NCBI GenBank assembly: GCA_964619365.1 | Contig: CAZUDQ010000002.1 | Coordinates: forward strand, 1 to 64,000 | Direction of reading: 5' to 3' | DNA from: an uncultured archaeon | Lineage (GTDB): Archaea; Altiarchaeota; Altiarchaeia; JAFGQM01 | Length of the DNA: 64,000 nt | Shown here: positions 1 to 64,000 of the stretch, piece after piece | Position numbering within the stretch: the first letter of the stretch is position 1 | How the letters are laid out: each line of letters begins with the position of its first letter | Program-made: the position numbers and the translations under genes | Notes under the pieces: model-generated | Database searches by the model: none | The model's input: only the letters and a program-made list of their open reading frames with translations | What the model was told of the DNA's origin: nothing

Positions 1-376
1 CTGTGATAGCCTTTCTTCCCATGGCTTCCTTGACCATGATTTCAGTACCTTCTTCGGCCTTGACGCCTTCTGGAAGTGGGATTTCAATCGTCTCGTAAGT
101 CTCAACATCCATGAGCTGTACGTTTCCACCTGCAACCGAAAGTACTTGGTGCGCTTTTCTGGTTATCATTGGGACATCAACCTTTCTGTCACCGCTTGTG
201 AGGAGCTGTTGCTTTTTGCCGTCAAAGATGCTTGCACCCATGATTTTTACCTTTGCTGCGCCGTGTTTTCCGGGTTTTGAGGAACTGTAATCGACAATTT
301 TGCATGGCTCGCCATCTATTACTACATAACTTCCTTTCTTAAGGTTTCTTACTTCTTCTATCTTGATGTCTGCCAT
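1..376 (-). CDS. eif5a: Translation factor aIF5A (3' end runs off window)
   Basis: Manual translation from ATG at 376: MADIKIEEVRNLKKGSYVVIDGEPCKIV...SKPGKHGAAK (hypusine loop motif). Confidence 0.95.
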   Translation of the reverse strand, partial: MADIKIEEVRNLKKGSYVVIDGEPCKIVDYSSSKPGKHGAAKVKIMGASIFDGKKQQLLTSGDRKVDVPMITRKAHQVLSVAGGNVQLMDVETYETIEIPLPEGVKAEEGTEIMVKEAMGRKAIT

Positions 377-460
377 TTTGTTTTAATTGTCATAATCTAA
401 AAATTACACGCTCGTAATTAAAGGCGCACATAATAAAAATAAAGCTGTATCTATAGCGAA

Positions 461-898
461 ATGGTAAAACTCCCACACATAAAAAAAGGCGGCAAGAAAC
501 GTATTGCCATATTTATCGACGGACCTAACCTTCTAAGGAAGGAATTTAATATCAATTTAGGTCAGCTCGCATCACAAATATCAAAGGAGGGCACAATATC
601 AATTGCCAAGGTTTTTTTGAATCAATTTGCCCCACAAAAACTTATTGAAGCAGTATCTGCTGAAGGCATGGAGCCTATAATCACACCTGTTGATTGTGAT
701 GTCGCCCTTGCAACTGAGATGATGGAAGCAGTATATAACCCTAATATCGACACCATTGTTGTCGTCACACGCGACGGAGACTTCCAGCCACCCATCCTTA
801 AGGCAAAACAGCATGGTAAGGAGACTATTGCATATGGTGTCAGAAAGAATCTGTCAGAATGCCTCATAAACAGCGTTGATAGGTTTGTTGAACTGTAA
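461..898 (+). CDS. NYN-domain (LabA/PIN-like, TIGR00288-type) protein
   Basis: IFIDGPN, DCDVALA and TRDGDFQP motifs; LINSVDRFVEL end. Confidence 0.85.
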   Translation: MVKLPHIKKGGKKRIAIFIDGPNLLRKEFNINLGQLASQISKEGTISIAKVFLNQFAPQKLIEAVSAEGMEPIITPVDCDVALATEMMEAVYNPNIDTIVVVTRDGDFQPPILKAKQHGKETIAYGVRKNLSECLINSVDRFVEL

Positions 899-900
899 AA

Positions 901-1449
901 ATGGAACTTCCCGTAGGTAACCCGATAAAAGAGAATATGGAAACATCCCGTATAGATTTTTCAAAACTTTTTCCAACACTTCATGAACATGCGCTGACGG
1001 GCTATATGGATTTATCATTCATAAGTTCTAATGGGGCCGAGTGTGGGACACTGCTTTATAATGAAGGCGAGATAATCGCCGCAGAGTATGATTATCTAGC
1101 ATCAGGCACCACAATAAAAGGAAAAGACGCCCTTTCGCGCTGTATAAACGCCTGTGTCGGAGTGGGCGCATTTAGTATATGCGATTTGAGTTCAGAGGAG
1201 CTTATGTCTGCAAGAGAAAGCGACCGCGAATCTGTGTTAAAATACAAACCAAGCATACCTGAGTTAACCCAGATGTTATCTGAAGAGTTTAGGGAGATTC
1301 CTCCAACAAACAAGAAATCCCAGATGACGGCTGTAACTGGACCTGGGGGCAAAGCTCAGATTTCACGCGACGCAGTACTTAAGAAATATGGCATAAGCCA
1401 TCCCGATGACAAGATGCTTGATTCTCTTATTAGTACTATTAACTCTTAA
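901..1449 (+). CDS. DUF2226-like protein
   Basis: LTGYM..G.LLY.EGEIIAAEY..KGKDAL pattern and C-terminal SRDAVLKKYGISHPD tail; lies upstream of minD. Confidence 0.6.
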   Translation: MELPVGNPIKENMETSRIDFSKLFPTLHEHALTGYMDLSFISSNGAECGTLLYNEGEIIAAEYDYLASGTTIKGKDALSRCINACVGVGAFSICDLSSEELMSARESDRESVLKYKPSIPELTQMLSEEFREIPPTNKKSQMTAVTGPGGKAQISRDAVLKKYGISHPDDKMLDSLISTINS

Positions 1450-1479
1450 ATTATAATCCAGTAATAAAACGCAAGTAAA

Positions 1480-1944
1480 ATGGCATTTTTCAAGAAAAAG
1501 ACAAAATCACACAAGGAAGCCGCTACGCCAAAGCGCCAGGAGCGTCTTGTAGGTATACGGCGCAGTATCGAGGCGAGCCTGAAATACGAACAGGACGCCC
1601 TTTCAAGACCCATTAATGCAAGCACGCTAAAACGGATATATAATGTCGATTCACTTTGGATAAAAAAAGGCGATGACATAAGAAAAATCGGTTCTGCCAA
1701 TTATGATCGCGAGCTTTCAGTCTTTAGGGCTGCATGCGAGCAATATTCCGGATTAAAAAATATTTGTTTACAAAAAGGCAATACAAAATATTATGTAGTT
1801 GAAAAAGAAGGCATAACTTATGCATTTTCAACACCAGTTGAGTTCATGAACCCTGATATTTATATGATGTTAACTGATATCATGGGCTCTTTTGAAGAGA
1901 ATAAGGTTTTTTTAAGCAGTAATACTAACATAACCGGAGAATGA
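1480..1944 (+). CDS. Hypothetical protein, possible roadblock/MglB-like C-terminal fold
   Basis: 154-aa ORF whose stop overlaps the minD ATG (ATGA); fold inferred from secondary-structure pattern only. Confidence 0.55.
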   Translation: MAFFKKKTKSHKEAATPKRQERLVGIRRSIEASLKYEQDALSRPINASTLKRIYNVDSLWIKKGDDIRKIGSANYDRELSVFRAACEQYSGLKNICLQKGNTKYYVVEKEGITYAFSTPVEFMNPDIYMMLTDIMGSFEENKVFLSSNTNITGE

Positions 1945-2699
1945 CCGCAAGAACTATCGCTATTGCTTCTGGAAAAGGGGGCGTGGGAAAGACTACAACA
2001 TGTGCCAATATATCCATTGCCATGGCTCAGCTTGGAAAGCGTGTCACGCTCCTTGATGCAGACCTTGCAATGGCAAACCTTGGTATCACTCTAGGAATGG
2101 AGGAGACCCCGACAACACTTCACGAAGTGCTTGCAGGCGATGCTAATATCGAAGATGCAATTTATGAAGGTCCCGCAGGAATACGTTTTGTCCCATCAGG
2201 TCTTTCCTTAGACACGTTCTTAAGAGTTGATGTCGAGAAACTAAAACCCATTGTTTCACAATTACTTGAGGACACAGATATCCTTCTTATAGACGCTCCT
2301 GGCGGACTTGGAAAAAATGTTCTAGGCGCAATGATTTCAGCCGCAGAACTCTTAATAGTCACTATGCCAGACCCTTCAGCACTTGCCGATGCTCTTAAAA
2401 CCAAACTCGTCGGAAACCGCCTTAATATGGAGATTCTTGGCGTTGCACTTAACATGGTGCGCTCGGATAAAGCCGAAGTCACTCCAGAGGAAGTATCTGT
2501 ACTTCTCGATTCCCCAATTTTACAAGTAGTGCCTTACGATAATAACGTAAAGCGAGGGGCAGTAGAAGGAAAACCGGTTATCCTAAGGAATCCGGATTCA
2601 CCTGCGGCAAAGGCTTACAAGAACCTTGCAGCAGTCCTTGTGGGCGAAGAAGTAAAGGACGAAAAGAGGGGCTTTTTAAATAAGCTCTTTAAGAAATAA
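1941..2699 (+). CDS. minD: Archaeal MinD ATPase
   Basis: Deviant Walker A ASGKGGVGKTT, LLDADLAMANL, LLIDAPGG; C-terminal amphipathic GFLNKLFKK. Confidence 0.92.
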   Translation: MTARTIAIASGKGGVGKTTTCANISIAMAQLGKRVTLLDADLAMANLGITLGMEETPTTLHEVLAGDANIEDAIYEGPAGIRFVPSGLSLDTFLRVDVEKLKPIVSQLLEDTDILLIDAPGGLGKNVLGAMISAAELLIVTMPDPSALADALKTKLVGNRLNMEILGVALNMVRSDKAEVTPEEVSVLLDSPILQVVPYDNNVKRGAVEGKPVILRNPDSPAAKAYKNLAAVLVGEEVKDEKRGFLNKLFKK

Positions 2700-2730
2700 C
2701 TCTTAAAAAATATTTATTTTTTCTTTAAAA

Positions 2731-2946
2731 ATGACAAAGCCATTTGATCTTTTGACTACGGCACTTGGGAAGAACGTACTAGTAAAACTTAAGAATGGGG
2801 CAGAAATTCGAGGAGTTCTCGAGGCATATGACCCACACCTTAACCTTTCTATGAAAGACGCTGAGGAACTTGAGGGGGGCGAATTAAAAAAGAAGCTCGG
2901 TGATCTCCTTATACGGGGCGACACAATAGTTTTGATTTCGCCTTAA
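2731..2946 (+). CDS. lsm: Sm-like archaeal protein (Lsm)
   Basis: Sm1 VKLKNG.EIRGVLEAYDPHLNL and Sm2 IRGDTIVLISP. Confidence 0.95.
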   Translation: MTKPFDLLTTALGKNVLVKLKNGAEIRGVLEAYDPHLNLSMKDAEELEGGELKKKLGDLLIRGDTIVLISP

Positions 2947-3008
2947 GGTTTTATTTAGTATAACTCAAATATCGCGCGAGGATTTTACTTTATTCTTGCG
3001 AGATTTTT

Positions 3009-3082
3009 GGGCCTGTGGTCTAGTTGGTTATGACGTCGCCTTTACAAGGCGAAGATCGCCAGTTCGAATCTGGCCAGGCCCA
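3009..3082 (+). tRNA. tRNA-Val (TAC), intronless, CCA not fully encoded
   Basis: GGGCCTG/CAGGCCC acceptor stem, TCGCC-TTTACAA-GGCGA anticodon arm, GCCAG-TTCGAAT-CTGGC T arm; followed by CCT. Confidence 0.95.
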
Positions 3083-3191
3083 CCTATGAGTTTAGTATTT
3101 AGTTAGCACTAGACAAATTTGTTCCTTTAACCTTACATGAATCTTACAGACTTAACTAAGTTTAGTGAGGCAGTCTTTTCCTAATTTTCTT

Positions 3192-3386
3192 TTAGTCAAG
3201 ACAGCAGAGGATTTCCTCAAGCCGTTTTGTGTCAGGATATTCGCCTCTTAAAGAACCTGTCTTATTGCCTCGAAGCTTGTCGAACATGCCCGAAATCGGA
3301 TTAGTCATGGTCTTTGCTCCTTTTTCTTGAGTACGCCTAGCAGCCTGCTCTGCTTGCCAGTCTTCGTTTAGGTGTTGTAGTGACAT
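3192..3386 (-). CDS. Small hypothetical protein (64 aa)
   Basis: ATG preceded by GGAGAG SD-like site and TATATA-like element; no recognised motif. Confidence 0.45.
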   Translation of the reverse strand: MSLQHLNEDWQAEQAARRTQEKGAKTMTNPISGMFDKLRGNKTGSLRGEYPDTKRLEEILCCLD

Positions 3387-3559
3387 ATTCTCTCCAGTTG
3401 GGTGAGATATATAGAAGGGAAAGATATAAAAGGATAAAAAGCATTTAGAAGCTTTCTTCTCTTTAATTGTTTTTAAAAATATGCTTTTGACAACATTAAT
3501 CTAGCATCTTTTTATTCGTCCAGCCTTTAAGATATTTAGTAAAAATAAAATTTATTAAA

Positions 3560-4387
3560 ATGACAATAAAGAAAGCGAAAAATAAAGGGCCGACAAAGCC
3601 AAGAGCTCCCCAGCCGACTGTCGTTATGAAAACCCAATTTACTCCGACAACACAATTTCTATTGATTGCAGGGATTGGAATAGTGCTTCTTGTAGCAATA
3701 GCCTTTATTGCTTTTCCAGCACCAGCCCCCTCATCACATATAGTGTCTGCAGTATGTGGCGACCTGACTTGCTCCCCGACAGAGTCTTGTATAAGTTGTC
3801 CGATAGATTGTGGAGACTGTGGAGAGGTCTGCGGCGACAGCAAATGCCGGGGTGAAGAAAACTGCGAAAACTGTCCTGAAGATTGCGGAACCTGTCCCAA
3901 AAAAGAAGTTGCGGTAATCGTGGAGAAGAAAGCAGAAGTAAAAGAAGACCCGCTTGCAGCCCGCAAAATGGATAATAATATCTACTCTGTAGCATCATCT
4001 ACTAACCTAGCTCCAGGTCTTGAGACAGGGGAGGAACTCATAAATGATAGTTATGTCATCGTCCGGTACTTCTATGACAAGAGTTGTATGTCATGCACTA
4101 TGCCTGAGAACCTTAAGGATATGGTCGATTCAGTAGTCGGCGACATGAATGGCATTGCCGTTGCAATAGATTATGACCTTACAACATACAAAGACCCAGG
4201 TCGCCAGTTCTTAAATGTAGATGGGATGGGAATACCTCAAAACCCCAACATAAGAATTGATGGTGCGCCTGGTGGGGAGCGTAGCTACAAGTTATTCAGA
4301 TCTTATTCCCTCGCACAATGGGGGAACAAGAGTGAAGAGCTAAGAAAGGAGATATGCTCCATGACCGATATTACTCCATGTGAGTAA
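3560..4387 (+). CDS. Membrane-anchored protein with two CGD..C..E.C..CP.DCG.C repeats and a CxxC thioredoxin-like C-terminal domain
   Basis: N-terminal TM; Cys repeats; VIVRYFYDKSCMSC and later GIPQNPNIRIDG. Confidence 0.7.
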   Translation: MTIKKAKNKGPTKPRAPQPTVVMKTQFTPTTQFLLIAGIGIVLLVAIAFIAFPAPAPSSHIVSAVCGDLTCSPTESCISCPIDCGDCGEVCGDSKCRGEENCENCPEDCGTCPKKEVAVIVEKKAEVKEDPLAARKMDNNIYSVASSTNLAPGLETGEELINDSYVIVRYFYDKSCMSCTMPENLKDMVDSVVGDMNGIAVAIDYDLTTYKDPGRQFLNVDGMGIPQNPNIRIDGAPGGERSYKLFRSYSLAQWGNKSEELRKEICSMTDITPCE

Positions 4388-4405
4388 TATCCTTCTTTCC
4401 TATTT

Positions 4406-5665
4406 TTATAACTTAACAGTCCTTGAAGGCAGGGGAACCCGTTGGGTAAGGATTTCAGTTAAGGATGTAGAATTTTTCCCTGCTAGTAGGTGCAAAAGCG
4501 CCCCGCCCCCTGAGGATACATGGTTAAAACCATCAATCCCAAGTTTTCTTATGGCAGCTGAAGTATCTCCACCCCCGATGACAGAATAAGCAGAAGAGTC
4601 AGCCATAGCCTTAAAGAGAGCTATTGTGCCCTTTGAAAATTCAGGATTCTCAAAGACGCCTGCAGGACCGTTACAAAAGACAGTTTTCATAGAGTGAATC
4701 AGTTGTGTGAACTCTTCGATGCTTTTTTGTCCTATGTCTAATATCGGATAATCTGTAGGCAAGTCGTCAACCGCGAGCTCTTCTCTTTTACCGTTCTTGT
4801 CTATCGCGACATCTATTGGTAGGTATATCTGCCCATTTGCTGCCTTAAGGAGCTCCTCTGCGTGCTTGTATGACTCCCCATAACCGTTCTTCTCAAGGAA
4901 TGCTTCATTTGCAGAGCCTATGTCAATACCACTTGCTTTAAGGAATGCAAGGGATGGAACCCCGGTGACTATCAGGTAATCGGCCAAGTCCTTTTCAAGG
5001 GCGTTTTCAATCATGAGAAAAGTATCTTCAAGTTTTGCCCCCCCCAGAACATAACCCATAGGCGGTCTTGGGTTCCCATTAACCTGCTCAACCACCCTAA
5101 GCTCTCTTTCCATCAGGCGCGCGACAACAGAAGGCATTACGTGAGGAAAGCCTACCATGCTCGCATTTTTCCTATGGGTACAGGCAAAAGCGTCACAGAC
5201 ATAGATATCAGCAACAGACGACAGGTTCTTTACAAGGTCGCAAGTGGCTCTTTCTTCAGGCTCTCCCTTCTTGTTCTCATCGTCATAGAACCTTAGGTTC
5301 TCAAGGAGTAGCACTTCCCCATCATTTAAGTTTTTTACGGCGTCAAGTGCCCTTTTAGTGTATACAGAATCAACGAATTTGACCTCTTGTTTTAGGACGT
5401 CAGAAAGGACTTTTGCATGAGCCTTTAAGCTTATACAGTCATCCTTACCCAGCCTTGACTGGTGAGACAGGATAACAACACGCGCGCCACGCTCTATGAG
5501 TTCTGCGAGCGTTTCTTTGTGCACTTCAATCTTAAAGGTGCCGCTTATTTCCTTTGACTTCTTGTCAATAGGTACGTTAAGATCGCATCTCACAAGGACA
5601 GTCTTGCCACCTACATCAACATCATCAAGAGTGAGGTGTCTTGGAACCTCGACAATTATCATCAT
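4406..5665 (-). CDS. pgk: Phosphoglycerate kinase
   Basis: VRCDLNVP, SHQSR, LLENLRF, NGPAGVFE, GGGDT, HVSSGGGA. Confidence 0.97.
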   Translation of the reverse strand: MMIIVEVPRHLTLDDVDVGGKTVLVRCDLNVPIDKKSKEISGTFKIEVHKETLAELIERGARVVILSHQSRLGKDDCISLKAHAKVLSDVLKQEVKFVDSVYTKRALDAVKNLNDGEVLLLENLRFYDDENKKGEPEERATCDLVKNLSSVADIYVCDAFACTHRKNASMVGFPHVMPSVVARLMERELRVVEQVNGNPRPPMGYVLGGAKLEDTFLMIENALEKDLADYLIVTGVPSLAFLKASGIDIGSANEAFLEKNGYGESYKHAEELLKAANGQIYLPIDVAIDKNGKREELAVDDLPTDYPILDIGQKSIEEFTQLIHSMKTVFCNGPAGVFENPEFSKGTIALFKAMADSSAYSVIGGGDTSAAIRKLGIDGFNHVSSGGGALLHLLAGKNSTSLTEILTQRVPLPSRTVKL

Positions 5666-5793
5666 TCTTTTTTGCTAGCATAACACGTTAGGAAATAAGT
5701 GGATAATAATTTAGCATGGGGACATAAAAACCTTAACGCATACCCCTCCATGTTTACAGGATCAAATACACAAGATTTGCAAGCTAAGGGATA

Positions 5794-6051
5794 CTATAGA
5801 TGTCGTTTTGGTCGATTGTGCGCAGCACGGGCTTTTTTCACCTTGACAGGTTTTCGGTTCCAACTCAATGACGAGATATTATTCCAGAATTTAGAGCGAG
5901 TATCTGTCGCATCATTAATCGCACCACGCATAACCTTAGCTCTTGTCCCTCTTGTTTGTTGGGTTGCACGGAGTGCAGGTTCTGGCATGATTACAACTCT
6001 TTGCGGAGGTTTCTTATTCCCCTTCCCTCCAAAAATACCTAAAATAGCCAT
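5794..6051 (-). CDS. Small basic orphan protein
   Basis: K/R-rich ORF MAILGIFGGKGNKKPPQR...; fills an otherwise empty gap; start moved to ATG 6051. Confidence 0.45.
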   Translation of the reverse strand: MAILGIFGGKGNKKPPQRVVIMPEPALRATQQTRGTRAKVMRGAINDATDTRSKFWNNISSLSWNRKPVKVKKARAAHNRPKRHL

Positions 6052-6292
6052 AGTAATATAGATGCACATTATTAAAAAACATTTGTTTTAGTTGCAAATA
6101 GCCCAGATATCTTGGGTTTTGTCACAGGCATAAAAACCTTCCTTTATACTATGACAGGCTTAGACCAAGAAAGGACATACAAAAATGCCCAAAAACAGTA
6201 ATGTTTTTATAGACCTAACCCTTAATTTAAGCGAACCCGACCGCTTACGAAAGCTTTAAAAGCACTCAAAAGACGGTTAATAAACCAACAAA

Positions 6293-6916
6293 ATGCAGCT
6301 CAACGACCTTCAGGTGCTTGTTTCAAAGCTAAAAGAAAATACTGGAATGCAAGTCGAGTCAACGACACTTGGACGCTTCCTTGGCCCCCGTGGATCTTAT
6401 ATCTCAGATGTGCTGGGAAGGGAGATACTCACACGACCTGTGATAATAAGTAAAAAAGAAGATTCAATCCAGATTCTTGACCTAAAAAAAGGTTTTGTCG
6501 TGCCGGTTTCTGATGAATCCGAAATTGTACCTGCCATAATAAAGGTCTACTCAAAGACTCCGACGGCATCAGAGCGCGCGCGAGAGCTTAATCAGGGTGT
6601 TGAAAGCACAGTCGAGCTCTATCGCAAGGTCATAACAAAAGAAATAGATGGAAATCCCATCTCCCAAACCCTTTCTGAGTTCCATACGATAATGTCACGA
6701 CCCGGCTCTAATCAGGACAGGCTGGCTCTTGTTGAAAAGACAATAGATTTTCTTGAAGTGCACAAAGGCGAGAGGGTAGGCGAAGAGGAACTTTCAAAAA
6801 TATGCAAGGCGCAGGACAAACTTGGTAAAATGGCAAAACATATAAAGTCGGGCAAGCTTGCGCCGGGACAGATTCCTTCTGTTTTTGAGCTTGCAGTATG
6901 GTCGTGGGTAAATTAA
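6293..6916 (+). CDS. Hypothetical protein (207 aa)
   Basis: Long ORF with AT-rich promoter-like upstream region; no recognised motif. Confidence 0.7.
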   Translation: MQLNDLQVLVSKLKENTGMQVESTTLGRFLGPRGSYISDVLGREILTRPVIISKKEDSIQILDLKKGFVVPVSDESEIVPAIIKVYSKTPTASERARELNQGVESTVELYRKVITKEIDGNPISQTLSEFHTIMSRPGSNQDRLALVEKTIDFLEVHKGERVGEEELSKICKAQDKLGKMAKHIKSGKLAPGQIPSVFELAVWSWVN

Positions 6917-6926
6917 CTTAGATTTT

Positions 6927-7802
6927 TTATTTTAGAGGAACCTTAGTCGCTGTAGCGGGCAGTTTATTTCCGATTCTGCTTAAGATTATGACGAGTCCCA
7001 CCCCCGTGGCACATAATATTATAAGCGAGCCGTACCAGACTCCCAGCTCGGTTGCAGGTATGCCCACCCCAAAGTTCATTATTTCTCTGATTGGCATGAC
7101 AAGTCCCCCTATGACAAGACCGAATAAGAAGAGCATGGTTAAGTCGTGCCTCTTTTTTAGAAGGTGGGAGATTATGTGCGAGACTATAGCTGCACCTACA
7201 AGAGCCCCCCCGCAGAATATTAATATGGGAAGCGCGTTTTGGCTTATTTGTGCCAGGGACTCAATCATATAAGTGTATATCCCCATGATAAGCAGCACAA
7301 AGGAACCAGAAACCCCTGGAACAAACATTGCACATGCCGCAAAAAATCCACCTATAAATATGTACCATAATGAAGGTGTAAAGCCGCTTGCCGGAGCAAG
7401 AAAACTGATTCCTGCGGCAAAAACCAGACCAATAAGGAACAAAGCGACTCCAGAGACTTTAATCTCTTTTATCGCCTTTAGCATGATTAGACCAGATGCC
7501 GCGATAAGCCCTGCAAAAAATGCAAAAGCAAAAGCCCCATGAGTCTCAAGCAAATCTGCCATGAGTCGTGCACCCCCTAAAATAGCTATTATGACACCGA
7601 GTCCTAGAATAGCAAGAAAACCAAAATCAACTTTTCGCTTGAAGCCTTTTCCCATAAATTTAATGGCGTTATCTGTTTCCCTTATGAATCGTGGATAAAT
7701 GCCCATGACAAGAGCCATGGTACTAGCCGAAAGGCCAGGGATTAGGTTTGCAATACCCATCACAATCCCCTTTAAGAACACAAGCACAAAATCTAAATTC
7801 AT
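6927..7802 (-). CDS. DUF368 family polyprenyl-phosphate transporter
   Basis: KGIVMGIANLIPGLSASTMALVMGIY and repeat AMFVPGVSGSFVLLIMGIY; multiple TMs. Confidence 0.9.
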   Translation of the reverse strand: MNLDFVLVFLKGIVMGIANLIPGLSASTMALVMGIYPRFIRETDNAIKFMGKGFKRKVDFGFLAILGLGVIIAILGGARLMADLLETHGAFAFAFFAGLIAASGLIMLKAIKEIKVSGVALFLIGLVFAAGISFLAPASGFTPSLWYIFIGGFFAACAMFVPGVSGSFVLLIMGIYTYMIESLAQISQNALPILIFCGGALVGAAIVSHIISHLLKKRHDLTMLFLFGLVIGGLVMPIREIMNFGVGIPATELGVWYGSLIILCATGVGLVIILSRIGNKLPATATKVPLK

Positions 7803-7803
7803 C

Positions 7804-8598
7804 CTAAACAAGCTCTCCTACTTCAAGAATCGGACACCCAAGTCGTTCTCCAAGCGCCTTTAGTGAAGAGGCGTTCTTTTTGTCGACAGATATTAAAAAG
7901 CAATCCAGGTTACGAGTCATGTGCACGGGCGATTCGAAAAGTTCGAATCCCAGCTTTGAGGCTTCTGCAATTTCCCTTGCAGTCTCCTTTATCCCGCCTT
8001 TTGTCACATCCTTTGCAGCATTGATTACCAAGCTGCCGGATTTTATGTCGGCGAGCAAGGCATACCAATCTGAAAATAGTTTTTTAGCCTTTGCCATACG
8101 TTCCCTTGAATCTCCCCATAACGGTTCTCCAAAAAGCATGAGTGAGTCTCCAAGCTTGCCACCGGACTGCTTCAAAGGACTTGGCAATAATAGCTCTCCG
8201 AACACGAATATGCTCGCACAAGGCCCTTTTGAAAACCTCATCAGGGTTCCTTTGTCATGAGGGCAATTAGTATTTCCTCCGATAACGGGTATTCCAAGCT
8301 CCCGGGATTGTACACTAAGCGACTCGGCCATTTCGATTATCTCGTTTTCTGTGCCTGAAAGGCAATCCAAGGCAAAAATCACCCGCCCGCCCTTTGCGAG
8401 TATGTCAGTTGAAGCATGAACTAGGGCAGAAAGCATGACAAGACGCTTTGCATATGGCCCATCAGCACTAAAAAGAAGCTTAGATTTGTCTACAGGCAGG
8501 CAAACAGCGTCATCGCAGTCTAAAAGGCCAAGTATCTCAGAGCCCACGCAGGGTCCGGAAGCAAAAATCTCAACCACATGCTTTGAAATTTCATCCAT
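7804..8598 (-). CDS. AIR synthase-related (PurM/ThiL/SelD superfamily) protein
   Basis: DCDDAV, SADGP, STDILAKGG, IGGNT, AKDVTKGGI. Confidence 0.75.
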   Translation of the reverse strand: MDEISKHVVEIFASGPCVGSEILGLLDCDDAVCLPVDKSKLLFSADGPYAKRLVMLSALVHASTDILAKGGRVIFALDCLSGTENEIIEMAESLSVQSRELGIPVIGGNTNCPHDKGTLMRFSKGPCASIFVFGELLLPSPLKQSGGKLGDSLMLFGEPLWGDSRERMAKAKKLFSDWYALLADIKSGSLVINAAKDVTKGGIKETAREIAEASKLGFELFESPVHMTRNLDCFLISVDKKNASSLKALGERLGCPILEVGELV

Positions 8599-8727
8599 AA
8601 TATTATTTTAAACTACTATTTTAATGTCTTTATCTTGGAAAAAGACCTCGTAACTTCATATATGGAGTTGAACATAAGCATTTATATAGGTGGAAATTCA
8701 AAGTTACCACTGAACAGTAGTTACAAA

Positions 8728-11346
8728 ATGAAAACAAAGCTAGTATTGATGACAGTTGTATTCGCATCAGCCCTTATTTTAGCTGGAATGCCAGCCTTGG
8801 CAGTAAACGACTGCGTATATCACGAAAGCTACGGGAGGGGTGTGGTAAGCTACGATTACTCTACTGGTGACGCGGAAGGAAATCACTATGTATACGATGA
8901 TTTCGGCCAGACTATTCTCAAAACAGACCAGGGAAATACCCTGATTACAATATGGGGCGACCAGAGGTCTAAGCATTTTAAATGTGCAAGCGGTGCACAT
9001 ATCGAGCCTGCTCTTTCAAAAAGTATCTGTGAAAGAGGCGTTCCCCAATTCACACGCATAAGCGATTCAGAAGGCTATTTTACATGCACTGACTCCCATG
9101 GGGGTGGTGAAGACTCAAGATTTTATTATGAATGCGAGGGTATAGACATACCTTATGTCATCCACGATTACCAAGCATGTTATGAAAACAATGTGTACTG
9201 GTTTGACTCAGGCGCGTGCCGTCAGGAACTTATAGAAGATTGTACTGGTGGGGACGTTTGTTTAGATGCGGTTTGTTACCCGACATGCACTCCAGGTTAC
9301 ACTGACAACTACCAATGCGCAGGCAACTGGCTAGAAAGAGAAGAAATCGATGAGTATTGCAGAACTTCATGGGTCGAGAACTATGAATACTGTGATTATG
9401 GATGCGATTCGACCACATTTACATGCAACAGTCAGTGCCACGAAGGTTACACTGAAAACTATCGTTGCGACGGAAACTGGCTGGAGCGCCAATATGTGAG
9501 CTCAGATTGCGATTATTCCTGGGATAATAATTATGAATACTGTACAAGCGGTTGTAGTGATGTGACAAAAAGCTGCAATCCTTACTGTGAAGAAGGATAT
9601 CTTGATGACTACCAGTGTATGGGTTCGTCCTTAGAAAGAAATTATCAATATTCAGACTGCTCAACAGAATGGCGCGAAATAGAACACTGCCAGTATGGAT
9701 GTTCAGGAAATACTTGTAATTCGGGATGCACTCCAGGCTACATAAGCAATTATCAGTGTAACGGAAACTGGTTACAACAAGAGTATAAGGATATTGATTG
9801 CTCACTTGAGTGGAGAGACGCAGAATACTGTAACTATGGCTGTTCTGCTGGTGCATGCAACACAGGAGCGACGCCTTATTGTGAGGATACAGATGGCGGG
9901 ATAGTCTGGACGGTTCAGGGAAACACATACGGCCTAAACGATTATAATGAGTCATATTCAAAAACTGATTACTGCGGTGGAAACACAGTGCATGAATATT
10001 ATTGTTCAGGAAATGACTGGGCACTGACTTCGTATTCTTGTGCGTATGGCTGCTCTGATGGCGCGTGTAAGACAAACCCGTCATGCACTGATGAATGCTC
10101 TGTTTGGGGCGATACAAAGTGCAAAGGCGATGAGAAATGCACCTGTGGTTATTATGACTCGGACCCATGTTTAGAATGGGGTAACTGTTATGAATCCTCA
10201 ACATGTGATAATGAATGCGATTCAGGATGGGATTCAGAACGGAAATGCCGATACGGCGACGTTTACAGGATGTACACATACTCTGATTGCGATGAGGAAT
10301 GGCGCTTATATGATGAGTGTGATTATGGCTGTTCTAACGGACATTGTAGATACGACCCATATGACGATTATTGTGGAAACGGATATTGTGATTATTCAGA
10401 GGGTGAAACTTGCTCAAACTGCCCATCTGACTGCGGTTCCTGCAACAGGTGCGGAAACGGATACTGCGAGACAAATTATGGCGAAACCTGCTATAACTGC
10501 CAGAGTGACTGTGGTGTCTGCCAAACATGCGGCAATGGAATTTGCTCAGGCGGAGAAACCTGCTCAAGCTGTCCATCTGACTGTGGAACATGCGGCGACC
10601 TTTGCGGAAACGGCGTGTGTTCAAGCGGCGAGACTTGCGCAAGCTGTCCATCTGACTGTGGCTCATGTACACAGTGCGGTGATGGTATTTGCAGTGGGTC
10701 AGAAACTTGCTCATCATGCTCACTTGACTGCGGAACTTGTCAGATTTGTGGCGACGGCATGTGCACAGGTTCAGAAACCTGCTCATCATGCTCTTTAGAC
10801 TGTGGAAATTGCGTCACTGCGTGTCCGGTCCCAGTAGGCGAAAACGTCGAAGTGAGTTCAGAGGCCTGCGCGGAATTCAAAGGCGCGGGAACAGAGAGTT
10901 TCTCATTAACAGTATATAACAAAGAGCCTTACGCAGCAGAGTACTCAGTCGGGCTTAGCGGACCTGCTTCGGCATGGTCAAATATAAATCCGTCGACTGT
11001 ACTTGTCCCGACAGGTGAAGGAAAGAGTGCTCAGATAACAGTGAGTGTTCCAGAAGGCGTTTCACCAGGCCTTTACGAGATGACTGCAATAATCTCCTCA
11101 GGCAGTGAAGCTATAATGGAAAAAGAGCTTTATGTGAGTGTAGCCGAAGAGGACACAGGAGCAACAGGCTTAATAGTCCTTGATGTAAACAATATCTCAA
11201 GCTCTCCAACGGGCGCCGCCATAGCCGGTGAGATAGACCTCTTTTGGATAATCATCGGAGTTTTTGTAGTGGCTGACCTATTACTCGTGGCAATTGTCCT
11301 TAGGCGGAAAAACGCGAGTGTTGGTAATACTGACAAAAAACTTTGA
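8728..11346 (+). CDS. Cys/Tyr-rich repeat surface protein: signal peptide, disulfide repeats, Ig-like domain, C-terminal TM anchor
   Basis: Start moved to ATG 8728 (MKTKLVLMTVVFASALILAGMPALA); SPTGAAI linker before C-terminal TM and RRK. Confidence 0.85.
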   Translation: MKTKLVLMTVVFASALILAGMPALAVNDCVYHESYGRGVVSYDYSTGDAEGNHYVYDDFGQTILKTDQGNTLITIWGDQRSKHFKCASGAHIEPALSKSICERGVPQFTRISDSEGYFTCTDSHGGGEDSRFYYECEGIDIPYVIHDYQACYENNVYWFDSGACRQELIEDCTGGDVCLDAVCYPTCTPGYTDNYQCAGNWLEREEIDEYCRTSWVENYEYCDYGCDSTTFTCNSQCHEGYTENYRCDGNWLERQYVSSDCDYSWDNNYEYCTSGCSDVTKSCNPYCEEGYLDDYQCMGSSLERNYQYSDCSTEWREIEHCQYGCSGNTCNSGCTPGYISNYQCNGNWLQQEYKDIDCSLEWRDAEYCNYGCSAGACNTGATPYCEDTDGGIVWTVQGNTYGLNDYNESYSKTDYCGGNTVHEYYCSGNDWALTSYSCAYGCSDGACKTNPSCTDECSVWGDTKCKGDEKCTCGYYDSDPCLEWGNCYESSTCDNECDSGWDSERKCRYGDVYRMYTYSDCDEEWRLYDECDYGCSNGHCRYDPYDDYCGNGYCDYSEGETCSNCPSDCGSCNRCGNGYCETNYGETCYNCQSDCGVCQTCGNGICSGGETCSSCPSDCGTCGDLCGNGVCSSGETCASCPSDCGSCTQCGDGICSGSETCSSCSLDCGTCQICGDGMCTGSETCSSCSLDCGNCVTACPVPVGENVEVSSEACAEFKGAGTESFSLTVYNKEPYAAEYSVGLSGPASAWSNINPSTVLVPTGEGKSAQITVSVPEGVSPGLYEMTAIISSGSEAIMEKELYVSVAEEDTGATGLIVLDVNNISSSPTGAAIAGEIDLFWIIIGVFVVADLLLVAIVLRRKNASVGNTDKKL
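9286..9860 (+). repeat. Four ~47-50-aa Cys repeats (C..GY..NYQC.GNWLER.Y...DC...W....YC.YGC)
   Basis: Visible in protein; DNA units share ggcaactggct/ggaaactggct. Confidence 0.8.
10370..10812 (+). repeat. Six tandem CG[ND]G.C...ETC..C..DCG.C repeats
   Basis: Direct reading of translation; recurrent gaaac[ct]tgctca and ccatctgactg DNA. Confidence 0.9.
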
Positions 11347-11944
11347 TAGGACAGGATTTACATAAGGGTTTTTTGGGTTTGCAGCTAAGCCTTCCGTGAT
11401 CTACAAGAAGGCCGTTTACCTTCCCCCACATTTTTTTAGGAAGGAGGCCGCACAAATCTTTTTCTATTTTTTCTGCACTTTTAGCATCGCTTAGTCCCAC
11501 CCTTTTTACGATTCTTTTTGCGTGAATGTCAATTGCAATGCCTTCAACTTTGCCGAAGCACTCTGTTAATATTATATTCGCGCTTTTTCTACCGATTCCA
11601 GGGATTTTTAGAAGACTGTCCATGTTGCCCCGGACCTTGCCGTTAAATTCATTTGTTATTGTCATTCCCGCCTCGACTATGTGCCTTGCCTTCACATGGT
11701 AAAATCCACTTGGGTGGATGTGAACTTCAATGTTTTTTGGGTTTTCTTTTGCGTAGTCGCTTGCAGTCTTATATTTTGAAAAAAGAAATGGCGTCATCTC
11801 ATTGACTTTCTTGTCAGTGCACTGCGCGGCAAGGATAAGGGCTACAAGAAGCTCAAGAGGGTTTGTATAATCAAGTTTTGGCGTTGGAACATGGTAACGC
11901 TTCTTAAGGAGACTAACTATCTTTATTGCAGTCTGTGAATCCAT
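11300..11944 (-). CDS. nth: Endonuclease III
   Basis: LVALILAAQCTD, HhH IPGIGRKSAN, IAIDIH, C-x6-C-x2-C-x5-C Fe-S motif. Confidence 0.95.
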   Translation of the reverse strand: MDSQTAIKIVSLLKKRYHVPTPKLDYTNPLELLVALILAAQCTDKKVNEMTPFLFSKYKTASDYAKENPKNIEVHIHPSGFYHVKARHIVEAGMTITNEFNGKVRGNMDSLLKIPGIGRKSANIILTECFGKVEGIAIDIHAKRIVKRVGLSDAKSAEKIEKDLCGLLPKKMWGKVNGLLVDHGRLSCKPKKPLCKSCPIKVFCQYYQHSRFSA

Positions 11945-11948
11945 TACC

Positions 11949-13304
11949 CTAATTTCTCAGGCTTGTGACGGGTGCCGGCAGGCGTCCCCCGCGGTTTATG
12001 AATTTTGCAGGCGATGGCTTTAAGACCTCCATTACAGGACCTTTCCCCAAAAGACCCCCAAAATCAACCCAGTCCCCGGCTTTTTTGCCAGTTGCAGGAA
12101 TGACTCGTACACCTGTTGTCTTGTTCTGAACAACTCCGATTGCAAGTTCGTCAGCAATTATTGCCGCAATCGTTTCCATAGGTGTATCTCCTGGTATTAC
12201 AAACATGTCAAGCCCGACTGAGCACACCGCACTTAAAGATTCAAGTTTAGCTATAGATAAAACTCCTTCTTTGGCTGCTCTTGCCATGGCAAGGTCTTCA
12301 GTAACTGGGATAAACGTGCCTGAAAGCCCGCCTACAGATGATGATGCCATTGCCCCTCCACGTTTTATTGCATCAATAAGAAGTGCAACTGCTGCTGTTG
12401 AACCGTGGGTACCAACTCGCTCAAGCCCCATAACTTCAAGTATTTCACCGACAGAGTCCCCGACTGTTGGAGTTGATGCTAAGGAAAGATCGACAATCCC
12501 AAAAGGAACATCTATTTTCTTTGCAAGATCGCGACCTATGAGTTCTCCTGCGCGGGTTATCTTAAATGCAGTCTTTTTTATTATCTCAGAAAGCTCGCCA
12601 AGGTCGCAGTCCGGATGTTTTTCTACAATGTTTTTAACAACGCCCGGTCCACTGATTCCAATATTGAGTGCATAGTCCCCTTCCCCTATGCCGTGGAATG
12701 CTCCAGCCATAAATGGTGAATCCTCAGGAACGTTTGCAAAGACAACAAGCTTGGCACAACCAATCGAGTTATGTGTAACTTTGGCAATTTCTTTAATCTT
12801 TTCTGAAGCAAGGATGACAGCATCCATATTAAGTCCGGATATGTTTGTCCCGACATTAAGGAAGCAGCATACTCTTTCTGTTTGAGATAGGACTTCAGGC
12901 AGGGAGTTTATCAGTCGCAGGTCGCTTTTTGTCATGCCTTTTTGCACATGCGCGCCGTATCCTCCTATAAAATCTATTCCCGCGTCTTTTGCTGCGCGGT
13001 CAAGAGTCTTTGCAATCTCAAGGAGACCCTTTTCATCAATAGTTTCAGCGATGATTGATATTGGAGTTACCGAGATTCTCCTGTTGATTATCGGAACGCC
13101 GTATTTTTTCTCTAAGGAGCTGGCTTCCTTTACGAGTTGTTTTGCCTTCCCGACAATTTTCTCATACACGTTTTCCTTAAATTTTTCAAGGTCTGAATCA
13201 ATACAATCCTTAAGATTAATACCAAGTGTTGCTGCGCGTATGTCATAATTGTAATACAGAGTCATCCCTGCCGTCTCATAGACCTCTTCAATACTATACG
13301 CCAT
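11949..13304 (-). CDS. PFL-like family protein (DUF711/UPF0210)
   Basis: RISVTPI, FIGGYGA, SPFMAGAFHG, GGLSGTFIPVTED, AVCSVGLDM, PAPVTSLRN. Confidence 0.92.
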   Translation of the reverse strand: MAYSIEEVYETAGMTLYYNYDIRAATLGINLKDCIDSDLEKFKENVYEKIVGKAKQLVKEASSLEKKYGVPIINRRISVTPISIIAETIDEKGLLEIAKTLDRAAKDAGIDFIGGYGAHVQKGMTKSDLRLINSLPEVLSQTERVCCFLNVGTNISGLNMDAVILASEKIKEIAKVTHNSIGCAKLVVFANVPEDSPFMAGAFHGIGEGDYALNIGISGPGVVKNIVEKHPDCDLGELSEIIKKTAFKITRAGELIGRDLAKKIDVPFGIVDLSLASTPTVGDSVGEILEVMGLERVGTHGSTAAVALLIDAIKRGGAMASSSVGGLSGTFIPVTEDLAMARAAKEGVLSIAKLESLSAVCSVGLDMFVIPGDTPMETIAAIIADELAIGVVQNKTTGVRVIPATGKKAGDWVDFGGLLGKGPVMEVLKPSPAKFINRGGRLPAPVTSLRN

Positions 13305-13312
13305 TTCTTATT

Positions 13313-13594
13313 TTATATCCTGTGCATTGCCCGCAGGATGTCTTCGTGTTGTATCTGGATTTTTAAGCCCATTTCCTTTTCAACCACGTCCATCTTCTCG
13401 CGAAGCTCGTCCATGGAGACCTCAGCTCCTGCGACATCAACAAACATACTCATGACAAAATAACCTTCCATAACTTTCATCTCGACGTCTTCGATGTTTA
13501 TGTCGCAATCTGCAAGAATGTTTGATATTTTTGCGACAATACCCTTTTTGTCCCCACCAATCACGGTTATAAAACAAAGTTCTCTCTTATCCAT
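13313..13594 (-). CDS. ACT domain protein (UPF0237)
   Basis: ITVIGGDKKGIVAKIS..L...INIED; QHEDILRAMHRI; usual partner of DUF711. Confidence 0.92.
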   Translation of the reverse strand: MDKRELCFITVIGGDKKGIVAKISNILADCDINIEDVEMKVMEGYFVMSMFVDVAGAEVSMDELREKMDVVEKEMGLKIQIQHEDILRAMHRI

Positions 13595-13634
13595 TTTCTT
13601 AAATAGTTTGAAACAATATGCAATTAAAGTGCGA

Positions 13635-14684
13635 TTAAATCTTGTATCTTAAAATAGCGGCAAGTCCTCCAAGGCCGTTTAAGCGTTCTCCGGGTTCGTG
13701 ACGCGAGTCAAATACGCAGAAATTTCCCCTGGATTTTCTTGTGTTTTCAATAAGTCTTTCGACAGACGCGTCTTTCCTAAGAAGGGAATCAAGAACAAGA
13801 AGCTCTAAGACCGCCCCTGATTCGCAGGCACTCTTAACATCCCTTTTCCCGTAGGCAAAAAGCCCGTCTTTTGATATTTCGTAGAATACGCGTTCAATGA
13901 GACCCGATTCGCGGTTAATTCTGGAGTCGCCTATCGCGCGGTCTAGTTTTCCTGTGCGAATAAGTTCATACACCGCTTGCTTTCCATCGTTCCCACTGTC
14001 AATTACCTGGCAGTTAAATTTCTTTCCAGTCGAATCACAGAATTTTGCAAAATTACCCTTTGTAAAGCCTGTACCACATAGGTATACAGTTCCCGCGTCT
14101 TCATGCTCAAGCTCGCTTGTAATGGCGGATTTCAGCTTAGAGAAGAATTCAGTTTCGTCTTTTGTGCCCCCTTCTGCGTATTTTCCACCCACGTTTTCAC
14201 TTAAATTTATGAACTTAAGGCCTCGGTCGCGCACAAGGGCGATTACCGCACTGCTCTTATCAACTGCACATACTATTGCGCGCGCAGTCTTTCCTTTCTT
14301 CTCAGCGTCTGAAAGATAGCCCTTTTCACTGTCTGCCCAGTTGTTTTTTATGATTTTTATCTCAGAGTGTTCTCCAAGCTCAAAAGTATGATGCGAGCCA
14401 AAAGAGACATACTCGTCAGGCCCGCTTTTGATTATTCCTAGAACGCGCAGGCGGTTTGAGTTTTCGTCAAATTCACAGGAATCCACACGAATTCCAAGAG
14501 TCATTGCCCTTTTCTCACTTTTTCCAGAGCGCAGTTTATCATCTTTTCCTGCAATGGACCTAAAAGTCCTTGCTATTGCTAGGTCTCCTGGACTTATGAC
14601 CTTTGATAAATACCAAAGGTCGTCAAGGCTTTCAGCAAGGACGCGAACTTCTCCGCTCCGAAAATCTCGTTTAAGGACTTTCAT
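13635..14684 (-). CDS. pelA: Pelota (ribosome rescue)
   Basis: ESLDDLWYL, RLRVLG, GSHHT, GERLNGLGGLAAILRY. Confidence 0.95.
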   Translation of the reverse strand: MKVLKRDFRSGEVRVLAESLDDLWYLSKVISPGDLAIARTFRSIAGKDDKLRSGKSEKRAMTLGIRVDSCEFDENSNRLRVLGIIKSGPDEYVSFGSHHTFELGEHSEIKIIKNNWADSEKGYLSDAEKKGKTARAIVCAVDKSSAVIALVRDRGLKFINLSENVGGKYAEGGTKDETEFFSKLKSAITSELEHEDAGTVYLCGTGFTKGNFAKFCDSTGKKFNCQVIDSGNDGKQAVYELIRTGKLDRAIGDSRINRESGLIERVFYEISKDGLFAYGKRDVKSACESGAVLELLVLDSLLRKDASVERLIENTRKSRGNFCVFDSRHEPGERLNGLGGLAAILRYKI

Positions 14685-14727
14685 GACTCCTAAATTTGAG
14701 CGGGGGAAGCTAAAAACAAGCCAAGAG

Positions 14728-16863
14728 CTATCTTACTTGCCTAAGGATGTTTTCAGCAGTTTTTTTGCCCACAATACCTTCAAGCTCTTCAACATTCGTC
14801 TTAGACAGGTCGGATTTGCTCTTAAACCCTGACGAAAAGAGCTTTCGCCCGCGGACGCGGCCAATGCCTTTGATTGCAATGAGTGGTGCTAGCTCCTCTT
14901 TTACGCCGTGTTTTATTCTCATTTGGAGTGTTTGGAACTCTCGTCTAAGTGATGGTCTTGCCTTAGTCAACGGAGCTATTTCAGCGCAGCAGTAAGCTAG
15001 CCACTCAGCAGTATTCAGTTTTATCCTAAGGAGACCTGGAGCCACCTGGTAATTCTCCATTATCCAGGCCTCAGAGCGCTCATCAAGCCAGTCGGAGAAC
15101 ATCAGCGCCGTTTTGAAGCGCTCAAGATAGTCAGAGTCGTTTCTTGTAAGTATAATTTCTTCAGTCTCGTAGTATTTGCCCCAAAGCTCGTCTTCCTCAG
15201 ATTTCCTGACATAAAGAAGGGGTCTAAGTTCACTTGAAGTGCAAAGCATCTCAAGCCAGGATATTGTTTTGGCTCGCGCGCTCCCCTCTTTATCCTCCAT
15301 TATTCCCTTAAAGACATAAGCGCTTTCAGGGTCTAGGTAAAGTTCAGACACGCGCGCTCCAAGAGGCGTTGCGATTATCTCGCTTTTTGAGCACGCCGAA
15401 ATATCATTTGCAGTTACAAAGAGTCCTTCTGAATCAATTGACGAATCTTTCCCACAGGGCATGACGACAAAGCCCCAGTCAGAAAGCTGGCGCAGTATAC
15501 GCTCGACTTTGACTTTAAACTCTCCCCCAGTTCCGAATTGATGGGCAAAAAACGTGCGTCCGAAGAATTCAAAAAGGCCATCTGTGCTTCTGCAAAAGCC
15601 CGATGCTATCGCCGAAAGGACATGCGTCCTTAAAATCGGTTCGACTCCAAGCATGGAATGAATCGCTTCAGGTTCACCTTCTAAATATGTGCTTTGTAAG
15701 TAAGCCGCTTCCTTAGTATCTGGTGCAAGAAGCACGCACTCACCTTCATCATCATACCTGGGGCGTCCAGCGCGTCCTGCCATCTGCATGTACTCTAAAA
15801 CCGGTATGTAATCCATGCCGTGGTCAGTGTAGCGCTTTATATCGCGGATGATGACTTTTCGTGCTGGAAGGTTGATTCCTGCGGCCAAAGTGGGTGTAGC
15901 ACAAATCACCTTTATGCGTCCGTCTTTAAACGCGTTTTCAACAAGTTCGCGCTGACCATTAACAATCCCTGCGTGATGAAATGCAACGCCTCCTGCAACA
16001 CATCTGCCTAGCCGGGCGCACTGGGCAGTTGGACTCGAAAGGACGTTTTCAATATCGCTTGATAAGGCAGAAAGCGCCATTTGTTCAGTTCCATCAAGGG
16101 TTTTCCCCATCTTTGCGCTAAGCTTTTCTGCAACGGCTTCAGCCGACCTTCTGGAATTGACAAAAACAAGACTTTGGGCACCGTCCTTTTTTGTCTTTGT
16201 GGTTTCAGATTCAAGAGTCTCAAACTTCCCAAGCTCTATTTTCTGGCTTAGTTTTGTCGGACGCCAAGTTGATTTAAGGAGCTTTGCCCCAAGCCACTCT
16301 GCCATCTCTTCAGAGTTGCCAACAGTCGCCGAAAGCCCGATTATTTGTGCTTCAGGGAACATCTCTTTAAACTTTGCGATAAGTATCTCGTAGGTGGGGC
16401 CGCGGTTGGTTCCAATCAGGTGTATTTCATCGATTATTATTGCCCCAAGGTCGCGAAACCACGTTGGTTTTGAGCGCAGAATTGAGTCGCATTTTTCTGC
16501 TGTTGCGACAAGTAGGTCTGCAGCACACTTCTGGCTGAGAAATTTAGAGTCGAGGTCGCCCATTTCAAGTTCGACATTAAATCCAAGCTTTTCCCATTTT
16601 CCAAATTCACGCGCTTTTTCAGCGGCAAGCGCGCGCAATGGAACTAAGTAAAGCACTTGCTTTCCTTGGCGCATGGCTTTAAGTGCGGCAAGCTCGGCCA
16701 TAACCGTTTTCCCAGATGCTGTCGGCGTGCAGACTAAAAGGTCGTTTCCTTCAAGAAGCCCAGCTTTTATTGCGTCTTCTTGGGGTGGGAAAAAGGAGAT
16801 TATGCCGTCTTTTTCAAATACTCTGGTTATTGCGTCCCCAAGATTTAGTTCAGAAACATCCAC
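14728..16863 (-). CDS. hel308: Hel308/Hjm Ski2-like helicase
   Basis: PTASGKT, DEIH, LSAT, FHHAG, TPTLAAGINLPA, QMAGRAGRP, C-terminal HhH IKGIGRVRGR. Confidence 0.95.
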   Translation of the reverse strand: MDVSELNLGDAITRVFEKDGIISFFPPQEDAIKAGLLEGNDLLVCTPTASGKTVMAELAALKAMRQGKQVLYLVPLRALAAEKAREFGKWEKLGFNVELEMGDLDSKFLSQKCAADLLVATAEKCDSILRSKPTWFRDLGAIIIDEIHLIGTNRGPTYEILIAKFKEMFPEAQIIGLSATVGNSEEMAEWLGAKLLKSTWRPTKLSQKIELGKFETLESETTKTKKDGAQSLVFVNSRRSAEAVAEKLSAKMGKTLDGTEQMALSALSSDIENVLSSPTAQCARLGRCVAGGVAFHHAGIVNGQRELVENAFKDGRIKVICATPTLAAGINLPARKVIIRDIKRYTDHGMDYIPVLEYMQMAGRAGRPRYDDEGECVLLAPDTKEAAYLQSTYLEGEPEAIHSMLGVEPILRTHVLSAIASGFCRSTDGLFEFFGRTFFAHQFGTGGEFKVKVERILRQLSDWGFVVMPCGKDSSIDSEGLFVTANDISACSKSEIIATPLGARVSELYLDPESAYVFKGIMEDKEGSARAKTISWLEMLCTSSELRPLLYVRKSEEDELWGKYYETEEIILTRNDSDYLERFKTALMFSDWLDERSEAWIMENYQVAPGLLRIKLNTAEWLAYCCAEIAPLTKARPSLRREFQTLQMRIKHGVKEELAPLIAIKGIGRVRGRKLFSSGFKSKSDLSKTNVEELEGIVGKKTAENILRQVR

Positions 16864-16961
16864 TCCTTATTTTGAAGCGGACGGGATTTAAGGGAGATTG
16901 CCTACCAGAGCACTAGTCGCTTGAGCTTAATGTTTTAATCTGCTTAAACAGAAACTAAGGT

Positions 16962-17792
16962 ATGCCAGGAAAACCCCACAAAGCACTTGCTCCAGCACCT
17001 CTTGATGTGAACGTGCTTGGTGTCTCAAAAAAATCAAAAAGTGCTTATCGCCAGCATAAGGTTTATCCACGCATGAATTCTCTTGTTACATCTTCCTTAA
17101 CTGGCAGTAAAGCTGACGTAAAACATACTGAGACCGATGCTAGGATAACTGAAAAGATTCTAGCTGATGCCATGCGAGAAGTTCGTCGTGGCAAGATTCC
17201 CTTACAATCCAGGGCGATACAGCATGGCCCAGAACCTGGCGCAATCAGAATTTGGACGAGAAACACCCCTCAAGCCAGGTTAGACCACGTACTTGACAAG
17301 GCAAGTTCAGCTGAGAAAAATGAGATATTCCAAAAGATAATGGAAGGGGTTGGAAACATGCATTCTCTTGCTCGCGTGGCAAATAGGGATCTCCGTGGCA
17401 CAACTCCCAATATATTTGTTTATCCAAAAGAAAAAGGTGGACGTCCATTAGAACCAAAATTCACAGACTTTGGCTGGGGCGTAAGCTTGCCTAGAGGTGG
17501 AGAACGCCTTGGCGAATACACGAATACTCGTGAAGCAATGCTAAAAGATATTGATGATGTCATTGATTTGTTCGAAGACCATATCCATCACGTTGATTAT
17601 GAGAACGGTTTTAAGACTTATGAAAAAACTCTGCGCAAAGGGTTAGAAAAAACAAAATGGGCACCTTTTGAAAAACTAGACCTATCTTTAAAACTTGAAA
17701 AATCCCGAAGTCGTTTAAGAGACGAAGCAATTAAAAGAGGGAGAATAAATAAGGGAATCAAAGATTATCCTCATTCTTATTATCCGCGATAA
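16962..17792 (+). CDS. Atypical protein-kinase-like orphan (Bud32/RIO-like C-lobe motifs)
   Basis: MHSLARVANRDLRGTTPNIFV (catalytic-loop-like) and KFTDFGWG (DFG). Confidence 0.6.
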   Translation: MPGKPHKALAPAPLDVNVLGVSKKSKSAYRQHKVYPRMNSLVTSSLTGSKADVKHTETDARITEKILADAMREVRRGKIPLQSRAIQHGPEPGAIRIWTRNTPQARLDHVLDKASSAEKNEIFQKIMEGVGNMHSLARVANRDLRGTTPNIFVYPKEKGGRPLEPKFTDFGWGVSLPRGGERLGEYTNTREAMLKDIDDVIDLFEDHIHHVDYENGFKTYEKTLRKGLEKTKWAPFEKLDLSLKLEKSRSRLRDEAIKRGRINKGIKDYPHSYYPR

Positions 17793-17810
17793 GAAGATAC
17801 ACGAAACAAA

Positions 17811-18476
17811 ATGAAAACACCAGCAATTGTTCTTAATTTTAAGACGTACAAGGAAGCAACAGGAAAGGCGGCAATTACTCTTGCAAAAGTCTGTGACGAA
17901 GTCGCTCGCGACAAGGGCGTTGAAATCGTTGTATGCCCTCAGCTTGCCGATGCCGCAAAAATCGCTGAAACCGTTGATATACCAGTCCTTGCCCAGCATT
18001 TTGATCCTATAACACCGGGCAGCCACACGGGATGGGTGCTTCTTGACTCTCTTGTTGACGCGGGTCTTGCAGGCTCTCTTATAAACCACAGCGAGCACCG
18101 CATTCCAAAAGAAGATGTCGAAAAGTGTGTTAAGATGCTAAAAGACGTTGGTCTTGAGTCAATTGTATGCACAAAAGACATAGGAGAAACGGCGGCATAT
18201 TCTCACTTTACTCCTAATTTTCTTGCAATAGAACCTCCTGAACTAATCGGCAGCGGGATTTCAGTTTCTGAGGCGCAGCCTGAGATAGTGTCCGGCGCCG
18301 CCAAAGCAGGAGGAGACGTTCCGGTCTTTTGCGGAGCAGGAATAACAAAGGGCGTTGACGTCAAAAAGGCAATAGAACTTGGGGCGTGCGGCGTTCTTTT
18401 AGCATCCGGAGTCACTAAGTCAAAAGAGCCTGGAAAAGTCTTAAGCGAGCTTGCAAGTTACGTCCTTAGTGTTTGA
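17811..18476 (+). CDS. tpiA: Triosephosphate isomerase (archaeal type)
   Basis: LNFKTY, LINHSEHR, AIEPPELIGSG, CGAGI, GVLLASG. Confidence 0.97.
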   Translation: MKTPAIVLNFKTYKEATGKAAITLAKVCDEVARDKGVEIVVCPQLADAAKIAETVDIPVLAQHFDPITPGSHTGWVLLDSLVDAGLAGSLINHSEHRIPKEDVEKCVKMLKDVGLESIVCTKDIGETAAYSHFTPNFLAIEPPELIGSGISVSEAQPEIVSGAAKAGGDVPVFCGAGITKGVDVKKAIELGACGVLLASGVTKSKEPGKVLSELASYVLSV

Positions 18477-18497
18477 ACTTCGGCTGACTCGCAAAAG

Positions 18498-18510
18498 CAA
18501 AGCTTTTAAC
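18498..18510 (+). promoter_or_regulatory. Putative BRE/TATA box for a leaderless transcript of the giant gene
   Basis: caaAGCTTTTAA with TTTTAA 22-27 bp upstream of ATG 18531; similar aagcttt elements precede other genes. Confidence 0.4.
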
Positions 18511-18530
18511 CTCGCTTTTATTAATAATCC

Positions 18531-21500
18531 ATGCTGTCAGAAACAAAGCGAGCATTGCTTCCAAAAAGCCTTAATCTTGTTTTGGGTTTAGCAATTTTAT
18601 CAGTAGTCTTAGCTACGCTCGTTTTTTCTTCTATGTCTGGCGCCTCAATAGATTCCGAGGACATTTATGAATACTTTGAATATCCAAATGCTTCAAGTTC
18701 AAATACAAGCGGGAATGAAACAGATAATCTGCCGATTTTAGATATCTTGGATACCCCAGGGAACATAAGCATAAACATTTTTTCTCCTGCAAATCAAACA
18801 CAAACACAGGACTTAAGTACTCTAGTTCAGGCTAACCTTACTGCTGATAGGCTCGCCTATTTATTCTTAAACGATTCTTCCCTTGTCGCTTACTGGACGG
18901 CAGAGAACGGCGCAAACGACTCAAGTGAATACCACAACGACGGAAGCTTTGGAGGAACTGCGACGACTGTTGCAGACGGCAAATTTGGAAGGGCTTTTGA
19001 AGCTGACGGAGCCGAACCCAATTACATAAACTTGGGAATGAGCACGGATTTTGACATATCAAGTGCATTCACGGTCAGTGTGTGGGTAAAAAACATAGGC
19101 AATAGCTCTGGACACACGATCTTAGGCGAGTGGGATTCTATTATAACTAAATGGGACTGTGCTTCAGGTTGTGCTAAGTCATCATGGTGGATTGGTATTC
19201 AACCCAGTGATGAAATACTTTTCATAGTTGCCAATTCTACAGGTTCCAGGACAGTAACAGTCCCCGGTACGACTAAAATCAGATACGACTCGATTTGGCA
19301 CCATGTAGTCGGAATCTATGATGGTTCATATTTGGAGGTATATCTTGACGGTGAGCGTGAGGGGCAGGTGGCATATTCAGAAGGCGTTCACGTAAATTCC
19401 ACCGTACCTTTAGTTATTGCAGGTTCTGCAAATCCACCTTTGGGCAGTTTTAATGGCTCAATTGACGAGCTTATGATATTCAACAGAAGCCTAAGTGAAT
19501 CAGAGGTTAGGTCTCTTTATAATGCAACCGCCCAGGAATTCAATGTCACAGTAGACTTAGAACCCGGCAACAACTCCATATATCTCTCAGCAAAAGACAC
19601 TCTCGCAAATTTCGCCAAGAACTATATCGTAGTCGAAAGGACCGAAACCAATCCCCCAAATATTATAATAATATCGCCCGCCAACTACACCCAGACACAA
19701 AACCAAACTACAAGCATAATTGCAAATGCCTCAGACGAATCACAAGTCATGATGTTCCTTAACGATTCGTCCTTAGTCGGCTACTGGACGGCTGAAAACG
19801 GGGCGAATGACTCAAGTGAATACCACAACGATGGGACTTTTGGGGACAATGCAACAACATCGGCAGACGGAAAGTTTGGGCGCGACTTCGCATTTAATGG
19901 ATTAGGCGAATATGTCTCTATTAATGTTTCAAGCAGTCTTAACATAACTGACCCCATGACGATATCTCTTTGGGTAAAATTCAACAATGTTTCTGGGACT
20001 CAAACTATACTTTCAACATTTAATAGTTCTATAGACGGATATTATATTCAAGAAAATAGTGCAAATACTATAGCCTTTATAGGCTCATGGGATCATAGGT
20101 CATATATTTATACTCCTGAGAATTTTACTACTGAGGATACTTGGTATCTGATAACAGTTACAATAAACGGGACTCTTGGAAAATTATATATAAATGGCAA
20201 TTTAACCGACTCAAACACTACACTTTATATGGCTCTTAACAGCACTGCAATCTATTTTGGGAAACATATTTCTGGGCAATTTCCCTTAAATGGTTCATTA
20301 GATGAAGTCATGTATTTTAACAGATGTTTAGGCGCAACAGAAGTTCTCGCACTCTACAACGCGACAGCCCAAAACTTCAATGTCACAGTAGACCTAGAAC
20401 CTGGCAATAACTCAATACATCTTTCAGCAAAAGACACGCTTGCTAATTTTGCCAAGAATTATTTGGTAATCCAGCGTATAGTGCCACCTTCAGTTTCTTT
20501 TGTCCTGCCAACTCCTTCAAACGGGACGATTACTGCAAACACGAGTGTCCAAATCAATTCCAGCATAAACGCGTCAGACCTCGGAGACGTGGAGTTCAAT
20601 TGGTCTGTCGGACCAAGAGACGGCCTCGTCCTTGACCTGATATTTGACGATGGCAGTTTGAGGGATTATTCAGGAATGGGCAACGATGGGACAAATAATG
20701 GTTCAGAATATACTCCACAAGGGGCTGTTATGGGAGGGCGAGAATTTAATGGTATGACCGAGTATATTGATGTCGGAAATGATAATAGTTTAGATATAAC
20801 TGGGAATATAACTCTTTCTGCGTGGATAAAAGCAGAAGCAAGACAGAATACATATCCGACTATTATTGCAAAAAGAGATACTGGAGGAAACACAAATTAT
20901 CAGTTCTATCTGAATTGTGTGAATCGTTGTCAGCTAAGATTTGGTTTTGGCAATTACTCGCAACCGTGGTATGCCGACAGGGCGGGTAACATGGCCTTAA
21001 ATGACAGCTTATGGCATTATGTCACCGTCACATATAATGGTTCTGATTATATTTATTATGTGGATGGCAATGTCGATGCGATTAACCAAGAAACTGAAAG
21101 TTTAAGTTCGTATGTAACTGATAAAGACGCAATTATCGGTTATTTTGAAGATGGCGGATCTACAAGATATTTTAACGGATCAATTGACGAAGTCAAGGTC
21201 TTTAACAGAAGCCTCAGTCAATCTGAGATAAAAGAACTTTATTACAATTCCCGCGCCAGGTTCTATGATGATTCGCTTGTTTTGATGTATAACTTTGACA
21301 ACCTAAGTGCAATTGGTGAAAACTCAAGCTATGTCGTTGACGCAAGTCTTTATAGAAATGATGCCAATGTGACGCGCGCAGTCTGGAATTCTTCCGGGAG
21401 ATATGGCGGGGCATATAGTTTTAATGGAGTGTGTGGCGACGATTACATAAAGACCCCGAATAGTTCAATATTTAACATGTCAGAGTTTAGCGTTTCGGCC

Positions 21501-24500
21501 TGGATTTATTCCTCTTTAAATAAAACAACACCCGTAATAGTGGCTGATGGGGATGTTATTGGTGGGGCATCACTTTTATGTGGCAAGGGAGCACGGGCGG
21601 GTTGGGCACTTCTCTTATATAACAAGACCAAGCTTAGTCTGACGCATTGTAACACGAGTTCTTACGGGAAGAACTATACCCTATTAATATCGGATGGTGA
21701 GGTCCAGCCCAATACTTGGACTTATGTGTCTCTGACGTTTGATTCTGAGAATATCAACTTCTATGTAAACGGAGTCCTATCCAGCAGTTTTGAGAGTGGC
21801 GGGATAATGTATGACAACATAACAACAGATATAACTGTCGGCGCCCAGGATTACAATGAAGCTAATAATTTCAACGGCACGATTGACGAAGTCAGGGTAT
21901 GGAACAGAAGCCTTAGTGCATCAGAAATATGGTTGATGTATGAATCTAACTTAAAAAAATTCAATGTTTCTGGCTGGAGCCTTTATACAAACAAGACAAA
22001 TCTTAGTTCGGGCAATTATGATTACATAACAGGTATTGCAGACACTTTTGGAAATACAAGCGATACAGGTGAAAGGCTCCTTATTATTGATGCAAGTGCT
22101 CCGGTTATAACTTTTATTACCGAGAACCATACTCAAACATTTAACACGAGTTTAGTAGTTGACGTAAATGTAAGTGATTCACTACAGACATATGCTTTCC
22201 TTAACGATTCGTCCTTAGTAGGTTACTGGACGGCTGAGAATGGGGCCAATGATTCGAGCAGATATCATAATGACGGGACTTTTGAAGGGGATGCGACAAC
22301 TTCGCCCAATGGTAAATTTGGGCGAAAGTTTACATTTGATGGGACTGATGCGTATATAGAGACCTCTAATTTTTATAACCAGATAAACGACACAATCACC
22401 TTGTCAGTATGGGTTAATCCCAGTAGTTGTAATGGCTATGATTATATGCTCTATAAATGTCTGGACTGTGGTACTACTTCTTATGATGTTGGGACATATT
22501 CGATTAGCTGTAATTCAAATAATAGTGTAATATTTGGGGGAGTTTATGACAGTACATACATCCACCCCAGGTTTGTATCAAACTCTACATTATCAATGAA
22601 TAACTGGACCCATATAACTGTAACTTACGATGGAAACAATATTTTAATTTATTTGAATGGAAATTTGGATAAGCTTAGTTCCTTTCCTGGCCACTACTTC
22701 CAATATTCATACGGAGGAACTAATTTTCCAGTACGGATAGGGCGTGGTAAAAATAGTTCTGTTCCTTGCTTTTTCAATGGTTCAATTGATGAGGTAATGA
22801 TTTTTAGTCGTACATTATCAGCGTCAGAAATCCAGGCACTTTACAACGCAACAGCTCAAAATTTCAATGTCACAGTAGACCTAGAACCTGGCAATAACTC
22901 AGTACATCTTTCAGCAAAAGACACGCTTGCTAATTTTGCCAAGAATTATTTGGTAATCCAGCGTATAGTGCCACCTTCAGTTTCTTTTGTCCTGCCAACT
23001 CCTTCAAACGGGACGATTACTGCAAACACGAGTGTCCAAATCAATTCCAGCATAAACGCGTCAGACCTCGGAGACGTGGAGTTCAATTGGTCTGTCGGAC
23101 CAAGAGACGGCCTCGTCCTTGACCTGATATTTGACGATGGCAGTTTGAGGGATTATTCAGGAATGGGCAACGATGGGACAAATAATGGTTCAGAATATAC
23201 CCCACAAGGGGCTGTTATGGGGGGAAGATCCTTTGAAGGTCTGGCTTATCAGGGCATTAGCGTCAATGTCAGTTCAAGTTTAGAGTCCCAAAATTTAACA
23301 ATAAGTGCGTGGGTAAAGACAAGTAACCCAAATACGTCTCAGATAATAGCAACTAAAAGATACGCCCAGATAACCGCACCTTACAACTCCTATATCCTAG
23401 AGATGAATGCAGGTACCTATAGATTTGGTCTTGGAAAAGCCGCAGAAAACCAAACGCGACTATTCTCCATAACTCCAACATCTACAAACTGGGTTTTTGT
23501 TGCTGGCACTTATGATGGAGTCACTATGAAGATATATGTTAACGGCGTTTTAGAAAATCAATCTAGTGATTTTGCAGGTCTGATTGCTTATAATGGCAGC
23601 TTAGGTTTCTTTGTCGGTAATTATGGTGGGGGGTGGGAATTTAATGGTTCAATTGATGAAGTTAAAGTTTATAACCGGAGCCTCAGTCAATCTGAGGTAG
23701 AAGAACTTTATCATAACTCGCGCGCCAGATTCTACGACGATTCGCTTCTTGTGATGTATAACTTTGATGAGAATACTTTGATGAATGATTCAAGCTTACA
23801 AGACAATAACGGCAGGTGCGGAGGGACTGATATTTATGGACGCAATAGCACTTGCCCAAACTGGACGACAAACGGGCGCTACGGTGGAGCCTATATCTTT
23901 AATGGACACGACAGTAACAACACAATCAAGGTTAACCTCTTTAATATAACCCATGAAATCAGCTCTTGTATGTGGGTTAAACCATTAGCTCAGCCGGATG
24001 GAACAGATTATTTATTAAAATACAGAACATTTGTAGTATTCATAACTAATAATTCTGAGATACGGACTGCAGTCAGAATCGGGCAGACCTGGTATCATCT
24101 TACAGCTAACTACAGTCTATCTTTAGATAACTGGCACCATGTTTGTACGGGATACAATAATGAAACAGGTGTACACATCTATGTGGACGGAGATTTAGTC
24201 GCAGAGAATGACTCGATTATTGGAGATCTTAATTCAACTTACGCAGACCCTTCCGTTGAATGGGCGGCGATAGGTTCGCACTGGTCGCCTCCAACAGACG
24301 CCTTTGATGGTGTGATTGACGAGTTCCGGCTTTGGAACCGCAGTCTTAGTGCCTCGGAGATACAGTTGATGTATGAGTCAAACCTAAGGGAGATAAACAG
24401 TTCCGTTTGGAACCTTTACACTAACAAGACAAACCTTAGTATTGGGAATTATAGCTACAAAGTTGGAATAGAAAACACAAGCGGGGCAAGCGCGACAACA

Positions 24501-27470
24501 GAGCTGCGCGAACTTGAGATATCCGACCACGACGTTATTTCAGTTCATAGTTGTCAGAACCTAAGTGTAGAGGGCGCTACGTATCTCCTAGAAGATGATA
24601 TAACATTCAATCCCCAAAGCGCATATTCATGTTTTAACATAACTGCGGCCAACATAAGTTTTGACGGACAAGGGCATTCTATCGATTTTTTCGTAGATAC
24701 TGCGTCCATTGCATTAGGGCATGTGCACGTAATCTATGCTCACGAGGTAGATAATATCTCCATAACAAGTTTTAACATAACGCGCATCGGCCATTCAAAC
24801 CATGCCATAGAACTTTCTTTTTCAGATAATTCAAGTGTGTATGGGAACAGCATTAACATGAATGGGCACGCTTGTTCAAGTCTTGGTGCAGGTGTAGATG
24901 TTTATTATTCAGATAAAGCAAACGTTTCAAATAATATCATAACCCCCGGCGGATCTTGGGGTTGTTATAGTCCGAGACAAGGAATTTATGTTCAAAATTC
25001 GCAGAACGGAAGCCTTACAAATAATACTTTCTACACAAGCATGGATAGGCTTGGGATAACATTGCAGACCTCAATTAACATGACCCTAGCAAACAATTCA
25101 GTTATAGGGAGCTTTGCAGGTTACGCTGTTTTTGCCTATGTCACAACTCCGGCTTATTATAATCACACAATTGGAACGGACAACACGGTTAACGGACTTC
25201 CATACGCGTATTTTTATGATGTATCAGGCACGGTTCCAGATATTTCAGGATATGGGGCGGCGTATTTCACACGAAGTAGCAACTTCACAGTCAAAGATAT
25301 GACAATAAATGGCTCGTTTTACCTTAAGGATGTTGAGAATTACACGATTGCAAACAATACCTTTAATGTGAGTGATTGGGGCATTACCATAAAAGATTCA
25401 GATTATGGCACAATTGATGGAAACAATTTGACCGTTAATAGGCTCCCAGAGAGCGGGACATCTTATGTGTTTATGATGGCTTCCTCATACAATAACATAA
25501 GCAATAACAATTTTTCTTCAGAAAACAACTGCCAAGGTAACTGGGGTATTGATATTTCTCATGGGACTTCAACGGGAAACAGAATTGAGAATAATACTGC
25601 AAGTTCTTGTTACGGCAACCTCATGTACCCCCAGGAAGAGGGCAATATTATAAGGGGCAACAACTTTACTGCAAATCACAGTATCTTAGTTTCAAATCAG
25701 GACTCTAATAATTATTCAGATAATATCTTTAGATTGATTTCAGACGGCACAATTGCTTCCTTTTCAAGCGCGCAGGAAAGCAGTATAAGCAATTGCACAT
25801 TTATCTCAGGAGAAGTGTATTTCCTTATCGTAAGTGGATATGAGGTTTATCTAAATATAGCAAACACCACCTTCATAAATTCTTTGAACCTGTCAAGGAA
25901 GGTAAAAATAAATGACAATGTGTATAATACTGAAGTAAATTTTACAGATTCAAATATTGAGGGGGTTTTGTTGGGTAATAACATAGAGAATATCAGCTAT
26001 TCCTCAAAAGGACATCTCAGGCTTTATTTCTCAAATTCCAGTAATGATTCCGTTATCGGATTAAATGTCACAGGTTATAATGCTTTAGGTTCTAGAAATT
26101 TCTCTGCCCTTACTGGGGCAAACGGCAACATAACAGAGCTACTTGATATTTTCTCCGGAAACGAGACAAATGTGACTTACTACTCGAATTACACGATAAA
26201 CTATACTTACATAGGGACGCCATTCTCAAACGTTCTTGACTTGACCGAGAATTTGACTTACCACATGCGGCTTCTTTTGGAAACGGGAGTCTCGGCAAGG
26301 CTTAGTGCGAGCCCCAGAGTGATTTCAGAGACTGGTAACATAATCTGGCGCGCGAATGTGACAAACTCGGGCAATGTGACATCAAACATCACAATAACCC
26401 CTTCATGGGGCTCTAGCTTCATTGTAGAGCTTGATCCTGGCGAGTCAAATATTAGAGAGTACCATCAGGCAGCCTCCTGTCCTACAACTTCAGTTACAAG
26501 GACGATTAGCGCATTTGCACAGAGTCCTATAGGAAACGCGAGTGATTCAGATTCAGCCACAGCCAGCATATCATGTGGTTCTTCTACCTGTTCAAAAGCC
26601 TGGTCATGTGGTGAATGGGGCGATTGCATAAACGGCAGCCAGACACGCAACTGTTCATGTGCGTGTCCGAAGGATTCGCAATGCACTGGCGACCATGAAA
26701 CGACAAGAGATTGTGATTTATGTGGCTCCATAATATGCGAGGATGATGGAAATCCCTGCACCAGTGTGACTTGCATTGAAGGAATATGTGTCATCGAGCT
26801 TCTTGATGGAGTAACTTGTTCAGATGGAGATAATTGTACACTTGGGGATTATTGTAAGCTGGGGCTTTGCATACCTGGGAAAAAGTCAGACAAACCTGAG
26901 TGTATTGACGAGCCAAGATGCGATGCCGACTGGGTTTGTTCTTCTTGGTCAGAATGTAGCGGAGGCCTCAAGACTCGCATGTGCGAGTGTTCATGTGAAA
27001 GCGGAAACTGCCATGGCGACGGAGAGATGGTCAACACCTGCGAAGTCAACGCAAGTGAGGGCGACCTTGAAATCATTGTTATCGGCGGGGAATTTGTCGG
27101 AGATGGTGTTAATGTCACAGTCCTTGATGAAAACGGCAATCCCGTTGACGGCGCGACAATACAGTTTATCACGCCTGACGGACACATACTCTCTTATAAA
27201 GCGGGCTTTAAGGCATATGAGCGTGGCAAGTGGGCAGTTATGGCCGATAAAAATGGGTATGCAGGAAATTACAAGTTATTTGAGGTCAATGACCTTGCAG
27301 TAGCATCAAATAATGATAAAGCAGGCTTTTTGGGGGTAGTATCAGAGACTGCCCAGGAGTTCTTTAACTGGGTTAAGAAAACCTACATACCCATAAGTAT
27401 CATGGTCTTAATAATAATTGTTGCAGGAGCAGTGCTATATTCTAGTAAAATAAAATTGAAAAAAATCTGA
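18531..27470 (+). CDS. Giant surface glycoprotein (2979 aa): signal/TM, ~7 LamG domains nested in Ig-like units, right-handed beta-helix, Cys-rich region, C-terminal TM
   Basis: Repeated [16 protein letters not shown] motifs, N...NN beta-helix pattern, DDGNPCT Cys repeats, dense N-x-S/T sequons. Confidence 0.9.
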   Translation: MLSETKRALLPKSLNLVLGLAILSVVLATLVFSSMSGASIDSEDIYEYFEYPNASSSNTSGNETDNLPILDILDTPGNISINIFSPANQTQTQDLSTLVQANLTADRLAYLFLNDSSLVAYWTAENGANDSSEYHNDGSFGGTATTVADGKFGRAFEADGAEPNYINLGMSTDFDISSAFTVSVWVKNIGNSSGHTILGEWDSIITKWDCASGCAKSSWWIGIQPSDEILFIVANSTGSRTVTVPGTTKIRYDSIWHHVVGIYDGSYLEVYLDGEREGQVAYSEGVHVNSTVPLVIAGSANPPLGSFNGSIDELMIFNRSLSESEVRSLYNATAQEFNVTVDLEPGNNSIYLSAKDTLANFAKNYIVVERTETNPPNIIIISPANYTQTQNQTTSIIANASDESQVMMFLNDSSLVGYWTAENGANDSSEYHNDGTFGDNATTSADGKFGRDFAFNGLGEYVSINVSSSLNITDPMTISLWVKFNNVSGTQTILSTFNSSIDGYYIQENSANTIAFIGSWDHRSYIYTPENFTTEDTWYLITVTINGTLGKLYINGNLTDSNTTLYMALNSTAIYFGKHISGQFPLNGSLDEVMYFNRCLGATEVLALYNATAQNFNVTVDLEPGNNSIHLSAKDTLANFAKNYLVIQRIVPPSVSFVLPTPSNGTITANTSVQINSSINASDLGDVEFNWSVGPRDGLVLDLIFDDGSLRDYSGMGNDGTNNGSEYTPQGAVMGGREFNGMTEYIDVGNDNSLDITGNITLSAWIKAEARQNTYPTIIAKRDTGGNTNYQFYLNCVNRCQLRFGFGNYSQPWYADRAGNMALNDSLWHYVTVTYNGSDYIYYVDGNVDAINQETESLSSYVTDKDAIIGYFEDGGSTRYFNGSIDEVKVFNRSLSQSEIKELYYNSRARFYDDSLVLMYNFDNLSAIGENSSYVVDASLYRNDANVTRAVWNSSGRYGGAYSFNGVCGDDYIKTPNSSIFNMSEFSVSAWIYSSLNKTTPVIVADGDVIGGASLLCGKGARAGWALLLYNKTKLSLTHCNTSSYGKNYTLLISDGEVQPNTWTYVSLTFDSENINFYVNGVLSSSFESGGIMYDNITTDITVGAQDYNEANNFNGTIDEVRVWNRSLSASEIWLMYESNLKKFNVSGWSLYTNKTNLSSGNYDYITGIADTFGNTSDTGERLLIIDASAPVITFITENHTQTFNTSLVVDVNVSDSLQTYAFLNDSSLVGYWTAENGANDSSRYHNDGTFEGDATTSPNGKFGRKFTFDGTDAYIETSNFYNQINDTITLSVWVNPSSCNGYDYMLYKCLDCGTTSYDVGTYSISCNSNNSVIFGGVYDSTYIHPRFVSNSTLSMNNWTHITVTYDGNNILIYLNGNLDKLSSFPGHYFQYSYGGTNFPVRIGRGKNSSVPCFFNGSIDEVMIFSRTLSASEIQALYNATAQNFNVTVDLEPGNNSVHLSAKDTLANFAKNYLVIQRIVPPSVSFVLPTPSNGTITANTSVQINSSINASDLGDVEFNWSVGPRDGLVLDLIFDDGSLRDYSGMGNDGTNNGSEYTPQGAVMGGRSFEGLAYQGISVNVSSSLESQNLTISAWVKTSNPNTSQIIATKRYAQITAPYNSYILEMNAGTYRFGLGKAAENQTRLFSITPTSTNWVFVAGTYDGVTMKIYVNGVLENQSSDFAGLIAYNGSLGFFVGNYGGGWEFNGSIDEVKVYNRSLSQSEVEELYHNSRARFYDDSLLVMYNFDENTLMNDSSLQDNNGRCGGTDIYGRNSTCPNWTTNGRYGGAYIFNGHDSNNTIKVNLFNITHEISSCMWVKPLAQPDGTDYLLKYRTFVVFITNNSEIRTAVRIGQTWYHLTANYSLSLDNWHHVCTGYNNETGVHIYVDGDLVAENDSIIGDLNSTYADPSVEWAAIGSHWSPPTDAFDGVIDEFRLWNRSLSASEIQLMYESNLREINSSVWNLYTNKTNLSIGNYSYKVGIENTSGASATTELRELEISDHDVISVHSCQNLSVEGATYLLEDDITFNPQSAYSCFNITAANISFDGQGHSIDFFVDTASIALGHVHVIYAHEVDNISITSFNITRIGHSNHAIELSFSDNSSVYGNSINMNGHACSSLGAGVDVYYSDKANVSNNIITPGGSWGCYSPRQGIYVQNSQNGSLTNNTFYTSMDRLGITLQTSINMTLANNSVIGSFAGYAVFAYVTTPAYYNHTIGTDNTVNGLPYAYFYDVSGTVPDISGYGAAYFTRSSNFTVKDMTINGSFYLKDVENYTIANNTFNVSDWGITIKDSDYGTIDGNNLTVNRLPESGTSYVFMMASSYNNISNNNFSSENNCQGNWGIDISHGTSTGNRIENNTASSCYGNLMYPQEEGNIIRGNNFTANHSILVSNQDSNNYSDNIFRLISDGTIASFSSAQESSISNCTFISGEVYFLIVSGYEVYLNIANTTFINSLNLSRKVKINDNVYNTEVNFTDSNIEGVLLGNNIENISYSSKGHLRLYFSNSSNDSVIGLNVTGYNALGSRNFSALTGANGNITELLDIFSGNETNVTYYSNYTINYTYIGTPFSNVLDLTENLTYHMRLLLETGVSARLSASPRVISETGNIIWRANVTNSGNVTSNITITPSWGSSFIVELDPGESNIREYHQAASCPTTSVTRTISAFAQSPIGNASDSDSATASISCGSSTCSKAWSCGEWGDCINGSQTRNCSCACPKDSQCTGDHETTRDCDLCGSIICEDDGNPCTSVTCIEGICVIELLDGVTCSDGDNCTLGDYCKLGLCIPGKKSDKPECIDEPRCDADWVCSSWSECSGGLKTRMCECSCESGNCHGDGEMVNTCEVNASEGDLEIIVIGGEFVGDGVNVTVLDENGNPVDGATIQFITPDGHILSYKAGFKAYERGKWAVMADKNGYAGNYKLFEVNDLAVASNNDKAGFLGVVSETAQEFFNWVKKTYIPISIMVLIIIVAGAVLYSSKIKLKKI
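20376..20734 (+). repeat. ~359-bp intragenic direct repeat, copy 1
   Basis: Matches 22863-23221 with two mismatches found by eye; offset 2487 bp (in frame). Confidence 0.9.
22863..23221 (+). repeat. ~359-bp intragenic direct repeat, copy 2
   Basis: Matches 20376-20734. Confidence 0.9.
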
Positions 27471-27507
27471 TGCTCCGGTATTAGTATCCAATGATTAATA
27501 CTCAAAC

Positions 27508-28884
27508 TTACTTAAGCTTCCTTAGGATACCGCGTCCTGCAAGGACTCCTGTTGCCGCAGCATTTGTTATGTCCCTGGAAAGGCCGCATCCGTCGCCTGC
27601 TGCAAAGAGGCCTGGAAGTGAAGTCTCAAGGTTCTTGTCAACTTTGGTCATTGTGGTATAGAACTTTATTTCGGGAGCGTAAAGGAGCGTTGAATCTGAA
27701 ACTACACCCGGGATGACCTCATTTAGTTTCTCAAGGCCTTCTATTATGTCCATTACAGTTCTATGGGGGAGAGCCATTGAGATATCACCTGGAGTCGCGT
27801 CAAGAAGTGTTGGCTGAACGCGGTTCTTTTTTATCCTTGCAGCTGTTGAGCGCTTGCCACAGTAAAGGTCGCGCAGACGCTGCACAATAGGCTTTCCACC
27901 ACCGATTGTCGTTGCCAGTTTCCCTATCGACTTTCCGTACTTTGTCGTGTTCTCGAGGGGTTCAGTTAGTTCAATTCTCTGGAGGAATGCAAAATTTGTA
28001 TTTTTTGATTTCTTGTTTGTGAGTGAATGTCCGTTTACGCCTATGTGCCCATCATATGTTTCTTTTACAACAAAGCCTTCGTGGTTTGTGCAAAACGTCC
28101 TTAGGAAATCATCGTATTTATTTGTCCTGATATGGAACTTAGGGTCGCGGTTTATGGCGATAATCGGATCCATCACAATCGATGGAACTTCAACGCGCAC
28201 GCCGACATCAAGAGGACCATAGCTGTATTCGACGCCATGCTCTGTAAATACCTCATCTATCCAGCCCCCGCCAATTCGCCCCGGAGCTATAAGGATGCAC
28301 TTTGCTTCAATTTCTGAACCATCTGTGAGTAACACTCCCGTGCATTTATTGTTCTTTACAATGATATCTTTAACCTCAGTTTCCATGAGGAAATCAACAC
28401 CCAAATCACTTATCTCGTTTTCAAAGCTACCGATAACCTGCGGTGCATTATTGCTTCCGATGTGACGCTGGTCTATTTCTATGAAATCAACACCAACAGA
28501 AGCTGCTTTTCGTTTAAGGTCCTCAGCCCCTTTACTTGTTGCTTTGTAAAGATGTTTTGGAGCGCCGTGCTTAAGGAAAATCCCGTCTACATAAGCAATT
28601 AGCTCCCATGAGAGTTTTGGGTCAAAAGTAAGAAGATCAAGGTCGCCCCCGATATCCGGGCGCAAGTTAAGTGTGCCGTCAGACCAGGTACCAGCCCCAC
28701 CCATGCCACTCATTATATCCTTTCCAGTCTCAGAGCCTGAGCCGCTTGCCTTTCTGCCTGCAATATCTTGTCCCTTATCGATAAGTAGAACTGATATGCC
28801 CTTTTTTTCTTTTGCTATTTCATAGGCGGCAAACATGCCGGCCTGCCCTGCGCCAATTATGACGACATCATACGCCTTAGGCAT
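27508..28884 (-). CDS. FAD-dependent oxidoreductase (COG2509-type)
   Basis: IIGAGQAG, GMGGAGTWSDG, VGVRVE, RTFCTN, YAPEIKFY, AGDGCGLSR. Confidence 0.9.
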   Translation of the reverse strand: MPKAYDVVIIGAGQAGMFAAYEIAKEKKGISVLLIDKGQDIAGRKASGSGSETGKDIMSGMGGAGTWSDGTLNLRPDIGGDLDLLTFDPKLSWELIAYVDGIFLKHGAPKHLYKATSKGAEDLKRKAASVGVDFIEIDQRHIGSNNAPQVIGSFENEISDLGVDFLMETEVKDIIVKNNKCTGVLLTDGSEIEAKCILIAPGRIGGGWIDEVFTEHGVEYSYGPLDVGVRVEVPSIVMDPIIAINRDPKFHIRTNKYDDFLRTFCTNHEGFVVKETYDGHIGVNGHSLTNKKSKNTNFAFLQRIELTEPLENTTKYGKSIGKLATTIGGGKPIVQRLRDLYCGKRSTAARIKKNRVQPTLLDATPGDISMALPHRTVMDIIEGLEKLNEVIPGVVSDSTLLYAPEIKFYTTMTKVDKNLETSLPGLFAAGDGCGLSRDITNAAATGVLAGRGILRKLK

Positions 28885-29021
28885 TGTGATTTTTGATTAG
28901 AATTTAAGGACCCTTCGGGCTCCCTAGCTTTAGCTATTTGTCTTTTAAAAGCAAAGCTTTTCTTTTTTATTGTTTTTGTAGTTAATAGAACACAGATAAA
29001 TAATTCAAATTGCATAGTAAC

Positions 29022-29600
29022 ATGCCCAAAAAACCCATTAAAAAACACAATAATTCCCCAGCTGGCAGAGTGCATACAGTAAAACTAAGGTCCTCCCAGG
29101 AGCTTGTAAAAGAAAGACATGGAGCCCTTGGAGAACGTGCTCTTAAATGTGTACCCCATTCTCTTAAAGAAGATGCCGCCCGGGCGATAATCATTCATGG
29201 GGGGGATGCATTAAGTCCCATAACAGAGTTCCGCACCCCTTTTGTAAACGTTATAACTACTCACGGCAAAGATGCCATTGAAATCGCCAAAGAGCATGGG
29301 AAACATGGCATTGGCGCGGCCAATCTTGGTGGGCGGGATGCAATAATTGCCATGCGGCGTGATGGTAATCAAGCGGCGCGTGTTATCATTGAACGAGCAA
29401 AAACCAAGGAACAAGGGAAAATAATCTCAAAACAGATAAAGACTTATGGCACTGATGCATTAGTCGCAATTGATATCTATGGCATTCCTGCGGCAAGAGC
29501 AATAGATAAAGGCGGGGTAAGTGCGATTAAAGCAATACAATCAAAGGGCGATGCGGGGATAAAAGAATTCGTCCCAACCTTTAGGATGCCTAAGGACTAA
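29022..29600 (+). CDS. Basic orphan protein with ~11-aa [HY]G.DA helical repeats
   Basis: MPKKPIKK start; IIHGGDAL, TTHGKDAI, KEHGKHGI, KTYGTDAL, DIYGIPAA, DKGGVSAI. Confidence 0.65.
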   Translation: MPKKPIKKHNNSPAGRVHTVKLRSSQELVKERHGALGERALKCVPHSLKEDAARAIIIHGGDALSPITEFRTPFVNVITTHGKDAIEIAKEHGKHGIGAANLGGRDAIIAMRRDGNQAARVIIERAKTKEQGKIISKQIKTYGTDALVAIDIYGIPAARAIDKGGVSAIKAIQSKGDAGIKEFVPTFRMPKD

Positions 29601-30643
29601 GTTAATACCTCACCAGTTCTTTTTTCCTTAAAGGCGCGCTTGACTTCCTGAGCAATTCTTCCTCCTGTTGTCAGATTCGGTTCTATAAGCTCTGAATAAG
29701 GCGAACTAGGTATTGATACATTAGTTCCGGCAACGATTCTTGCGCTGATTTCAAAAGCATAGATGTTAAGGTCCTTATCAATTATGCACTCCAGACAAAA
29801 AGGTCCCCACAGGCCGCCGAATAGCTCAAAGCTCTTATCAACCGCTCGCGCCCCCATATCAAGGACTTTTGGGAGAAGCGACTCCCTAAGGACAAGTTCA
29901 ACATTGCCGGTTACTGTAAATCCCGGTGTTATGCCTGCTTCTGCTAGCTCTTTTGGGCTTCCAAGTTTGGAAATCTCATCAATATCAGACTCAACGCGCC
30001 TGTCCATCCCAAGAAGCTGCAGACAGCCCTTTCTTGAGGGTAGCGCGTAACCTTCTTCCTTAGACATCAGAGGCGAGAAGAAGAAATGGAAGTAGAACCG
30101 CGTTCCGGGGATAAACTCCTGAATCGTGAATTTCTCAGTTCTATCGACGTTTTTGTCAAAATCAGCCTTGCTCTTTGCAATAAAAAATCCACGCCCGCCC
30201 TTTGCTCCATGGTATTTTACAATAACAGGGCCAGTTATCTCTTTTGGCTCCTTTATTTCCTTGGGCATAAGGATTCTTGCACCTTCAAGCCAGCTTCGCT
30301 CAATTTCCCGGTCTGATTCCCAATCAAGAACCTTTTTGTTCCCGTAAACTGGCACCTTTAGCTTCTGGAAGTTCTTTGCCCCCATATACTCGACAAAAGA
30401 GCCATGGGGGATTATCACCGCGTTTTTTTGGATAAGTTCCTCTTCAATTTCTGGTTTAAGGAGATCAAGGTAACTGTCAAGAACTATGAATTCATCAGGT
30501 TTTGCAAGCGGGAATGCGTCATAGAATTTTGGCACTTCCTTTAGGCAGATGCCAAGCGTCCTTAGACCTTCCTTTTTTGCACCATAAAATATTTGGAGCG
30601 ATGAGTGGGAGCAAACGGTTGCAATTGTTGGTGATTTTGTCAT
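29597..30643 (-). CDS. purP: PurP-family FAICAR synthetase (ATP-grasp)
   Basis: IATVCSHSSLQI, IPHGSFVEY, GAKGGRG, GPFCLE, FEISARIVAGTN. Confidence 0.9.
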   Translation of the reverse strand: MTKSPTIATVCSHSSLQIFYGAKKEGLRTLGICLKEVPKFYDAFPLAKPDEFIVLDSYLDLLKPEIEEELIQKNAVIIPHGSFVEYMGAKNFQKLKVPVYGNKKVLDWESDREIERSWLEGARILMPKEIKEPKEITGPVIVKYHGAKGGRGFFIAKSKADFDKNVDRTEKFTIQEFIPGTRFYFHFFFSPLMSKEEGYALPSRKGCLQLLGMDRRVESDIDEISKLGSPKELAEAGITPGFTVTGNVELVLRESLLPKVLDMGARAVDKSFELFGGLWGPFCLECIIDKDLNIYAFEISARIVAGTNVSIPSSPYSELIEPNLTTGGRIAQEVKRAFKEKRTGEVLT

Positions 30644-30679
30644 TTTAAGCTTGACGTGTGTAACACTCGCACATCCGAG

Positions 30680-31801
30680 TCATGTGACTATCTCGTTCAT
30701 GCGACCTTCTTTTAAAGCGCGTTTGATTTCCATCGAGATTCTTCTCCCGACACTTATCTCCTGGCCGTGCAAGTACCCTGAATATGGTGTGAATTTTGTG
30801 CCTGGCGAGCCCTGCACTCTCATGCTGACATCAAAAGTTATCGCTTTCTCCTTTGGCGGCCCTGGGATAAACGTCGCCTGCAAGGCAAAAGGACCTATGA
30901 TTCCTGGATCATAGTGTTTCCTGCTCGCCTCGACAAAACGCTCGCCAAGCTCAAATACCTGCTCTAAAAGCGATTCTTTCATCGTGCACGCAACGTGTCC
31001 TGCCTCAATGTTTTGGCACTCGACGTTCTTTAAGGCTTCAATCTGCCGTGGCGCAGGGAGCCTAAGGAAGCCGTCGAGATTCGTCTGGCGGCGCATGTCA
31101 GTCCCTAACAGCTCTAGTTCGTCATTTAAGGGTGAATAGAAATAATTGAAGTTAACCTGTGCGCCAAGCACAAATTCTTCGATTACAGCCTTTTCTAGAC
31201 CTTCAGCATTAATCCTTCCTGTGTTTATCAATTCCTCTGATTTCTCGAGGTATTCTTCGTAGCTTGAGGCAAGGAAGAACGCGCGTTCATAGCTGCGCTC
31301 GGCCTCAGCGACCTTTACAAGTACGAGTTTATCAATCTTTTCAGGCGAGGGATAAGTCTCAGGGAAGGGGATTCCGGCTTCTTTCATGAGCCAGTACTGG
31401 TTTTTTGGCACATCTCGCTCTTCTGCGCGCAACATGTTCCTTGAGCCAAATAACGGGACGTCAAACTTGTTTTCTATGTCTTCATACCCGACATATACTT
31501 CAAAGGAGCGATGTGGTAGGAAAATCGTATTCTTTGAGTTTAGTTTGTCCAACGTAGCCTTATTCGTGATTTCATTGAATTTATCAAGGATTATCGTCTC
31601 ATCTACAATACCAAGCTCTCCACGGGTTTTATAATACTTATCATAAGTCTTTTCTCTGCCCTTTTGGCAGACGACAAGGGTGTTTAACCCTTCATCTTTT
31701 GCCCCGCGGCAGATGTCTAAGGCCGAGTGGCTGCCAAGACTGCCGATTGTTGCTGTCTTGTAATTCTTTGCACTTGCCCTGATATCTTTTGTTGAGATCA
31801 T
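30680..31801 (-). CDS. purP: PurP-like paralog (ATP-grasp)
   Basis: IGSLGSHSALDICRGAKDEG, ERAFF, RRQTNLDG, IGPFALQ. Confidence 0.85.
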   Translation of the reverse strand: MISTKDIRASAKNYKTATIGSLGSHSALDICRGAKDEGLNTLVVCQKGREKTYDKYYKTRGELGIVDETIILDKFNEITNKATLDKLNSKNTIFLPHRSFEVYVGYEDIENKFDVPLFGSRNMLRAEERDVPKNQYWLMKEAGIPFPETYPSPEKIDKLVLVKVAEAERSYERAFFLASSYEEYLEKSEELINTGRINAEGLEKAVIEEFVLGAQVNFNYFYSPLNDELELLGTDMRRQTNLDGFLRLPAPRQIEALKNVECQNIEAGHVACTMKESLLEQVFELGERFVEASRKHYDPGIIGPFALQATFIPGPPKEKAITFDVSMRVQGSPGTKFTPYSGYLHGQEISVGRRISMEIKRALKEGRMNEIVT

Positions 31802-32235
31802 TTTACAGTTATGAAAAGCTCTTTATCGGCCATTCCGTCCCCGTTTACGTCAAAGCCTATTGAGAATTTACCTTCTTCACCCTGCGACGCTATGGCAAAC
31901 TCCTTGTCAACCGTCTCTTTTGATCCAACGCCCTCAATTGAATATTCTGTTTCCGATTCTGCCTTAAGGTTTGGCGAGACTATCATAGTTATTTTTACAG
32001 GACGCGTGACTGTGCCCTCATTTGTTAAGGCCACCGCAATCTTATCCTCCTGATAAGTGTTTATCGCGTCTGAACTAAGCTTAAAACAAACTTTAAGGTC
32101 ACCTGATTGCATACACTCACCCTCAATTGCCTGTGTTATTATCCCAGCAACAACAATTGCCACAACAACAATCACAATAATGAGCGAAAGCGTGCCGATA
32201 TTTTTCCACTTTACTCGTTTTATCGCATGGGTCAT
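31798..32235 (-). CDS. Membrane-anchored protein with Ig/CARDB-like domain
   Basis: N-terminal TM followed by beta-rich domain; overlaps both neighbours (ATGA). Confidence 0.7.
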   Translation of the reverse strand: MTHAIKRVKWKNIGTLSLIIVIVVVAIVVAGIITQAIEGECMQSGDLKVCFKLSSDAINTYQEDKIAVALTNEGTVTRPVKITMIVSPNLKAESETEYSIEGVGSKETVDKEFAIASQGEEGKFSIGFDVNGDGMADKELFITVK

Positions 32236-33128
32236 TCTTCATTAGTTGTCACATAACTTACAATAAGTTTGCCTTCTGCAGTCGAATTAAGATAGCGCGA
32301 ATCAGAAATTTTGGCAGTAAGGGTATAAGTCCCTTCAACTGTGTCTGGGGACGTTTGTACGCCTAAGAACGGCTCGCGTATCTCCCCAGGCAACATATCC
32401 CCGATATCTATGACTACAGTTTCACTTTCAAAGGTGGGGTCAGTGCCTTGCGGGTCTGTGAAAAATATTCCAGAGCCTTCAGGAGCGTTTGCGACAAGTA
32501 CAATATCCTCTATCATCTCGTTATGTGTATTTACGACTTCTACCCTTAGGCCTGCGCTACCCCCAGGGGGCGTTCCAAATTCTGGAACAACAGACGCGCT
32601 CATCTGTAGGTCAATATGCACAAGTTCCCAGGTTTCTTCATTAGTCTCTACTCCGTTGGCGATTATTACTCCGATTACAGCAATGACCGCAATGACGATA
32701 AGTATAAGGAAGATACCATTAGATCCTATGGATTCAAGCACCTTTTTTTCTGCACTCTTTATTTCGATTTCCTCGATTTCAACAGGGTCGCTGCTAAGCG
32801 ATTTGTCGTTTGCCCGCGTTTTATCATATGCTTCTTGCTTTTGGAGGGTACGTATAAGGGGCTTTTCCTTTATCTGGAGGATTTTAGCATCCATCAGCCT
32901 AATTTTTTCCTCGTACTCAAAGATTTTGTCCTGGGCTTCCTTTTCCCCTATCTTCTTTTTGTAAAACGAAATCTTGATATGCTCAATTGTCTTCATGAGA
33001 CGCAGGCGTTCTGCTTCAAGCTCACTAAGTTTTTGTTCAAGGCGATGCCGGTGTCTGCCTGAAGTCAGCATCAAAAAAGCCACAAAAAGGGCCGAACACA
33101 CAAGGACGATTGTAAGGATGATATCCAT
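32232..33128 (-). CDS. Two-TM protein with coiled coil and Ig-like domain
   Basis: TM, charged coiled coil, TM, then IGDMLPGE...GTYTL beta domain. Confidence 0.7.
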   Translation of the reverse strand: MDIILTIVLVCSALFVAFLMLTSGRHRHRLEQKLSELEAERLRLMKTIEHIKISFYKKKIGEKEAQDKIFEYEEKIRLMDAKILQIKEKPLIRTLQKQEAYDKTRANDKSLSSDPVEIEEIEIKSAEKKVLESIGSNGIFLILIVIAVIAVIGVIIANGVETNEETWELVHIDLQMSASVVPEFGTPPGGSAGLRVEVVNTHNEMIEDIVLVANAPEGSGIFFTDPQGTDPTFESETVVIDIGDMLPGEIREPFLGVQTSPDTVEGTYTLTAKISDSRYLNSTAEGKLIVSYVTTNEE

Positions 33129-33186
33129 TATATAATTTTAAGGGCGCAGATGATAAAAAAGAATCTCTAAAGGATTAAAAGAATCG

Positions 33187-33417
33187 CTATATAAGGACTT
33201 CCTGGAAAAGAAGGGCTATTGCTATAAGCATGATACCCCCAGAAAGTCCGATTACATTCCTTTCAACCATACCCCATAGCGATAGTACGGCTCCAATCAT
33301 AAGGAAAACAGGTGGAAGGACTTCCATCTGATCACCGACAAAAAACATAAATGCAAGTATCAGTATGAAAAAAGCTATAAGCACCTCGTAAACATAACCT
33401 TCACCTCTTTTGTTCAT
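33187..33417 (-). CDS. Small three-TM protein with possible class III (pilin-like) signal
   Basis: MNKRG-EGYVYEVLIAFFIL; hydrophobic segments. Confidence 0.6.
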   Translation of the reverse strand: MNKRGEGYVYEVLIAFFILILAFMFFVGDQMEVLPPVFLMIGAVLSLWGMVERNVIGLSGGIMLIAIALLFQEVLI

Positions 33418-33452
33418 TCTTAACAAAGTTAATTAGTTAAGACTAAAAAACC

Positions 33453-34595
33453 TTACTTTAGAATGCCCTTCACTTTTGACATGCGGTTAAAGGCGGTTTT
33501 TAGGTCGTCAACACTGGCATTCCCATAGCTTATCCTTATGCATTCGCGCCCTTTTGGACCAAAGGGAGAACCAGGAACCGTTCCCACGCCGTTTTCAAGG
33601 AAAGATTCTGCGAGTGCAACGTCGTCCTTGCCCTCAAAATACGGGAAAACATAAAATGCGCCTTTGGGAGTTTTGCAGTCACAGTCAAATTCTGCCAGAC
33701 GCTCCATTGAGTAATCTCTGCGCTTTTTGAACTCAGCAACCATCTCTTCCTGCGCCTTTTTTGCCTCTTCAGTAAATGCCGCAAGCGCGCCATACTGGGC
33801 GAATGTCACCGGGTTTGAAACAGACTGCTGCTGTAAGACATTGATTTTTTCTATTATGTCAAACTCAGGACAGGCGACATAACCAAGGCGCCACCCGGTC
33901 ATGGAAAAAGGCTTTGAGAATGCATTTACAGTTAGTGTCTTTTCGTATTCTGAGCCAGGACTCCAGTGTTCTGCATCATATCTTATCGCATCATAACATT
34001 CATCAGATATAATCCACATATCATTTGCCCGGGCGATTTTGACTATGTCCTTTAGAATTTTTTTAGGATATACGGCCCCTGTCGGATTGTTCGGACTGTT
34101 TAAAACTAAGATTTTTGCGTGGGAGGAATCAAGGGCGGAGAGGAACTCATCATCAGGAATAAAGCCGTTTTCATGCGAAAGCGGCAGCCAGGAGACTTCG
34201 CCTTCTGCAAGCTTGACCATGCTCTCATAACTTACCCATGACGGATCTGGAAGCGCGACTTTGTCCCCTTTATCAATCATAACCTGGAAAATCTCATAAA
34301 GGATGTGTTTTGCGCCCATCCCGATAACAATCTTTTCAGCATCAATCTCCTTTATCTGGTTTTCGGCAGTGAGCTTATCTGCAATCTTCTCTCTTAGTTC
34401 AGGCAGCCCTTTTGAGGCATCATAATGATGCTTTCCTTCCTTTAATGCCTTTATTGCCGCATCAACTATGCACTTGGGGGTGTCAAAACCAGGGCGTCCC
34501 AGCGTTAAGTTTATAGTACCTTCCTTTTTTGCGAGCGTAGAATACCTAAATGTCGCAGAAGGTGGAACGTCAAGGATTCGTTTTGCAAATTTCAT
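33453..34595 (-). CDS. PLP-dependent class I aminotransferase (AspC-like)
   Basis: NSPNNPTG, ISDECY, FSKPFSMTGWRLGY, GAFY. Confidence 0.93.
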   Translation of the reverse strand: MKFAKRILDVPPSATFRYSTLAKKEGTINLTLGRPGFDTPKCIVDAAIKALKEGKHHYDASKGLPELREKIADKLTAENQIKEIDAEKIVIGMGAKHILYEIFQVMIDKGDKVALPDPSWVSYESMVKLAEGEVSWLPLSHENGFIPDDEFLSALDSSHAKILVLNSPNNPTGAVYPKKILKDIVKIARANDMWIISDECYDAIRYDAEHWSPGSEYEKTLTVNAFSKPFSMTGWRLGYVACPEFDIIEKINVLQQQSVSNPVTFAQYGALAAFTEEAKKAQEEMVAEFKKRRDYSMERLAEFDCDCKTPKGAFYVFPYFEGKDDVALAESFLENGVGTVPGSPFGPKGRECIRISYGNASVDDLKTAFNRMSKVKGILK

Positions 34596-34762
34596 CTCGT
34601 TGTTACCTCAAACTCTACAAGGGGAATTCTTGGCAAGGGTCAATAAAAATGAGCCTCTTTCTTAGGTATTTTAACAGATATTCTTGCGCATTAATACATG
34701 TTCTAAAACACATGCTTCTAAACAAATATGTTTAAAAATAAAGAAAACAGTAAGGAGGACGC

Positions 34763-35386
34763 TTACTCAAAGCGCGCGGCGACTTTACCGCGCAGCTTCT
34801 CAGCACCCTTACCTTTGTTTCTAAGTCCTCTGCCTTTCTTGCCTGCAGGAGTTTTCCCCCTGAATGCCCTGCCAGAGTGCTTATTAGAACAAATCCAGTT
34901 GATTTCCTTGCATGACTTGACATGAGGGTTTGATGTATCGACAAGAATTACTTCAAAGTATTTGTATTGTCCGTCTTCCCAGGCCCAGTACGATGCCAGG
35001 ACTTCACAGTTCGGGAATTTCCTTGATGCACGCTCTTCAGCCAGAACCTGCTTGCTCTTGTCAAGGATTGCATAATCATATTCTTTTGAGGGCTTACGTC
35101 CACCTGAGGTCTGGCGACGCTTTCTCCCACCTTTTCCAACACGTACGATACAAGCGACAAAACCTGGTTTGTCTTTATATCCCAATTCACGTGCGCGCCA
35201 AGTCTTAAGGGGCTTATCCTCTTTTGTTATGACGTCTCCATGACGGAAAACGCGGCATCTTTCTATCCAAACGCCCCTAAGCTCTGCTATAAGCTCTTTA
35301 TACTGTGCAGGGTTTGTCTTCTTTAAAGCCAAGACCGACTTTCTTTTTTTCGGCTCGATTGCCGTTAAGAATTTTTTCTCATCCAT
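34763..35386 (-). CDS. rpl15e: 50S ribosomal protein L15e with N-terminal extension
   Basis: ARELGYKDKPG, AEERASRKFPNCEVLASYW, YKYFEVILVD, GRAFRGKTPAGKKGRGL; ATG at 35386. Confidence 0.95.
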   Translation of the reverse strand: MDEKKFLTAIEPKKRKSVLALKKTNPAQYKELIAELRGVWIERCRVFRHGDVITKEDKPLKTWRARELGYKDKPGFVACIVRVGKGGRKRRQTSGGRKPSKEYDYAILDKSKQVLAEERASRKFPNCEVLASYWAWEDGQYKYFEVILVDTSNPHVKSCKEINWICSNKHSGRAFRGKTPAGKKGRGLRNKGKGAEKLRGKVAARFE

Positions 35387-35399
35387 TGTTATTTTTTCT

Positions 35400-35451
35400 T
35401 TTGGTTCGAATCTGCAAATAATTGCAAGATTCACATTCCATACGGATTTGC
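35400..35451 (-). promoter_or_regulatory. Candidate structured 5' leader of rpl15e
   Basis: Minus-strand hairpin GAATC-T-TGCAA/TTGCA-GATTC extendable by TGG/CCA, about 15-55 nt upstream of the ATG. Confidence 0.45.
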
Positions 35452-35510
35452 TTTATTCTTTATCTTAAAGAGATAGAGCGCTAAGTTTGAGCTAAGGAGT
35501 ATAAAAGCCT

Positions 35511-36908
35511 TTAGTCGCTTTCGACTATTATATTGTCGCCCTTTTTGCGGATTCGCGCCTTTGCAAAGAAGCGTTTCTTGCTCATTATGCCTTCAAGTTC
35601 GCCACCGCTTACAACGACTTTGGTGACTTCGCCTATTTCTTTGCCTTCTGCGTCAAGAATCTTTTTCCCCGCATATTTCTTTTCAAGCGACTCCTTTTTT
35701 GAGATATAGTCAAAGAAGATAATCTTTAGGAGATAATGAGTCACAAGGAGTGCGACCATGCTCACAAGCAAGGATATCAAAAGAGTCTGAACTGGATTCT
35801 TTGAAAGTGCGCTATCATAAAGCCCTTCAACAACAGCGTCAGGCTGTAGGTAAATCACCGACCAGTATATCGGCTGGGCCAGATAGGCAAGAAGTATCGC
35901 AAGGATGATAAGATAAATGTATTTTCTCATACCCAGGTAATTCTTTCTTAGGAAATTGTGTATCATAAAGCCCATTGCGGCTATTACAAGAGCCGCAAGC
36001 ATTAAGTCAAGTGCTGAAAAGTCGCTTCCTGAGCTTGAAAACAAAAAGAAGTTGAGTGCTATTGCAGGCTGAGTTGTAAGAACATCCCCAACGCTCGCCG
36101 GAGCATTAAAAGTCCCTGGCATTTGCATCACACCTAGATTCTCCTGAACCTGCAGGTAACCCGTGACTATTCCAAGCATGAATACTGCAATTGCAACAGC
36201 GTTAAATACCTTGTAGATATTGCCCTTGTTTATCATGGACTCGCCCACCTCATGGATTCCCGAGAAAAGCTGTTTGTCGTACCCGAATCCTTTTGCAAGA
36301 AGGTAAACACCGGCAAGAGCAAGTATTATTTCAAGTATCGGGAAGCCAAGCCATGACAAAAACACTATTGTGAAGATTAAAAGACCTGGCAGGCCAAAAA
36401 TCATCTTTGCCTGATGCGGGTTCTCACTTACTCTGTGGAAGAAATCCTGTAATTTTGAATATGCACTTTCAAGGCCGCGCGCGGCTTTCACATTGACACT
36501 TTTTACAGAGAGAATTTTAACCTCGCTTTGAATTACTGGGAGTATTTCGGCGTCCTCGACCCCGTCTGTTACAAAGACAACACCTTTTGGCTTGAATTTA
36601 TCAAGAACCCGTGAGAGCTGGTCTCCAAGCTTCCTATCACTTTTTACACCGACATCAATGTCGCCTGTCAGGGTCACGACCTCGACATCATTGTATTCCC
36701 TTTCGCATTCGCGTTTTGTCTTAACTGCCGCAAAAATAGCATTCGAGTCTGTGTCTTCGGGGTCTGATAAGGCAAGGCGCCGTGCCGCCTCCAGATTGGC
36801 TTCTTCGCCGATTATCGGTCCTGAGACTCCCGCTTTGACGCCAAGGTCATCATCACGGTCTATGCAAAGGACAAGGACGCATCCCTCCTTTGTTTTGACT
36901 AATGCCAT
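35511..36908 (-). CDS. DUF373 family membrane protein with C-terminal PRC-barrel-like tail
   Basis: LVLCIDRDDDLG..DPEDTDSNAIF..VTDGVED; tail GKKILDAEGKEIGEV. Confidence 0.85.
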   Translation of the reverse strand: MALVKTKEGCVLVLCIDRDDDLGVKAGVSGPIIGEEANLEAARRLALSDPEDTDSNAIFAAVKTKRECEREYNDVEVVTLTGDIDVGVKSDRKLGDQLSRVLDKFKPKGVVFVTDGVEDAEILPVIQSEVKILSVKSVNVKAARGLESAYSKLQDFFHRVSENPHQAKMIFGLPGLLIFTIVFLSWLGFPILEIILALAGVYLLAKGFGYDKQLFSGIHEVGESMINKGNIYKVFNAVAIAVFMLGIVTGYLQVQENLGVMQMPGTFNAPASVGDVLTTQPAIALNFFLFSSSGSDFSALDLMLAALVIAAMGFMIHNFLRKNYLGMRKYIYLIILAILLAYLAQPIYWSVIYLQPDAVVEGLYDSALSKNPVQTLLISLLVSMVALLVTHYLLKIIFFDYISKKESLEKKYAGKKILDAEGKEIGEVTKVVVSGGELEGIMSKKRFFAKARIRKKGDNIIVESD

Positions 36909-37020
36909 CTTTTATGCGCAATAATACTACCTACCTATTTTAAGTTATTGCAGTTAAAAAGCTGGCAATTAACCTCGTCCCTTTTTAAGTCTTTACGCTT
37001 AATTTTAACATAGGTTAAGA

Positions 37021-38052
37021 ATGGCAAGTGATAAGAGTTCAGGATACGCTAAAATTCGCCCCCCAACTAGCCAATCGGCAGACAGGGCGCGCGATGATGC
37101 CAATAAGATTATAATCCAGGGTCAAAAGCGCCCGATAACTCCGATGCAGATATTCGCATCATTCCTTCTTGCCGTTGTCATATACCTCTTTTTCAATTAC
37201 AGTTATGGGTTTACAGTGGTAACTTCTGCCTCCATTGCCATACTTTTCCTCCTCCTTTGCATATTCTCCTTTAGTGCTGTAGTCTTCCTTGAGACTTATG
37301 AGCGCGCAGTCGTACAGAGATTCGGAAAGTATGACAGGACCGCAGGACCTGGATGGACCGTAATTATTCCCGGAGTCGAGATATACAATGTTGTAGATAT
37401 CAGAGTCAAGACTCTTGATCTTTTGGGTTATGAGGCGATAACAAAAGATAACATAAGGCTGTACCTTGATGTGGTTGTCTATGCAAAGATAATAGATTCC
37501 TTTAAAGCGGTTCTTGAAGTCAAGAACGTAAACACTGCAATTCTTACATTCCTTCGCTCAATTACAAGAGAAACTGTCGGTAACTTGACAGCCGAAGAAG
37601 TGATATCAAACATCGCCAAAGTCAACGAGCTTTTAATCGGCGAGCGCGATCGTTTGAAAAAAGAATGGGGAGTTGACTTAATTTCAGTCGAAATACAGGA
37701 GATAACCCTTCCTGCAGAAGTCCAAGACAGCATGCACGACCTGCGGGCAGCAGAATACCAAAGACAAGTTGTCGAGCAAAAGGCCTTTGCAAGAGAAGCA
37801 CTCATCAACGCTATTGGCCGCGCTGCATCAAAGCTTGATAATCCAGCCCTTTCATATATGTACCTTGAGGCTATGAAGCAGGTTGCAGATGGCAAAGCTA
37901 CAAAGTTAATCTTCCCGATGGAGTTAACTCGCCTTGCAGAGTCTGTATCAAAAAACTTTGGCGAGGACAAGGACAAATTCCTGGCTGATATGATGAAGGC
38001 TTATCAGGAGACTGTTGCTAAGGACATGCCAAGCAAGCTTCCTAAGAAATAA
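37021..38052 (+). CDS. SPFH/band 7 (stomatin-like) protein
   Basis: ERAVVQRFGKY..GPG...IIP, VDIR, ITKDN, WGVDLISVEIQEI. Confidence 0.92.
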   Translation: MASDKSSGYAKIRPPTSQSADRARDDANKIIIQGQKRPITPMQIFASFLLAVVIYLFFNYSYGFTVVTSASIAILFLLLCIFSFSAVVFLETYERAVVQRFGKYDRTAGPGWTVIIPGVEIYNVVDIRVKTLDLLGYEAITKDNIRLYLDVVVYAKIIDSFKAVLEVKNVNTAILTFLRSITRETVGNLTAEEVISNIAKVNELLIGERDRLKKEWGVDLISVEIQEITLPAEVQDSMHDLRAAEYQRQVVEQKAFAREALINAIGRAASKLDNPALSYMYLEAMKQVADGKATKLIFPMELTRLAESVSKNFGEDKDKFLADMMKAYQETVAKDMPSKLPKK

Positions 38053-38084
38053 GCTTTAGCTCTTTTAAGCTATTTTTCTCTTAT

Positions 38085-39026
38085 TTATTCTTCAAGGGCT
38101 AGTGCCAGCCCTGAGACCTCTTTTAGATCCACAAGCTTCCCTTCAGAAATGATTGGTACTGGGAGTAGTTTGTTTTCAGGAGCTTCCCTTAGACTCACAC
38201 CACGCGGAGTGTCTTTCCAAAGCCTGCGCTCATCAAGTGAGGCAAAGAGTTCTTTTGCTTTTTTAGATTGGCTGCACGCAAGATTCTTTAGCTCAAAGTC
38301 GCCCATCAAAAGGAGCTCATTTAACTCTATTTGACCTTTGAGCTCTGATATGGCCTCAATAAGCATGGCATCGGCGATTTTTACGGTGTGATGGAAGTAG
38401 ACAGCCGAATGCATCTGGCGCCGTCCGACAAGAAGAGCTTCAAGGGCAATCACCCCCTTTTTCTCAAAGGCAATGCCAGCATTATCCAGTCTCATAGCAC
38501 TTATTATCCTGTCAGTATCGATTATCCCGTAAGCAACGCCGGTATAAAGGGCATCGCGTAGGAGGTAATCCATACGGTCGGCATCAATGGATGAGCTTAT
38601 TATTGCGCCTTTGCCTTTCCCTGAAAGGAACGAATCAATCTCATTTAATGAAAATCCTGAATCCTTTATTGCATCACCCAGTTCCCCGTTTAGCAAGAGC
38701 TTTAGATTATCCTCATGGTTGCAGGAAAAAAGGTTTTCAAGGGAATGGCTAAAGGGGAGGTGTCCGGCATCGTGGATTAGAGCCGCCACTCTTGCAGGAG
38801 TCTCTTCAATCCCCACTTGCTCTGCCATTTTCCCAGCAAGGTGCATAGTCCCAAGGGAATGTTCAAATCTCGTGTGATTGGCACCCGGATAGACAAGAGA
38901 ACAGAAGGAAAGCTGCTTTATGCGCCTTAGCCTTTGCATCTGGGGCGTATCGATTATTGCAGTTTCCTCAGGGGACGCTGTGATGTCTTTATGAACTGGA
39001 TCCCTAATAATCTTTGGCCCTTCCAT
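38085..39026 (-). CDS. HD-superfamily phosphohydrolase (COG1078, SAMHD1-like)
   Basis: IRDPVH, QRLRRIKQL, HTRFEHSLG, HDAGHLPFSH, DADRMDYL. Confidence 0.92.
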   Translation of the reverse strand: MEGPKIIRDPVHKDITASPEETAIIDTPQMQRLRRIKQLSFCSLVYPGANHTRFEHSLGTMHLAGKMAEQVGIEETPARVAALIHDAGHLPFSHSLENLFSCNHEDNLKLLLNGELGDAIKDSGFSLNEIDSFLSGKGKGAIISSSIDADRMDYLLRDALYTGVAYGIIDTDRIISAMRLDNAGIAFEKKGVIALEALLVGRRQMHSAVYFHHTVKIADAMLIEAISELKGQIELNELLLMGDFELKNLACSQSKKAKELFASLDERRLWKDTPRGVSLREAPENKLLPVPIISEGKLVDLKEVSGLALALEE

Positions 39027-39067
39027 TTTTATATTATTTTTATTACTGGAAACATAAATAGAAGACT

Positions 39068-39817
39068 ATGGTAAAGCTCACTCGTAAGAAAACTGGTATT
39101 GAAGGCCTCGACATGCTTCTTCCAAAAGGTGTGCCCTCGAATCATCTTATACTTGTTTCTGGACAGGCCGGTGCCGGAAAGTCCATAATGTCTATGCAAT
39201 TCCTTGTGGCAGGAGTTCAGGAACTGGGTGAGAAAGGACTTTTTATAAGTTTTGAGCAAACTCGCGATGATATCGTTGCACAAGCCGAAAACTTTAAATG
39301 GAATATGAACAAGTTAGAAAAAGAAGGCAAGATAAAGATAATGACATTCAATCCCAATAAAGACCATGTTCTAGATATGCTTAAACATATTGACGAAGTC
39401 ATAAAGACTTTTAAACCGGATCGCATAGTCGTTGATTCTATCACCACCTATTCCATATATGCTGAAACCCTGACCTTCTTTGACACCCTGATGAACTATG
39501 GTCTCAAAAAAGAGAACTTACACCTTGCACCCTCGCCAAGATCCGTATCGAGGAAGGCGATAACAGACATCCTCACAAAGATAAAATCCTATAATCTACT
39601 TGCATTTATAATCTCAGAACTCCCTGAAAACTCAGAATATCTCTCCCGCGACACGATTTCAGAGTTTTTTTGTGATGGCGTTATACTCTTAAAACATGTG
39701 CCAATAGGGGACTCTCTTAACCGGAGCATAGAAGTCAGGAAGATGAGGCAGGTGCGGATGCGTGAAGGCTCTCGTTCCTATAACATAACAAAAAAAGGAA
39801 TAGTTATCGAAATATAA
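39068..39817 (+). CDS. KaiC/RAD55-like ATPase (single domain)
   Basis: TGIEGLD, GQAGAGKS, SFEQ, RIVVDSIT, CDGVILL, EVRKMR. Confidence 0.9.
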   Translation: MVKLTRKKTGIEGLDMLLPKGVPSNHLILVSGQAGAGKSIMSMQFLVAGVQELGEKGLFISFEQTRDDIVAQAENFKWNMNKLEKEGKIKIMTFNPNKDHVLDMLKHIDEVIKTFKPDRIVVDSITTYSIYAETLTFFDTLMNYGLKKENLHLAPSPRSVSRKAITDILTKIKSYNLLAFIISELPENSEYLSRDTISEFFCDGVILLKHVPIGDSLNRSIEVRKMRQVRMREGSRSYNITKKGIVIEI

Positions 39818-39818
39818 T

Positions 39819-40946
39819 ATGGATGCCAAAGACAATGTCGTTCGGTTCTACATAAAAAATTATGTTATACCAAGAGCACTCATCTTTGATAAGCCCGGTT
39901 TTGTTGATTTCAGGATATCAGGCAAGACATCAGTATTTGCCCGCCAGATTCTTATGCCCGAAGACCTTTTTGTGGAGTTTGAAAAGTCTATGATTGATAA
40001 GTTCGGAGAGGCTGGCGCCCAGGCGGTTTATTCTGTTGGAAAACGCTTTGGATACAGCTTTGCACAACTGGGTCGTTTTGAGAACATAAAGGAGCACCCT
40101 GGCAACAAAGTCAAGAAATGGATTGGAATTGCCAGTAAATTCGTAGAAGGGACTTATGCAGGCAGGATAGACCAAAAGGTCTCTGTTGAAGAAAAAACAG
40201 TCGATTACAAGCTTAAAAATTTTGTTATCTGCCGGAAACTGGGCTATGATTACCTATTTGCCACAGGGGGAGCGGCAGGGGTGATAGCATGGCTACTTCA
40301 GGATCCGAAGATAGAAGGCTATATGTATAACAGTAAGTCAAAGGGCGAAGAAAATGTTTGCAATGTCTTGTGTGCGACGCCTGCAACAATAAAAAACAAA
40401 TTAAAACAGAACGCATATTCTGAAACAAAAGTAGGGGATTTATACCAAGACCCAATGCAATATGAGGCACTTAACAAAGAAGTCGAGATACAGCAGAAAA
40501 AATCATTCCAGACTTTCTTAGACGCCCGCATATTCAGTTATAAAAAAGGCATAATTTCTCATGATGATGAGCGTTTCTTCCTTCTTGAAGTCACTGGCAT
40601 GTATCTTTTAGAGCTTGCGATGAAAGATGAGAAAATGAAAAAGACTCTATTTGATTCTGCATTTTCCGTCGGGCAAAAAATGTTTGGAGATTCGAACATG
40701 GTGGGCATAACTGAATTTTTGGCTGCCCTTGGATGGGGCGAAGTTACTATAATACCCTCTTCTAATAAAATCAGGGTTGTAATAAAACATTTCCCCTGGA
40801 CAAGATATTACAAAGATGTAGAGTATCTTTTAATAAGAGGTCTCCTTTCAGGAATGCTTTCCCGCATAAAAAAGAAAGACATATTACTCAAAAAACCAAA
40901 AGCTGACCTCAATTCAGGTTTTTTAACACTCTTGTTCGAAAATTAA
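39819..40946 (+). CDS. Tandem V4R-like ligand-binding protein
   Basis: Two related halves: AVYSVGKRFG...GGAAGVIAWLL and GIISHDDERFFLL...LFDSAFSVG...LAALGWGEV...RGLLSGMLS. Confidence 0.65.
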   Translation: MDAKDNVVRFYIKNYVIPRALIFDKPGFVDFRISGKTSVFARQILMPEDLFVEFEKSMIDKFGEAGAQAVYSVGKRFGYSFAQLGRFENIKEHPGNKVKKWIGIASKFVEGTYAGRIDQKVSVEEKTVDYKLKNFVICRKLGYDYLFATGGAAGVIAWLLQDPKIEGYMYNSKSKGEENVCNVLCATPATIKNKLKQNAYSETKVGDLYQDPMQYEALNKEVEIQQKKSFQTFLDARIFSYKKGIISHDDERFFLLEVTGMYLLELAMKDEKMKKTLFDSAFSVGQKMFGDSNMVGITEFLAALGWGEVTIIPSSNKIRVVIKHFPWTRYYKDVEYLLIRGLLSGMLSRIKKKDILLKKPKADLNSGFLTLLFEN

Positions 40947-40966
40947 CCCGTATTAAAGGACAAATA

Positions 40967-41752
40967 ATGATAAGAATCGGCCCAGTCGAAAAGAAAGTCT
41001 ATGAGCTTAGGGCAGACCACCCCGTTGTAATCCCGCAGATAGACCCGAGTAGCCTTGAACTTGATAAAGTCAAATCTTTGCTTAAAGAGATTAAAGCCAT
41101 GGGCATTGATGTAGTTGCAATGGGTGGCAGCATAGTTGATAGGGATTCCTGCAACGAAGTAATTGATGTTGCCGTTAAAGACTTTGACCTTTCAGTTATC
41201 ACTTACCTAACTCAAACAGATCTTGCATCCCTAAATAATTATCCAGGTAAGACTGCAGTGTACTGGATGAGTGTACTGAATTCAGAGAATATGTTTTATC
41301 TAAGGGATGTTCTTGTGATGAGTTCAGTCATGCTTAAGAAAAAAGGTTCAGAAGCAATACCTACAGCATATGTTTTTGACGATCGCGGCCCGCTAAAGAC
41401 AGCAACTTGGCTTTCAAGAGCAACACACGTTCCGCGCGAAAAGCCCACAATAAGTTTATCTCTTGCCGTGCATGCTCAAAACTGCGGATTTAGATTTTAC
41501 ATAATGGCAGGAGGTTCAGGTGCAGAGATTCCACCTCCCGAATCCCACGTAGCTTTATTATCAAAAGAAACTGATTTGTTTATAATGCCTACAAGTGGAA
41601 TCAAAAATGTAAGCCACGCAGAAGATATGTTTAAAGCTAATGCGGATGCCATACACATAGGTAATCTTTTGGAGCAAAAAGATGGTATTGACCATTTGTC
41701 ACAGATAGTCAAAGCCTCAAAGAAATATCCTGGCAAGGACTTCTTGCCATAA
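40967..41752 (+). CDS. Divergent GGGP synthase/PcrB-family TIM-barrel protein
   Basis: PQIDP, DVVAMGGS, MSVLNSEN, IPTAY, VPREKP, GGSGA, SGIK, ADAIHIGN resemble group II GGGPS. Confidence 0.8.
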   Translation: MIRIGPVEKKVYELRADHPVVIPQIDPSSLELDKVKSLLKEIKAMGIDVVAMGGSIVDRDSCNEVIDVAVKDFDLSVITYLTQTDLASLNNYPGKTAVYWMSVLNSENMFYLRDVLVMSSVMLKKKGSEAIPTAYVFDDRGPLKTATWLSRATHVPREKPTISLSLAVHAQNCGFRFYIMAGGSGAEIPPPESHVALLSKETDLFIMPTSGIKNVSHAEDMFKANADAIHIGNLLEQKDGIDHLSQIVKASKKYPGKDFLP

Positions 41753-41781
41753 TCCAAAAACACCCCCCAAAGCAAAATATT

Positions 41782-42507
41782 ATGGCCCACGAAGATAAGG
41801 ACCTAATCGAAAAAATCAAAGAACTGGACTATTTTATCTTTGATTTTGACGGAACATTATACCCCGGTCTTTTATTATCTGAACTCGTCTTTGATTTTTT
41901 AAAAGATTACGGCCTTAAGAATCCTAGCGAACAGTGGCGCTATGACGAGTTGGATTCAATATTCAAAAATCGTGACCTTTATTCTTTTGATGAGTTATGT
42001 AATCGCTCAGCCTTATTGCTTAAAGACGTAGAGCGCGATGAATTACTAAAAAAGCTACCTTTATTCATGGATAAGTGCTATCCCAGTAGTCTTGAACTCA
42101 TAGCCCTCCTTAGACAAATGGGTAAAAAATGTTTTTTAAGCTCCTTAACCATTAAAGAAATTGCATCGGCCGCAAAAGCCAAATATAGCTTTGACGGCTG
42201 TGTTTTTAGGGATTTGGACCAAGTCAAAGTAGATGGCAAAACTCTTTTTACAGGCAAGTACACCAAATCCAATTTGGATTTAGGTAATTATAAGATTGGA
42301 ACAATCGAGGCATTTGGACTCAAGTCCAAGAAATTTCTTATGGCAGGAAATGCTATAGAAGATAAGTGCCTACTCATAGAATCAGAAATCTCTGTAGGGG
42401 TAAATCCTCAAAAAGAACTTAAGGAGGGTATGGTCTTCGATGTCTTTTTAAGTGACCAAAAAGACCCATGGGAAACTCTGGTTGATAATCTTAAAAAAAG
42501 CCTTTAA
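41782..42507 (+). CDS. HAD-IB (SerB-like) phosphatase
   Basis: Motif I FDFDGTL, motif II LSS, FTGK, motif IV variant AGNAIED. Confidence 0.8.
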   Translation: MAHEDKDLIEKIKELDYFIFDFDGTLYPGLLLSELVFDFLKDYGLKNPSEQWRYDELDSIFKNRDLYSFDELCNRSALLLKDVERDELLKKLPLFMDKCYPSSLELIALLRQMGKKCFLSSLTIKEIASAAKAKYSFDGCVFRDLDQVKVDGKTLFTGKYTKSNLDLGNYKIGTIEAFGLKSKKFLMAGNAIEDKCLLIESEISVGVNPQKELKEGMVFDVFLSDQKDPWETLVDNLKKSL

Positions 42508-43223
42508 ATATCTATTACAATACCCTTGCCTTTTTCTATGCGGAAATCAACTGGCTTTAGGTCATGGTCAGTTGCACGCATCTTTGTTATAATAAGTATC
42601 CTCTTATCAAGAGTCTCAATCTTTGAAAGGGCAATTACACCATCAACGACAAATTCTTCAACACCGTGGCGTGAATAGCCTTCTGTCCCAGATACTATTT
42701 CATCAAGAAGGAGTGATGTAAGTTCATTTTCCTGCAAGAGGTAATTAAGTTCGATTATCGCGTTTCTTACTTTGTTCTGGTCAGACTCAAGTAATACGTC
42801 AAGACTTGGAAGTGCGTCAACGACAACACGCTTTGCCCCGATGTTTCTTGCCGTCATAATAAGGTTCTGAACAAGGTGGTTAACATCAAAGTTTTCAGGT
42901 GAAAGAGTGAATTTTTCATCGGATTCAAGACCAAGGCGCACAAGGGAAGCATCGATTATTGCAATCTTGCCCTCTTTTTCAAGCTCAGTTATATCAAGAC
43001 CAAGTTCTTTTAATTCCGCACGGATGTTCTTTGGCTTTTCTTCAAGAGTGAGATATACTCCCGGTTCGCCGTTTTTTGCGCCGTGGATGAGATATGTCAT
43101 TGCAAGAATTGTTTTTCCACATCCACTGCCTCCTGCCAAAAGAACTGTGCGACCTCTGGGAATGCCGCCTTTAAGGAGCGTGTCAAGCTCTGCGATACCA
43201 GTCTCCGCTCGATTAACTGCCAT
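42504..43223 (-). CDS. KaiC/RAD55-like ATPase
   Basis: TGIAELD, GGSGCGKT, TLEE, VVVDAL, VEEFVVDGVI, TKMRAT. Confidence 0.92.
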   Translation of the reverse strand: MAVNRAETGIAELDTLLKGGIPRGRTVLLAGGSGCGKTILAMTYLIHGAKNGEPGVYLTLEEKPKNIRAELKELGLDITELEKEGKIAIIDASLVRLGLESDEKFTLSPENFDVNHLVQNLIMTARNIGAKRVVVDALPSLDVLLESDQNKVRNAIIELNYLLQENELTSLLLDEIVSGTEGYSRHGVEEFVVDGVIALSKIETLDKRILIITKMRATDHDLKPVDFRIEKGKGIVIDI

Positions 43224-43318
43224 TTTTGGGGTTGGTCATATTTTTAACCTCTTATATTAGTGTACGCAATATAAAAATCTTTTTATCGAAGAAACCTTCA
43301 AAGAATGCGAAAAATAAG

Positions 43319-44020
43319 ATGGATGGAGCAAAGATAGCAAAAAAAACCGCAGCAGACGCAGCATGCAAGAAAGTCACAGATGGGATGAATGTAGGACTTG
43401 GTACTGGTTCAACGGCCGAGTGGGCGATAAAACGCCTTGGGAGGATGATGCAAAGTGGCATTAAACTCACATGCGTCCCTTCTTCTATTGCAACCCAAAA
43501 GCTTGCAGAGGACTGTGGGCTTACAGTGATTCCTTTTGAAGAGTTCGTCAAAGCGCCCTTTGCTCTTGATGTCTGTATTGACGGGGCAGACAGGATAGAC
43601 CCATACTTCAGGCTGACAAAAGGGGGTGGAGGAGCTCACACCCGCGAAAAGCTTGTTGCAAAGAACGCTGAGCTTTTTTGTTGTGTTGGCGACCCTTCAA
43701 AACTCTGCGACTCCCTAATCGGGGCGTTCCCACTTCCAGTTGAAGTACAAATGGATGCTTTGGAGGACACAATTCTTGCACTTTCAGAGTATGGTGAACC
43801 CAGCCAGAGAATAAAGGGTGAAGCTGCGCTTATCACAGATAACAGCAATTACATTGTTGACCTCAAACTTTCAGAAGGAGACCCAAGCGCACTTGAGGAT
43901 GAGATTAATTCCATTCCAGGCGTTGTTGATAACGGTTTTTTTACAAAAAGACGCCCAGAACTGGTATTTATCGGCAAGAGCGACGGGTCATGTGATATCT
44001 TAGATTCTCCTGAAAAATAG
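43319..44020 (+). CDS. rpiA: Ribose-5-phosphate isomerase A
   Basis: GLGTGST, DGAD, KGGGGA.TREK, PGVVDNG; start moved to ATG 43319. Confidence 0.96.
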   Translation: MDGAKIAKKTAADAACKKVTDGMNVGLGTGSTAEWAIKRLGRMMQSGIKLTCVPSSIATQKLAEDCGLTVIPFEEFVKAPFALDVCIDGADRIDPYFRLTKGGGGAHTREKLVAKNAELFCCVGDPSKLCDSLIGAFPLPVEVQMDALEDTILALSEYGEPSQRIKGEAALITDNSNYIVDLKLSEGDPSALEDEINSIPGVVDNGFFTKRRPELVFIGKSDGSCDILDSPEK

Positions 44021-44081
44021 GGTTTCTAAACTAGCTTTTTTAAGGCTTCTACAGTAGTAATAAAAGGTATAATCCCTGTAA

Positions 44082-47000
44082 ATGGTCTCAAAAGTAGCAG
44101 TAGTGTTAAGCTTAGCAGTACTTATTATAGCTTTTGCATTCTCCCTTAGCATCTTAAGTCCATTTGAAGAAAGCTTCAACTCATTACAATCGCCCCAAGG
44201 CCTTGCGATAGGGAATGATGACCTATTCGAGTACTTTATTACACCCCCAGAGGCAAACGATACTGAAAACGAAACTGGTAATGGGGATGGACAAGCAGTA
44301 GAGCCAAAATCCGAGAGCGTTTTCCCGCAAATTGAGTTTGTCCCACCGACACCTGATAACGGAACAACTACAACTGACACAAATGCCAGTATAAACGTAA
44401 GCATTACTGAAGAGAATTTAGCCAATGTCAGCTTTAACTGGAGCGGAAGCGACTATTCCCTATATGATGATTCACTCGTCCTGATGATGAATTTTGACAA
44501 TATCAGCTCATTAGGCGAGAATTCAAGCTATGTTGTTGATATGAGTGAGTATGGCAATAACGGTACTGTCAATGGCTCAACCTGGACTTCAAATGGCAGG
44601 TATGGTGGAGCGTATGAATTTGATGGCAATGGTTATTTTATGAATTCAAGTTATATTGAGATTGCCGATTCAAATAGCTTAGATTTAGGAAATGAAATAA
44701 CAGTTTCTACATGGATTAAATTTTATGATTATAATTTTGGGCCATATATTATAACTAAAAGGGATTCTGGTGCTGCTGTAGATAATCATTATGGAATTTA
44801 TTTAAAAAATGAGACCGAAGGAGAAATGACCCCTAAATTTACATGCGGAAATGGGACTCATAGAAATAGTGTTTCTGCCTCTAATGGAAGATTATCCGAG
44901 TTAAATCATTGGTATCATCTTGTTGGAATAAAGGATGATGAATCAATTAGGATATATGTTGACGGTGAATTTGTTGGTTCCAACACTGAACTAAAAAATA
45001 GAAGTGGGGCTATTGTTGATAATGATACTATGGTTACTGGGTGGTCTAATGATGTTCCATTAAGACTTGGTGCATTATATTATTCAAGTCTTGGGGTAAG
45101 TAGATATGGTTTCAATGGTTCAATTGATGAAGTAAGGATCTATAACCAAAGTCTGTCTGCTAATGAAGTAAGATTATTATATGAGTCAAATCTAAAGAAA
45201 ATGGATCCTGATTCCTGGGAACTTTATGTTAACAAGACAAATTTAACTTCTGGAACATATCATTATGTGGCTACTGCTACTGATTCAAGCGGGAATAGCA
45301 ATAGTACGGAGATGAGGTTGTTGACCATTGATAATGTTGCAGATACTATTGCCCCCAATGTGTCAATTAGTTATCCTGTTGGGTATGGGGCTTATGTTAG
45401 TGTTGCATCATTTAATTATACTTCAAGTGAAGCGGGAAGCTGCTGGTATAGTTTGAATGATAGTTCTAATTCAACAGCAGTTGTTGCTAATAATAGTTTT
45501 GCTGGATTGAATTTAGAGGATGGAGATTATAATCTGACTATTTATTGTAATGATAGTTCTGGTAATGTAGGAAGTAATAATTTGAGTTTTGTTGTTGGAG
45601 ATTATTATGGTGCTGACGAAGTTAATAAGTTGTTGGCGAGTGATATTCAATTAAATGATGCTTTTGGTGCTTCTGTCTCAATTTCAGGAGATTATGCAAT
45701 TATAGGAGCCTCTAATGAAGATGAAGGAGGTAATGGTGCTGGTGCAGCCTATATTTTTAATAAAAATTCTAGTGGGACTTGGAATGAAATTCAAAAAATT
45801 CGTTCAAGTGATAATAAAGGCGGAGATACTTTTGGTACTTCTGTTTCAATTTCAGGAGATTATGCAATAGTTGGAGCATTTTATGAAGATAATTCTACTG
45901 GTTCTGTTTATGTTTTCAAGAAAAATTCTAGTGGATTGTTTGAGGAGGTAAGTGAATTAAGAGCAAGTGATGCACAAGAGGGACCTCGTTTTGGTCATTC
46001 AATTTCTCTTTCTGGTGATTGTGCAATACTTGGAGCCGTTTGGGATGATACTAATGGTAATCGTTCTGGTGCAGCTTATATATTTAAGAAAAATTCTAGT
46101 GGTGGTTTTGAGGAAGTTAATAAAATAATAGCTAGTGATGGACAAGCTTATGATTATTTTAGTAATTCAATTTCTCTTTCTGGTGATTATGCAATAGTTG
46201 GAGCATCTGGGGAAGATGCTAATGGTGCTGGTGCTGGTGCAGCTTATATATTTAAGAAAAATTCCACAGGACAATTTGAAGAAATTCAGAAGATTTTGTC
46301 AAGTGATATTGCAGGTGGTGATGCTTTTGGTAATTCAGTTTCAATTTCAGGAGATTATGCAATAGTAGGGGCTCTTACTGAAGATCCTGAATCACTTTAC
46401 AATGCTGGAGCAGCTTATATTTTTAAGAAGAATTCTAGTGGACAGTTTGAAGAAGTAGATAAAATTCAGGCAAGCGATAAAGAAACGATTGATAATTTTG
46501 GGCGGTCAGTTTCCATTAGTGGAGATTATGCAGTTGTTGGGTCTATTTATGAAGATACTGGTGGAAATAATTCTGGAGCAGCTTATATTTTTAAGAAGAA
46601 TAGTAGTAGTGGATTTGAAGAAATTCATAAAATTACTGCTAGTGATGGACAAGCTCATGATTATTTTAGTAATTCTATTTTTATTTCTGGAGAGTATGCA
46701 ATTGTTGGAGCAAGTAATGAGAATTCTTCTGGTGCTGCTTATATGTTTAGATTGAATGAGAGTGTTGCTGATACAACTGCCCCTTTGATTACATTTATCA
46801 CTGAGAATAATACCCAGATATATGCTTCAAGTATTTTGATTGAAGCTAATGTTACTGATGACAGCCAGACATATACGTTCCTGAATGATTCTTCCCTAGT
46901 TGGTTATTGGACTGCTGAGAATGGTGCTAATGACAGCTCTATATATAATAATAGTGGGAATTTTGTTAATGATACTTCAATCACTTCTTCAGGTAAGTTT

Positions 47001-50000
47001 GGAAGTGCATTCAGTTTTGATGGTAATGGTGATTATATAAATACTTCTATAGAGATTCCAGCCGAGAATTTTTCATTTTCCATGTGGTTCTATATGTTAG
47101 ATAATGCAACATCAAGAAATGCTTCTATTAATTTATTATCATCTGATGGGTTTGTGGTATATCAACATCCTGAAAATGATTTGATTTATTTTTATTCAGT
47201 TGGTGCAAGATATATTATTTGGTATCCAGAAATTAATAAGTGGCATCATTTAGCTTGTTCAATTAATTCTGCAGGGAATGCGATAGATAATTATGATGCT
47301 AATTGTTACGCTGATGGTATTTTAAGAAGCCTTAATCAGGATGGTTATTTAAATTCATCAACATATTTGAAGATTTCTTATTCTAGTGCTGCGAACCATT
47401 CTATTAATGGTTCTGTTGATGAATTTATGATTTTTAATAGGAGTTTGAGTTCAAGTGAGATTAGTGCACTATATAATGCAACTGCACAGAACTTCAATAC
47501 TACTGTTGATTTGGTTGTTGGAAATAATATAATTAATTTGGTTGCAAAAGATACTTATGCTAATGTTGTTAGTGAGCAAGTTGTTGTTGAGCGGACCCCT
47601 ACTGCATCTGAGAATGCGTTTGTTTCAACTTGGAATACTTCAGCTGTTTCAAATGTTTCAAGTAATGCATCACAAGTAATGTTGCCGTTAGAAGCTACGG
47701 GAAATTACGAGTTTACAGTTTATTGGGGAGATGGTACTGATGATTATATAACAACATATAATCAAGCAGAAGTAAATCATACTTATGCAACTGAAGGTCT
47801 TTATAATATCTCAATTGATGGAACAATTGTTGGTTGGAGATTTAATAATGTTGGAGATAAGTTGAAGATAACAGATATTTCCAATTGGGGAAGTTTGAAT
47901 GTGGGAAATAATAATGGTTATTTCTATGGTTGTGCTAATTTGGATGCAAGTGCGATTGATGCTTTGAATTTGAGTGGGACAACGATTTTGACCTCTATGT
48001 TTAGAAATAGTAGTTTTAATGGGAGTATTGGTAATTGGGATACTTCTAGTGTTACAAATACTGACTGGATGTTTTTCTACGCTAGTAATTTTAACCAAAA
48101 CATAAGTGATTGGAATACTTCTAAGGTTACAAATATGTTTTATATGTTGGGTGGTGCAAGTAGTTTTAATCAACCAGTAAATACATGGGATGTTTCTAGT
48201 GTTACTAATATGGGATATATGTTTTCTTATATGGATTCATTTAACCAAGACATAAGCAACTGGGATGTTTCTTCTGTTACTTCCATGTATCGTATGTTTC
48301 TTAATGCTGACAATTTTAATCAACCTTTAGATAATTGGGATACATCTAGTGTTACTGATATGGAAAGGATGTTTCAGAATGCAGATAGTTTCAACCAAGA
48401 TATTGGAAGTTGGGATACATCAAAGGTTACTAATATGAATTCTATGTTCTATGGTGCTTTAAACTTTAATCAGCCATTAAATAATTGGGATACTTCTAGT
48501 GTTACGTCTATGAACTATATGTTTAGAGATGGTAATTTGTTTAATCAAAATATTAGTAATTGGAATGTTTCTAATGTAGAATACATGGATTATATGTTTT
48601 ATTCTTGTCCATCTTTTGATCAAAATATTGGTAGTTGGAATGTTTCTAATGTAATAAATATGGATAATATGTTTAATGGTTCAACTCTATCTACTGAAAA
48701 CTATGATGATTTATTATCTGGTTGGTCAAATTTACATAGTTTGCAAGAAAATATTGAATTTCATGCTGGTAATTCAACTTATACAAATTCCGCAGCTAAG
48801 GCCATATTAATTGATAATTATAATTGGACTATTACTGATGGAGGATATTTGGATATAGTTGTTCCCAATATTACATTTATCACTGAGAATAATACCCAGA
48901 CATCCGCTTCAAGTATTTTGATTGAAGCTAATGTTACTGATGACAGCCAGACATATACGTTCCTGAATGATTCTTCCCTAGTTGGTTATTGGACTGCTGA
49001 GAATGGTGCTAATGACAGCTCTATATACAATAATAATGGAACATTTAATGGTAATGCTTCTGTTACAAGTTCTGGTAAGTTTGGCAGTGCATTTGAGTTT
49101 GATGGTGATGGGGATTACATTGAATCATCTGAAAATGGCTCACTAAATATTGGTAGAGATCAACTTACAATTTCTTCTTGGGTTAAATTAAATAATTTTA
49201 TAGATGGCCGTAGTTTTATTGTTGAAAGGAGATTTGAAACTGCCGACCTATACAGCTTATACGTACAGAATAATTCTGCCATTAGTTTTAATATGGAACG
49301 GGGACCTTCACCAACAGGTATTATTAGTAATCCAGATATTTTTTCACTTAACGAATGGCATCATATTTTAGGAACTTATGATGGCGCATCAATTAAAATT
49401 TATTTAGATGGTAGTCTAATTCAGGAAAATTCATCCTCTGGAAATATTGATAATAGTTCAGGAACTTTCAGAATAGGTACAAATGATGGAGCTAGATTTT
49501 GGAATGGTTCTATCGATGAAGTAATGGTTTTCAATCGTTCGTTATCTTCTTCAGAAGTTAAAGCATTATACAATGCAACTGCACAGGACTTTAATGCTAC
49601 TGTTGATTTGGTTTCCGGTAATAATTCTGTTCAGTTGGTTGCTGTTGATACTGAATATAATGTTGCTAGGGAAAGTATTAATGTTGAGAGAAATGATAGT
49701 ACTGCTCCTTCAATTACATTTATAACAGCTAATAATACCCAGACATCCGCTTCAAGTATTTTGATTGAAGCTAATGTTACTGATGACAGCCAGACATATA
49801 CGTTCCTGAATGATTCTTCATTAGTTGCTTATTGGACTGCTGAGAATGGTGCTAATGACAGCTCTATATATAATAATAGTGGAACATTTAATGGTAATGC
49901 TTCTGTTACAAGTTCTGGCAAGTTTGGAAGTGCATTTGAGTTTGATGGTGATGGGGATTATGTGGATGTTGGAAATTCACAAACATTAAATCAAGCGACT

Positions 50001-53000
50001 CTTTCCTTATGGTTTTATAGAAATTCAAGTAAAGATAATTTTCAAATGATGTATACTGGCTATTCCCTTTCAGAGTTAGAATTATCTTTCTATATAGATA
50101 CTCTAAGAGCTTATGTGAATAATAGTTATGTTTTCTATAATAATGCTTATTCATTAAATACTTGGTTTCATGCAGTTTTAACTTTTAATTCAACTAATCA
50201 AACACTTTATGTAAATGGTGTTCCAGTTGCAAGCAGAATTCCAATTGGAGTTGTGTCTGCATCTGCCAAAACTATTGGTGGAAGGAAATGGAATTATTCC
50301 TTTAATGGTTCTATTGATGAGGTTATGATTTTTAATAGGAGTTTGAGTGCTAATGAAGTTAGTGCTTTGTATAATGCAACTGCTCAAAACTTCAATACTA
50401 CTGTTGATTTGGTTTATGGTGATAATGCTGTTCAGTTAGTTGCTGTTGATACTGAGTATAATGTTGCCAGAGAAAGTATCAATATTGATAGGATAGTATA
50501 TAATATCACAAATTGTGTTGAGTTGCAGGCAATGGGTTATAATTTGTCAGGAAATTATGTGTTGGCGAATAATATTGATTGTTCTGATACTGCTAATTGG
50601 AATAGTGGTGCTGGTTTTGATCCAATCGGTGATTCGTCAAATTATTTTACAGGTGGTCTTGATGGACAAGGATATAATATAAGTTATCTTTACATAAATC
50701 GTTCTGATGTGGGTTATGGAGGACTTTTTGGATATGTTAGTTCTGGTGAGATAAATAATTTAGGTTTGATTTCGGTTAATGTTACAGGGTTTAATCAGAC
50801 AGGTGCTTTTGCTGGCTGGTTCGGGGGCTCAGTAATAAATAATTCTTATGTTACTGGGAGTGTTTTTGGAGGGGTAACTGCTGTTGGTGGATTTTTTGGA
50901 ATAATACATAGTTCAACAATTTTAAATTCTTATTCAATAGTTGATGTAAGTGGTGTTCATGATCATATAGGAGGTCTTGCAGGACAAATGATTGGTTCAG
51001 TTGTTAATAATTCTTATGTGAATGGAAACATAAAGGGGAGTAGTACATATATTGGTGGAATTGGAGGTAGTTTATGGGATGCAACAATTTCAAATTCCTA
51101 TTTTGTCGGAAATGTTACTGGAACCAATTTAGTGGGTGGTATAGTTGGGGGAATGATTGGCATTGGTAGTTCAACCAAGAACTGTTATTCTACTGGCAAT
51201 ATAACTGTTACTGGTGGAAGTGGAGTTGGAGCTATTACGGGATACTTGAATGGTGCAGGAGAGACTATCATAAATTCATACTGGTTGAATAATACTGGAG
51301 ATGATGTAGTTTCTTGTTATCCTGGAGGGAATGAGAATTGTACTGCGGTGACAAGTGAAATTTATTTCTTTTCGGTTTCGAATTCTCCTATTTCAGCATG
51401 GCAGTTCCCGCCGTGGGATTCTTTTTGTGATGGAGTAGGATACCAACCATTGGCATGGCAAAATATATCAACTGAGACAGAATGTTTGGGATATTCTACA
51501 ATAACACCACAGATTAGTTTTGTGAACCCTACTCCCGATAATGGAACAAATACTACTAATAATTCTGTTGAGATTAATGTTTCCATTACTGAAGAGAATT
51601 TAGCCAATGTCAGCTTCGACTGGGCACTAGGTCCAAGAGATGGACTTGTTCTTGATTTGAATTTTGATGATGGGAGTTTGGTTGATGAATCAGGGCAGGG
51701 GAATGATGGAGTAAATAATGGTTCTATCTATACTCCAGATGGAAAGATTATGGGTGCTAGAGAATTTGATGGTGAAAATGATTATGTTAATGCTGGAAAT
51801 GATACATCTTTAGATATAAGAGATCAAATAACTTTAGGAGCTTGGATTAAGTTAAATGAATTAACTAATAATTCAGCCGTAAACATTATTTTAAATAAAG
51901 ATTGGGCTGATTATGAAATTGGAATTGCAGCTAATTCTACTGGAGTATCAGTTTATAACTTTGCGTGGTATTTAGGTGGTGTTTCATCTGGATGGCATGA
52001 TGGTGGAGGACCAATTAATATAAATGAATGGACCTCTGTTATGTTAACGTATAATGGTGAACAAGTTAGAACTTATATTAATGGAGTATTAACTAATAGC
52101 TATGAATATAATGGAAGTATTTATTATCCTGGACTTGATTGTGATTTGAAGATAGGAGCAAGATCACGGCCAGACTCCTGTGAGGAGAGTGGAAGTTATT
52201 TCAACGGTTCTATTGATGAAGTAAAAGTATATAATCGGTCGTTAAGTTCTACTGAGATTACTGAGTTGTATCATTCTAGTAGGGCTAAATTTATGGATGA
52301 TAGTTTAGTTTTGATGATGAATTTTGACAATATCAGCTCATTAGGCGAGAATTCAAGCTATGTTGTTGACATGAGTGAGTACGGGAATGATGGCGTCGTT
52401 AATGGTTCTACTTGGACCCCAAATGGTAATTATGGCGGAGCTTATGAGTTTGATGGAGAGAATGATTATATTAACCTGACATCGGCTGTCTTGGAAACAA
52501 CTAATGATTCTCATGAGATTACTTTGCTTGCATGGATAAAACCTAATGATTATGGTGATCCTGATTCAAATCAAAGCTATATTATTAGCCAATATATATA
52601 TCCTAATAGTGACAGATTCTTATGGGGATTCGATGGTAAGAAGATAAGATATTTTGTTGGAGGAAATCAGAGTTTAGGAAATACGAATATTACATTAGGA
52701 GTTTGGCAGATGATTGCTTCAACTAAGTTATCTAATGGTACAGTCAAGCATTATTATAATGGAATATATGATGGTAAAGGTGTTGTGCAAGGAAAGTATC
52801 AAGATACAGAGACAATCATAGGTGGTGGACATGTATACGCTGGTGTTTATGCATTCAATGGTTTAATTGATGAACCAAGGATTTATAATAGAAGTCTTAG
52901 CGCAAATGAAATTCAGTTATTATACGAGTCAAATCTAAAGAAAATTGATCCTGATTCCTGGGAACTTTATGTTAATAAGACTAATTTAACCGTTGGAGAC

Positions 53001-56000
53001 TATTCTTATTCTGCAAGCGCATGTGATTCGAGCGATAATTGCAACTCAACTGAAACAAGATACCTAACTATTGAATCAGAATACGCACCTACATTCCAAG
53101 GCAATCTTGACTTAAATAACGACGGATATCTGGACATAGTTTTCTCTAACTGGAGAAATGAAACGTCTTACAACATCAATAGTACCATATACTATGGTAG
53201 CGCAACTGGATTTAGGATAAATGATACTGGTGAACTTCCTACAATGGGGGCAGTTGGTAATTCCATTGCCGACTTAAATAACGACGGATACTTAGACATA
53301 GTTTTCTCTAACTGGAAAAATGATAGCACCTATAACATAAACAGCACCATCTATTACGGAACCGTTGCAGGATTTGATGCCGATAACAAGGCTGAACTGC
53401 CCACTCACGGCGCACAAGGGAACTCCATTGCCGACCTGAACAATGATGGTTATTTAGACGTAGTTTTCTCTAATTATTTCAATGGGGTATCTTACGACAT
53501 CAACAGCACCATCTATTATGGGAGCGCAACAGGATTTGGTACCAACAACACCAAGGGCCTGCCAACAAACCACGCAATAGGAAATTCCATTGCCGACCTG
53601 AATAACGACGGATACTTTGACATAGTGTTTTCCAACTCTGGCGAGTCAAGTGTTATATATTACGGAAGCGCAACAGGATTTGATGCTGATAATAAAACAG
53701 AGTTATTAACCCATGCCGCGACTGGAAATTCCATTGCCGACCTAGATAATGACGGGTACCTGGATATTGTGTTTTCCAATAATGGCGAAGGTGGGGACCG
53801 CAACATCAACAGTACGATCTACTACGGAAGCGCTGCAGGATTTGATGCCAACAATACGAAAGGATTACTAACACACGGAGCATATACAAATTCCATTGCC
53901 GACTTAAATAACGACGGATACCTAGATATCATATTCTCAAATTATCATAATAACACAGGTCGCAACATCAACAGTACGGTGTATTATGGGGGTGTTAGCG
54001 GGTTTAACATTAACAACAAAACAGAGTTACCAACACACGGAGCAAATGGCAATTCTGTTGCTGACCTAAACAACGACGGATACTTAGACATAGTGTTTTC
54101 CAACACATATAACGATACTGATTTTAACATCAACAGCACCATCTATTACGGAAGTGTAACAGGATTTAACACCAACAATACTGGGGGCTTACCTACAATA
54201 GGTGCTTCGGGGGTTTCAGTTGTCGTCGGACAAGTAGCTTCAGCAAATACGGCATATGGGACGACGCTTGGCGCAACGCTGATTCCTGATTTTAGGTTGG
54301 CAAAGAACTCCAGTTTAAGCGATTTTATTGACCTTGACATATTCTTCAACGATAAGAATGGGGACGAACTTACGATTTTGGCATACAAAGATGGCGCACT
54401 TTACTCTGACTCAAGCGTGCAGCTGCTTATCGATAATACAACACACAAATTAAGTATAATCCCTGCCACAGATTATGCTGGGACAATAACTGGCATCTAT
54501 TTTGTCGCAAGCGATGGGCAGTACAATGTCAGCAGTAACAATGTAAGTGTGATTGTGCTAGGTAATGACACCCAGGCGCCACAAATCGACTTCGTCCCGC
54601 CGACGCCCGATAACGGGACTGTCACAGCAAATACCTCAGTACTGATAAACGTCAGCATCAACGATACAGGCCTTGCAAACGTCACATTTGACTGGAACGA
54701 CAGCGAAGAAGTCTGTTCAATATACTCCCAGGACATAAGCAATTACTCTTGCACCGATTATCATGACTCTTCTTTGGTTCTTGCTATGAACTTTGATAAT
54801 TCAAGTGACCTAACGGATTTATCGGGTCATGGAAATGACGGAATCAATAACGGAGCTACATGGACTCCTGATGGGAAGTATGGCGGAGCAAGAAGCTTTG
54901 ATGGGTTAAATGATTCCGTCTACATCGATTCTTTTGACATTGGAAATTCAATTGGAAAAACAAGTTGTGCATGGATATATCCATTATCTTTTAGAGTAAA
55001 TAGTCTAATCGGAATCATAGCAGGGCCAAGCAGTTATACTGTTAATGTCCCCTGGATGAGATTATATAATGGTTACATGTTTAATAGAATTTGGAATAGT
55101 ACTCATGCGTTTAGCAAGGAATACTCATCTATAGAAGCTCTGAAACTTAATTCTTGGTCGCATCTTTGTGTGGTTTGGCAAGGCAATGGTCCAAATCAAA
55201 ATTTAAGTATGCTTTATTACATCAATGGAGGTCTTGATAAGAACATTACTTCAAACATAAAAGATACGGATGGATATGTCGGAATGGCTTATGGGGATGT
55301 CAGAATAGGTTCTGATCCCGTATATGCTTCGAGATTTTTCAATGGTTCTATCGATGAGATTAGAATTTACAACAGGATGTTATCCTCTGATGAAATTAAC
55401 TTATTATATGAATCCAGGTTAGTAAAGTATTCTGATTGGAACCTTCTAGTAAATAAAACTAATTTATCGGTTGGCAACTATACTTATTCTGCAAGCGCTT
55501 GCGACATTTATAATAATTGCAATTCTACGGGAATTAATACTCTTGAAATAATTTCTACAAGCTTCACAGCAGGTTTTAGCGTGACCCCTTCAAGCATCTC
55601 GGAAACAGGAACTGCAATATGGAATTTAACGCTAAACAATCTTGAGACATCAAACCTCACTGTGGAAATCTCACCCTCTTGGACATCAGCATATAATACG
55701 ACTGTAAGCGTTCTTTCAAACTACTCGCGTGCGTGGAGCCAGGGCGTTTCCTGCCCGACAACATCAGTCACAAGAAGCGTCACTTTGACCGAGGGTAGCT
55801 CGTCAAAACAAAAATCAGCGATAGTATCAGTCTCCTGCCCCTCATCAACTTGCTCAAAAGACTGGTCATGCGGAGAATGGAGCGAATGTGTTGATGGGGC
55901 ACAGACGCGTGACTGTTCTTGCGCGTGCCCAAAAGACTCACAGTGCAATGGCGACCACGCAACAGAACAAGAATGCGACGCGTGCGAGGGTGTGACCTGC

Positions 56001-56909
56001 GAAGATGACGGCAATCCATGCACGAGCGTTGCGTGTTTTGAAGGGGATTGTGTAATCGAGCTGTTATCAGGAAACTCCTGTGGGGACTCTGGCGACCCAT
56101 GTATTGACCTTATCTGCCAGGAAGGGGTGTGCACAGAGACTCCGACAACAAACGCGTGTGATGACGGTGATGTCTGCACAGAAGGCGACAGGTGTTCAGG
56201 CGGAGTTTGTACTCCTGGGGAATTTGTCTGTGATTGTAAGGTTGCAAGTGATTGCCCGCAGGAAGAATGCTTTATTGCAGATTGCATCGCAGGAAAGTGC
56301 AAGTTCACATATGATGAGACTTGCAAAAAAGAAAAAGATGAATGTGACGCCGACTGGATTTGTGAAGACTGGTCAGAATGCAGCGGAGGCCTCAAGACTC
56401 GCATGTGCGAGTGTTCCTGTGAAAATGGGAATTGCCGTGGCGATGGACAAATGGTCGACACTTGCGAAATCAATGCTACGGAAGGTGGATTAGAAATCGT
56501 AGTTGGCGACGGCTTTGTAGGCGATGACATAAATGTCTCGATATATGACGAATACGGCAATCCCGTTGACGGCGCGACAATACAGTTCATCGCACCCGAC
56601 GGGCGCATACTCTCTTATGAGGAAGGCTTTAAGCTCTATGGGGAAGGCAAGTGGGCTGTCATGGTAGACAAGACTGGATATGCTGGAAACTATGAACTCT
56701 TTGATGTAGAGACTAAAAGCGGAACGAGTGAATCGGGAGTAGCAGGAGTCCTTGGTTCTGTTGCAGACGCAGTAGGCGGCTTTTTTGACTGGATTGCGCA
56801 GTCAGCCGCGCGTTCCGCATTACTCCCCGTCACAGTAATAATTGCGGCAATATTAATGATTATGTTTGTGCTAAAAAAGAATTATTCTCACAAGATAAAG
56901 GGACGTTAA
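44082..56909 (+). CDS. Giant modular surface glycoprotein (4275 aa): ~7 LamG, two FG-GAP propellers, BspA/DUF285 repeats, GLUG region, Ig units, Cys-rich region, C-terminal TM
   Basis: [15 protein letters not shown] repeats, WDTSSVT.M..MF repeats, VGG..G GLUG motifs, [15 protein letters not shown] x7, LamG motifs. Confidence 0.9.
45610..46750 (+). repeat. FG-GAP-like beta-propeller repeats (~7)
   Basis: [17 protein letters not shown]....[12 protein letters not shown] units. Confidence 0.85.
46788..49960 (+). repeat. Three near-identical framework segments (46788-46957, 48870-49117, 49713-49960)
   Basis: Shared ttcaagtattttgattgaagctaatgttactgatgacagccagacatatacgttcctgaatgattcttc core; copies 2 and 3 match over ~250 bp. 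Confidence 0.88.
47980..48680 (+). repeat. BspA/DUF285 ~25-aa repeats
   Basis: FNQ.I.NWD.S.VT.M..MF units. Confidence 0.88.
53100..54230 (+). repeat. Second FG-GAP/VCBS repeat set (7 units, mostly 54 aa)
   Basis: [18 protein letters not shown]...INSTIYYG units. Confidence 0.88.
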
Positions 56910-56911
56910 GC

Positions 56912-57679
56912 TTACAATCCCGGCAATTCCCTAAGGTCGTTTATAATATAATCTGGGACAAACTGCGAGCTTTTGGCTTCTTCTTTTGTTGTTTCACCCG
57001 TTAAGACAAGAGCTGTTTTCATTCCGGCACGTATTCCCGCAGCAATATCGGTTGGAAGCTTATCTCCAACCATCAGGCATCCCTCAGGATTAAGTCCCAA
57101 GACCTCGGCAGTTATCTCCATTATCTTTGCCGAAGGCTTTCCAAGGATGGTTGCTTTTTTGCCAGACGCTGCTTCAAGGGCCACAACAAAAGCGCCAGTT
57201 CCTGGAAGTTTTCTTCCTTCCTTAAGGTAAGTGACATCCGGCGCGCATCCTATAAGCTCAGCACCATCAAGAAGGTTTGAGAGCGCATTTGCGACCTTAT
57301 CATAAGTAAGTGTCTCATCAAGTCCACAGACGACAAAATCTGACCCAGAATCGACTATCTCGTGTCCACAGGACTTAAGCTCGTGCACAAGGGCGCCTTT
57401 TCCCATGGCGTGGATTTTAGACGGGCCTTTGAGGTCAAGGATATATCTTCCTGCAGCATAAGAAGATACGATTATCTGTGAAATATCTGCAGTTATGCCA
57501 AAATTTCCTAATCTTTTTTGGTAATCCTCTCTTGATTTTGATGCATTGTTTGTGACAAAAGCAAGCTTTCCCCCGCTAGTTATTATCTGATTTATCGTCT
57601 CTTTTGCGTGAGGTATGGGGTCGTCCCCATCCCAGATGACTCCATCCATATCAAAAGCGTATCCTTGTATTTCCATCAT
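56912..57679 (-). CDS. HAD-IIA (NagD-like) hydrolase
   Basis: FDMDGVIW, VTNN, GKP, MVGDKLPTDI, VLTG. Confidence 0.93.
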   Translation of the reverse strand: MMEIQGYAFDMDGVIWDGDDPIPHAKETINQIITSGGKLAFVTNNASKSREDYQKRLGNFGITADISQIIVSSYAAGRYILDLKGPSKIHAMGKGALVHELKSCGHEIVDSGSDFVVCGLDETLTYDKVANALSNLLDGAELIGCAPDVTYLKEGRKLPGTGAFVVALEAASGKKATILGKPSAKIMEITAEVLGLNPEGCLMVGDKLPTDIAAGIRAGMKTALVLTGETTKEEAKSSQFVPDYIINDLRELPGL

Positions 57680-58764
57680 TGTTCTGTTTTGTAGGCTCTT
57701 CCCTTAGCACAAAGATATGCCGCAAAGCTTTCAGGCAGGTTTATGCTGTCCCCTTCTTTAAACGCACCAAATTTTTCTCCCCCAAAACGAATTCCAGGGG
57801 TATTAAGTGCAAATTCAATTCCAGTTTCGCTTTTTCCAAACGGGGAACATTCATCAAGCGGGTAAAAATCATCAAGGTTTTTTATCACTTTTGCCAGAAG
57901 CAGGCTTCCGCCGTGGATGGTGTTTGCCATACGTATCATGTGCGAAGGGTCTGTTGTAACCTTAGAGTCAAGTGGTATCTGAACCCCCCCCTTTGCAGCA
58001 AGCTTTCGTATCTTTGCAAGGCCCCAGCCTTTGGGAAAGGCGTCCCAGTTGCCCTTTTTTAGTTGTTCGCTTAAATTTTCCTTATTACCTATGTCTGATT
58101 TAGACACTTCCTTAATGGCTGCAGCACATATTCTTTTTCCGAGGCTGCCTGACTCATAAGACGGCCCGATAAAAGAGCCTTTTTCCTCGAATATTAGTTC
58201 GGGTATTGTTCCTGTCCCGAGATATGCGCAGATTTCCTTTCGCCCAGATTCGTTTAGCTCTGCAACCTTTTCGTTCCCTATCCTTGCGTGATAACCACGC
58301 GATCCGGAGAAATTAAGACTAATTTCCTCCTTAGTAAACCCAAAATCCTCTTGAAGAAATTCATAAAGTTTTGTAATCTCTTCCTTTAGCGCGAGGAAGC
58401 AGTCTTCACAGCACCACGACGCGTCGTGCTTATGCTTTAGATTAAGATCCCCAACATCAATATCGAATATAAGGTCTGTTCCCAGCCTGACTTTTTCACT
58501 CATCTGCTCGTTACCTGGAAACTCGTAGCGTGAAAGAGAATGGTTCACATGCGCCGGCGCCTCGGTTTTTAGGTAATTAAGAAGCTCGTATTCGTTTGGA
58601 AATGCTCTGTGCCTGAATGTGACCTTTTTTGTAAGTGAGCCAAAACCAAACTCACGCTTGCTTAAATGGCATGGACTGTATTCTAGCCTCTTTTGATTCC
58701 CATAATAATCTGTTATGAGCCTCTTTAGCCAGAGTCTTGTCTTTAGGACGCGCGAATTATCCAT
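57676..58764 (-). CDS. priS: DNA primase small subunit
   Basis: REFGF, DLIFDID, FSGSRGYH, DSKVTTD...IR. Confidence 0.93.
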   Translation of the reverse strand: MDNSRVLKTRLWLKRLITDYYGNQKRLEYSPCHLSKREFGFGSLTKKVTFRHRAFPNEYELLNYLKTEAPAHVNHSLSRYEFPGNEQMSEKVRLGTDLIFDIDVGDLNLKHKHDASWCCEDCFLALKEEITKLYEFLQEDFGFTKEEISLNFSGSRGYHARIGNEKVAELNESGRKEICAYLGTGTIPELIFEEKGSFIGPSYESGSLGKRICAAAIKEVSKSDIGNKENLSEQLKKGNWDAFPKGWGLAKIRKLAAKGGVQIPLDSKVTTDPSHMIRMANTIHGGSLLLAKVIKNLDDFYPLDECSPFGKSETGIEFALNTPGIRFGGEKFGAFKEGDSINLPESFAAYLCAKGRAYKTEQ

Positions 58765-59713
58765 TTTTTACCTCCGGAGCCTTCTTTTTTCTAAATGCGT
58801 TTTTGATGTAATTTGCCTCAGGATGTCCCTTTTCACATTTTCCCGTACAAAGTCCGTAAGACTTTATAGTCTTGCACGCAGGACATGTGTATTTTCTTTG
58901 GAGGGCAAACCTTACCTGAGTCTCAGTCATCTTCTCGTTAAACTTTGGCGAGCGACGGTAAATGTCGATTATCCCTGCATTATCAAGGCCAAGGCCGATT
59001 AAGAATGTAACAAGAACAAAGTTTGCATTGTGGTTTGACTTTCCCGATTCAAGCGAGATTATTATATCTTTTATACATGGAGGCAGTGCGTCTTCCTTAA
59101 GACTCTTAATCTTTGGCGTTGTCCTCTTTTTTACCTTGCTTTTGGGAATGGCCTCCCCCTTTATCTCATTTGCGGCAGAGATGATTTCTTTTGGCAGGTC
59201 CTTTGGAGTGGGTATACTTTTTAGTATGTCATTTTCTATTGCCTGCCCAATCATCGTGCAGAGGTCTTCTTTTCTTATGGCAATAAAACCTTTTTTCAGG
59301 CGGGTGCGTATAAGGGGTTTACTTGTCCCCTCTTTTTTGTAAAGAAGATAATCTGTGAAATGGACAAGCACAGGGTCATTTTCTATTTTAACATCCATCC
59401 CAAAATCATCACGCGCCATTCGCACAAGGATGGTTAGCGATTCAGAGTTTAATTCGTCTTTCCAGAATTTTGCCTTCCTTTCAGCATAACTTTTGTTAAG
59501 CTCGTTGTTTTCAATCACCCCAAGAAGTATCTTTGCAAGGGTAAATGACACCACTTCAGTCTTGCTGCCTGCTTTTGCGATGCTTTTCCCACAAACATCG
59601 TCCTGAGCGCGCTTAAGGCAGTCAAAGATAAAAGGGTCTTTTGTTTCAAAAGAAATACTTGTCTGCCTAAGCTTTTCCCGTTCTTTTTTCTCAAATGGGT
59701 ATGGCCTAGGCAT
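58757..59713 (-). CDS. priL: DNA primase large subunit
   Basis: YPF, LPPCI, FNEKMT..QV, YTCPACKT...GLC...C Fe-S ligands. Confidence 0.9.
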   Translation of the reverse strand: MPRPYPFEKKEREKLRQTSISFETKDPFIFDCLKRAQDDVCGKSIAKAGSKTEVVSFTLAKILLGVIENNELNKSYAERKAKFWKDELNSESLTILVRMARDDFGMDVKIENDPVLVHFTDYLLYKKEGTSKPLIRTRLKKGFIAIRKEDLCTMIGQAIENDILKSIPTPKDLPKEIISAANEIKGEAIPKSKVKKRTTPKIKSLKEDALPPCIKDIIISLESGKSNHNANFVLVTFLIGLGLDNAGIIDIYRRSPKFNEKMTETQVRFALQRKYTCPACKTIKSYGLCTGKCEKGHPEANYIKNAFRKKKAPEVKNG

Positions 59714-59745
59714 CTCTAAATAAAGAAAATACTCAAGAAAGGCAA

Positions 59746-60480
59746 CTACATGTTTTCAATCCTTGGCGCCAGGAAATAACCGATTTTTCCTTCACCCACA
59801 GGGTATGTAAGTTCAAGAGGGTTATCCTTTTTTAGCTTAAGCTCAAGTACTGTCGAAGAATCTGTGTTCCTGACCATGTTCTTTAGGTATTCTAAAGGGA
59901 ACATCGCGCGTGCCGGGGCTTTTGCCTGTATCTCAAGGAGGTTTTCCTTTGGTATTGAGACCTCAGCCTTCCCGCTTTCGCTTTCTGCAACTATCGAAAT
60001 CCCACTCTCACTTGCGTCAAAGACTACATAGTTTCCGACAAGCTCAACGTCAGCGAGTACCTCTTTTATCTCTGTTGCAGGTACTTTGATTGTGACGTCA
60101 AACTCAATCTTTGGCTTGTTTGGGTGTGATGTCGCGTCAAGAAGTGGCAAGAGGAATTTTCTTGTGGCCTTTCCACCGAAGATTACTTCAAGCTTGTTTC
60201 CTTTTAGCTCAAGGGTTATTTCATCATCAGGGCGCGCACGGCGCATGACTTTTGAGAGTTCTGAGAAGTCTATCCCCAAATTGCTTGATTCCTCCACATC
60301 ATAAGTCTTAAATGCAGACTTTGCCATTTCAAAATCAACCATTGCAATCTGGCTTGGGTCCATAGCCTTTAGAACCATTTTCTCCCCGCTGAATTCAAAT
60401 GTGCCCTCGTCAATTAGCGCTGCAATCGCGTCGATACTCCTTTTCCATGAGTTGGCATCAGATATTGTTAATTTAAGCAT
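59746..60480 (-). CDS. pcn: PCNA sliding clamp
   Basis: AMDPSQIAMVD, FPLEYL, FLAPRIE. Confidence 0.96.
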   Translation of the reverse strand: MLKLTISDANSWKRSIDAIAALIDEGTFEFSGEKMVLKAMDPSQIAMVDFEMAKSAFKTYDVEESSNLGIDFSELSKVMRRARPDDEITLELKGNKLEVIFGGKATRKFLLPLLDATSHPNKPKIEFDVTIKVPATEIKEVLADVELVGNYVVFDASESGISIVAESESGKAEVSIPKENLLEIQAKAPARAMFPLEYLKNMVRNTDSSTVLELKLKKDNPLELTYPVGEGKIGYFLAPRIENM

Positions 60481-60547
60481 TTTCCTTTTTCCACCCTATT
60501 TCTATTAGTATAGTGCCCTATTTAATGCCTTTGAAAATAAAAAGGAA

Positions 60548-61182
60548 CTAGACAAATGTTCCTGACAATACAGAACTAAGACCATATTTTGTCACAAAGA
60601 AAAGTACAATTGAAAGGGTTATCATTATCGGGATGTATTTTATTCCTGATTTATCCTTTCCACTAAGAACTTGCCCAAGGACTATCGAGCCGCTAAATGG
60701 GGGACAATAAGCGCCAAAACAAAATACATTTCCATGAACCCCTGGGTGATATCAGAGCTGCTTTTTACAGGCATGCTACCTCCAAGGGAACCAAAGTCAA
60801 TATCTGGTATCGAGTCCCCAACACCATGCATCGTGACGTTTATTAAGTAATCAGATATGCCAAAAAGTATCGGGGCTCCAAAACCAATGACCATAAAAAT
60901 GAATATGGCATACATTAGGACGTTTGAGCGCATCTCCTTTTTTAGGAGGTCTTGATCCCGAAAGATGTCAGATATGTTCTCAAGTATGCCTGCTAGCTGT
61001 CCTCCAGAGTTTATACCAGTAACAATCAGGTCTATTGCGCGGTCAAGGTTTTCTGATTTTATCTTGTGCGCCCTCCTTTTATACTGAGATATCTGGTTTA
61101 GGTACATGAAGAAAAAGACTAGCACAATACTAAAGTAAAGTCCAAAAGTAAGGCTACAAAGAAACAAAAGAAATAGTTCGCA
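60548..61182 (-). pseudogene. Decayed type IV pilus/archaellum platform (TadC/PilC, T2SSF) gene
   Basis: IKSENL.RAIDLI.TG.NSGGQLA.ILE motif; frameshift at G5 run 60699-60703, after which another frame reads PFSGSIVLGQVLSGKDKSGIKYIPIM...FV* (stop 60548); no clear start. Confidence 0.75.
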
Positions 61183-61572
61183 TTAAACTAGTTTTCTTGC
61201 GTCAGCAATTATCTCTTCATGGTCAAAGGCAAGCTTTGGCAAATCGTCTAAGGAAAACCACTCTATATCCTGCGCGTCGTCTCCTGCTCCTTCTTTTCTT
61301 TTGTCTATAACTTCGACCAGATAAGCATCAGAAATAGTGTTTCCTCGTGGATCGCGCCCAGGTTTTGAGTATGTACCAGTGAATTTTACTATTTTACCTA
61401 AGATTCCAGCCTCCTCAAAAAGTTCCCTGATGCAGGCATCTTTTGAATCCTCACCAGGCTCTAAAAAACCCCCTGGAAGTGCCCAAAAACCCTTAAACGG
61501 ATCATTTTTTCTCTTGATCAAAAGAATGTTTCTTCCTTCAATCAAAACGGCATCAGCAGTTCTTGCGCACAT
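61183..61572 (-). CDS. NUDIX hydrolase
   Basis: WALPGGFLEPGED...ACIRELFEEAG, RDPRG, AGDDA, LAFDH. Confidence 0.93.
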   Translation of the reverse strand: MCARTADAVLIEGRNILLIKRKNDPFKGFWALPGGFLEPGEDSKDACIRELFEEAGILGKIVKFTGTYSKPGRDPRGNTISDAYLVEVIDKRKEGAGDDAQDIEWFSLDDLPKLAFDHEEIIADARKLV

Positions 61573-61580
61573 TTTAAATT

Positions 61581-62519
61581 TTAACAGTTTGGATGATTTT
61601 TTGTCCACCAGCAACGAGTGGAACATGCATTACCCGTTGCATAGTTCATTGCACAGACAAGACCAAGTTTGACATATCCTAAGGCAGGTATGCTGACCTT
61701 AGCTCTCCCCTCAATCATACTTTCATGGACTGGGTAGGAGACAATCGGGGCGATACATCCACCGTAGTCTATAAGACACTGGTCTTCCTTGTGATTGTTG
61801 TCGCCTTTTGTGAAAAATAACCTGTATCTATTTGCATTTTCACTCATTTCAGGAAAACTGCTTAACAGATCCTCTCTTGAATAGAGTTCATTTAATGCGT
61901 TAAGTTCATACCTAGAGCCGCATGGCGTCATTATGGCATTTCCGTCAAAGCTTACTGCTCCTTGGGTGCTTGCACTCTTGTCTGAAATGTCTGCTATGCC
62001 AACGACTCTGTGGATTATTGGTTCCCCCCCACCATAAAGCGCACCTTGCCAGCAGCCTGATACCTTTTGGAATACTATGACGTCACCTACGACAATATCC
62101 TTTGCAGAGTCGCCAGTAACGACTGCTATATCTCCGATATATATACCACCTGATTGTGGGATATTTGAACTTGTCAGGTTATTTTGTTCCAGCCACATGT
62201 TCCAGCCATCGTGGTGCTCCATAGACTCTGATTCGATTACAACAACCGGGAAACCTGTTCCAAAAGCCACGCCTAAGACCTGAATTATGAGCCACGCACA
62301 AAATACTGCAAAAAGAAAATCAAATATGTCCCCTGCAACACCAGGGATATGCTTTTCCTTTGCAGTTTTTATCTTCTTGTGCTGCTTTTTTACAAAATGA
62401 TATGCCTTTTTGTGAGGTGCTTTAGCTACAGGCTCTTTTGGCTCATTACCCTTTTTAGAGGATTTTTGTGAAGGCTTAGAATCGTTTGATTCGTCCCAGG
62501 AAATCCCCCCCAATGGCAT
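61581..62519 (-). CDS. Signal peptidase I (S26B/Sec11-like) with Cys-containing insertions
   Basis: VVIESESM, VGDVIVF, IIHRVV, TKGDNN..D, IPALGY. Confidence 0.85.
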   Translation of the reverse strand: MPLGGISWDESNDSKPSQKSSKKGNEPKEPVAKAPHKKAYHFVKKQHKKIKTAKEKHIPGVAGDIFDFLFAVFCAWLIIQVLGVAFGTGFPVVVIESESMEHHDGWNMWLEQNNLTSSNIPQSGGIYIGDIAVVTGDSAKDIVVGDVIVFQKVSGCWQGALYGGGEPIIHRVVGIADISDKSASTQGAVSFDGNAIMTPCGSRYELNALNELYSREDLLSSFPEMSENANRYRLFFTKGDNNHKEDQCLIDYGGCIAPIVSYPVHESMIEGRAKVSIPALGYVKLGLVCAMNYATGNACSTRCWWTKNHPNC

Positions 62520-62533
62520 TATTATATAGGAAT

Positions 62534-62863
62534 TTATTTGACTTTCTTAAACGCCGCCGAAATTTCCTTTGCGTCCTTCGAGATCTTCACAAGAGCTTTC
62601 TTAAATGAGGCTTCAGGGGTTTTACTATGTATGTTCAGCACAAAGTCAGGGCTTATTGGAAGCTTACTCTCAAGCGGAGGTTTTTTACCGCTTTTTACAG
62701 CCTCTTTATCCCCAATTAACGGATGCGGCATGGTGTATGATGCGAATTTGACATCTTTGTCTGCGTCAAGCGCTGAACAAAGCACGTTCATAATGCCATG
62801 GTCTGCACCAAGTATTTCAATACTGATTTTGTCCTTTGTCTTTTCGACGACTATTGATTCCAT
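62534..62863 (-). CDS. rpoL: RNA polymerase subunit L (Rpo11)
   Basis: GADHGIMNVL...VKFASYTMPHPL; next to csl4. Confidence 0.88.
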   Translation of the reverse strand: MESIVVEKTKDKISIEILGADHGIMNVLCSALDADKDVKFASYTMPHPLIGDKEAVKSGKKPPLESKLPISPDFVLNIHSKTPEASFKKALVKISKDAKEISAAFKKVK

Positions 62864-62871
62864 TTTGGCAA

Positions 62872-63420
62872 TTATTCTTCCTTGTAAAGGTAGTCTGTTG
62901 ACGTTTTTCTTTGTTCGATTTTATTACAGGTTGTACAACTGAGCTTTCCTTCCTTCTCCTTTAAGAGTCCCCTGCATTTTGAGCAGTATCCCTCGATAAC
63001 TCCTAAGTTTGGTGCTTTAGTTGTCATCACCACATCATTTGGAAGCACCTGAGAGACCTCGGCCTTTACTATGTCGCCGACCTTAAACTCATCTGCTGCA
63101 GATTCTGTGTATCCTGACGCGATATCCATCACACGTACAACACCCAGTCTTTCTGAAGGGAGTCCTCTTTGTTTTCCGACAATCTTTAATATTTTTAATA
63201 TGGCGATTTTCTCTCTTGTTGATTCAACGGTAGTTATAACAACATCTCCACGCTCAAGTTCAAAGATTTCGGTTACTGGCTCGACATAAGCCTCGTCTCC
63301 ATCTTCCCTTAGCGTGCCGGTTAGGCATGCGTAAGTTTTTCCGCCATCCTTATATAATCCTGGTCCCGCGAGTTTTTCGGTTTTAACCTTTTCACCCGGC
63401 ACGACAAATATTTCTTTCAT
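62872..63420 (-). CDS. csl4: Exosome subunit Csl4
   Basis: VVPGE..GPG, S1 domain FKVGDIVKAEV, LGVI..YCSKC..C..C..EQRK zinc ribbon. Confidence 0.92.
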   Translation of the reverse strand: MKEIFVVPGEKVKTEKLAGPGLYKDGGKTYACLTGTLREDGDEAYVEPVTEIFELERGDVVITTVESTREKIAILKILKIVGKQRGLPSERLGVVRVMDIASGYTESAADEFKVGDIVKAEVSQVLPNDVVMTTKAPNLGVIEGYCSKCRGLLKEKEGKLSCTTCNKIEQRKTSTDYLYKEE

Positions 63421-63566
63421 TTTAGAAGTGTTTTCCGCCCAAACGGCTGGTAACTAGTTAATTAGCCTATTTTGATGTAATTCCTATTTAAATAAAGCAA
63501 GTCGGCCGTTCATATTTAAATATCCCTAAATGTTAGATAAGTCGATTTTTAACCCTATTAAAAAAG

Positions 63567-64000
63567 ATGGAAACTAAACAAATGTATATAATTGGCGTAA
63601 TCGTAGCAATAATTGTTATTGCAGTTGTTGCAATACTTCTAATGGGTAGTTCTGACAAAGGAACCTCAACAGTTCCAGTTAGTAACATATCCGATGAACT
63701 AGGTCCGGGCCCAGCAATGCCTGGCAGCGATAGAGACGAGCATGGGTGCATACCTTCTGCAGGATACTCATGGTGCGAAAGCCTGGGTGAGTGTATCAGG
63801 CCATGGGAAACTGACTGCCCCGCGATGGGATCAGGTCCACAGATAGTAGGTAACGACGCAGACGAGCATGGATGTATAGCCTCTGCAGGTTATACTTGGT
63901 GCGAAAGCCTTAGCGAGTGTATCAGGTCGTGGGAAACTGACTGCCCAGATTTAGGTCCAGGTCCAGTAGTAGGTAACGACAAAGATGAGCATGGATGCAT
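63567..64000 (+). CDS. Membrane-anchored protein with DEHGC..SAGY.WC repeats (runs off window)
   Basis: Manual translation METKQMYIIGVIVAIIVIAVVAILL..., then 41-42-aa repeats G.D.DEHGCI.SAGY.WCESL.ECIR.WETDCP starting near 63735, 63861, 63984. Confidence 0.85.
   Translation, partial: METKQMYIIGVIVAIIVIAVVAILLMGSSDKGTSTVPVSNISDELGPGPAMPGSDRDEHGCIPSAGYSWCESLGECIRPWETDCPAMGSGPQIVGNDADEHGCIASAGYTWCESLSECIRSWETDCPDLGPGPVVGNDKDEHGC

What the first reader, a model, noticed from the sequence alone, without database searches (positions are those of the whole stretch)
39068..42507. Candidate lipid/small-molecule signalling operon: KaiC-like ATPase + tandem V4R protein + GGGPS-like barrel + HAD phosphatase
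Seen: four co-oriented genes with gaps of 1, 20 and 29 bp. Established: archaeal KaiC/RAD55 ATPases are proposed signalling hubs often encoded beside V4R ligand-binding proteins; GGGPS/PcrB enzymes prenylate glycerol-1-phosphate, and the Bacillus PcrB product is dephosphorylated afterwards. Inference: the barrel and HAD make or process a prenyl-glycerol-type molecule that the double V4R protein binds and relays to the KaiC ATPase, a synthase-plus-receptor layout like quorum or host sensing. I do not know of this four-gene combination being described.
Basis: partly seen in the sequence, partly recalled or inferred. Interest (0 to 1): 0.82.

Follow-up and report, generated by a model that had tools for sequence, protein, structure and literature searches.

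The report
KaiC, double-V4R, altered prenyltransferase operon
A small salt-lake archaeon carries a tightly packed, widely conserved four-gene set that joins a KaiC-type ATPase and a two-part ligand-binding protein to a remodelled copy of the first enzyme of archaeal membrane-lipid synthesis and a phosphatase, which points to an undescribed prenyl-lipid pathway that is sensed or handled by the ATPase pair.

Summary
Four co-oriented ORFs lie at 39068-42507 with gaps of 1, 20 and 29 bp: a KaiC-like ATPase, a 375-aa protein with two V4R-like modules, a GGGPS/PcrB-family barrel and a HAD hydrolase.

The layout recurs:
- In 21 of 21 genome loci whose V4R protein is at least 46% identical, the barrel follows directly, and KaiC precedes in 20 of 21.
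- Searching from the barrel gives the converse: 18 of 19 metagenome loci with upstream DNA have the V4R gene in front.

The barrel is an extra, remodelled paralogue. A canonical GGGPS lies elsewhere in all 8 genomes checked. The acidic residue found in 19 of 19 canonical sequences is Ala or Gly in 96 of 96 subfamily members.

In 19 of 23 loci with more distant V4R homologues, a UbiA-type or UbiA-like membrane prenyltransferase takes the barrel's place, often with GGR-like reductases or methyltransferases. KaiC plus double-V4R is therefore generally tied to prenyl transfer.

The signalling reading (synthase plus receptor) is possible but not shown. A carrier or scaffold role for the V4R protein fits equally well. 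I rate it a new variant of known kinds, of moderately high interest.

The parts
39027..39067 (+). 41-nt A/T-rich divergent intergenic region between the HD-domain gene (- strand) and KaiC1. It holds a TATA-like TTTATATT about 33-40 nt before the ATG and is the likely promoter of the operon.
   Evidence: Sequence read. The promoter role is inferred and not tested.
39068..39817 (+). KaiC1: single-domain KaiC/RecA-superfamily ATPase, 249 aa, with Walker A GQAGAGKS, Walker B D123 and the Glu of the SFEQ motif.
   Evidence: PF06745 at E 1.7e-53. In the alignment of 19 cluster KaiCs, G35/G37/K38 are nearly invariant and D123 is invariant. KaiC lies directly upstream of the V4R gene in 20 of 21 barrel loci.
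39819..40946 (+). V4R2: 375-aa protein of two V4R/XylR_N-like sensor modules. Module 1 spans about residues 1-195 and has a C138/E166/C181/C185 metal-site pattern. Module 2 spans about residues 215-375 and has no Cys cluster.
   Evidence: No Pfam hit for the protein itself. Family profile against the MopR sensor domain gives E 2.9e-5: residues 148-194 match MopR 157-202 and residues 220-290 match MopR 11-84. The Atlas model has V4R clusters among its neighbours. 231 representative clusters match at E<=1e-3.
40967..41752 (+). GGGPS-like TIM barrel, 261 aa, a divergent paralogue derived from group II-type enzymes. It keeps D26, GGS55, Y135, G183-S184-G185, G211 and G232. It lacks the canonical acidic residue (A181) and has new invariant residues Q24, D138, R140, H194 and S210.
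   Evidence: PF01884 at 61.4 bits, below the NCBIfam GGGPS cut-offs. All 7 PDB hits are GGGPS; the best four chains (89.3-83 bits) share a hexameric entry and differ by single residues from 4mm1, which PMC9385802 gives as Methanothermobacter GGGPS. Column counts for 96 subfamily and 19 canonical sequences are. It is 30% identical to the genome's canonical copy.
41782..42507 (+). HAD-superfamily hydrolase, 241 aa, closest to HAD-IB (C1-cap, SerB-like). Motif I is FDFDGT, the motif II Ser and motif III Lys are present, and motif IV reads GNAIED.
   Evidence: PF00702 at 24.5 bits (cut-off 26.4) and TIGR01490 at 21.5 bits. Alignment of 17 cluster HADs is. Better-scoring orthologues reach TIGR01490 at 113.6 bits, above the 98.3 cut-off.
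42504..43223 (-). KaiC2: second single-domain KaiC-like ATPase, 239 aa, convergent with the HAD gene and overlapping it by 4 nt. It is a probable accessory member.
   Evidence: PF06745 at E 5.9e-66. A convergent KaiC lies right after the HAD in L031, L041, L096 and L101, and a second tandem KaiC lies upstream in L027, L028, L033, L082 and L095. The G001 orthologue is 76% identical and in the same position.

Best explanation
The four genes, probably with the convergent second KaiC, form one conserved operon found patchily in DPANN archaea. It is a specialised prenyl-lipid branch pathway joined to a KaiC ATPase / double-V4R pair.

Proposed working:
1. The barrel is a neofunctionalised paralogue of geranylgeranylglyceryl-phosphate synthase. 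It still binds a prenyl diphosphate through Mg2+ (D26 kept) and a phosphorylated acceptor (phosphate-binding loops kept). It holds or activates the acceptor differently from glycerol-1-phosphate: the canonical acid is lost, and D138, R140, Q24 and H194 are new and invariant.
2. The HAD-IB enzyme removes the phosphate from the prenylated product, so the product leaves the CDP-activated membrane-phospholipid route.
3. In some lineages a GGR-like flavoenzyme saturates the chain.
4. The double-V4R protein binds the hydrophobic substrate or product of the neighbouring prenyltransferase and works in complex with the KaiC ATPase. It acts either as a carrier or scaffold for the enzyme or as the ligand sensor of the ATPase.

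Shown here: gene order, family assignments, the strict two-way co-occurrence, the altered active-site pattern, the extra canonical GGGPS, and the replacement of the barrel by UbiA-type enzymes beside more distant V4R homologues. Inferred: catalytic activity, the nature of the acceptor, ligand binding by V4R, and the KaiC-V4R contact.
For: Operon: gaps of 1, 20 and 29 nt. Start and stop codons overlap in many orthologous loci.

Co-occurrence:
- 21 of 21 genome loci with V4R2 at >=46% identity have the barrel next. None of the 23 loci with a full or near-full homologue at <=39% identity has it (a 24th, L071, holds only a short fragment and was not classed).
- The barrel-linked V4R2 proteins form one clade of 22 rows with 100/100 support.
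- In the barrel-first scan, 18 of 19 loci with upstream DNA have V4R2 directly upstream.
- In the phylum of G061, 11 of 215 genomes have the barrel.
- Among 41 relatives, only the 3 genomes with the close V4R2 carry a second, barrel-type copy.

HAD: a HAD lies within two genes of the barrel in 17 of 17 genome loci with enough flank. HAD and/or a GGR-like gene lies downstream in 18 of 19 metagenome loci with at least 300 bp downstream.

The barrel as an extra, altered enzyme:
- A canonical GGGPS is present in 8 of 8 genomes checked. The genome's own canonical copy passes the NCBIfam cut-offs (290>247).
- The subfamily is sharply separated: 102 clusters score 208-431 bits and the next hit scores 135.
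- The acid column is D10/E9 in 19 canonical sequences and A85/G11 in 96 subfamily sequences, while D26 is kept in 96 of 96.
- The review PMC9385802 (passages read) calls the Tyr/Tyr/Glu triad strictly conserved for G1P specificity and catalysis, and the Asp the essential Mg2+/diphosphate ligand.

Prenyl donor: the genome has a polyprenyl synthase, a UbiA enzyme, a G1PDH-like gene and GGR-family genes.

Prenyl theme beyond this clade: 19 of 23 non-barrel loci have a UbiA-family gene (16 loci) or a UbiA-like TM gene (3 loci) within 3 kb, often abutting V4R2. GGR-like genes are in 6 of 23 and SAM methyltransferases in 6 of 23.

V4R as binder of hydrophobic or small ligands: the match to the MopR phenol sensor, and BchJ discussed as a carrier, scaffold or chaperone of pigment enzymes (PMC4432870, passages).
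Against: - No structure, no complex prediction and no expression data could be obtained, so ligand binding and KaiC-V4R contact rest on gene order alone.
- Loss of the catalytic acid could mean that the barrel is not an enzyme at all.
- The window's HAD scores below the Pfam and NCBIfam cut-offs, and the first Asp of its motif IV is Asn.
- One barrel locus (L095) has wHTH genes in place of a HAD, and one (L097) has a HAD fragment upstream of the barrel instead of V4R2.
- An internal repeat in V4R2 is not detectable by profile comparison (hhalign probability 0.8%, E 0.07). The two-module reading rests on the two MopR stretches and the Atlas neighbours.
- No fused KaiC-V4R or V4R-barrel protein was found (weak evidence).
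- Many loci come from related MAGs, and some metagenome loci duplicate genome loci, so the counts are not independent events.
Confidence: 0.55

Rival explanations
1. Barrel plus HAD make a diffusible prenyl-glycerol-type signal, the double-V4R protein is its receptor, and it switches the KaiC ATPase. This would be a synthase-plus-receptor pair used for population or host sensing.
For: It rests on the same synteny evidence as above. V4R domains act as small-molecule sensors in MopR. A 2026 preprint predicts systems in which an enzyme-made ligand binds a V4R domain that is coupled to a P-loop NTPase or an effector (10.64898/2026.10.19.760177, passages). KaiC-like ATPases are cited as proposed archaeal signalling hubs (PMC5847659, passages). 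Dephosphorylation by the HAD would give a neutral lipid that could cross membranes (inference). The hosts are DPANN archaea, many of which live on other cells (background knowledge).
Against: No output component such as a transcription factor or kinase target is conserved in the window. A wHTH family flanks many other loci but was not found in this window or genome. V4R2 is often translationally coupled to the prenyltransferase itself, including membrane UbiA enzymes, which suits an enzyme partner at least as well as a receptor. Nothing shows export or diffusion of the product.
Confidence: 0.2
2. Ordinary membrane-lipid synthesis. The barrel is simply a second GGGPS isozyme, for example for another chain length as proposed for haloarchaeal IaH2 paralogues, and KaiC/V4R2 only regulate it.
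For: The barrel passes the Pfam PcrB cut-off. Databases name subfamily members phosphoglycerol geranylgeranyltransferase. The review mentions paralogous GGGPS in haloarchaea that may differ in chain length. The own genome's canonical copy itself has Asp, not Glu, at the acid position and Leu at the Tyr position, so the triad is not absolutely fixed.
Against: None of 96 subfamily members has any acidic residue in that column, against 19 of 19 canonical sequences. The barrel is below all NCBIfam GGGPS cut-offs. Many other pocket positions are remodelled and newly invariant. A phosphatase directly downstream would remove the phosphate that CDP-archaeol synthesis needs. The subfamily is strictly confined to the KaiC-V4R2 context.
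Confidence: 0.1
3. The barrel is a catalytically dead pseudoenzyme that only binds a prenyl or phosphorylated ligand. It would serve as a second sensor or adaptor in a KaiC-centred regulatory complex.
For: The acid regarded as catalytic is lost in 96 of 96 members. The barrel sits in the same position that unrelated UbiA enzymes take in other clades. The aromatic residue aligned with the Methanothermobacter W141 position (named a hexamer anchor from recall; the review names no residue number) is kept as W148 in 96 of 96.
Against: The Mg2+/diphosphate Asp (D26), Ser55, Tyr135 and the phosphate-binding glycines are invariant, and new polar residues (D138, R140, H194, Q24) are invariant too. That pattern is typical of a changed active site, not a decayed one. 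HAD and GGR-like enzymes downstream imply a product to act on.
Confidence: 0.1
4. An anti-virus or conflict system that uses a KaiC NTPase and a V4R sensor.
For: The distribution is patchy across DPANN phyla: 3 of 61 and 11 of 215 genomes. V4R-NTPase conflict systems have been predicted.
Against: PADLOC gives only P-loop-level noise, with E values of 2e-4 to 1.5e-3 and no system match. There is no nuclease, TIR, pore or other effector. The neighbours are lipid-pathway paralogues.
Confidence: 0.03

Closest known systems
Group II geranylgeranylglyceryl phosphate synthase (Methanothermobacter MtGGGPS, PDB 4MM1; Thermoplasma 6JO3)
   Same: TIM-barrel family. All 7 PDB hits are GGGPS; 4mm1 scores 88.5 bits over residues 8-249. 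D26 (Mg2+/diphosphate), GGS55, Y135, the phosphate-binding GSG, G211 and G232, and W148 at the position aligned with Mt W141 (hexamer anchor by recall) are kept.
   Different: The acidic residue that polarises the G1P hydroxyl (E in Mt, D in many DPANN copies) is Ala or Gly in 96 of 96. The FPG motif of strand 3 is replaced by Y(L/I)(T/S) plus a 4-residue insertion. D138, R140, Q24 and H194 are new and invariant. The GGG of strand 7 becomes TSG. There is a conserved SKKYPGK tail. The protein is below the NCBIfam cut-offs. It is always a second copy.
Bacillus PcrB (heptaprenylglyceryl phosphate synthase), whose product is later dephosphorylated
   Same: A soluble GGGPS-family enzyme whose product is not a membrane phospholipid and loses its phosphate. 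The enzyme family and HepGP formation are in PMC9385802. The dephosphorylation step is recalled from Guldan et al. 2011 and was not read here.
   Different: PcrB keeps the G1P pocket. No PcrB chain appeared among the PDB hits at E<=1e-3. PcrB has no KaiC or V4R partner.
MoeO5 (moenomycin pathway; farnesyl transfer to 3-phosphoglycerate)
   Same: It is a precedent for a GGGPS-fold enzyme that uses another phosphorylated three-carbon acceptor (PMC9385802).
   Different: No detectable sequence match was found here. Its residues could not be compared.
MopR/PoxR/XylR-type sensor domain (XylR_N + V4R, zinc-bound Cys/Glu cluster)
   Same: The family profile matches MopR at E 2.9e-5. Module 1 carries the C...E...C...C pattern: C138 in 93 of 107, E166 in 99 of 107, C172 in 88 of 107 and C181 in 94 of 107.
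   Different: V4R2 has two modules in one chain and no AAA+ or DNA-binding output. In the barrel clade the Cys at position 172 is replaced by one at 185. The window protein itself fails the Pfam V4R model.
BchJ, a V4R protein of bacteriochlorophyll synthesis
   Same: BchJ is a stand-alone V4R-type protein that assists enzymes acting on a hydrophobic pigment. It is discussed as a substrate carrier, scaffold or chaperone (PMC4432870). The UbiA-type neighbours of V4R2 homologues score best, below cut-off, to chlorophyll synthase ChlG/BchG, and GGR-like genes accompany them. That BchJ is a V4R member and lies near bchG and bchP is recalled, not checked.
   Different: BchJ has a single module, no KaiC partner and a different pathway. 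DPANN archaea are not known to make chlorophylls.
Archaeal single-domain KaiC-like ATPases (proposed signalling hubs; ArlH)
   Same: PF06745, a single RecA-like domain with Walker A and B motifs. The gene sits next to a small-molecule-binding partner.
   Different: It is not the double-domain clock protein and is below all NCBIfam KaiC and ArlH cut-offs. In the papers searched I found no description of a link to prenyltransferases.

Membership tests
KaiC family (PF06745), single-domain archaeal type | Pfam score above the gathering cut-off | tested here: met
   181.8 bits against 26.6 (KaiC1) and 222.6 bits (KaiC2)
KaiC family (PF06745), single-domain archaeal type | Walker A GxxGxGK[ST], Walker B Asp and catalytic Glu | tested here: met
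   GQAGAGKS is present. G35, G37 and K38 are nearly invariant and D123 is invariant. E in SFEQ is present, though Asp replaces it in 5 of 19 cluster KaiCs.
Circadian KaiC (double domain, about 500 aa) | Two tandem RecA-like domains and a score above the equivalog cut-off | tested here: not met
   The protein is 249 aa. NF006799 scores 128 against 408 and TIGR02655 scores 99.3 against 546.
V4R domain (PF02830) / XylR_N-V4R sensor fold | Pfam V4R match of the protein itself | tested here: not met
   No V4R hit up to E 10; only XylR_N at E 0.18
V4R domain (PF02830) / XylR_N-V4R sensor fold | Family-level homology to a solved V4R sensor | tested here: met
   Profile A2 against MopR gives E 2.9e-5 in two stretches. 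5 of 41 members hit V4R, best E 1.4e-5.
V4R domain (PF02830) / XylR_N-V4R sensor fold | Cys/Glu/Cys/Cys metal-site pattern | tested here: met
   Module 1 has C138, E166, C181 and C185 in the window protein. Module 2 has no Cys cluster.
V4R domain (PF02830) / XylR_N-V4R sensor fold | Fold, and two tandem copies of it | tested here: inconclusive
   The Atlas model (pTM 0.85) has V4R clusters at TM 0.57 (whole protein) and 0.37/0.47 (residues 12-190). hhalign of the N half against the C half is not significant.
GGGPS/PcrB family (PF01884) | Pfam score above the cut-off and TIM-barrel homology to solved GGGPS | tested here: met
   61.4 bits against 23.9. All 7 PDB hits are GGGPS.
Geranylgeranylglyceryl phosphate synthase (functional equivalog) | NCBIfam equivalog or subfamily cut-offs | tested here: not met
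   143.5<247, 96.6<161.55, 88.3<113.25. The genome's other copy passes.
Geranylgeranylglyceryl phosphate synthase (functional equivalog) | Conserved acidic residue of the Tyr/Tyr/Glu triad that acts on G1P | tested here: not met
   The column is Ala 85 / Gly 11 of 96 in the subfamily and Asp 10 / Glu 9 of 19 in canonical sequences. The role of the residue is taken from PMC9385802.
Geranylgeranylglyceryl phosphate synthase (functional equivalog) | Asp ligand for the Mg2+-diphosphate of the prenyl donor, and the standard phosphate-binding motif | tested here: met
   D26 in 96 of 96; G183-S184-G185, G211 and G232 are conserved
Geranylgeranylglyceryl phosphate synthase (functional equivalog) | Enzyme activity with GGPP and G1P | not testable with these tools
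   Needs a biochemical assay
HAD superfamily phosphatase (subfamily IB) | Model scores above the cut-offs | tested here: not met
   PF00702 24.5<26.4, PF12710 18.9<27, TIGR01490 21.5<98.3 for the window protein. The orthologue in L033 passes with 113.6>98.3.
HAD superfamily phosphatase (subfamily IB) | Catalytic motifs I-IV | tested here: met
   Motif I DxDGT is invariant in 17 of 17, and the motif II Ser and motif III Lys columns are kept. Motif IV is GNAIED in the window: the last Asp is conserved and the first position is Asn in 6 of the 17 aligned sequences.

The most novel reading that the evidence does not exclude
KaiC plus double-V4R is an archaeal lipid-signal system. A dedicated, remodelled prenyltransferase with its phosphatase (and a reductase in some lineages) makes a small neutral isoprenoid ether. 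The double-V4R protein senses it and gates the KaiC ATPase. This would be the first defined input ligand for an archaeal KaiC hub and an autoinducer-like synthase/receptor pair in DPANN archaea, possibly used in contact with hosts.
Probability: 0.15. Interest if true: 0.9.

Novelty: new variant of a known kind. Interest (0 to 1): 0.66.

Why it matters
Archaeal KaiC-like ATPases are widespread, but their inputs are essentially unknown. V4R proteins are common in archaea with no assigned ligands. GGGPS is treated as a single-function marker of archaeal membrane synthesis.

This cluster ties the three together. It defines a GGGPS subfamily of about 100 sequence clusters that databases label as ordinary GGGPS, although it lacks the acid used on glycerol-1-phosphate. 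It also shows that a 375-aa double-V4R family, with 231 representative clusters, is almost always encoded with a KaiC ATPase and a prenyltransferase of one of two unrelated folds.

That gives a concrete and cheap experimental entry: four small soluble proteins, commercially available prenyl diphosphates, and LC-MS. It bears on the ligand of a V4R protein, the control of a KaiC hub and a new isoprenoid product. It also warns against counting these barrels as evidence of lipid autonomy in DPANN genome surveys.

Tried and rejected
At the tool was not ready. I retried, after more than twenty other calls as its message allowed, and it was then switched off. No fold search could follow. I used the ESM Atlas's own model and profile searches instead.
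- Complex prediction for KaiC1 plus V4R2 was unavailable. Nothing was folded.
- The internal repeat test of V4R2 (N half against C half, hhalign) gave probability 0.8% and E 0.07, so no support.
- Fused forms of V4R2 at 680-2000 aa: none were found among 8000 candidates, which is weak evidence.
- HAD against solved structures gave only marginal matches to the HAD domain of copper ATPases (E 0.0055), which is uninformative.
- PADLOC defence models gave only P-loop-level hits and a dGTPase-like hit for the neighbouring HD gene. The defence reading was rejected.
- Sequencing runs: no RNA holder is listed. Six DNA runs labelled salt lake metagenome hold the stretch or part of it.
- Literature:
  - Makarova et al. 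2017 (mBio, KaiC hubs) is not held. Its text and supplementary neighbourhood tables may already list a KaiC-V4R pairing, and I could not see them.
  - Searches for KaiC+V4R+archaea (3 papers, none on this pairing), V4R+prenyltransferase (1 unrelated paper), V4R domain+archaea+lipid and DPANN+GGGPS+paralog (PMC6431249 passages) found no description of this cluster or of this GGGPS subfamily.
  - Supplementary files of papers were closed and were not consulted.
- The first try of the metagenome scan failed because the machine was busy. I repeated it, as the message allowed.
- A recurrent wHTH family flanking many loci was considered as the output regulator. It was not found in the window (tblastn) or in the own genome (the genome is 85% complete).

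Full report
**Observation.** One search lists four + strand ORFs at 39068-39817 (249 aa), 39819-40946 (375 aa), 40967-41752 (261 aa) and 41782-42507 (241 aa). A fifth ORF, a second KaiC-like gene at 42504-43223 on the - strand, converges on the last gene and overlaps it by 4 nt. Upstream, a divergent HD-domain gene ends 41 nt before the first ATG. That spacer is A/T-rich and has a TATA-like element (the promoter role is inferred).

The genome is 1.21 Mb in 17 contigs and 85% complete. Close homologues carry DPANN labels: Altiarchaeota, Iainarchaeota/Diapherotrites, Micrarchaeota and Nanohalarchaeota MAGs. The DNA is held by runs labelled salt lake metagenome.

**Family assignments.**
- ORF1 is a single-domain KaiC-family ATPase (PF06745, E 1.7e-53). 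Walker A, Walker B and the Glu after strand 2 are conserved among 19 cluster orthologues.
- ORF3 belongs to the PcrB/GGGPS family (61.4 bits, cut-off 23.9), but it fails every NCBIfam GGGPS model.
- ORF4 is a weak HAD, just under the Pfam cut-off. Its motif I DxDGT is invariant in 17 of 17 cluster HADs, and the motif II Ser, the motif III Lys and the last acidic residue of motif IV are conserved. Better-scoring orthologues pass the HAD-IB model TIGR01490.
- ORF2 has no Pfam hit of its own.

**ORF2 as a double-V4R protein (V4R2).** Its family is large and uniform. 231 representative clusters match at E<=1e-3, and nearly all are about 375 aa. Some JGI records name it 'predicted hydrocarbon binding protein'. 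Of 41 members, 5 hit V4R, 13 hit XylR_N and 7 hit DUF2507.

A profile of 107 members matches the MopR phenol-sensor domain at E 2.9e-5 in two stretches. The end of the N half (residues 148-194) aligns with the Cys-rich end of the MopR domain (157-202). The start of the C half (220-290) aligns with the start of the MopR domain (11-84). This is what two consecutive sensor modules would give.

The C...E...C...C pattern is conserved in module 1. In the barrel-linked clade, the Cys at position 172 is replaced by one at 185.

The ESM Atlas holds this exact protein (pTM 0.85). Its structural neighbours include clusters in which 86-100% of members carry V4R.

A direct N-half against C-half profile comparison is not significant. 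I could not make my own model. 'Tandem V4R' is therefore well supported but not proven.

**The layout is conserved.** A scan of one genome per species with the V4R2 profile gave 45 loci.
- In all 21 loci with V4R2 at >=46% identity, the barrel follows directly. In L036 a GGR-like gene sits in between. KaiC precedes directly in 20 of 21.
- A HAD lies within two genes of the barrel in 17 of 17 loci whose contig continues far enough. By blast it is the window's type in 11. It is a clearer HAD-IB in 5, and in 3 of those it lies behind a GGR-like gene. It is a HAD-IA type in 1.
- None of the 23 classed loci with V4R2 at <=39% identity has the barrel. L071 holds only a short fragment.
- On a maximum-likelihood tree, the 22 barrel-linked V4R2 proteins form one clade with 100/100 support, nested among the others.

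The converse was tested from the barrel side.
- A metagenome scan with barrel-specific motifs gave 24 loci. 18 of the 19 with upstream DNA have V4R2 directly upstream; L097 has a HAD fragment instead. 18 of the 19 with at least 300 bp downstream have a HAD and/or a GGR-like gene; L095 has wHTH genes instead.
- In the phylum of G061, 11 of 215 genomes carry the barrel.
- In the window's own phylum, 3 of 61 genomes carry it. These are the same 3 of 41 relatives that have the close V4R2.

The cluster is therefore rare, patchy across DPANN phyla, and inherited or transferred as a unit. Related MAGs and duplicate records mean that these counts are not independent events.

**The barrel is an extra, remodelled paralogue.**
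- The genome has a second family member on contig 3 that is 30% identical. It passes the GGGPS models: NF003198 at 290>247 and TIGR01769 at 203>161.55. The same holds in G001 and G016 and in 5 of 5 other cluster-bearing genomes, so 8 of 8 in total.
- The genome also has a polyprenyl synthase, one UbiA enzyme, a G1PDH-like gene and GGR-family genes. The standard lipid route and a prenyl donor are accounted for.
- With the subfamily profile, 102 sequence clusters score 208-431 bits and the next hit scores 135.

I aligned 96 subfamily and 19 canonical sequences.
- Kept: the Asp that binds the Mg2+-diphosphate (D26, 96 of 96), GGS55, Y135, the phosphate-binding G183-S184-G185, G211, G232 and E236.
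- Lost: the acidic residue two places before the GSG loop, which is Asp or Glu in 19 of 19 canonical sequences and Ala (85) or Gly (11) in the subfamily.
- New and invariant in the subfamily: Q24, Y80, W100, D114, D138, R140, H194, T209-S210 and H230.
- A 4-residue insertion follows strand 3, and an SKKYPGK tail is conserved.

The review PMC9385802 (passages read) describes the Tyr/Tyr/Glu triad as strictly conserved and responsible for G1P stereospecificity and catalysis, and the Asp as the essential Mg2+/diphosphate ligand. Its residue numbers for the Methanothermobacter enzyme do not match my count from the chain alignment, so I rely on the motif and not on the numbers.

My reading is that the donor chemistry is retained and the acceptor site is changed. 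All PDB hits are GGGPS chains that the review assigns to group II. W148 aligns with the Methanothermobacter W141 position, which I recall as the hexamer anchor.

The 23 loci with more distant V4R2 homologues (L048-L070) lack the barrel.
- 16 of them have a UbiA-family membrane prenyltransferase within 3 kb, often abutting V4R2. 3 more have a related multi-pass protein.
- Pfam confirmed UbiA in 4 of the 5 membrane proteins tested. The fifth type matches the UbiA-like set by hhalign (probability 73%, E 3.1e-5) across the second Asp-rich motif.
- Their best NCBIfam matches, all below cut-off, are chlorophyll synthase ChlG/BchG, generic prenyltransferases and DGGGP synthase.
- GGR-like flavoproteins occur in 6 of 23 and SAM methyltransferases in 6 of 23.
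- GGR-like genes also occur in 7 of 21 barrel loci and in 9 of 24 metagenome loci. One scores 128 bits to the geranylgeranyl reductase family model, below its cut-off of 158.8.
- KaiC genes are present in 20 of these 23 loci.

The stable core is therefore KaiC plus double-V4R plus a prenyltransferase. In one clade, a soluble GGGPS-derived barrel with a phosphatase took the place of the membrane enzyme. All the partners are paralogues of archaeal ether-lipid enzymes (GGGPS, DGGGPS-like and GGR).

**Mechanism.** The most economical reading has four steps.
1. The barrel transfers a prenyl group to a phosphorylated acceptor.
2. The HAD removes the phosphate, so the product cannot enter CDP-activated phospholipid synthesis.
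3. A reductase saturates the chain in some lineages.
4. V4R2 binds the hydrophobic substrate or product and acts together with the KaiC ATPase.

Two versions of step 4 cannot be separated with the present data. In one, V4R2 is a carrier or scaffold for the enzyme. BchJ is discussed in that way (PMC4432870), and the frequent start/stop overlap of V4R2 with the prenyltransferase gene fits it. In the other, V4R2 is a receptor that gates KaiC. It has a recent predicted parallel in systems where an enzyme-made ligand binds a V4R domain coupled to an NTPase.

I put about 0.55 on the general statement. Within it I lean slightly towards the carrier or partner version over the diffusible-signal version (0.2 as a stand-alone rival). 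Other rivals are an ordinary second GGGPS (0.1), a dead barrel acting as a binder (0.1) and a defence system (0.03; PADLOC found nothing).

**Comparison with what is known, and novelty.** The components belong to known superfamilies. The barrel fails the functional definition of GGGPS, and the window's V4R2 fails the Pfam V4R model. In the library searched I found no paper that links V4R proteins with prenyltransferases, or that describes this GGGPS subfamily or this gene set. The key KaiC-hub paper and all supplements were out of reach, so a KaiC-V4R pairing may already be tabulated there. I class the finding as a new variant of known kinds. It consists of a new, sharply defined GGGPS-derived subfamily and a new conserved association of KaiC and double-V4R with a prenyltransferase.

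**Limits.** There is no structure, no complex prediction, no expression data and no biochemistry. All functional statements beyond family membership, residue patterns and gene order are inferences.

Noticed in passing
window 44082-56909 (+): A giant 4275-aa ORF with an N-terminal hydrophobic segment and a C-terminal TM segment. It has 7 Laminin_G_3 stretches, 7 FG-GAP_2 stretches, DUF285 repeats and Cys-rich repeats near the C terminus, and looks like a surface adhesin. GC drops to 0.32-0.38 and GC skew rises across it.
   Followed up: partly
window 42504-43223 (-): The second KaiC-like gene (KaiC2) converges on the HAD gene with a 4-nt overlap. Its orthologue in G002 (67% identity) precedes a V4R2 paralogue without a barrel. 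A second KaiC, either tandem upstream or convergent downstream, accompanies about ten other clusters.
   Followed up: partly
L033:9704-10618, L047:4861-5694, L083:7719-10248, L092/L093, L096, L104 and others: A family of about 275-aa proteins with an N-terminal winged-helix region (weak FUR-like Pfam hit) flanks many barrel clusters in 1-4 tandem copies. It was not found in the window or in the own genome. It might be a lineage-specific output regulator.
   Followed up: partly
L050:64-615, 608-1177, 4611-5240; L070:3171-3878: Short proteins of about 185-235 aa, with N-termini that look like single V4R modules, sit beside extra KaiC genes in some non-barrel loci. This was judged by eye only and no family search was run.
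   Followed up: no
window 38085-39026 (-): A divergent upstream gene encodes an HD + HD_assoc_2 phosphohydrolase with weak dGTPase-like hits. Orthologues lie near KaiC2 orthologues in G001 and G002. This is probably local synteny and not part of the cluster.
   Followed up: no
G000 contig 3, 46104-46859 (L001:1432-2208): The genome's canonical GGGPS has Asp, not Glu, at the catalytic acid position and Leu in place of the neighbouring Tyr ('FVLTDAGS'). About half of the 19 canonical sequences aligned show the same T-D form. The 'strictly conserved' Tyr/Glu of the literature is therefore not universal.
   Followed up: partly
L057 (contig labelled Spirochaetes bacterium) and L066 (labelled bacterium): Two V4R2-KaiC-UbiA loci sit on contigs of MAGs labelled bacterial. 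On the tree, L057 groups with Aenigmatarchaeota sequences. This may be mis-binning or gene transfer.
   Followed up: no
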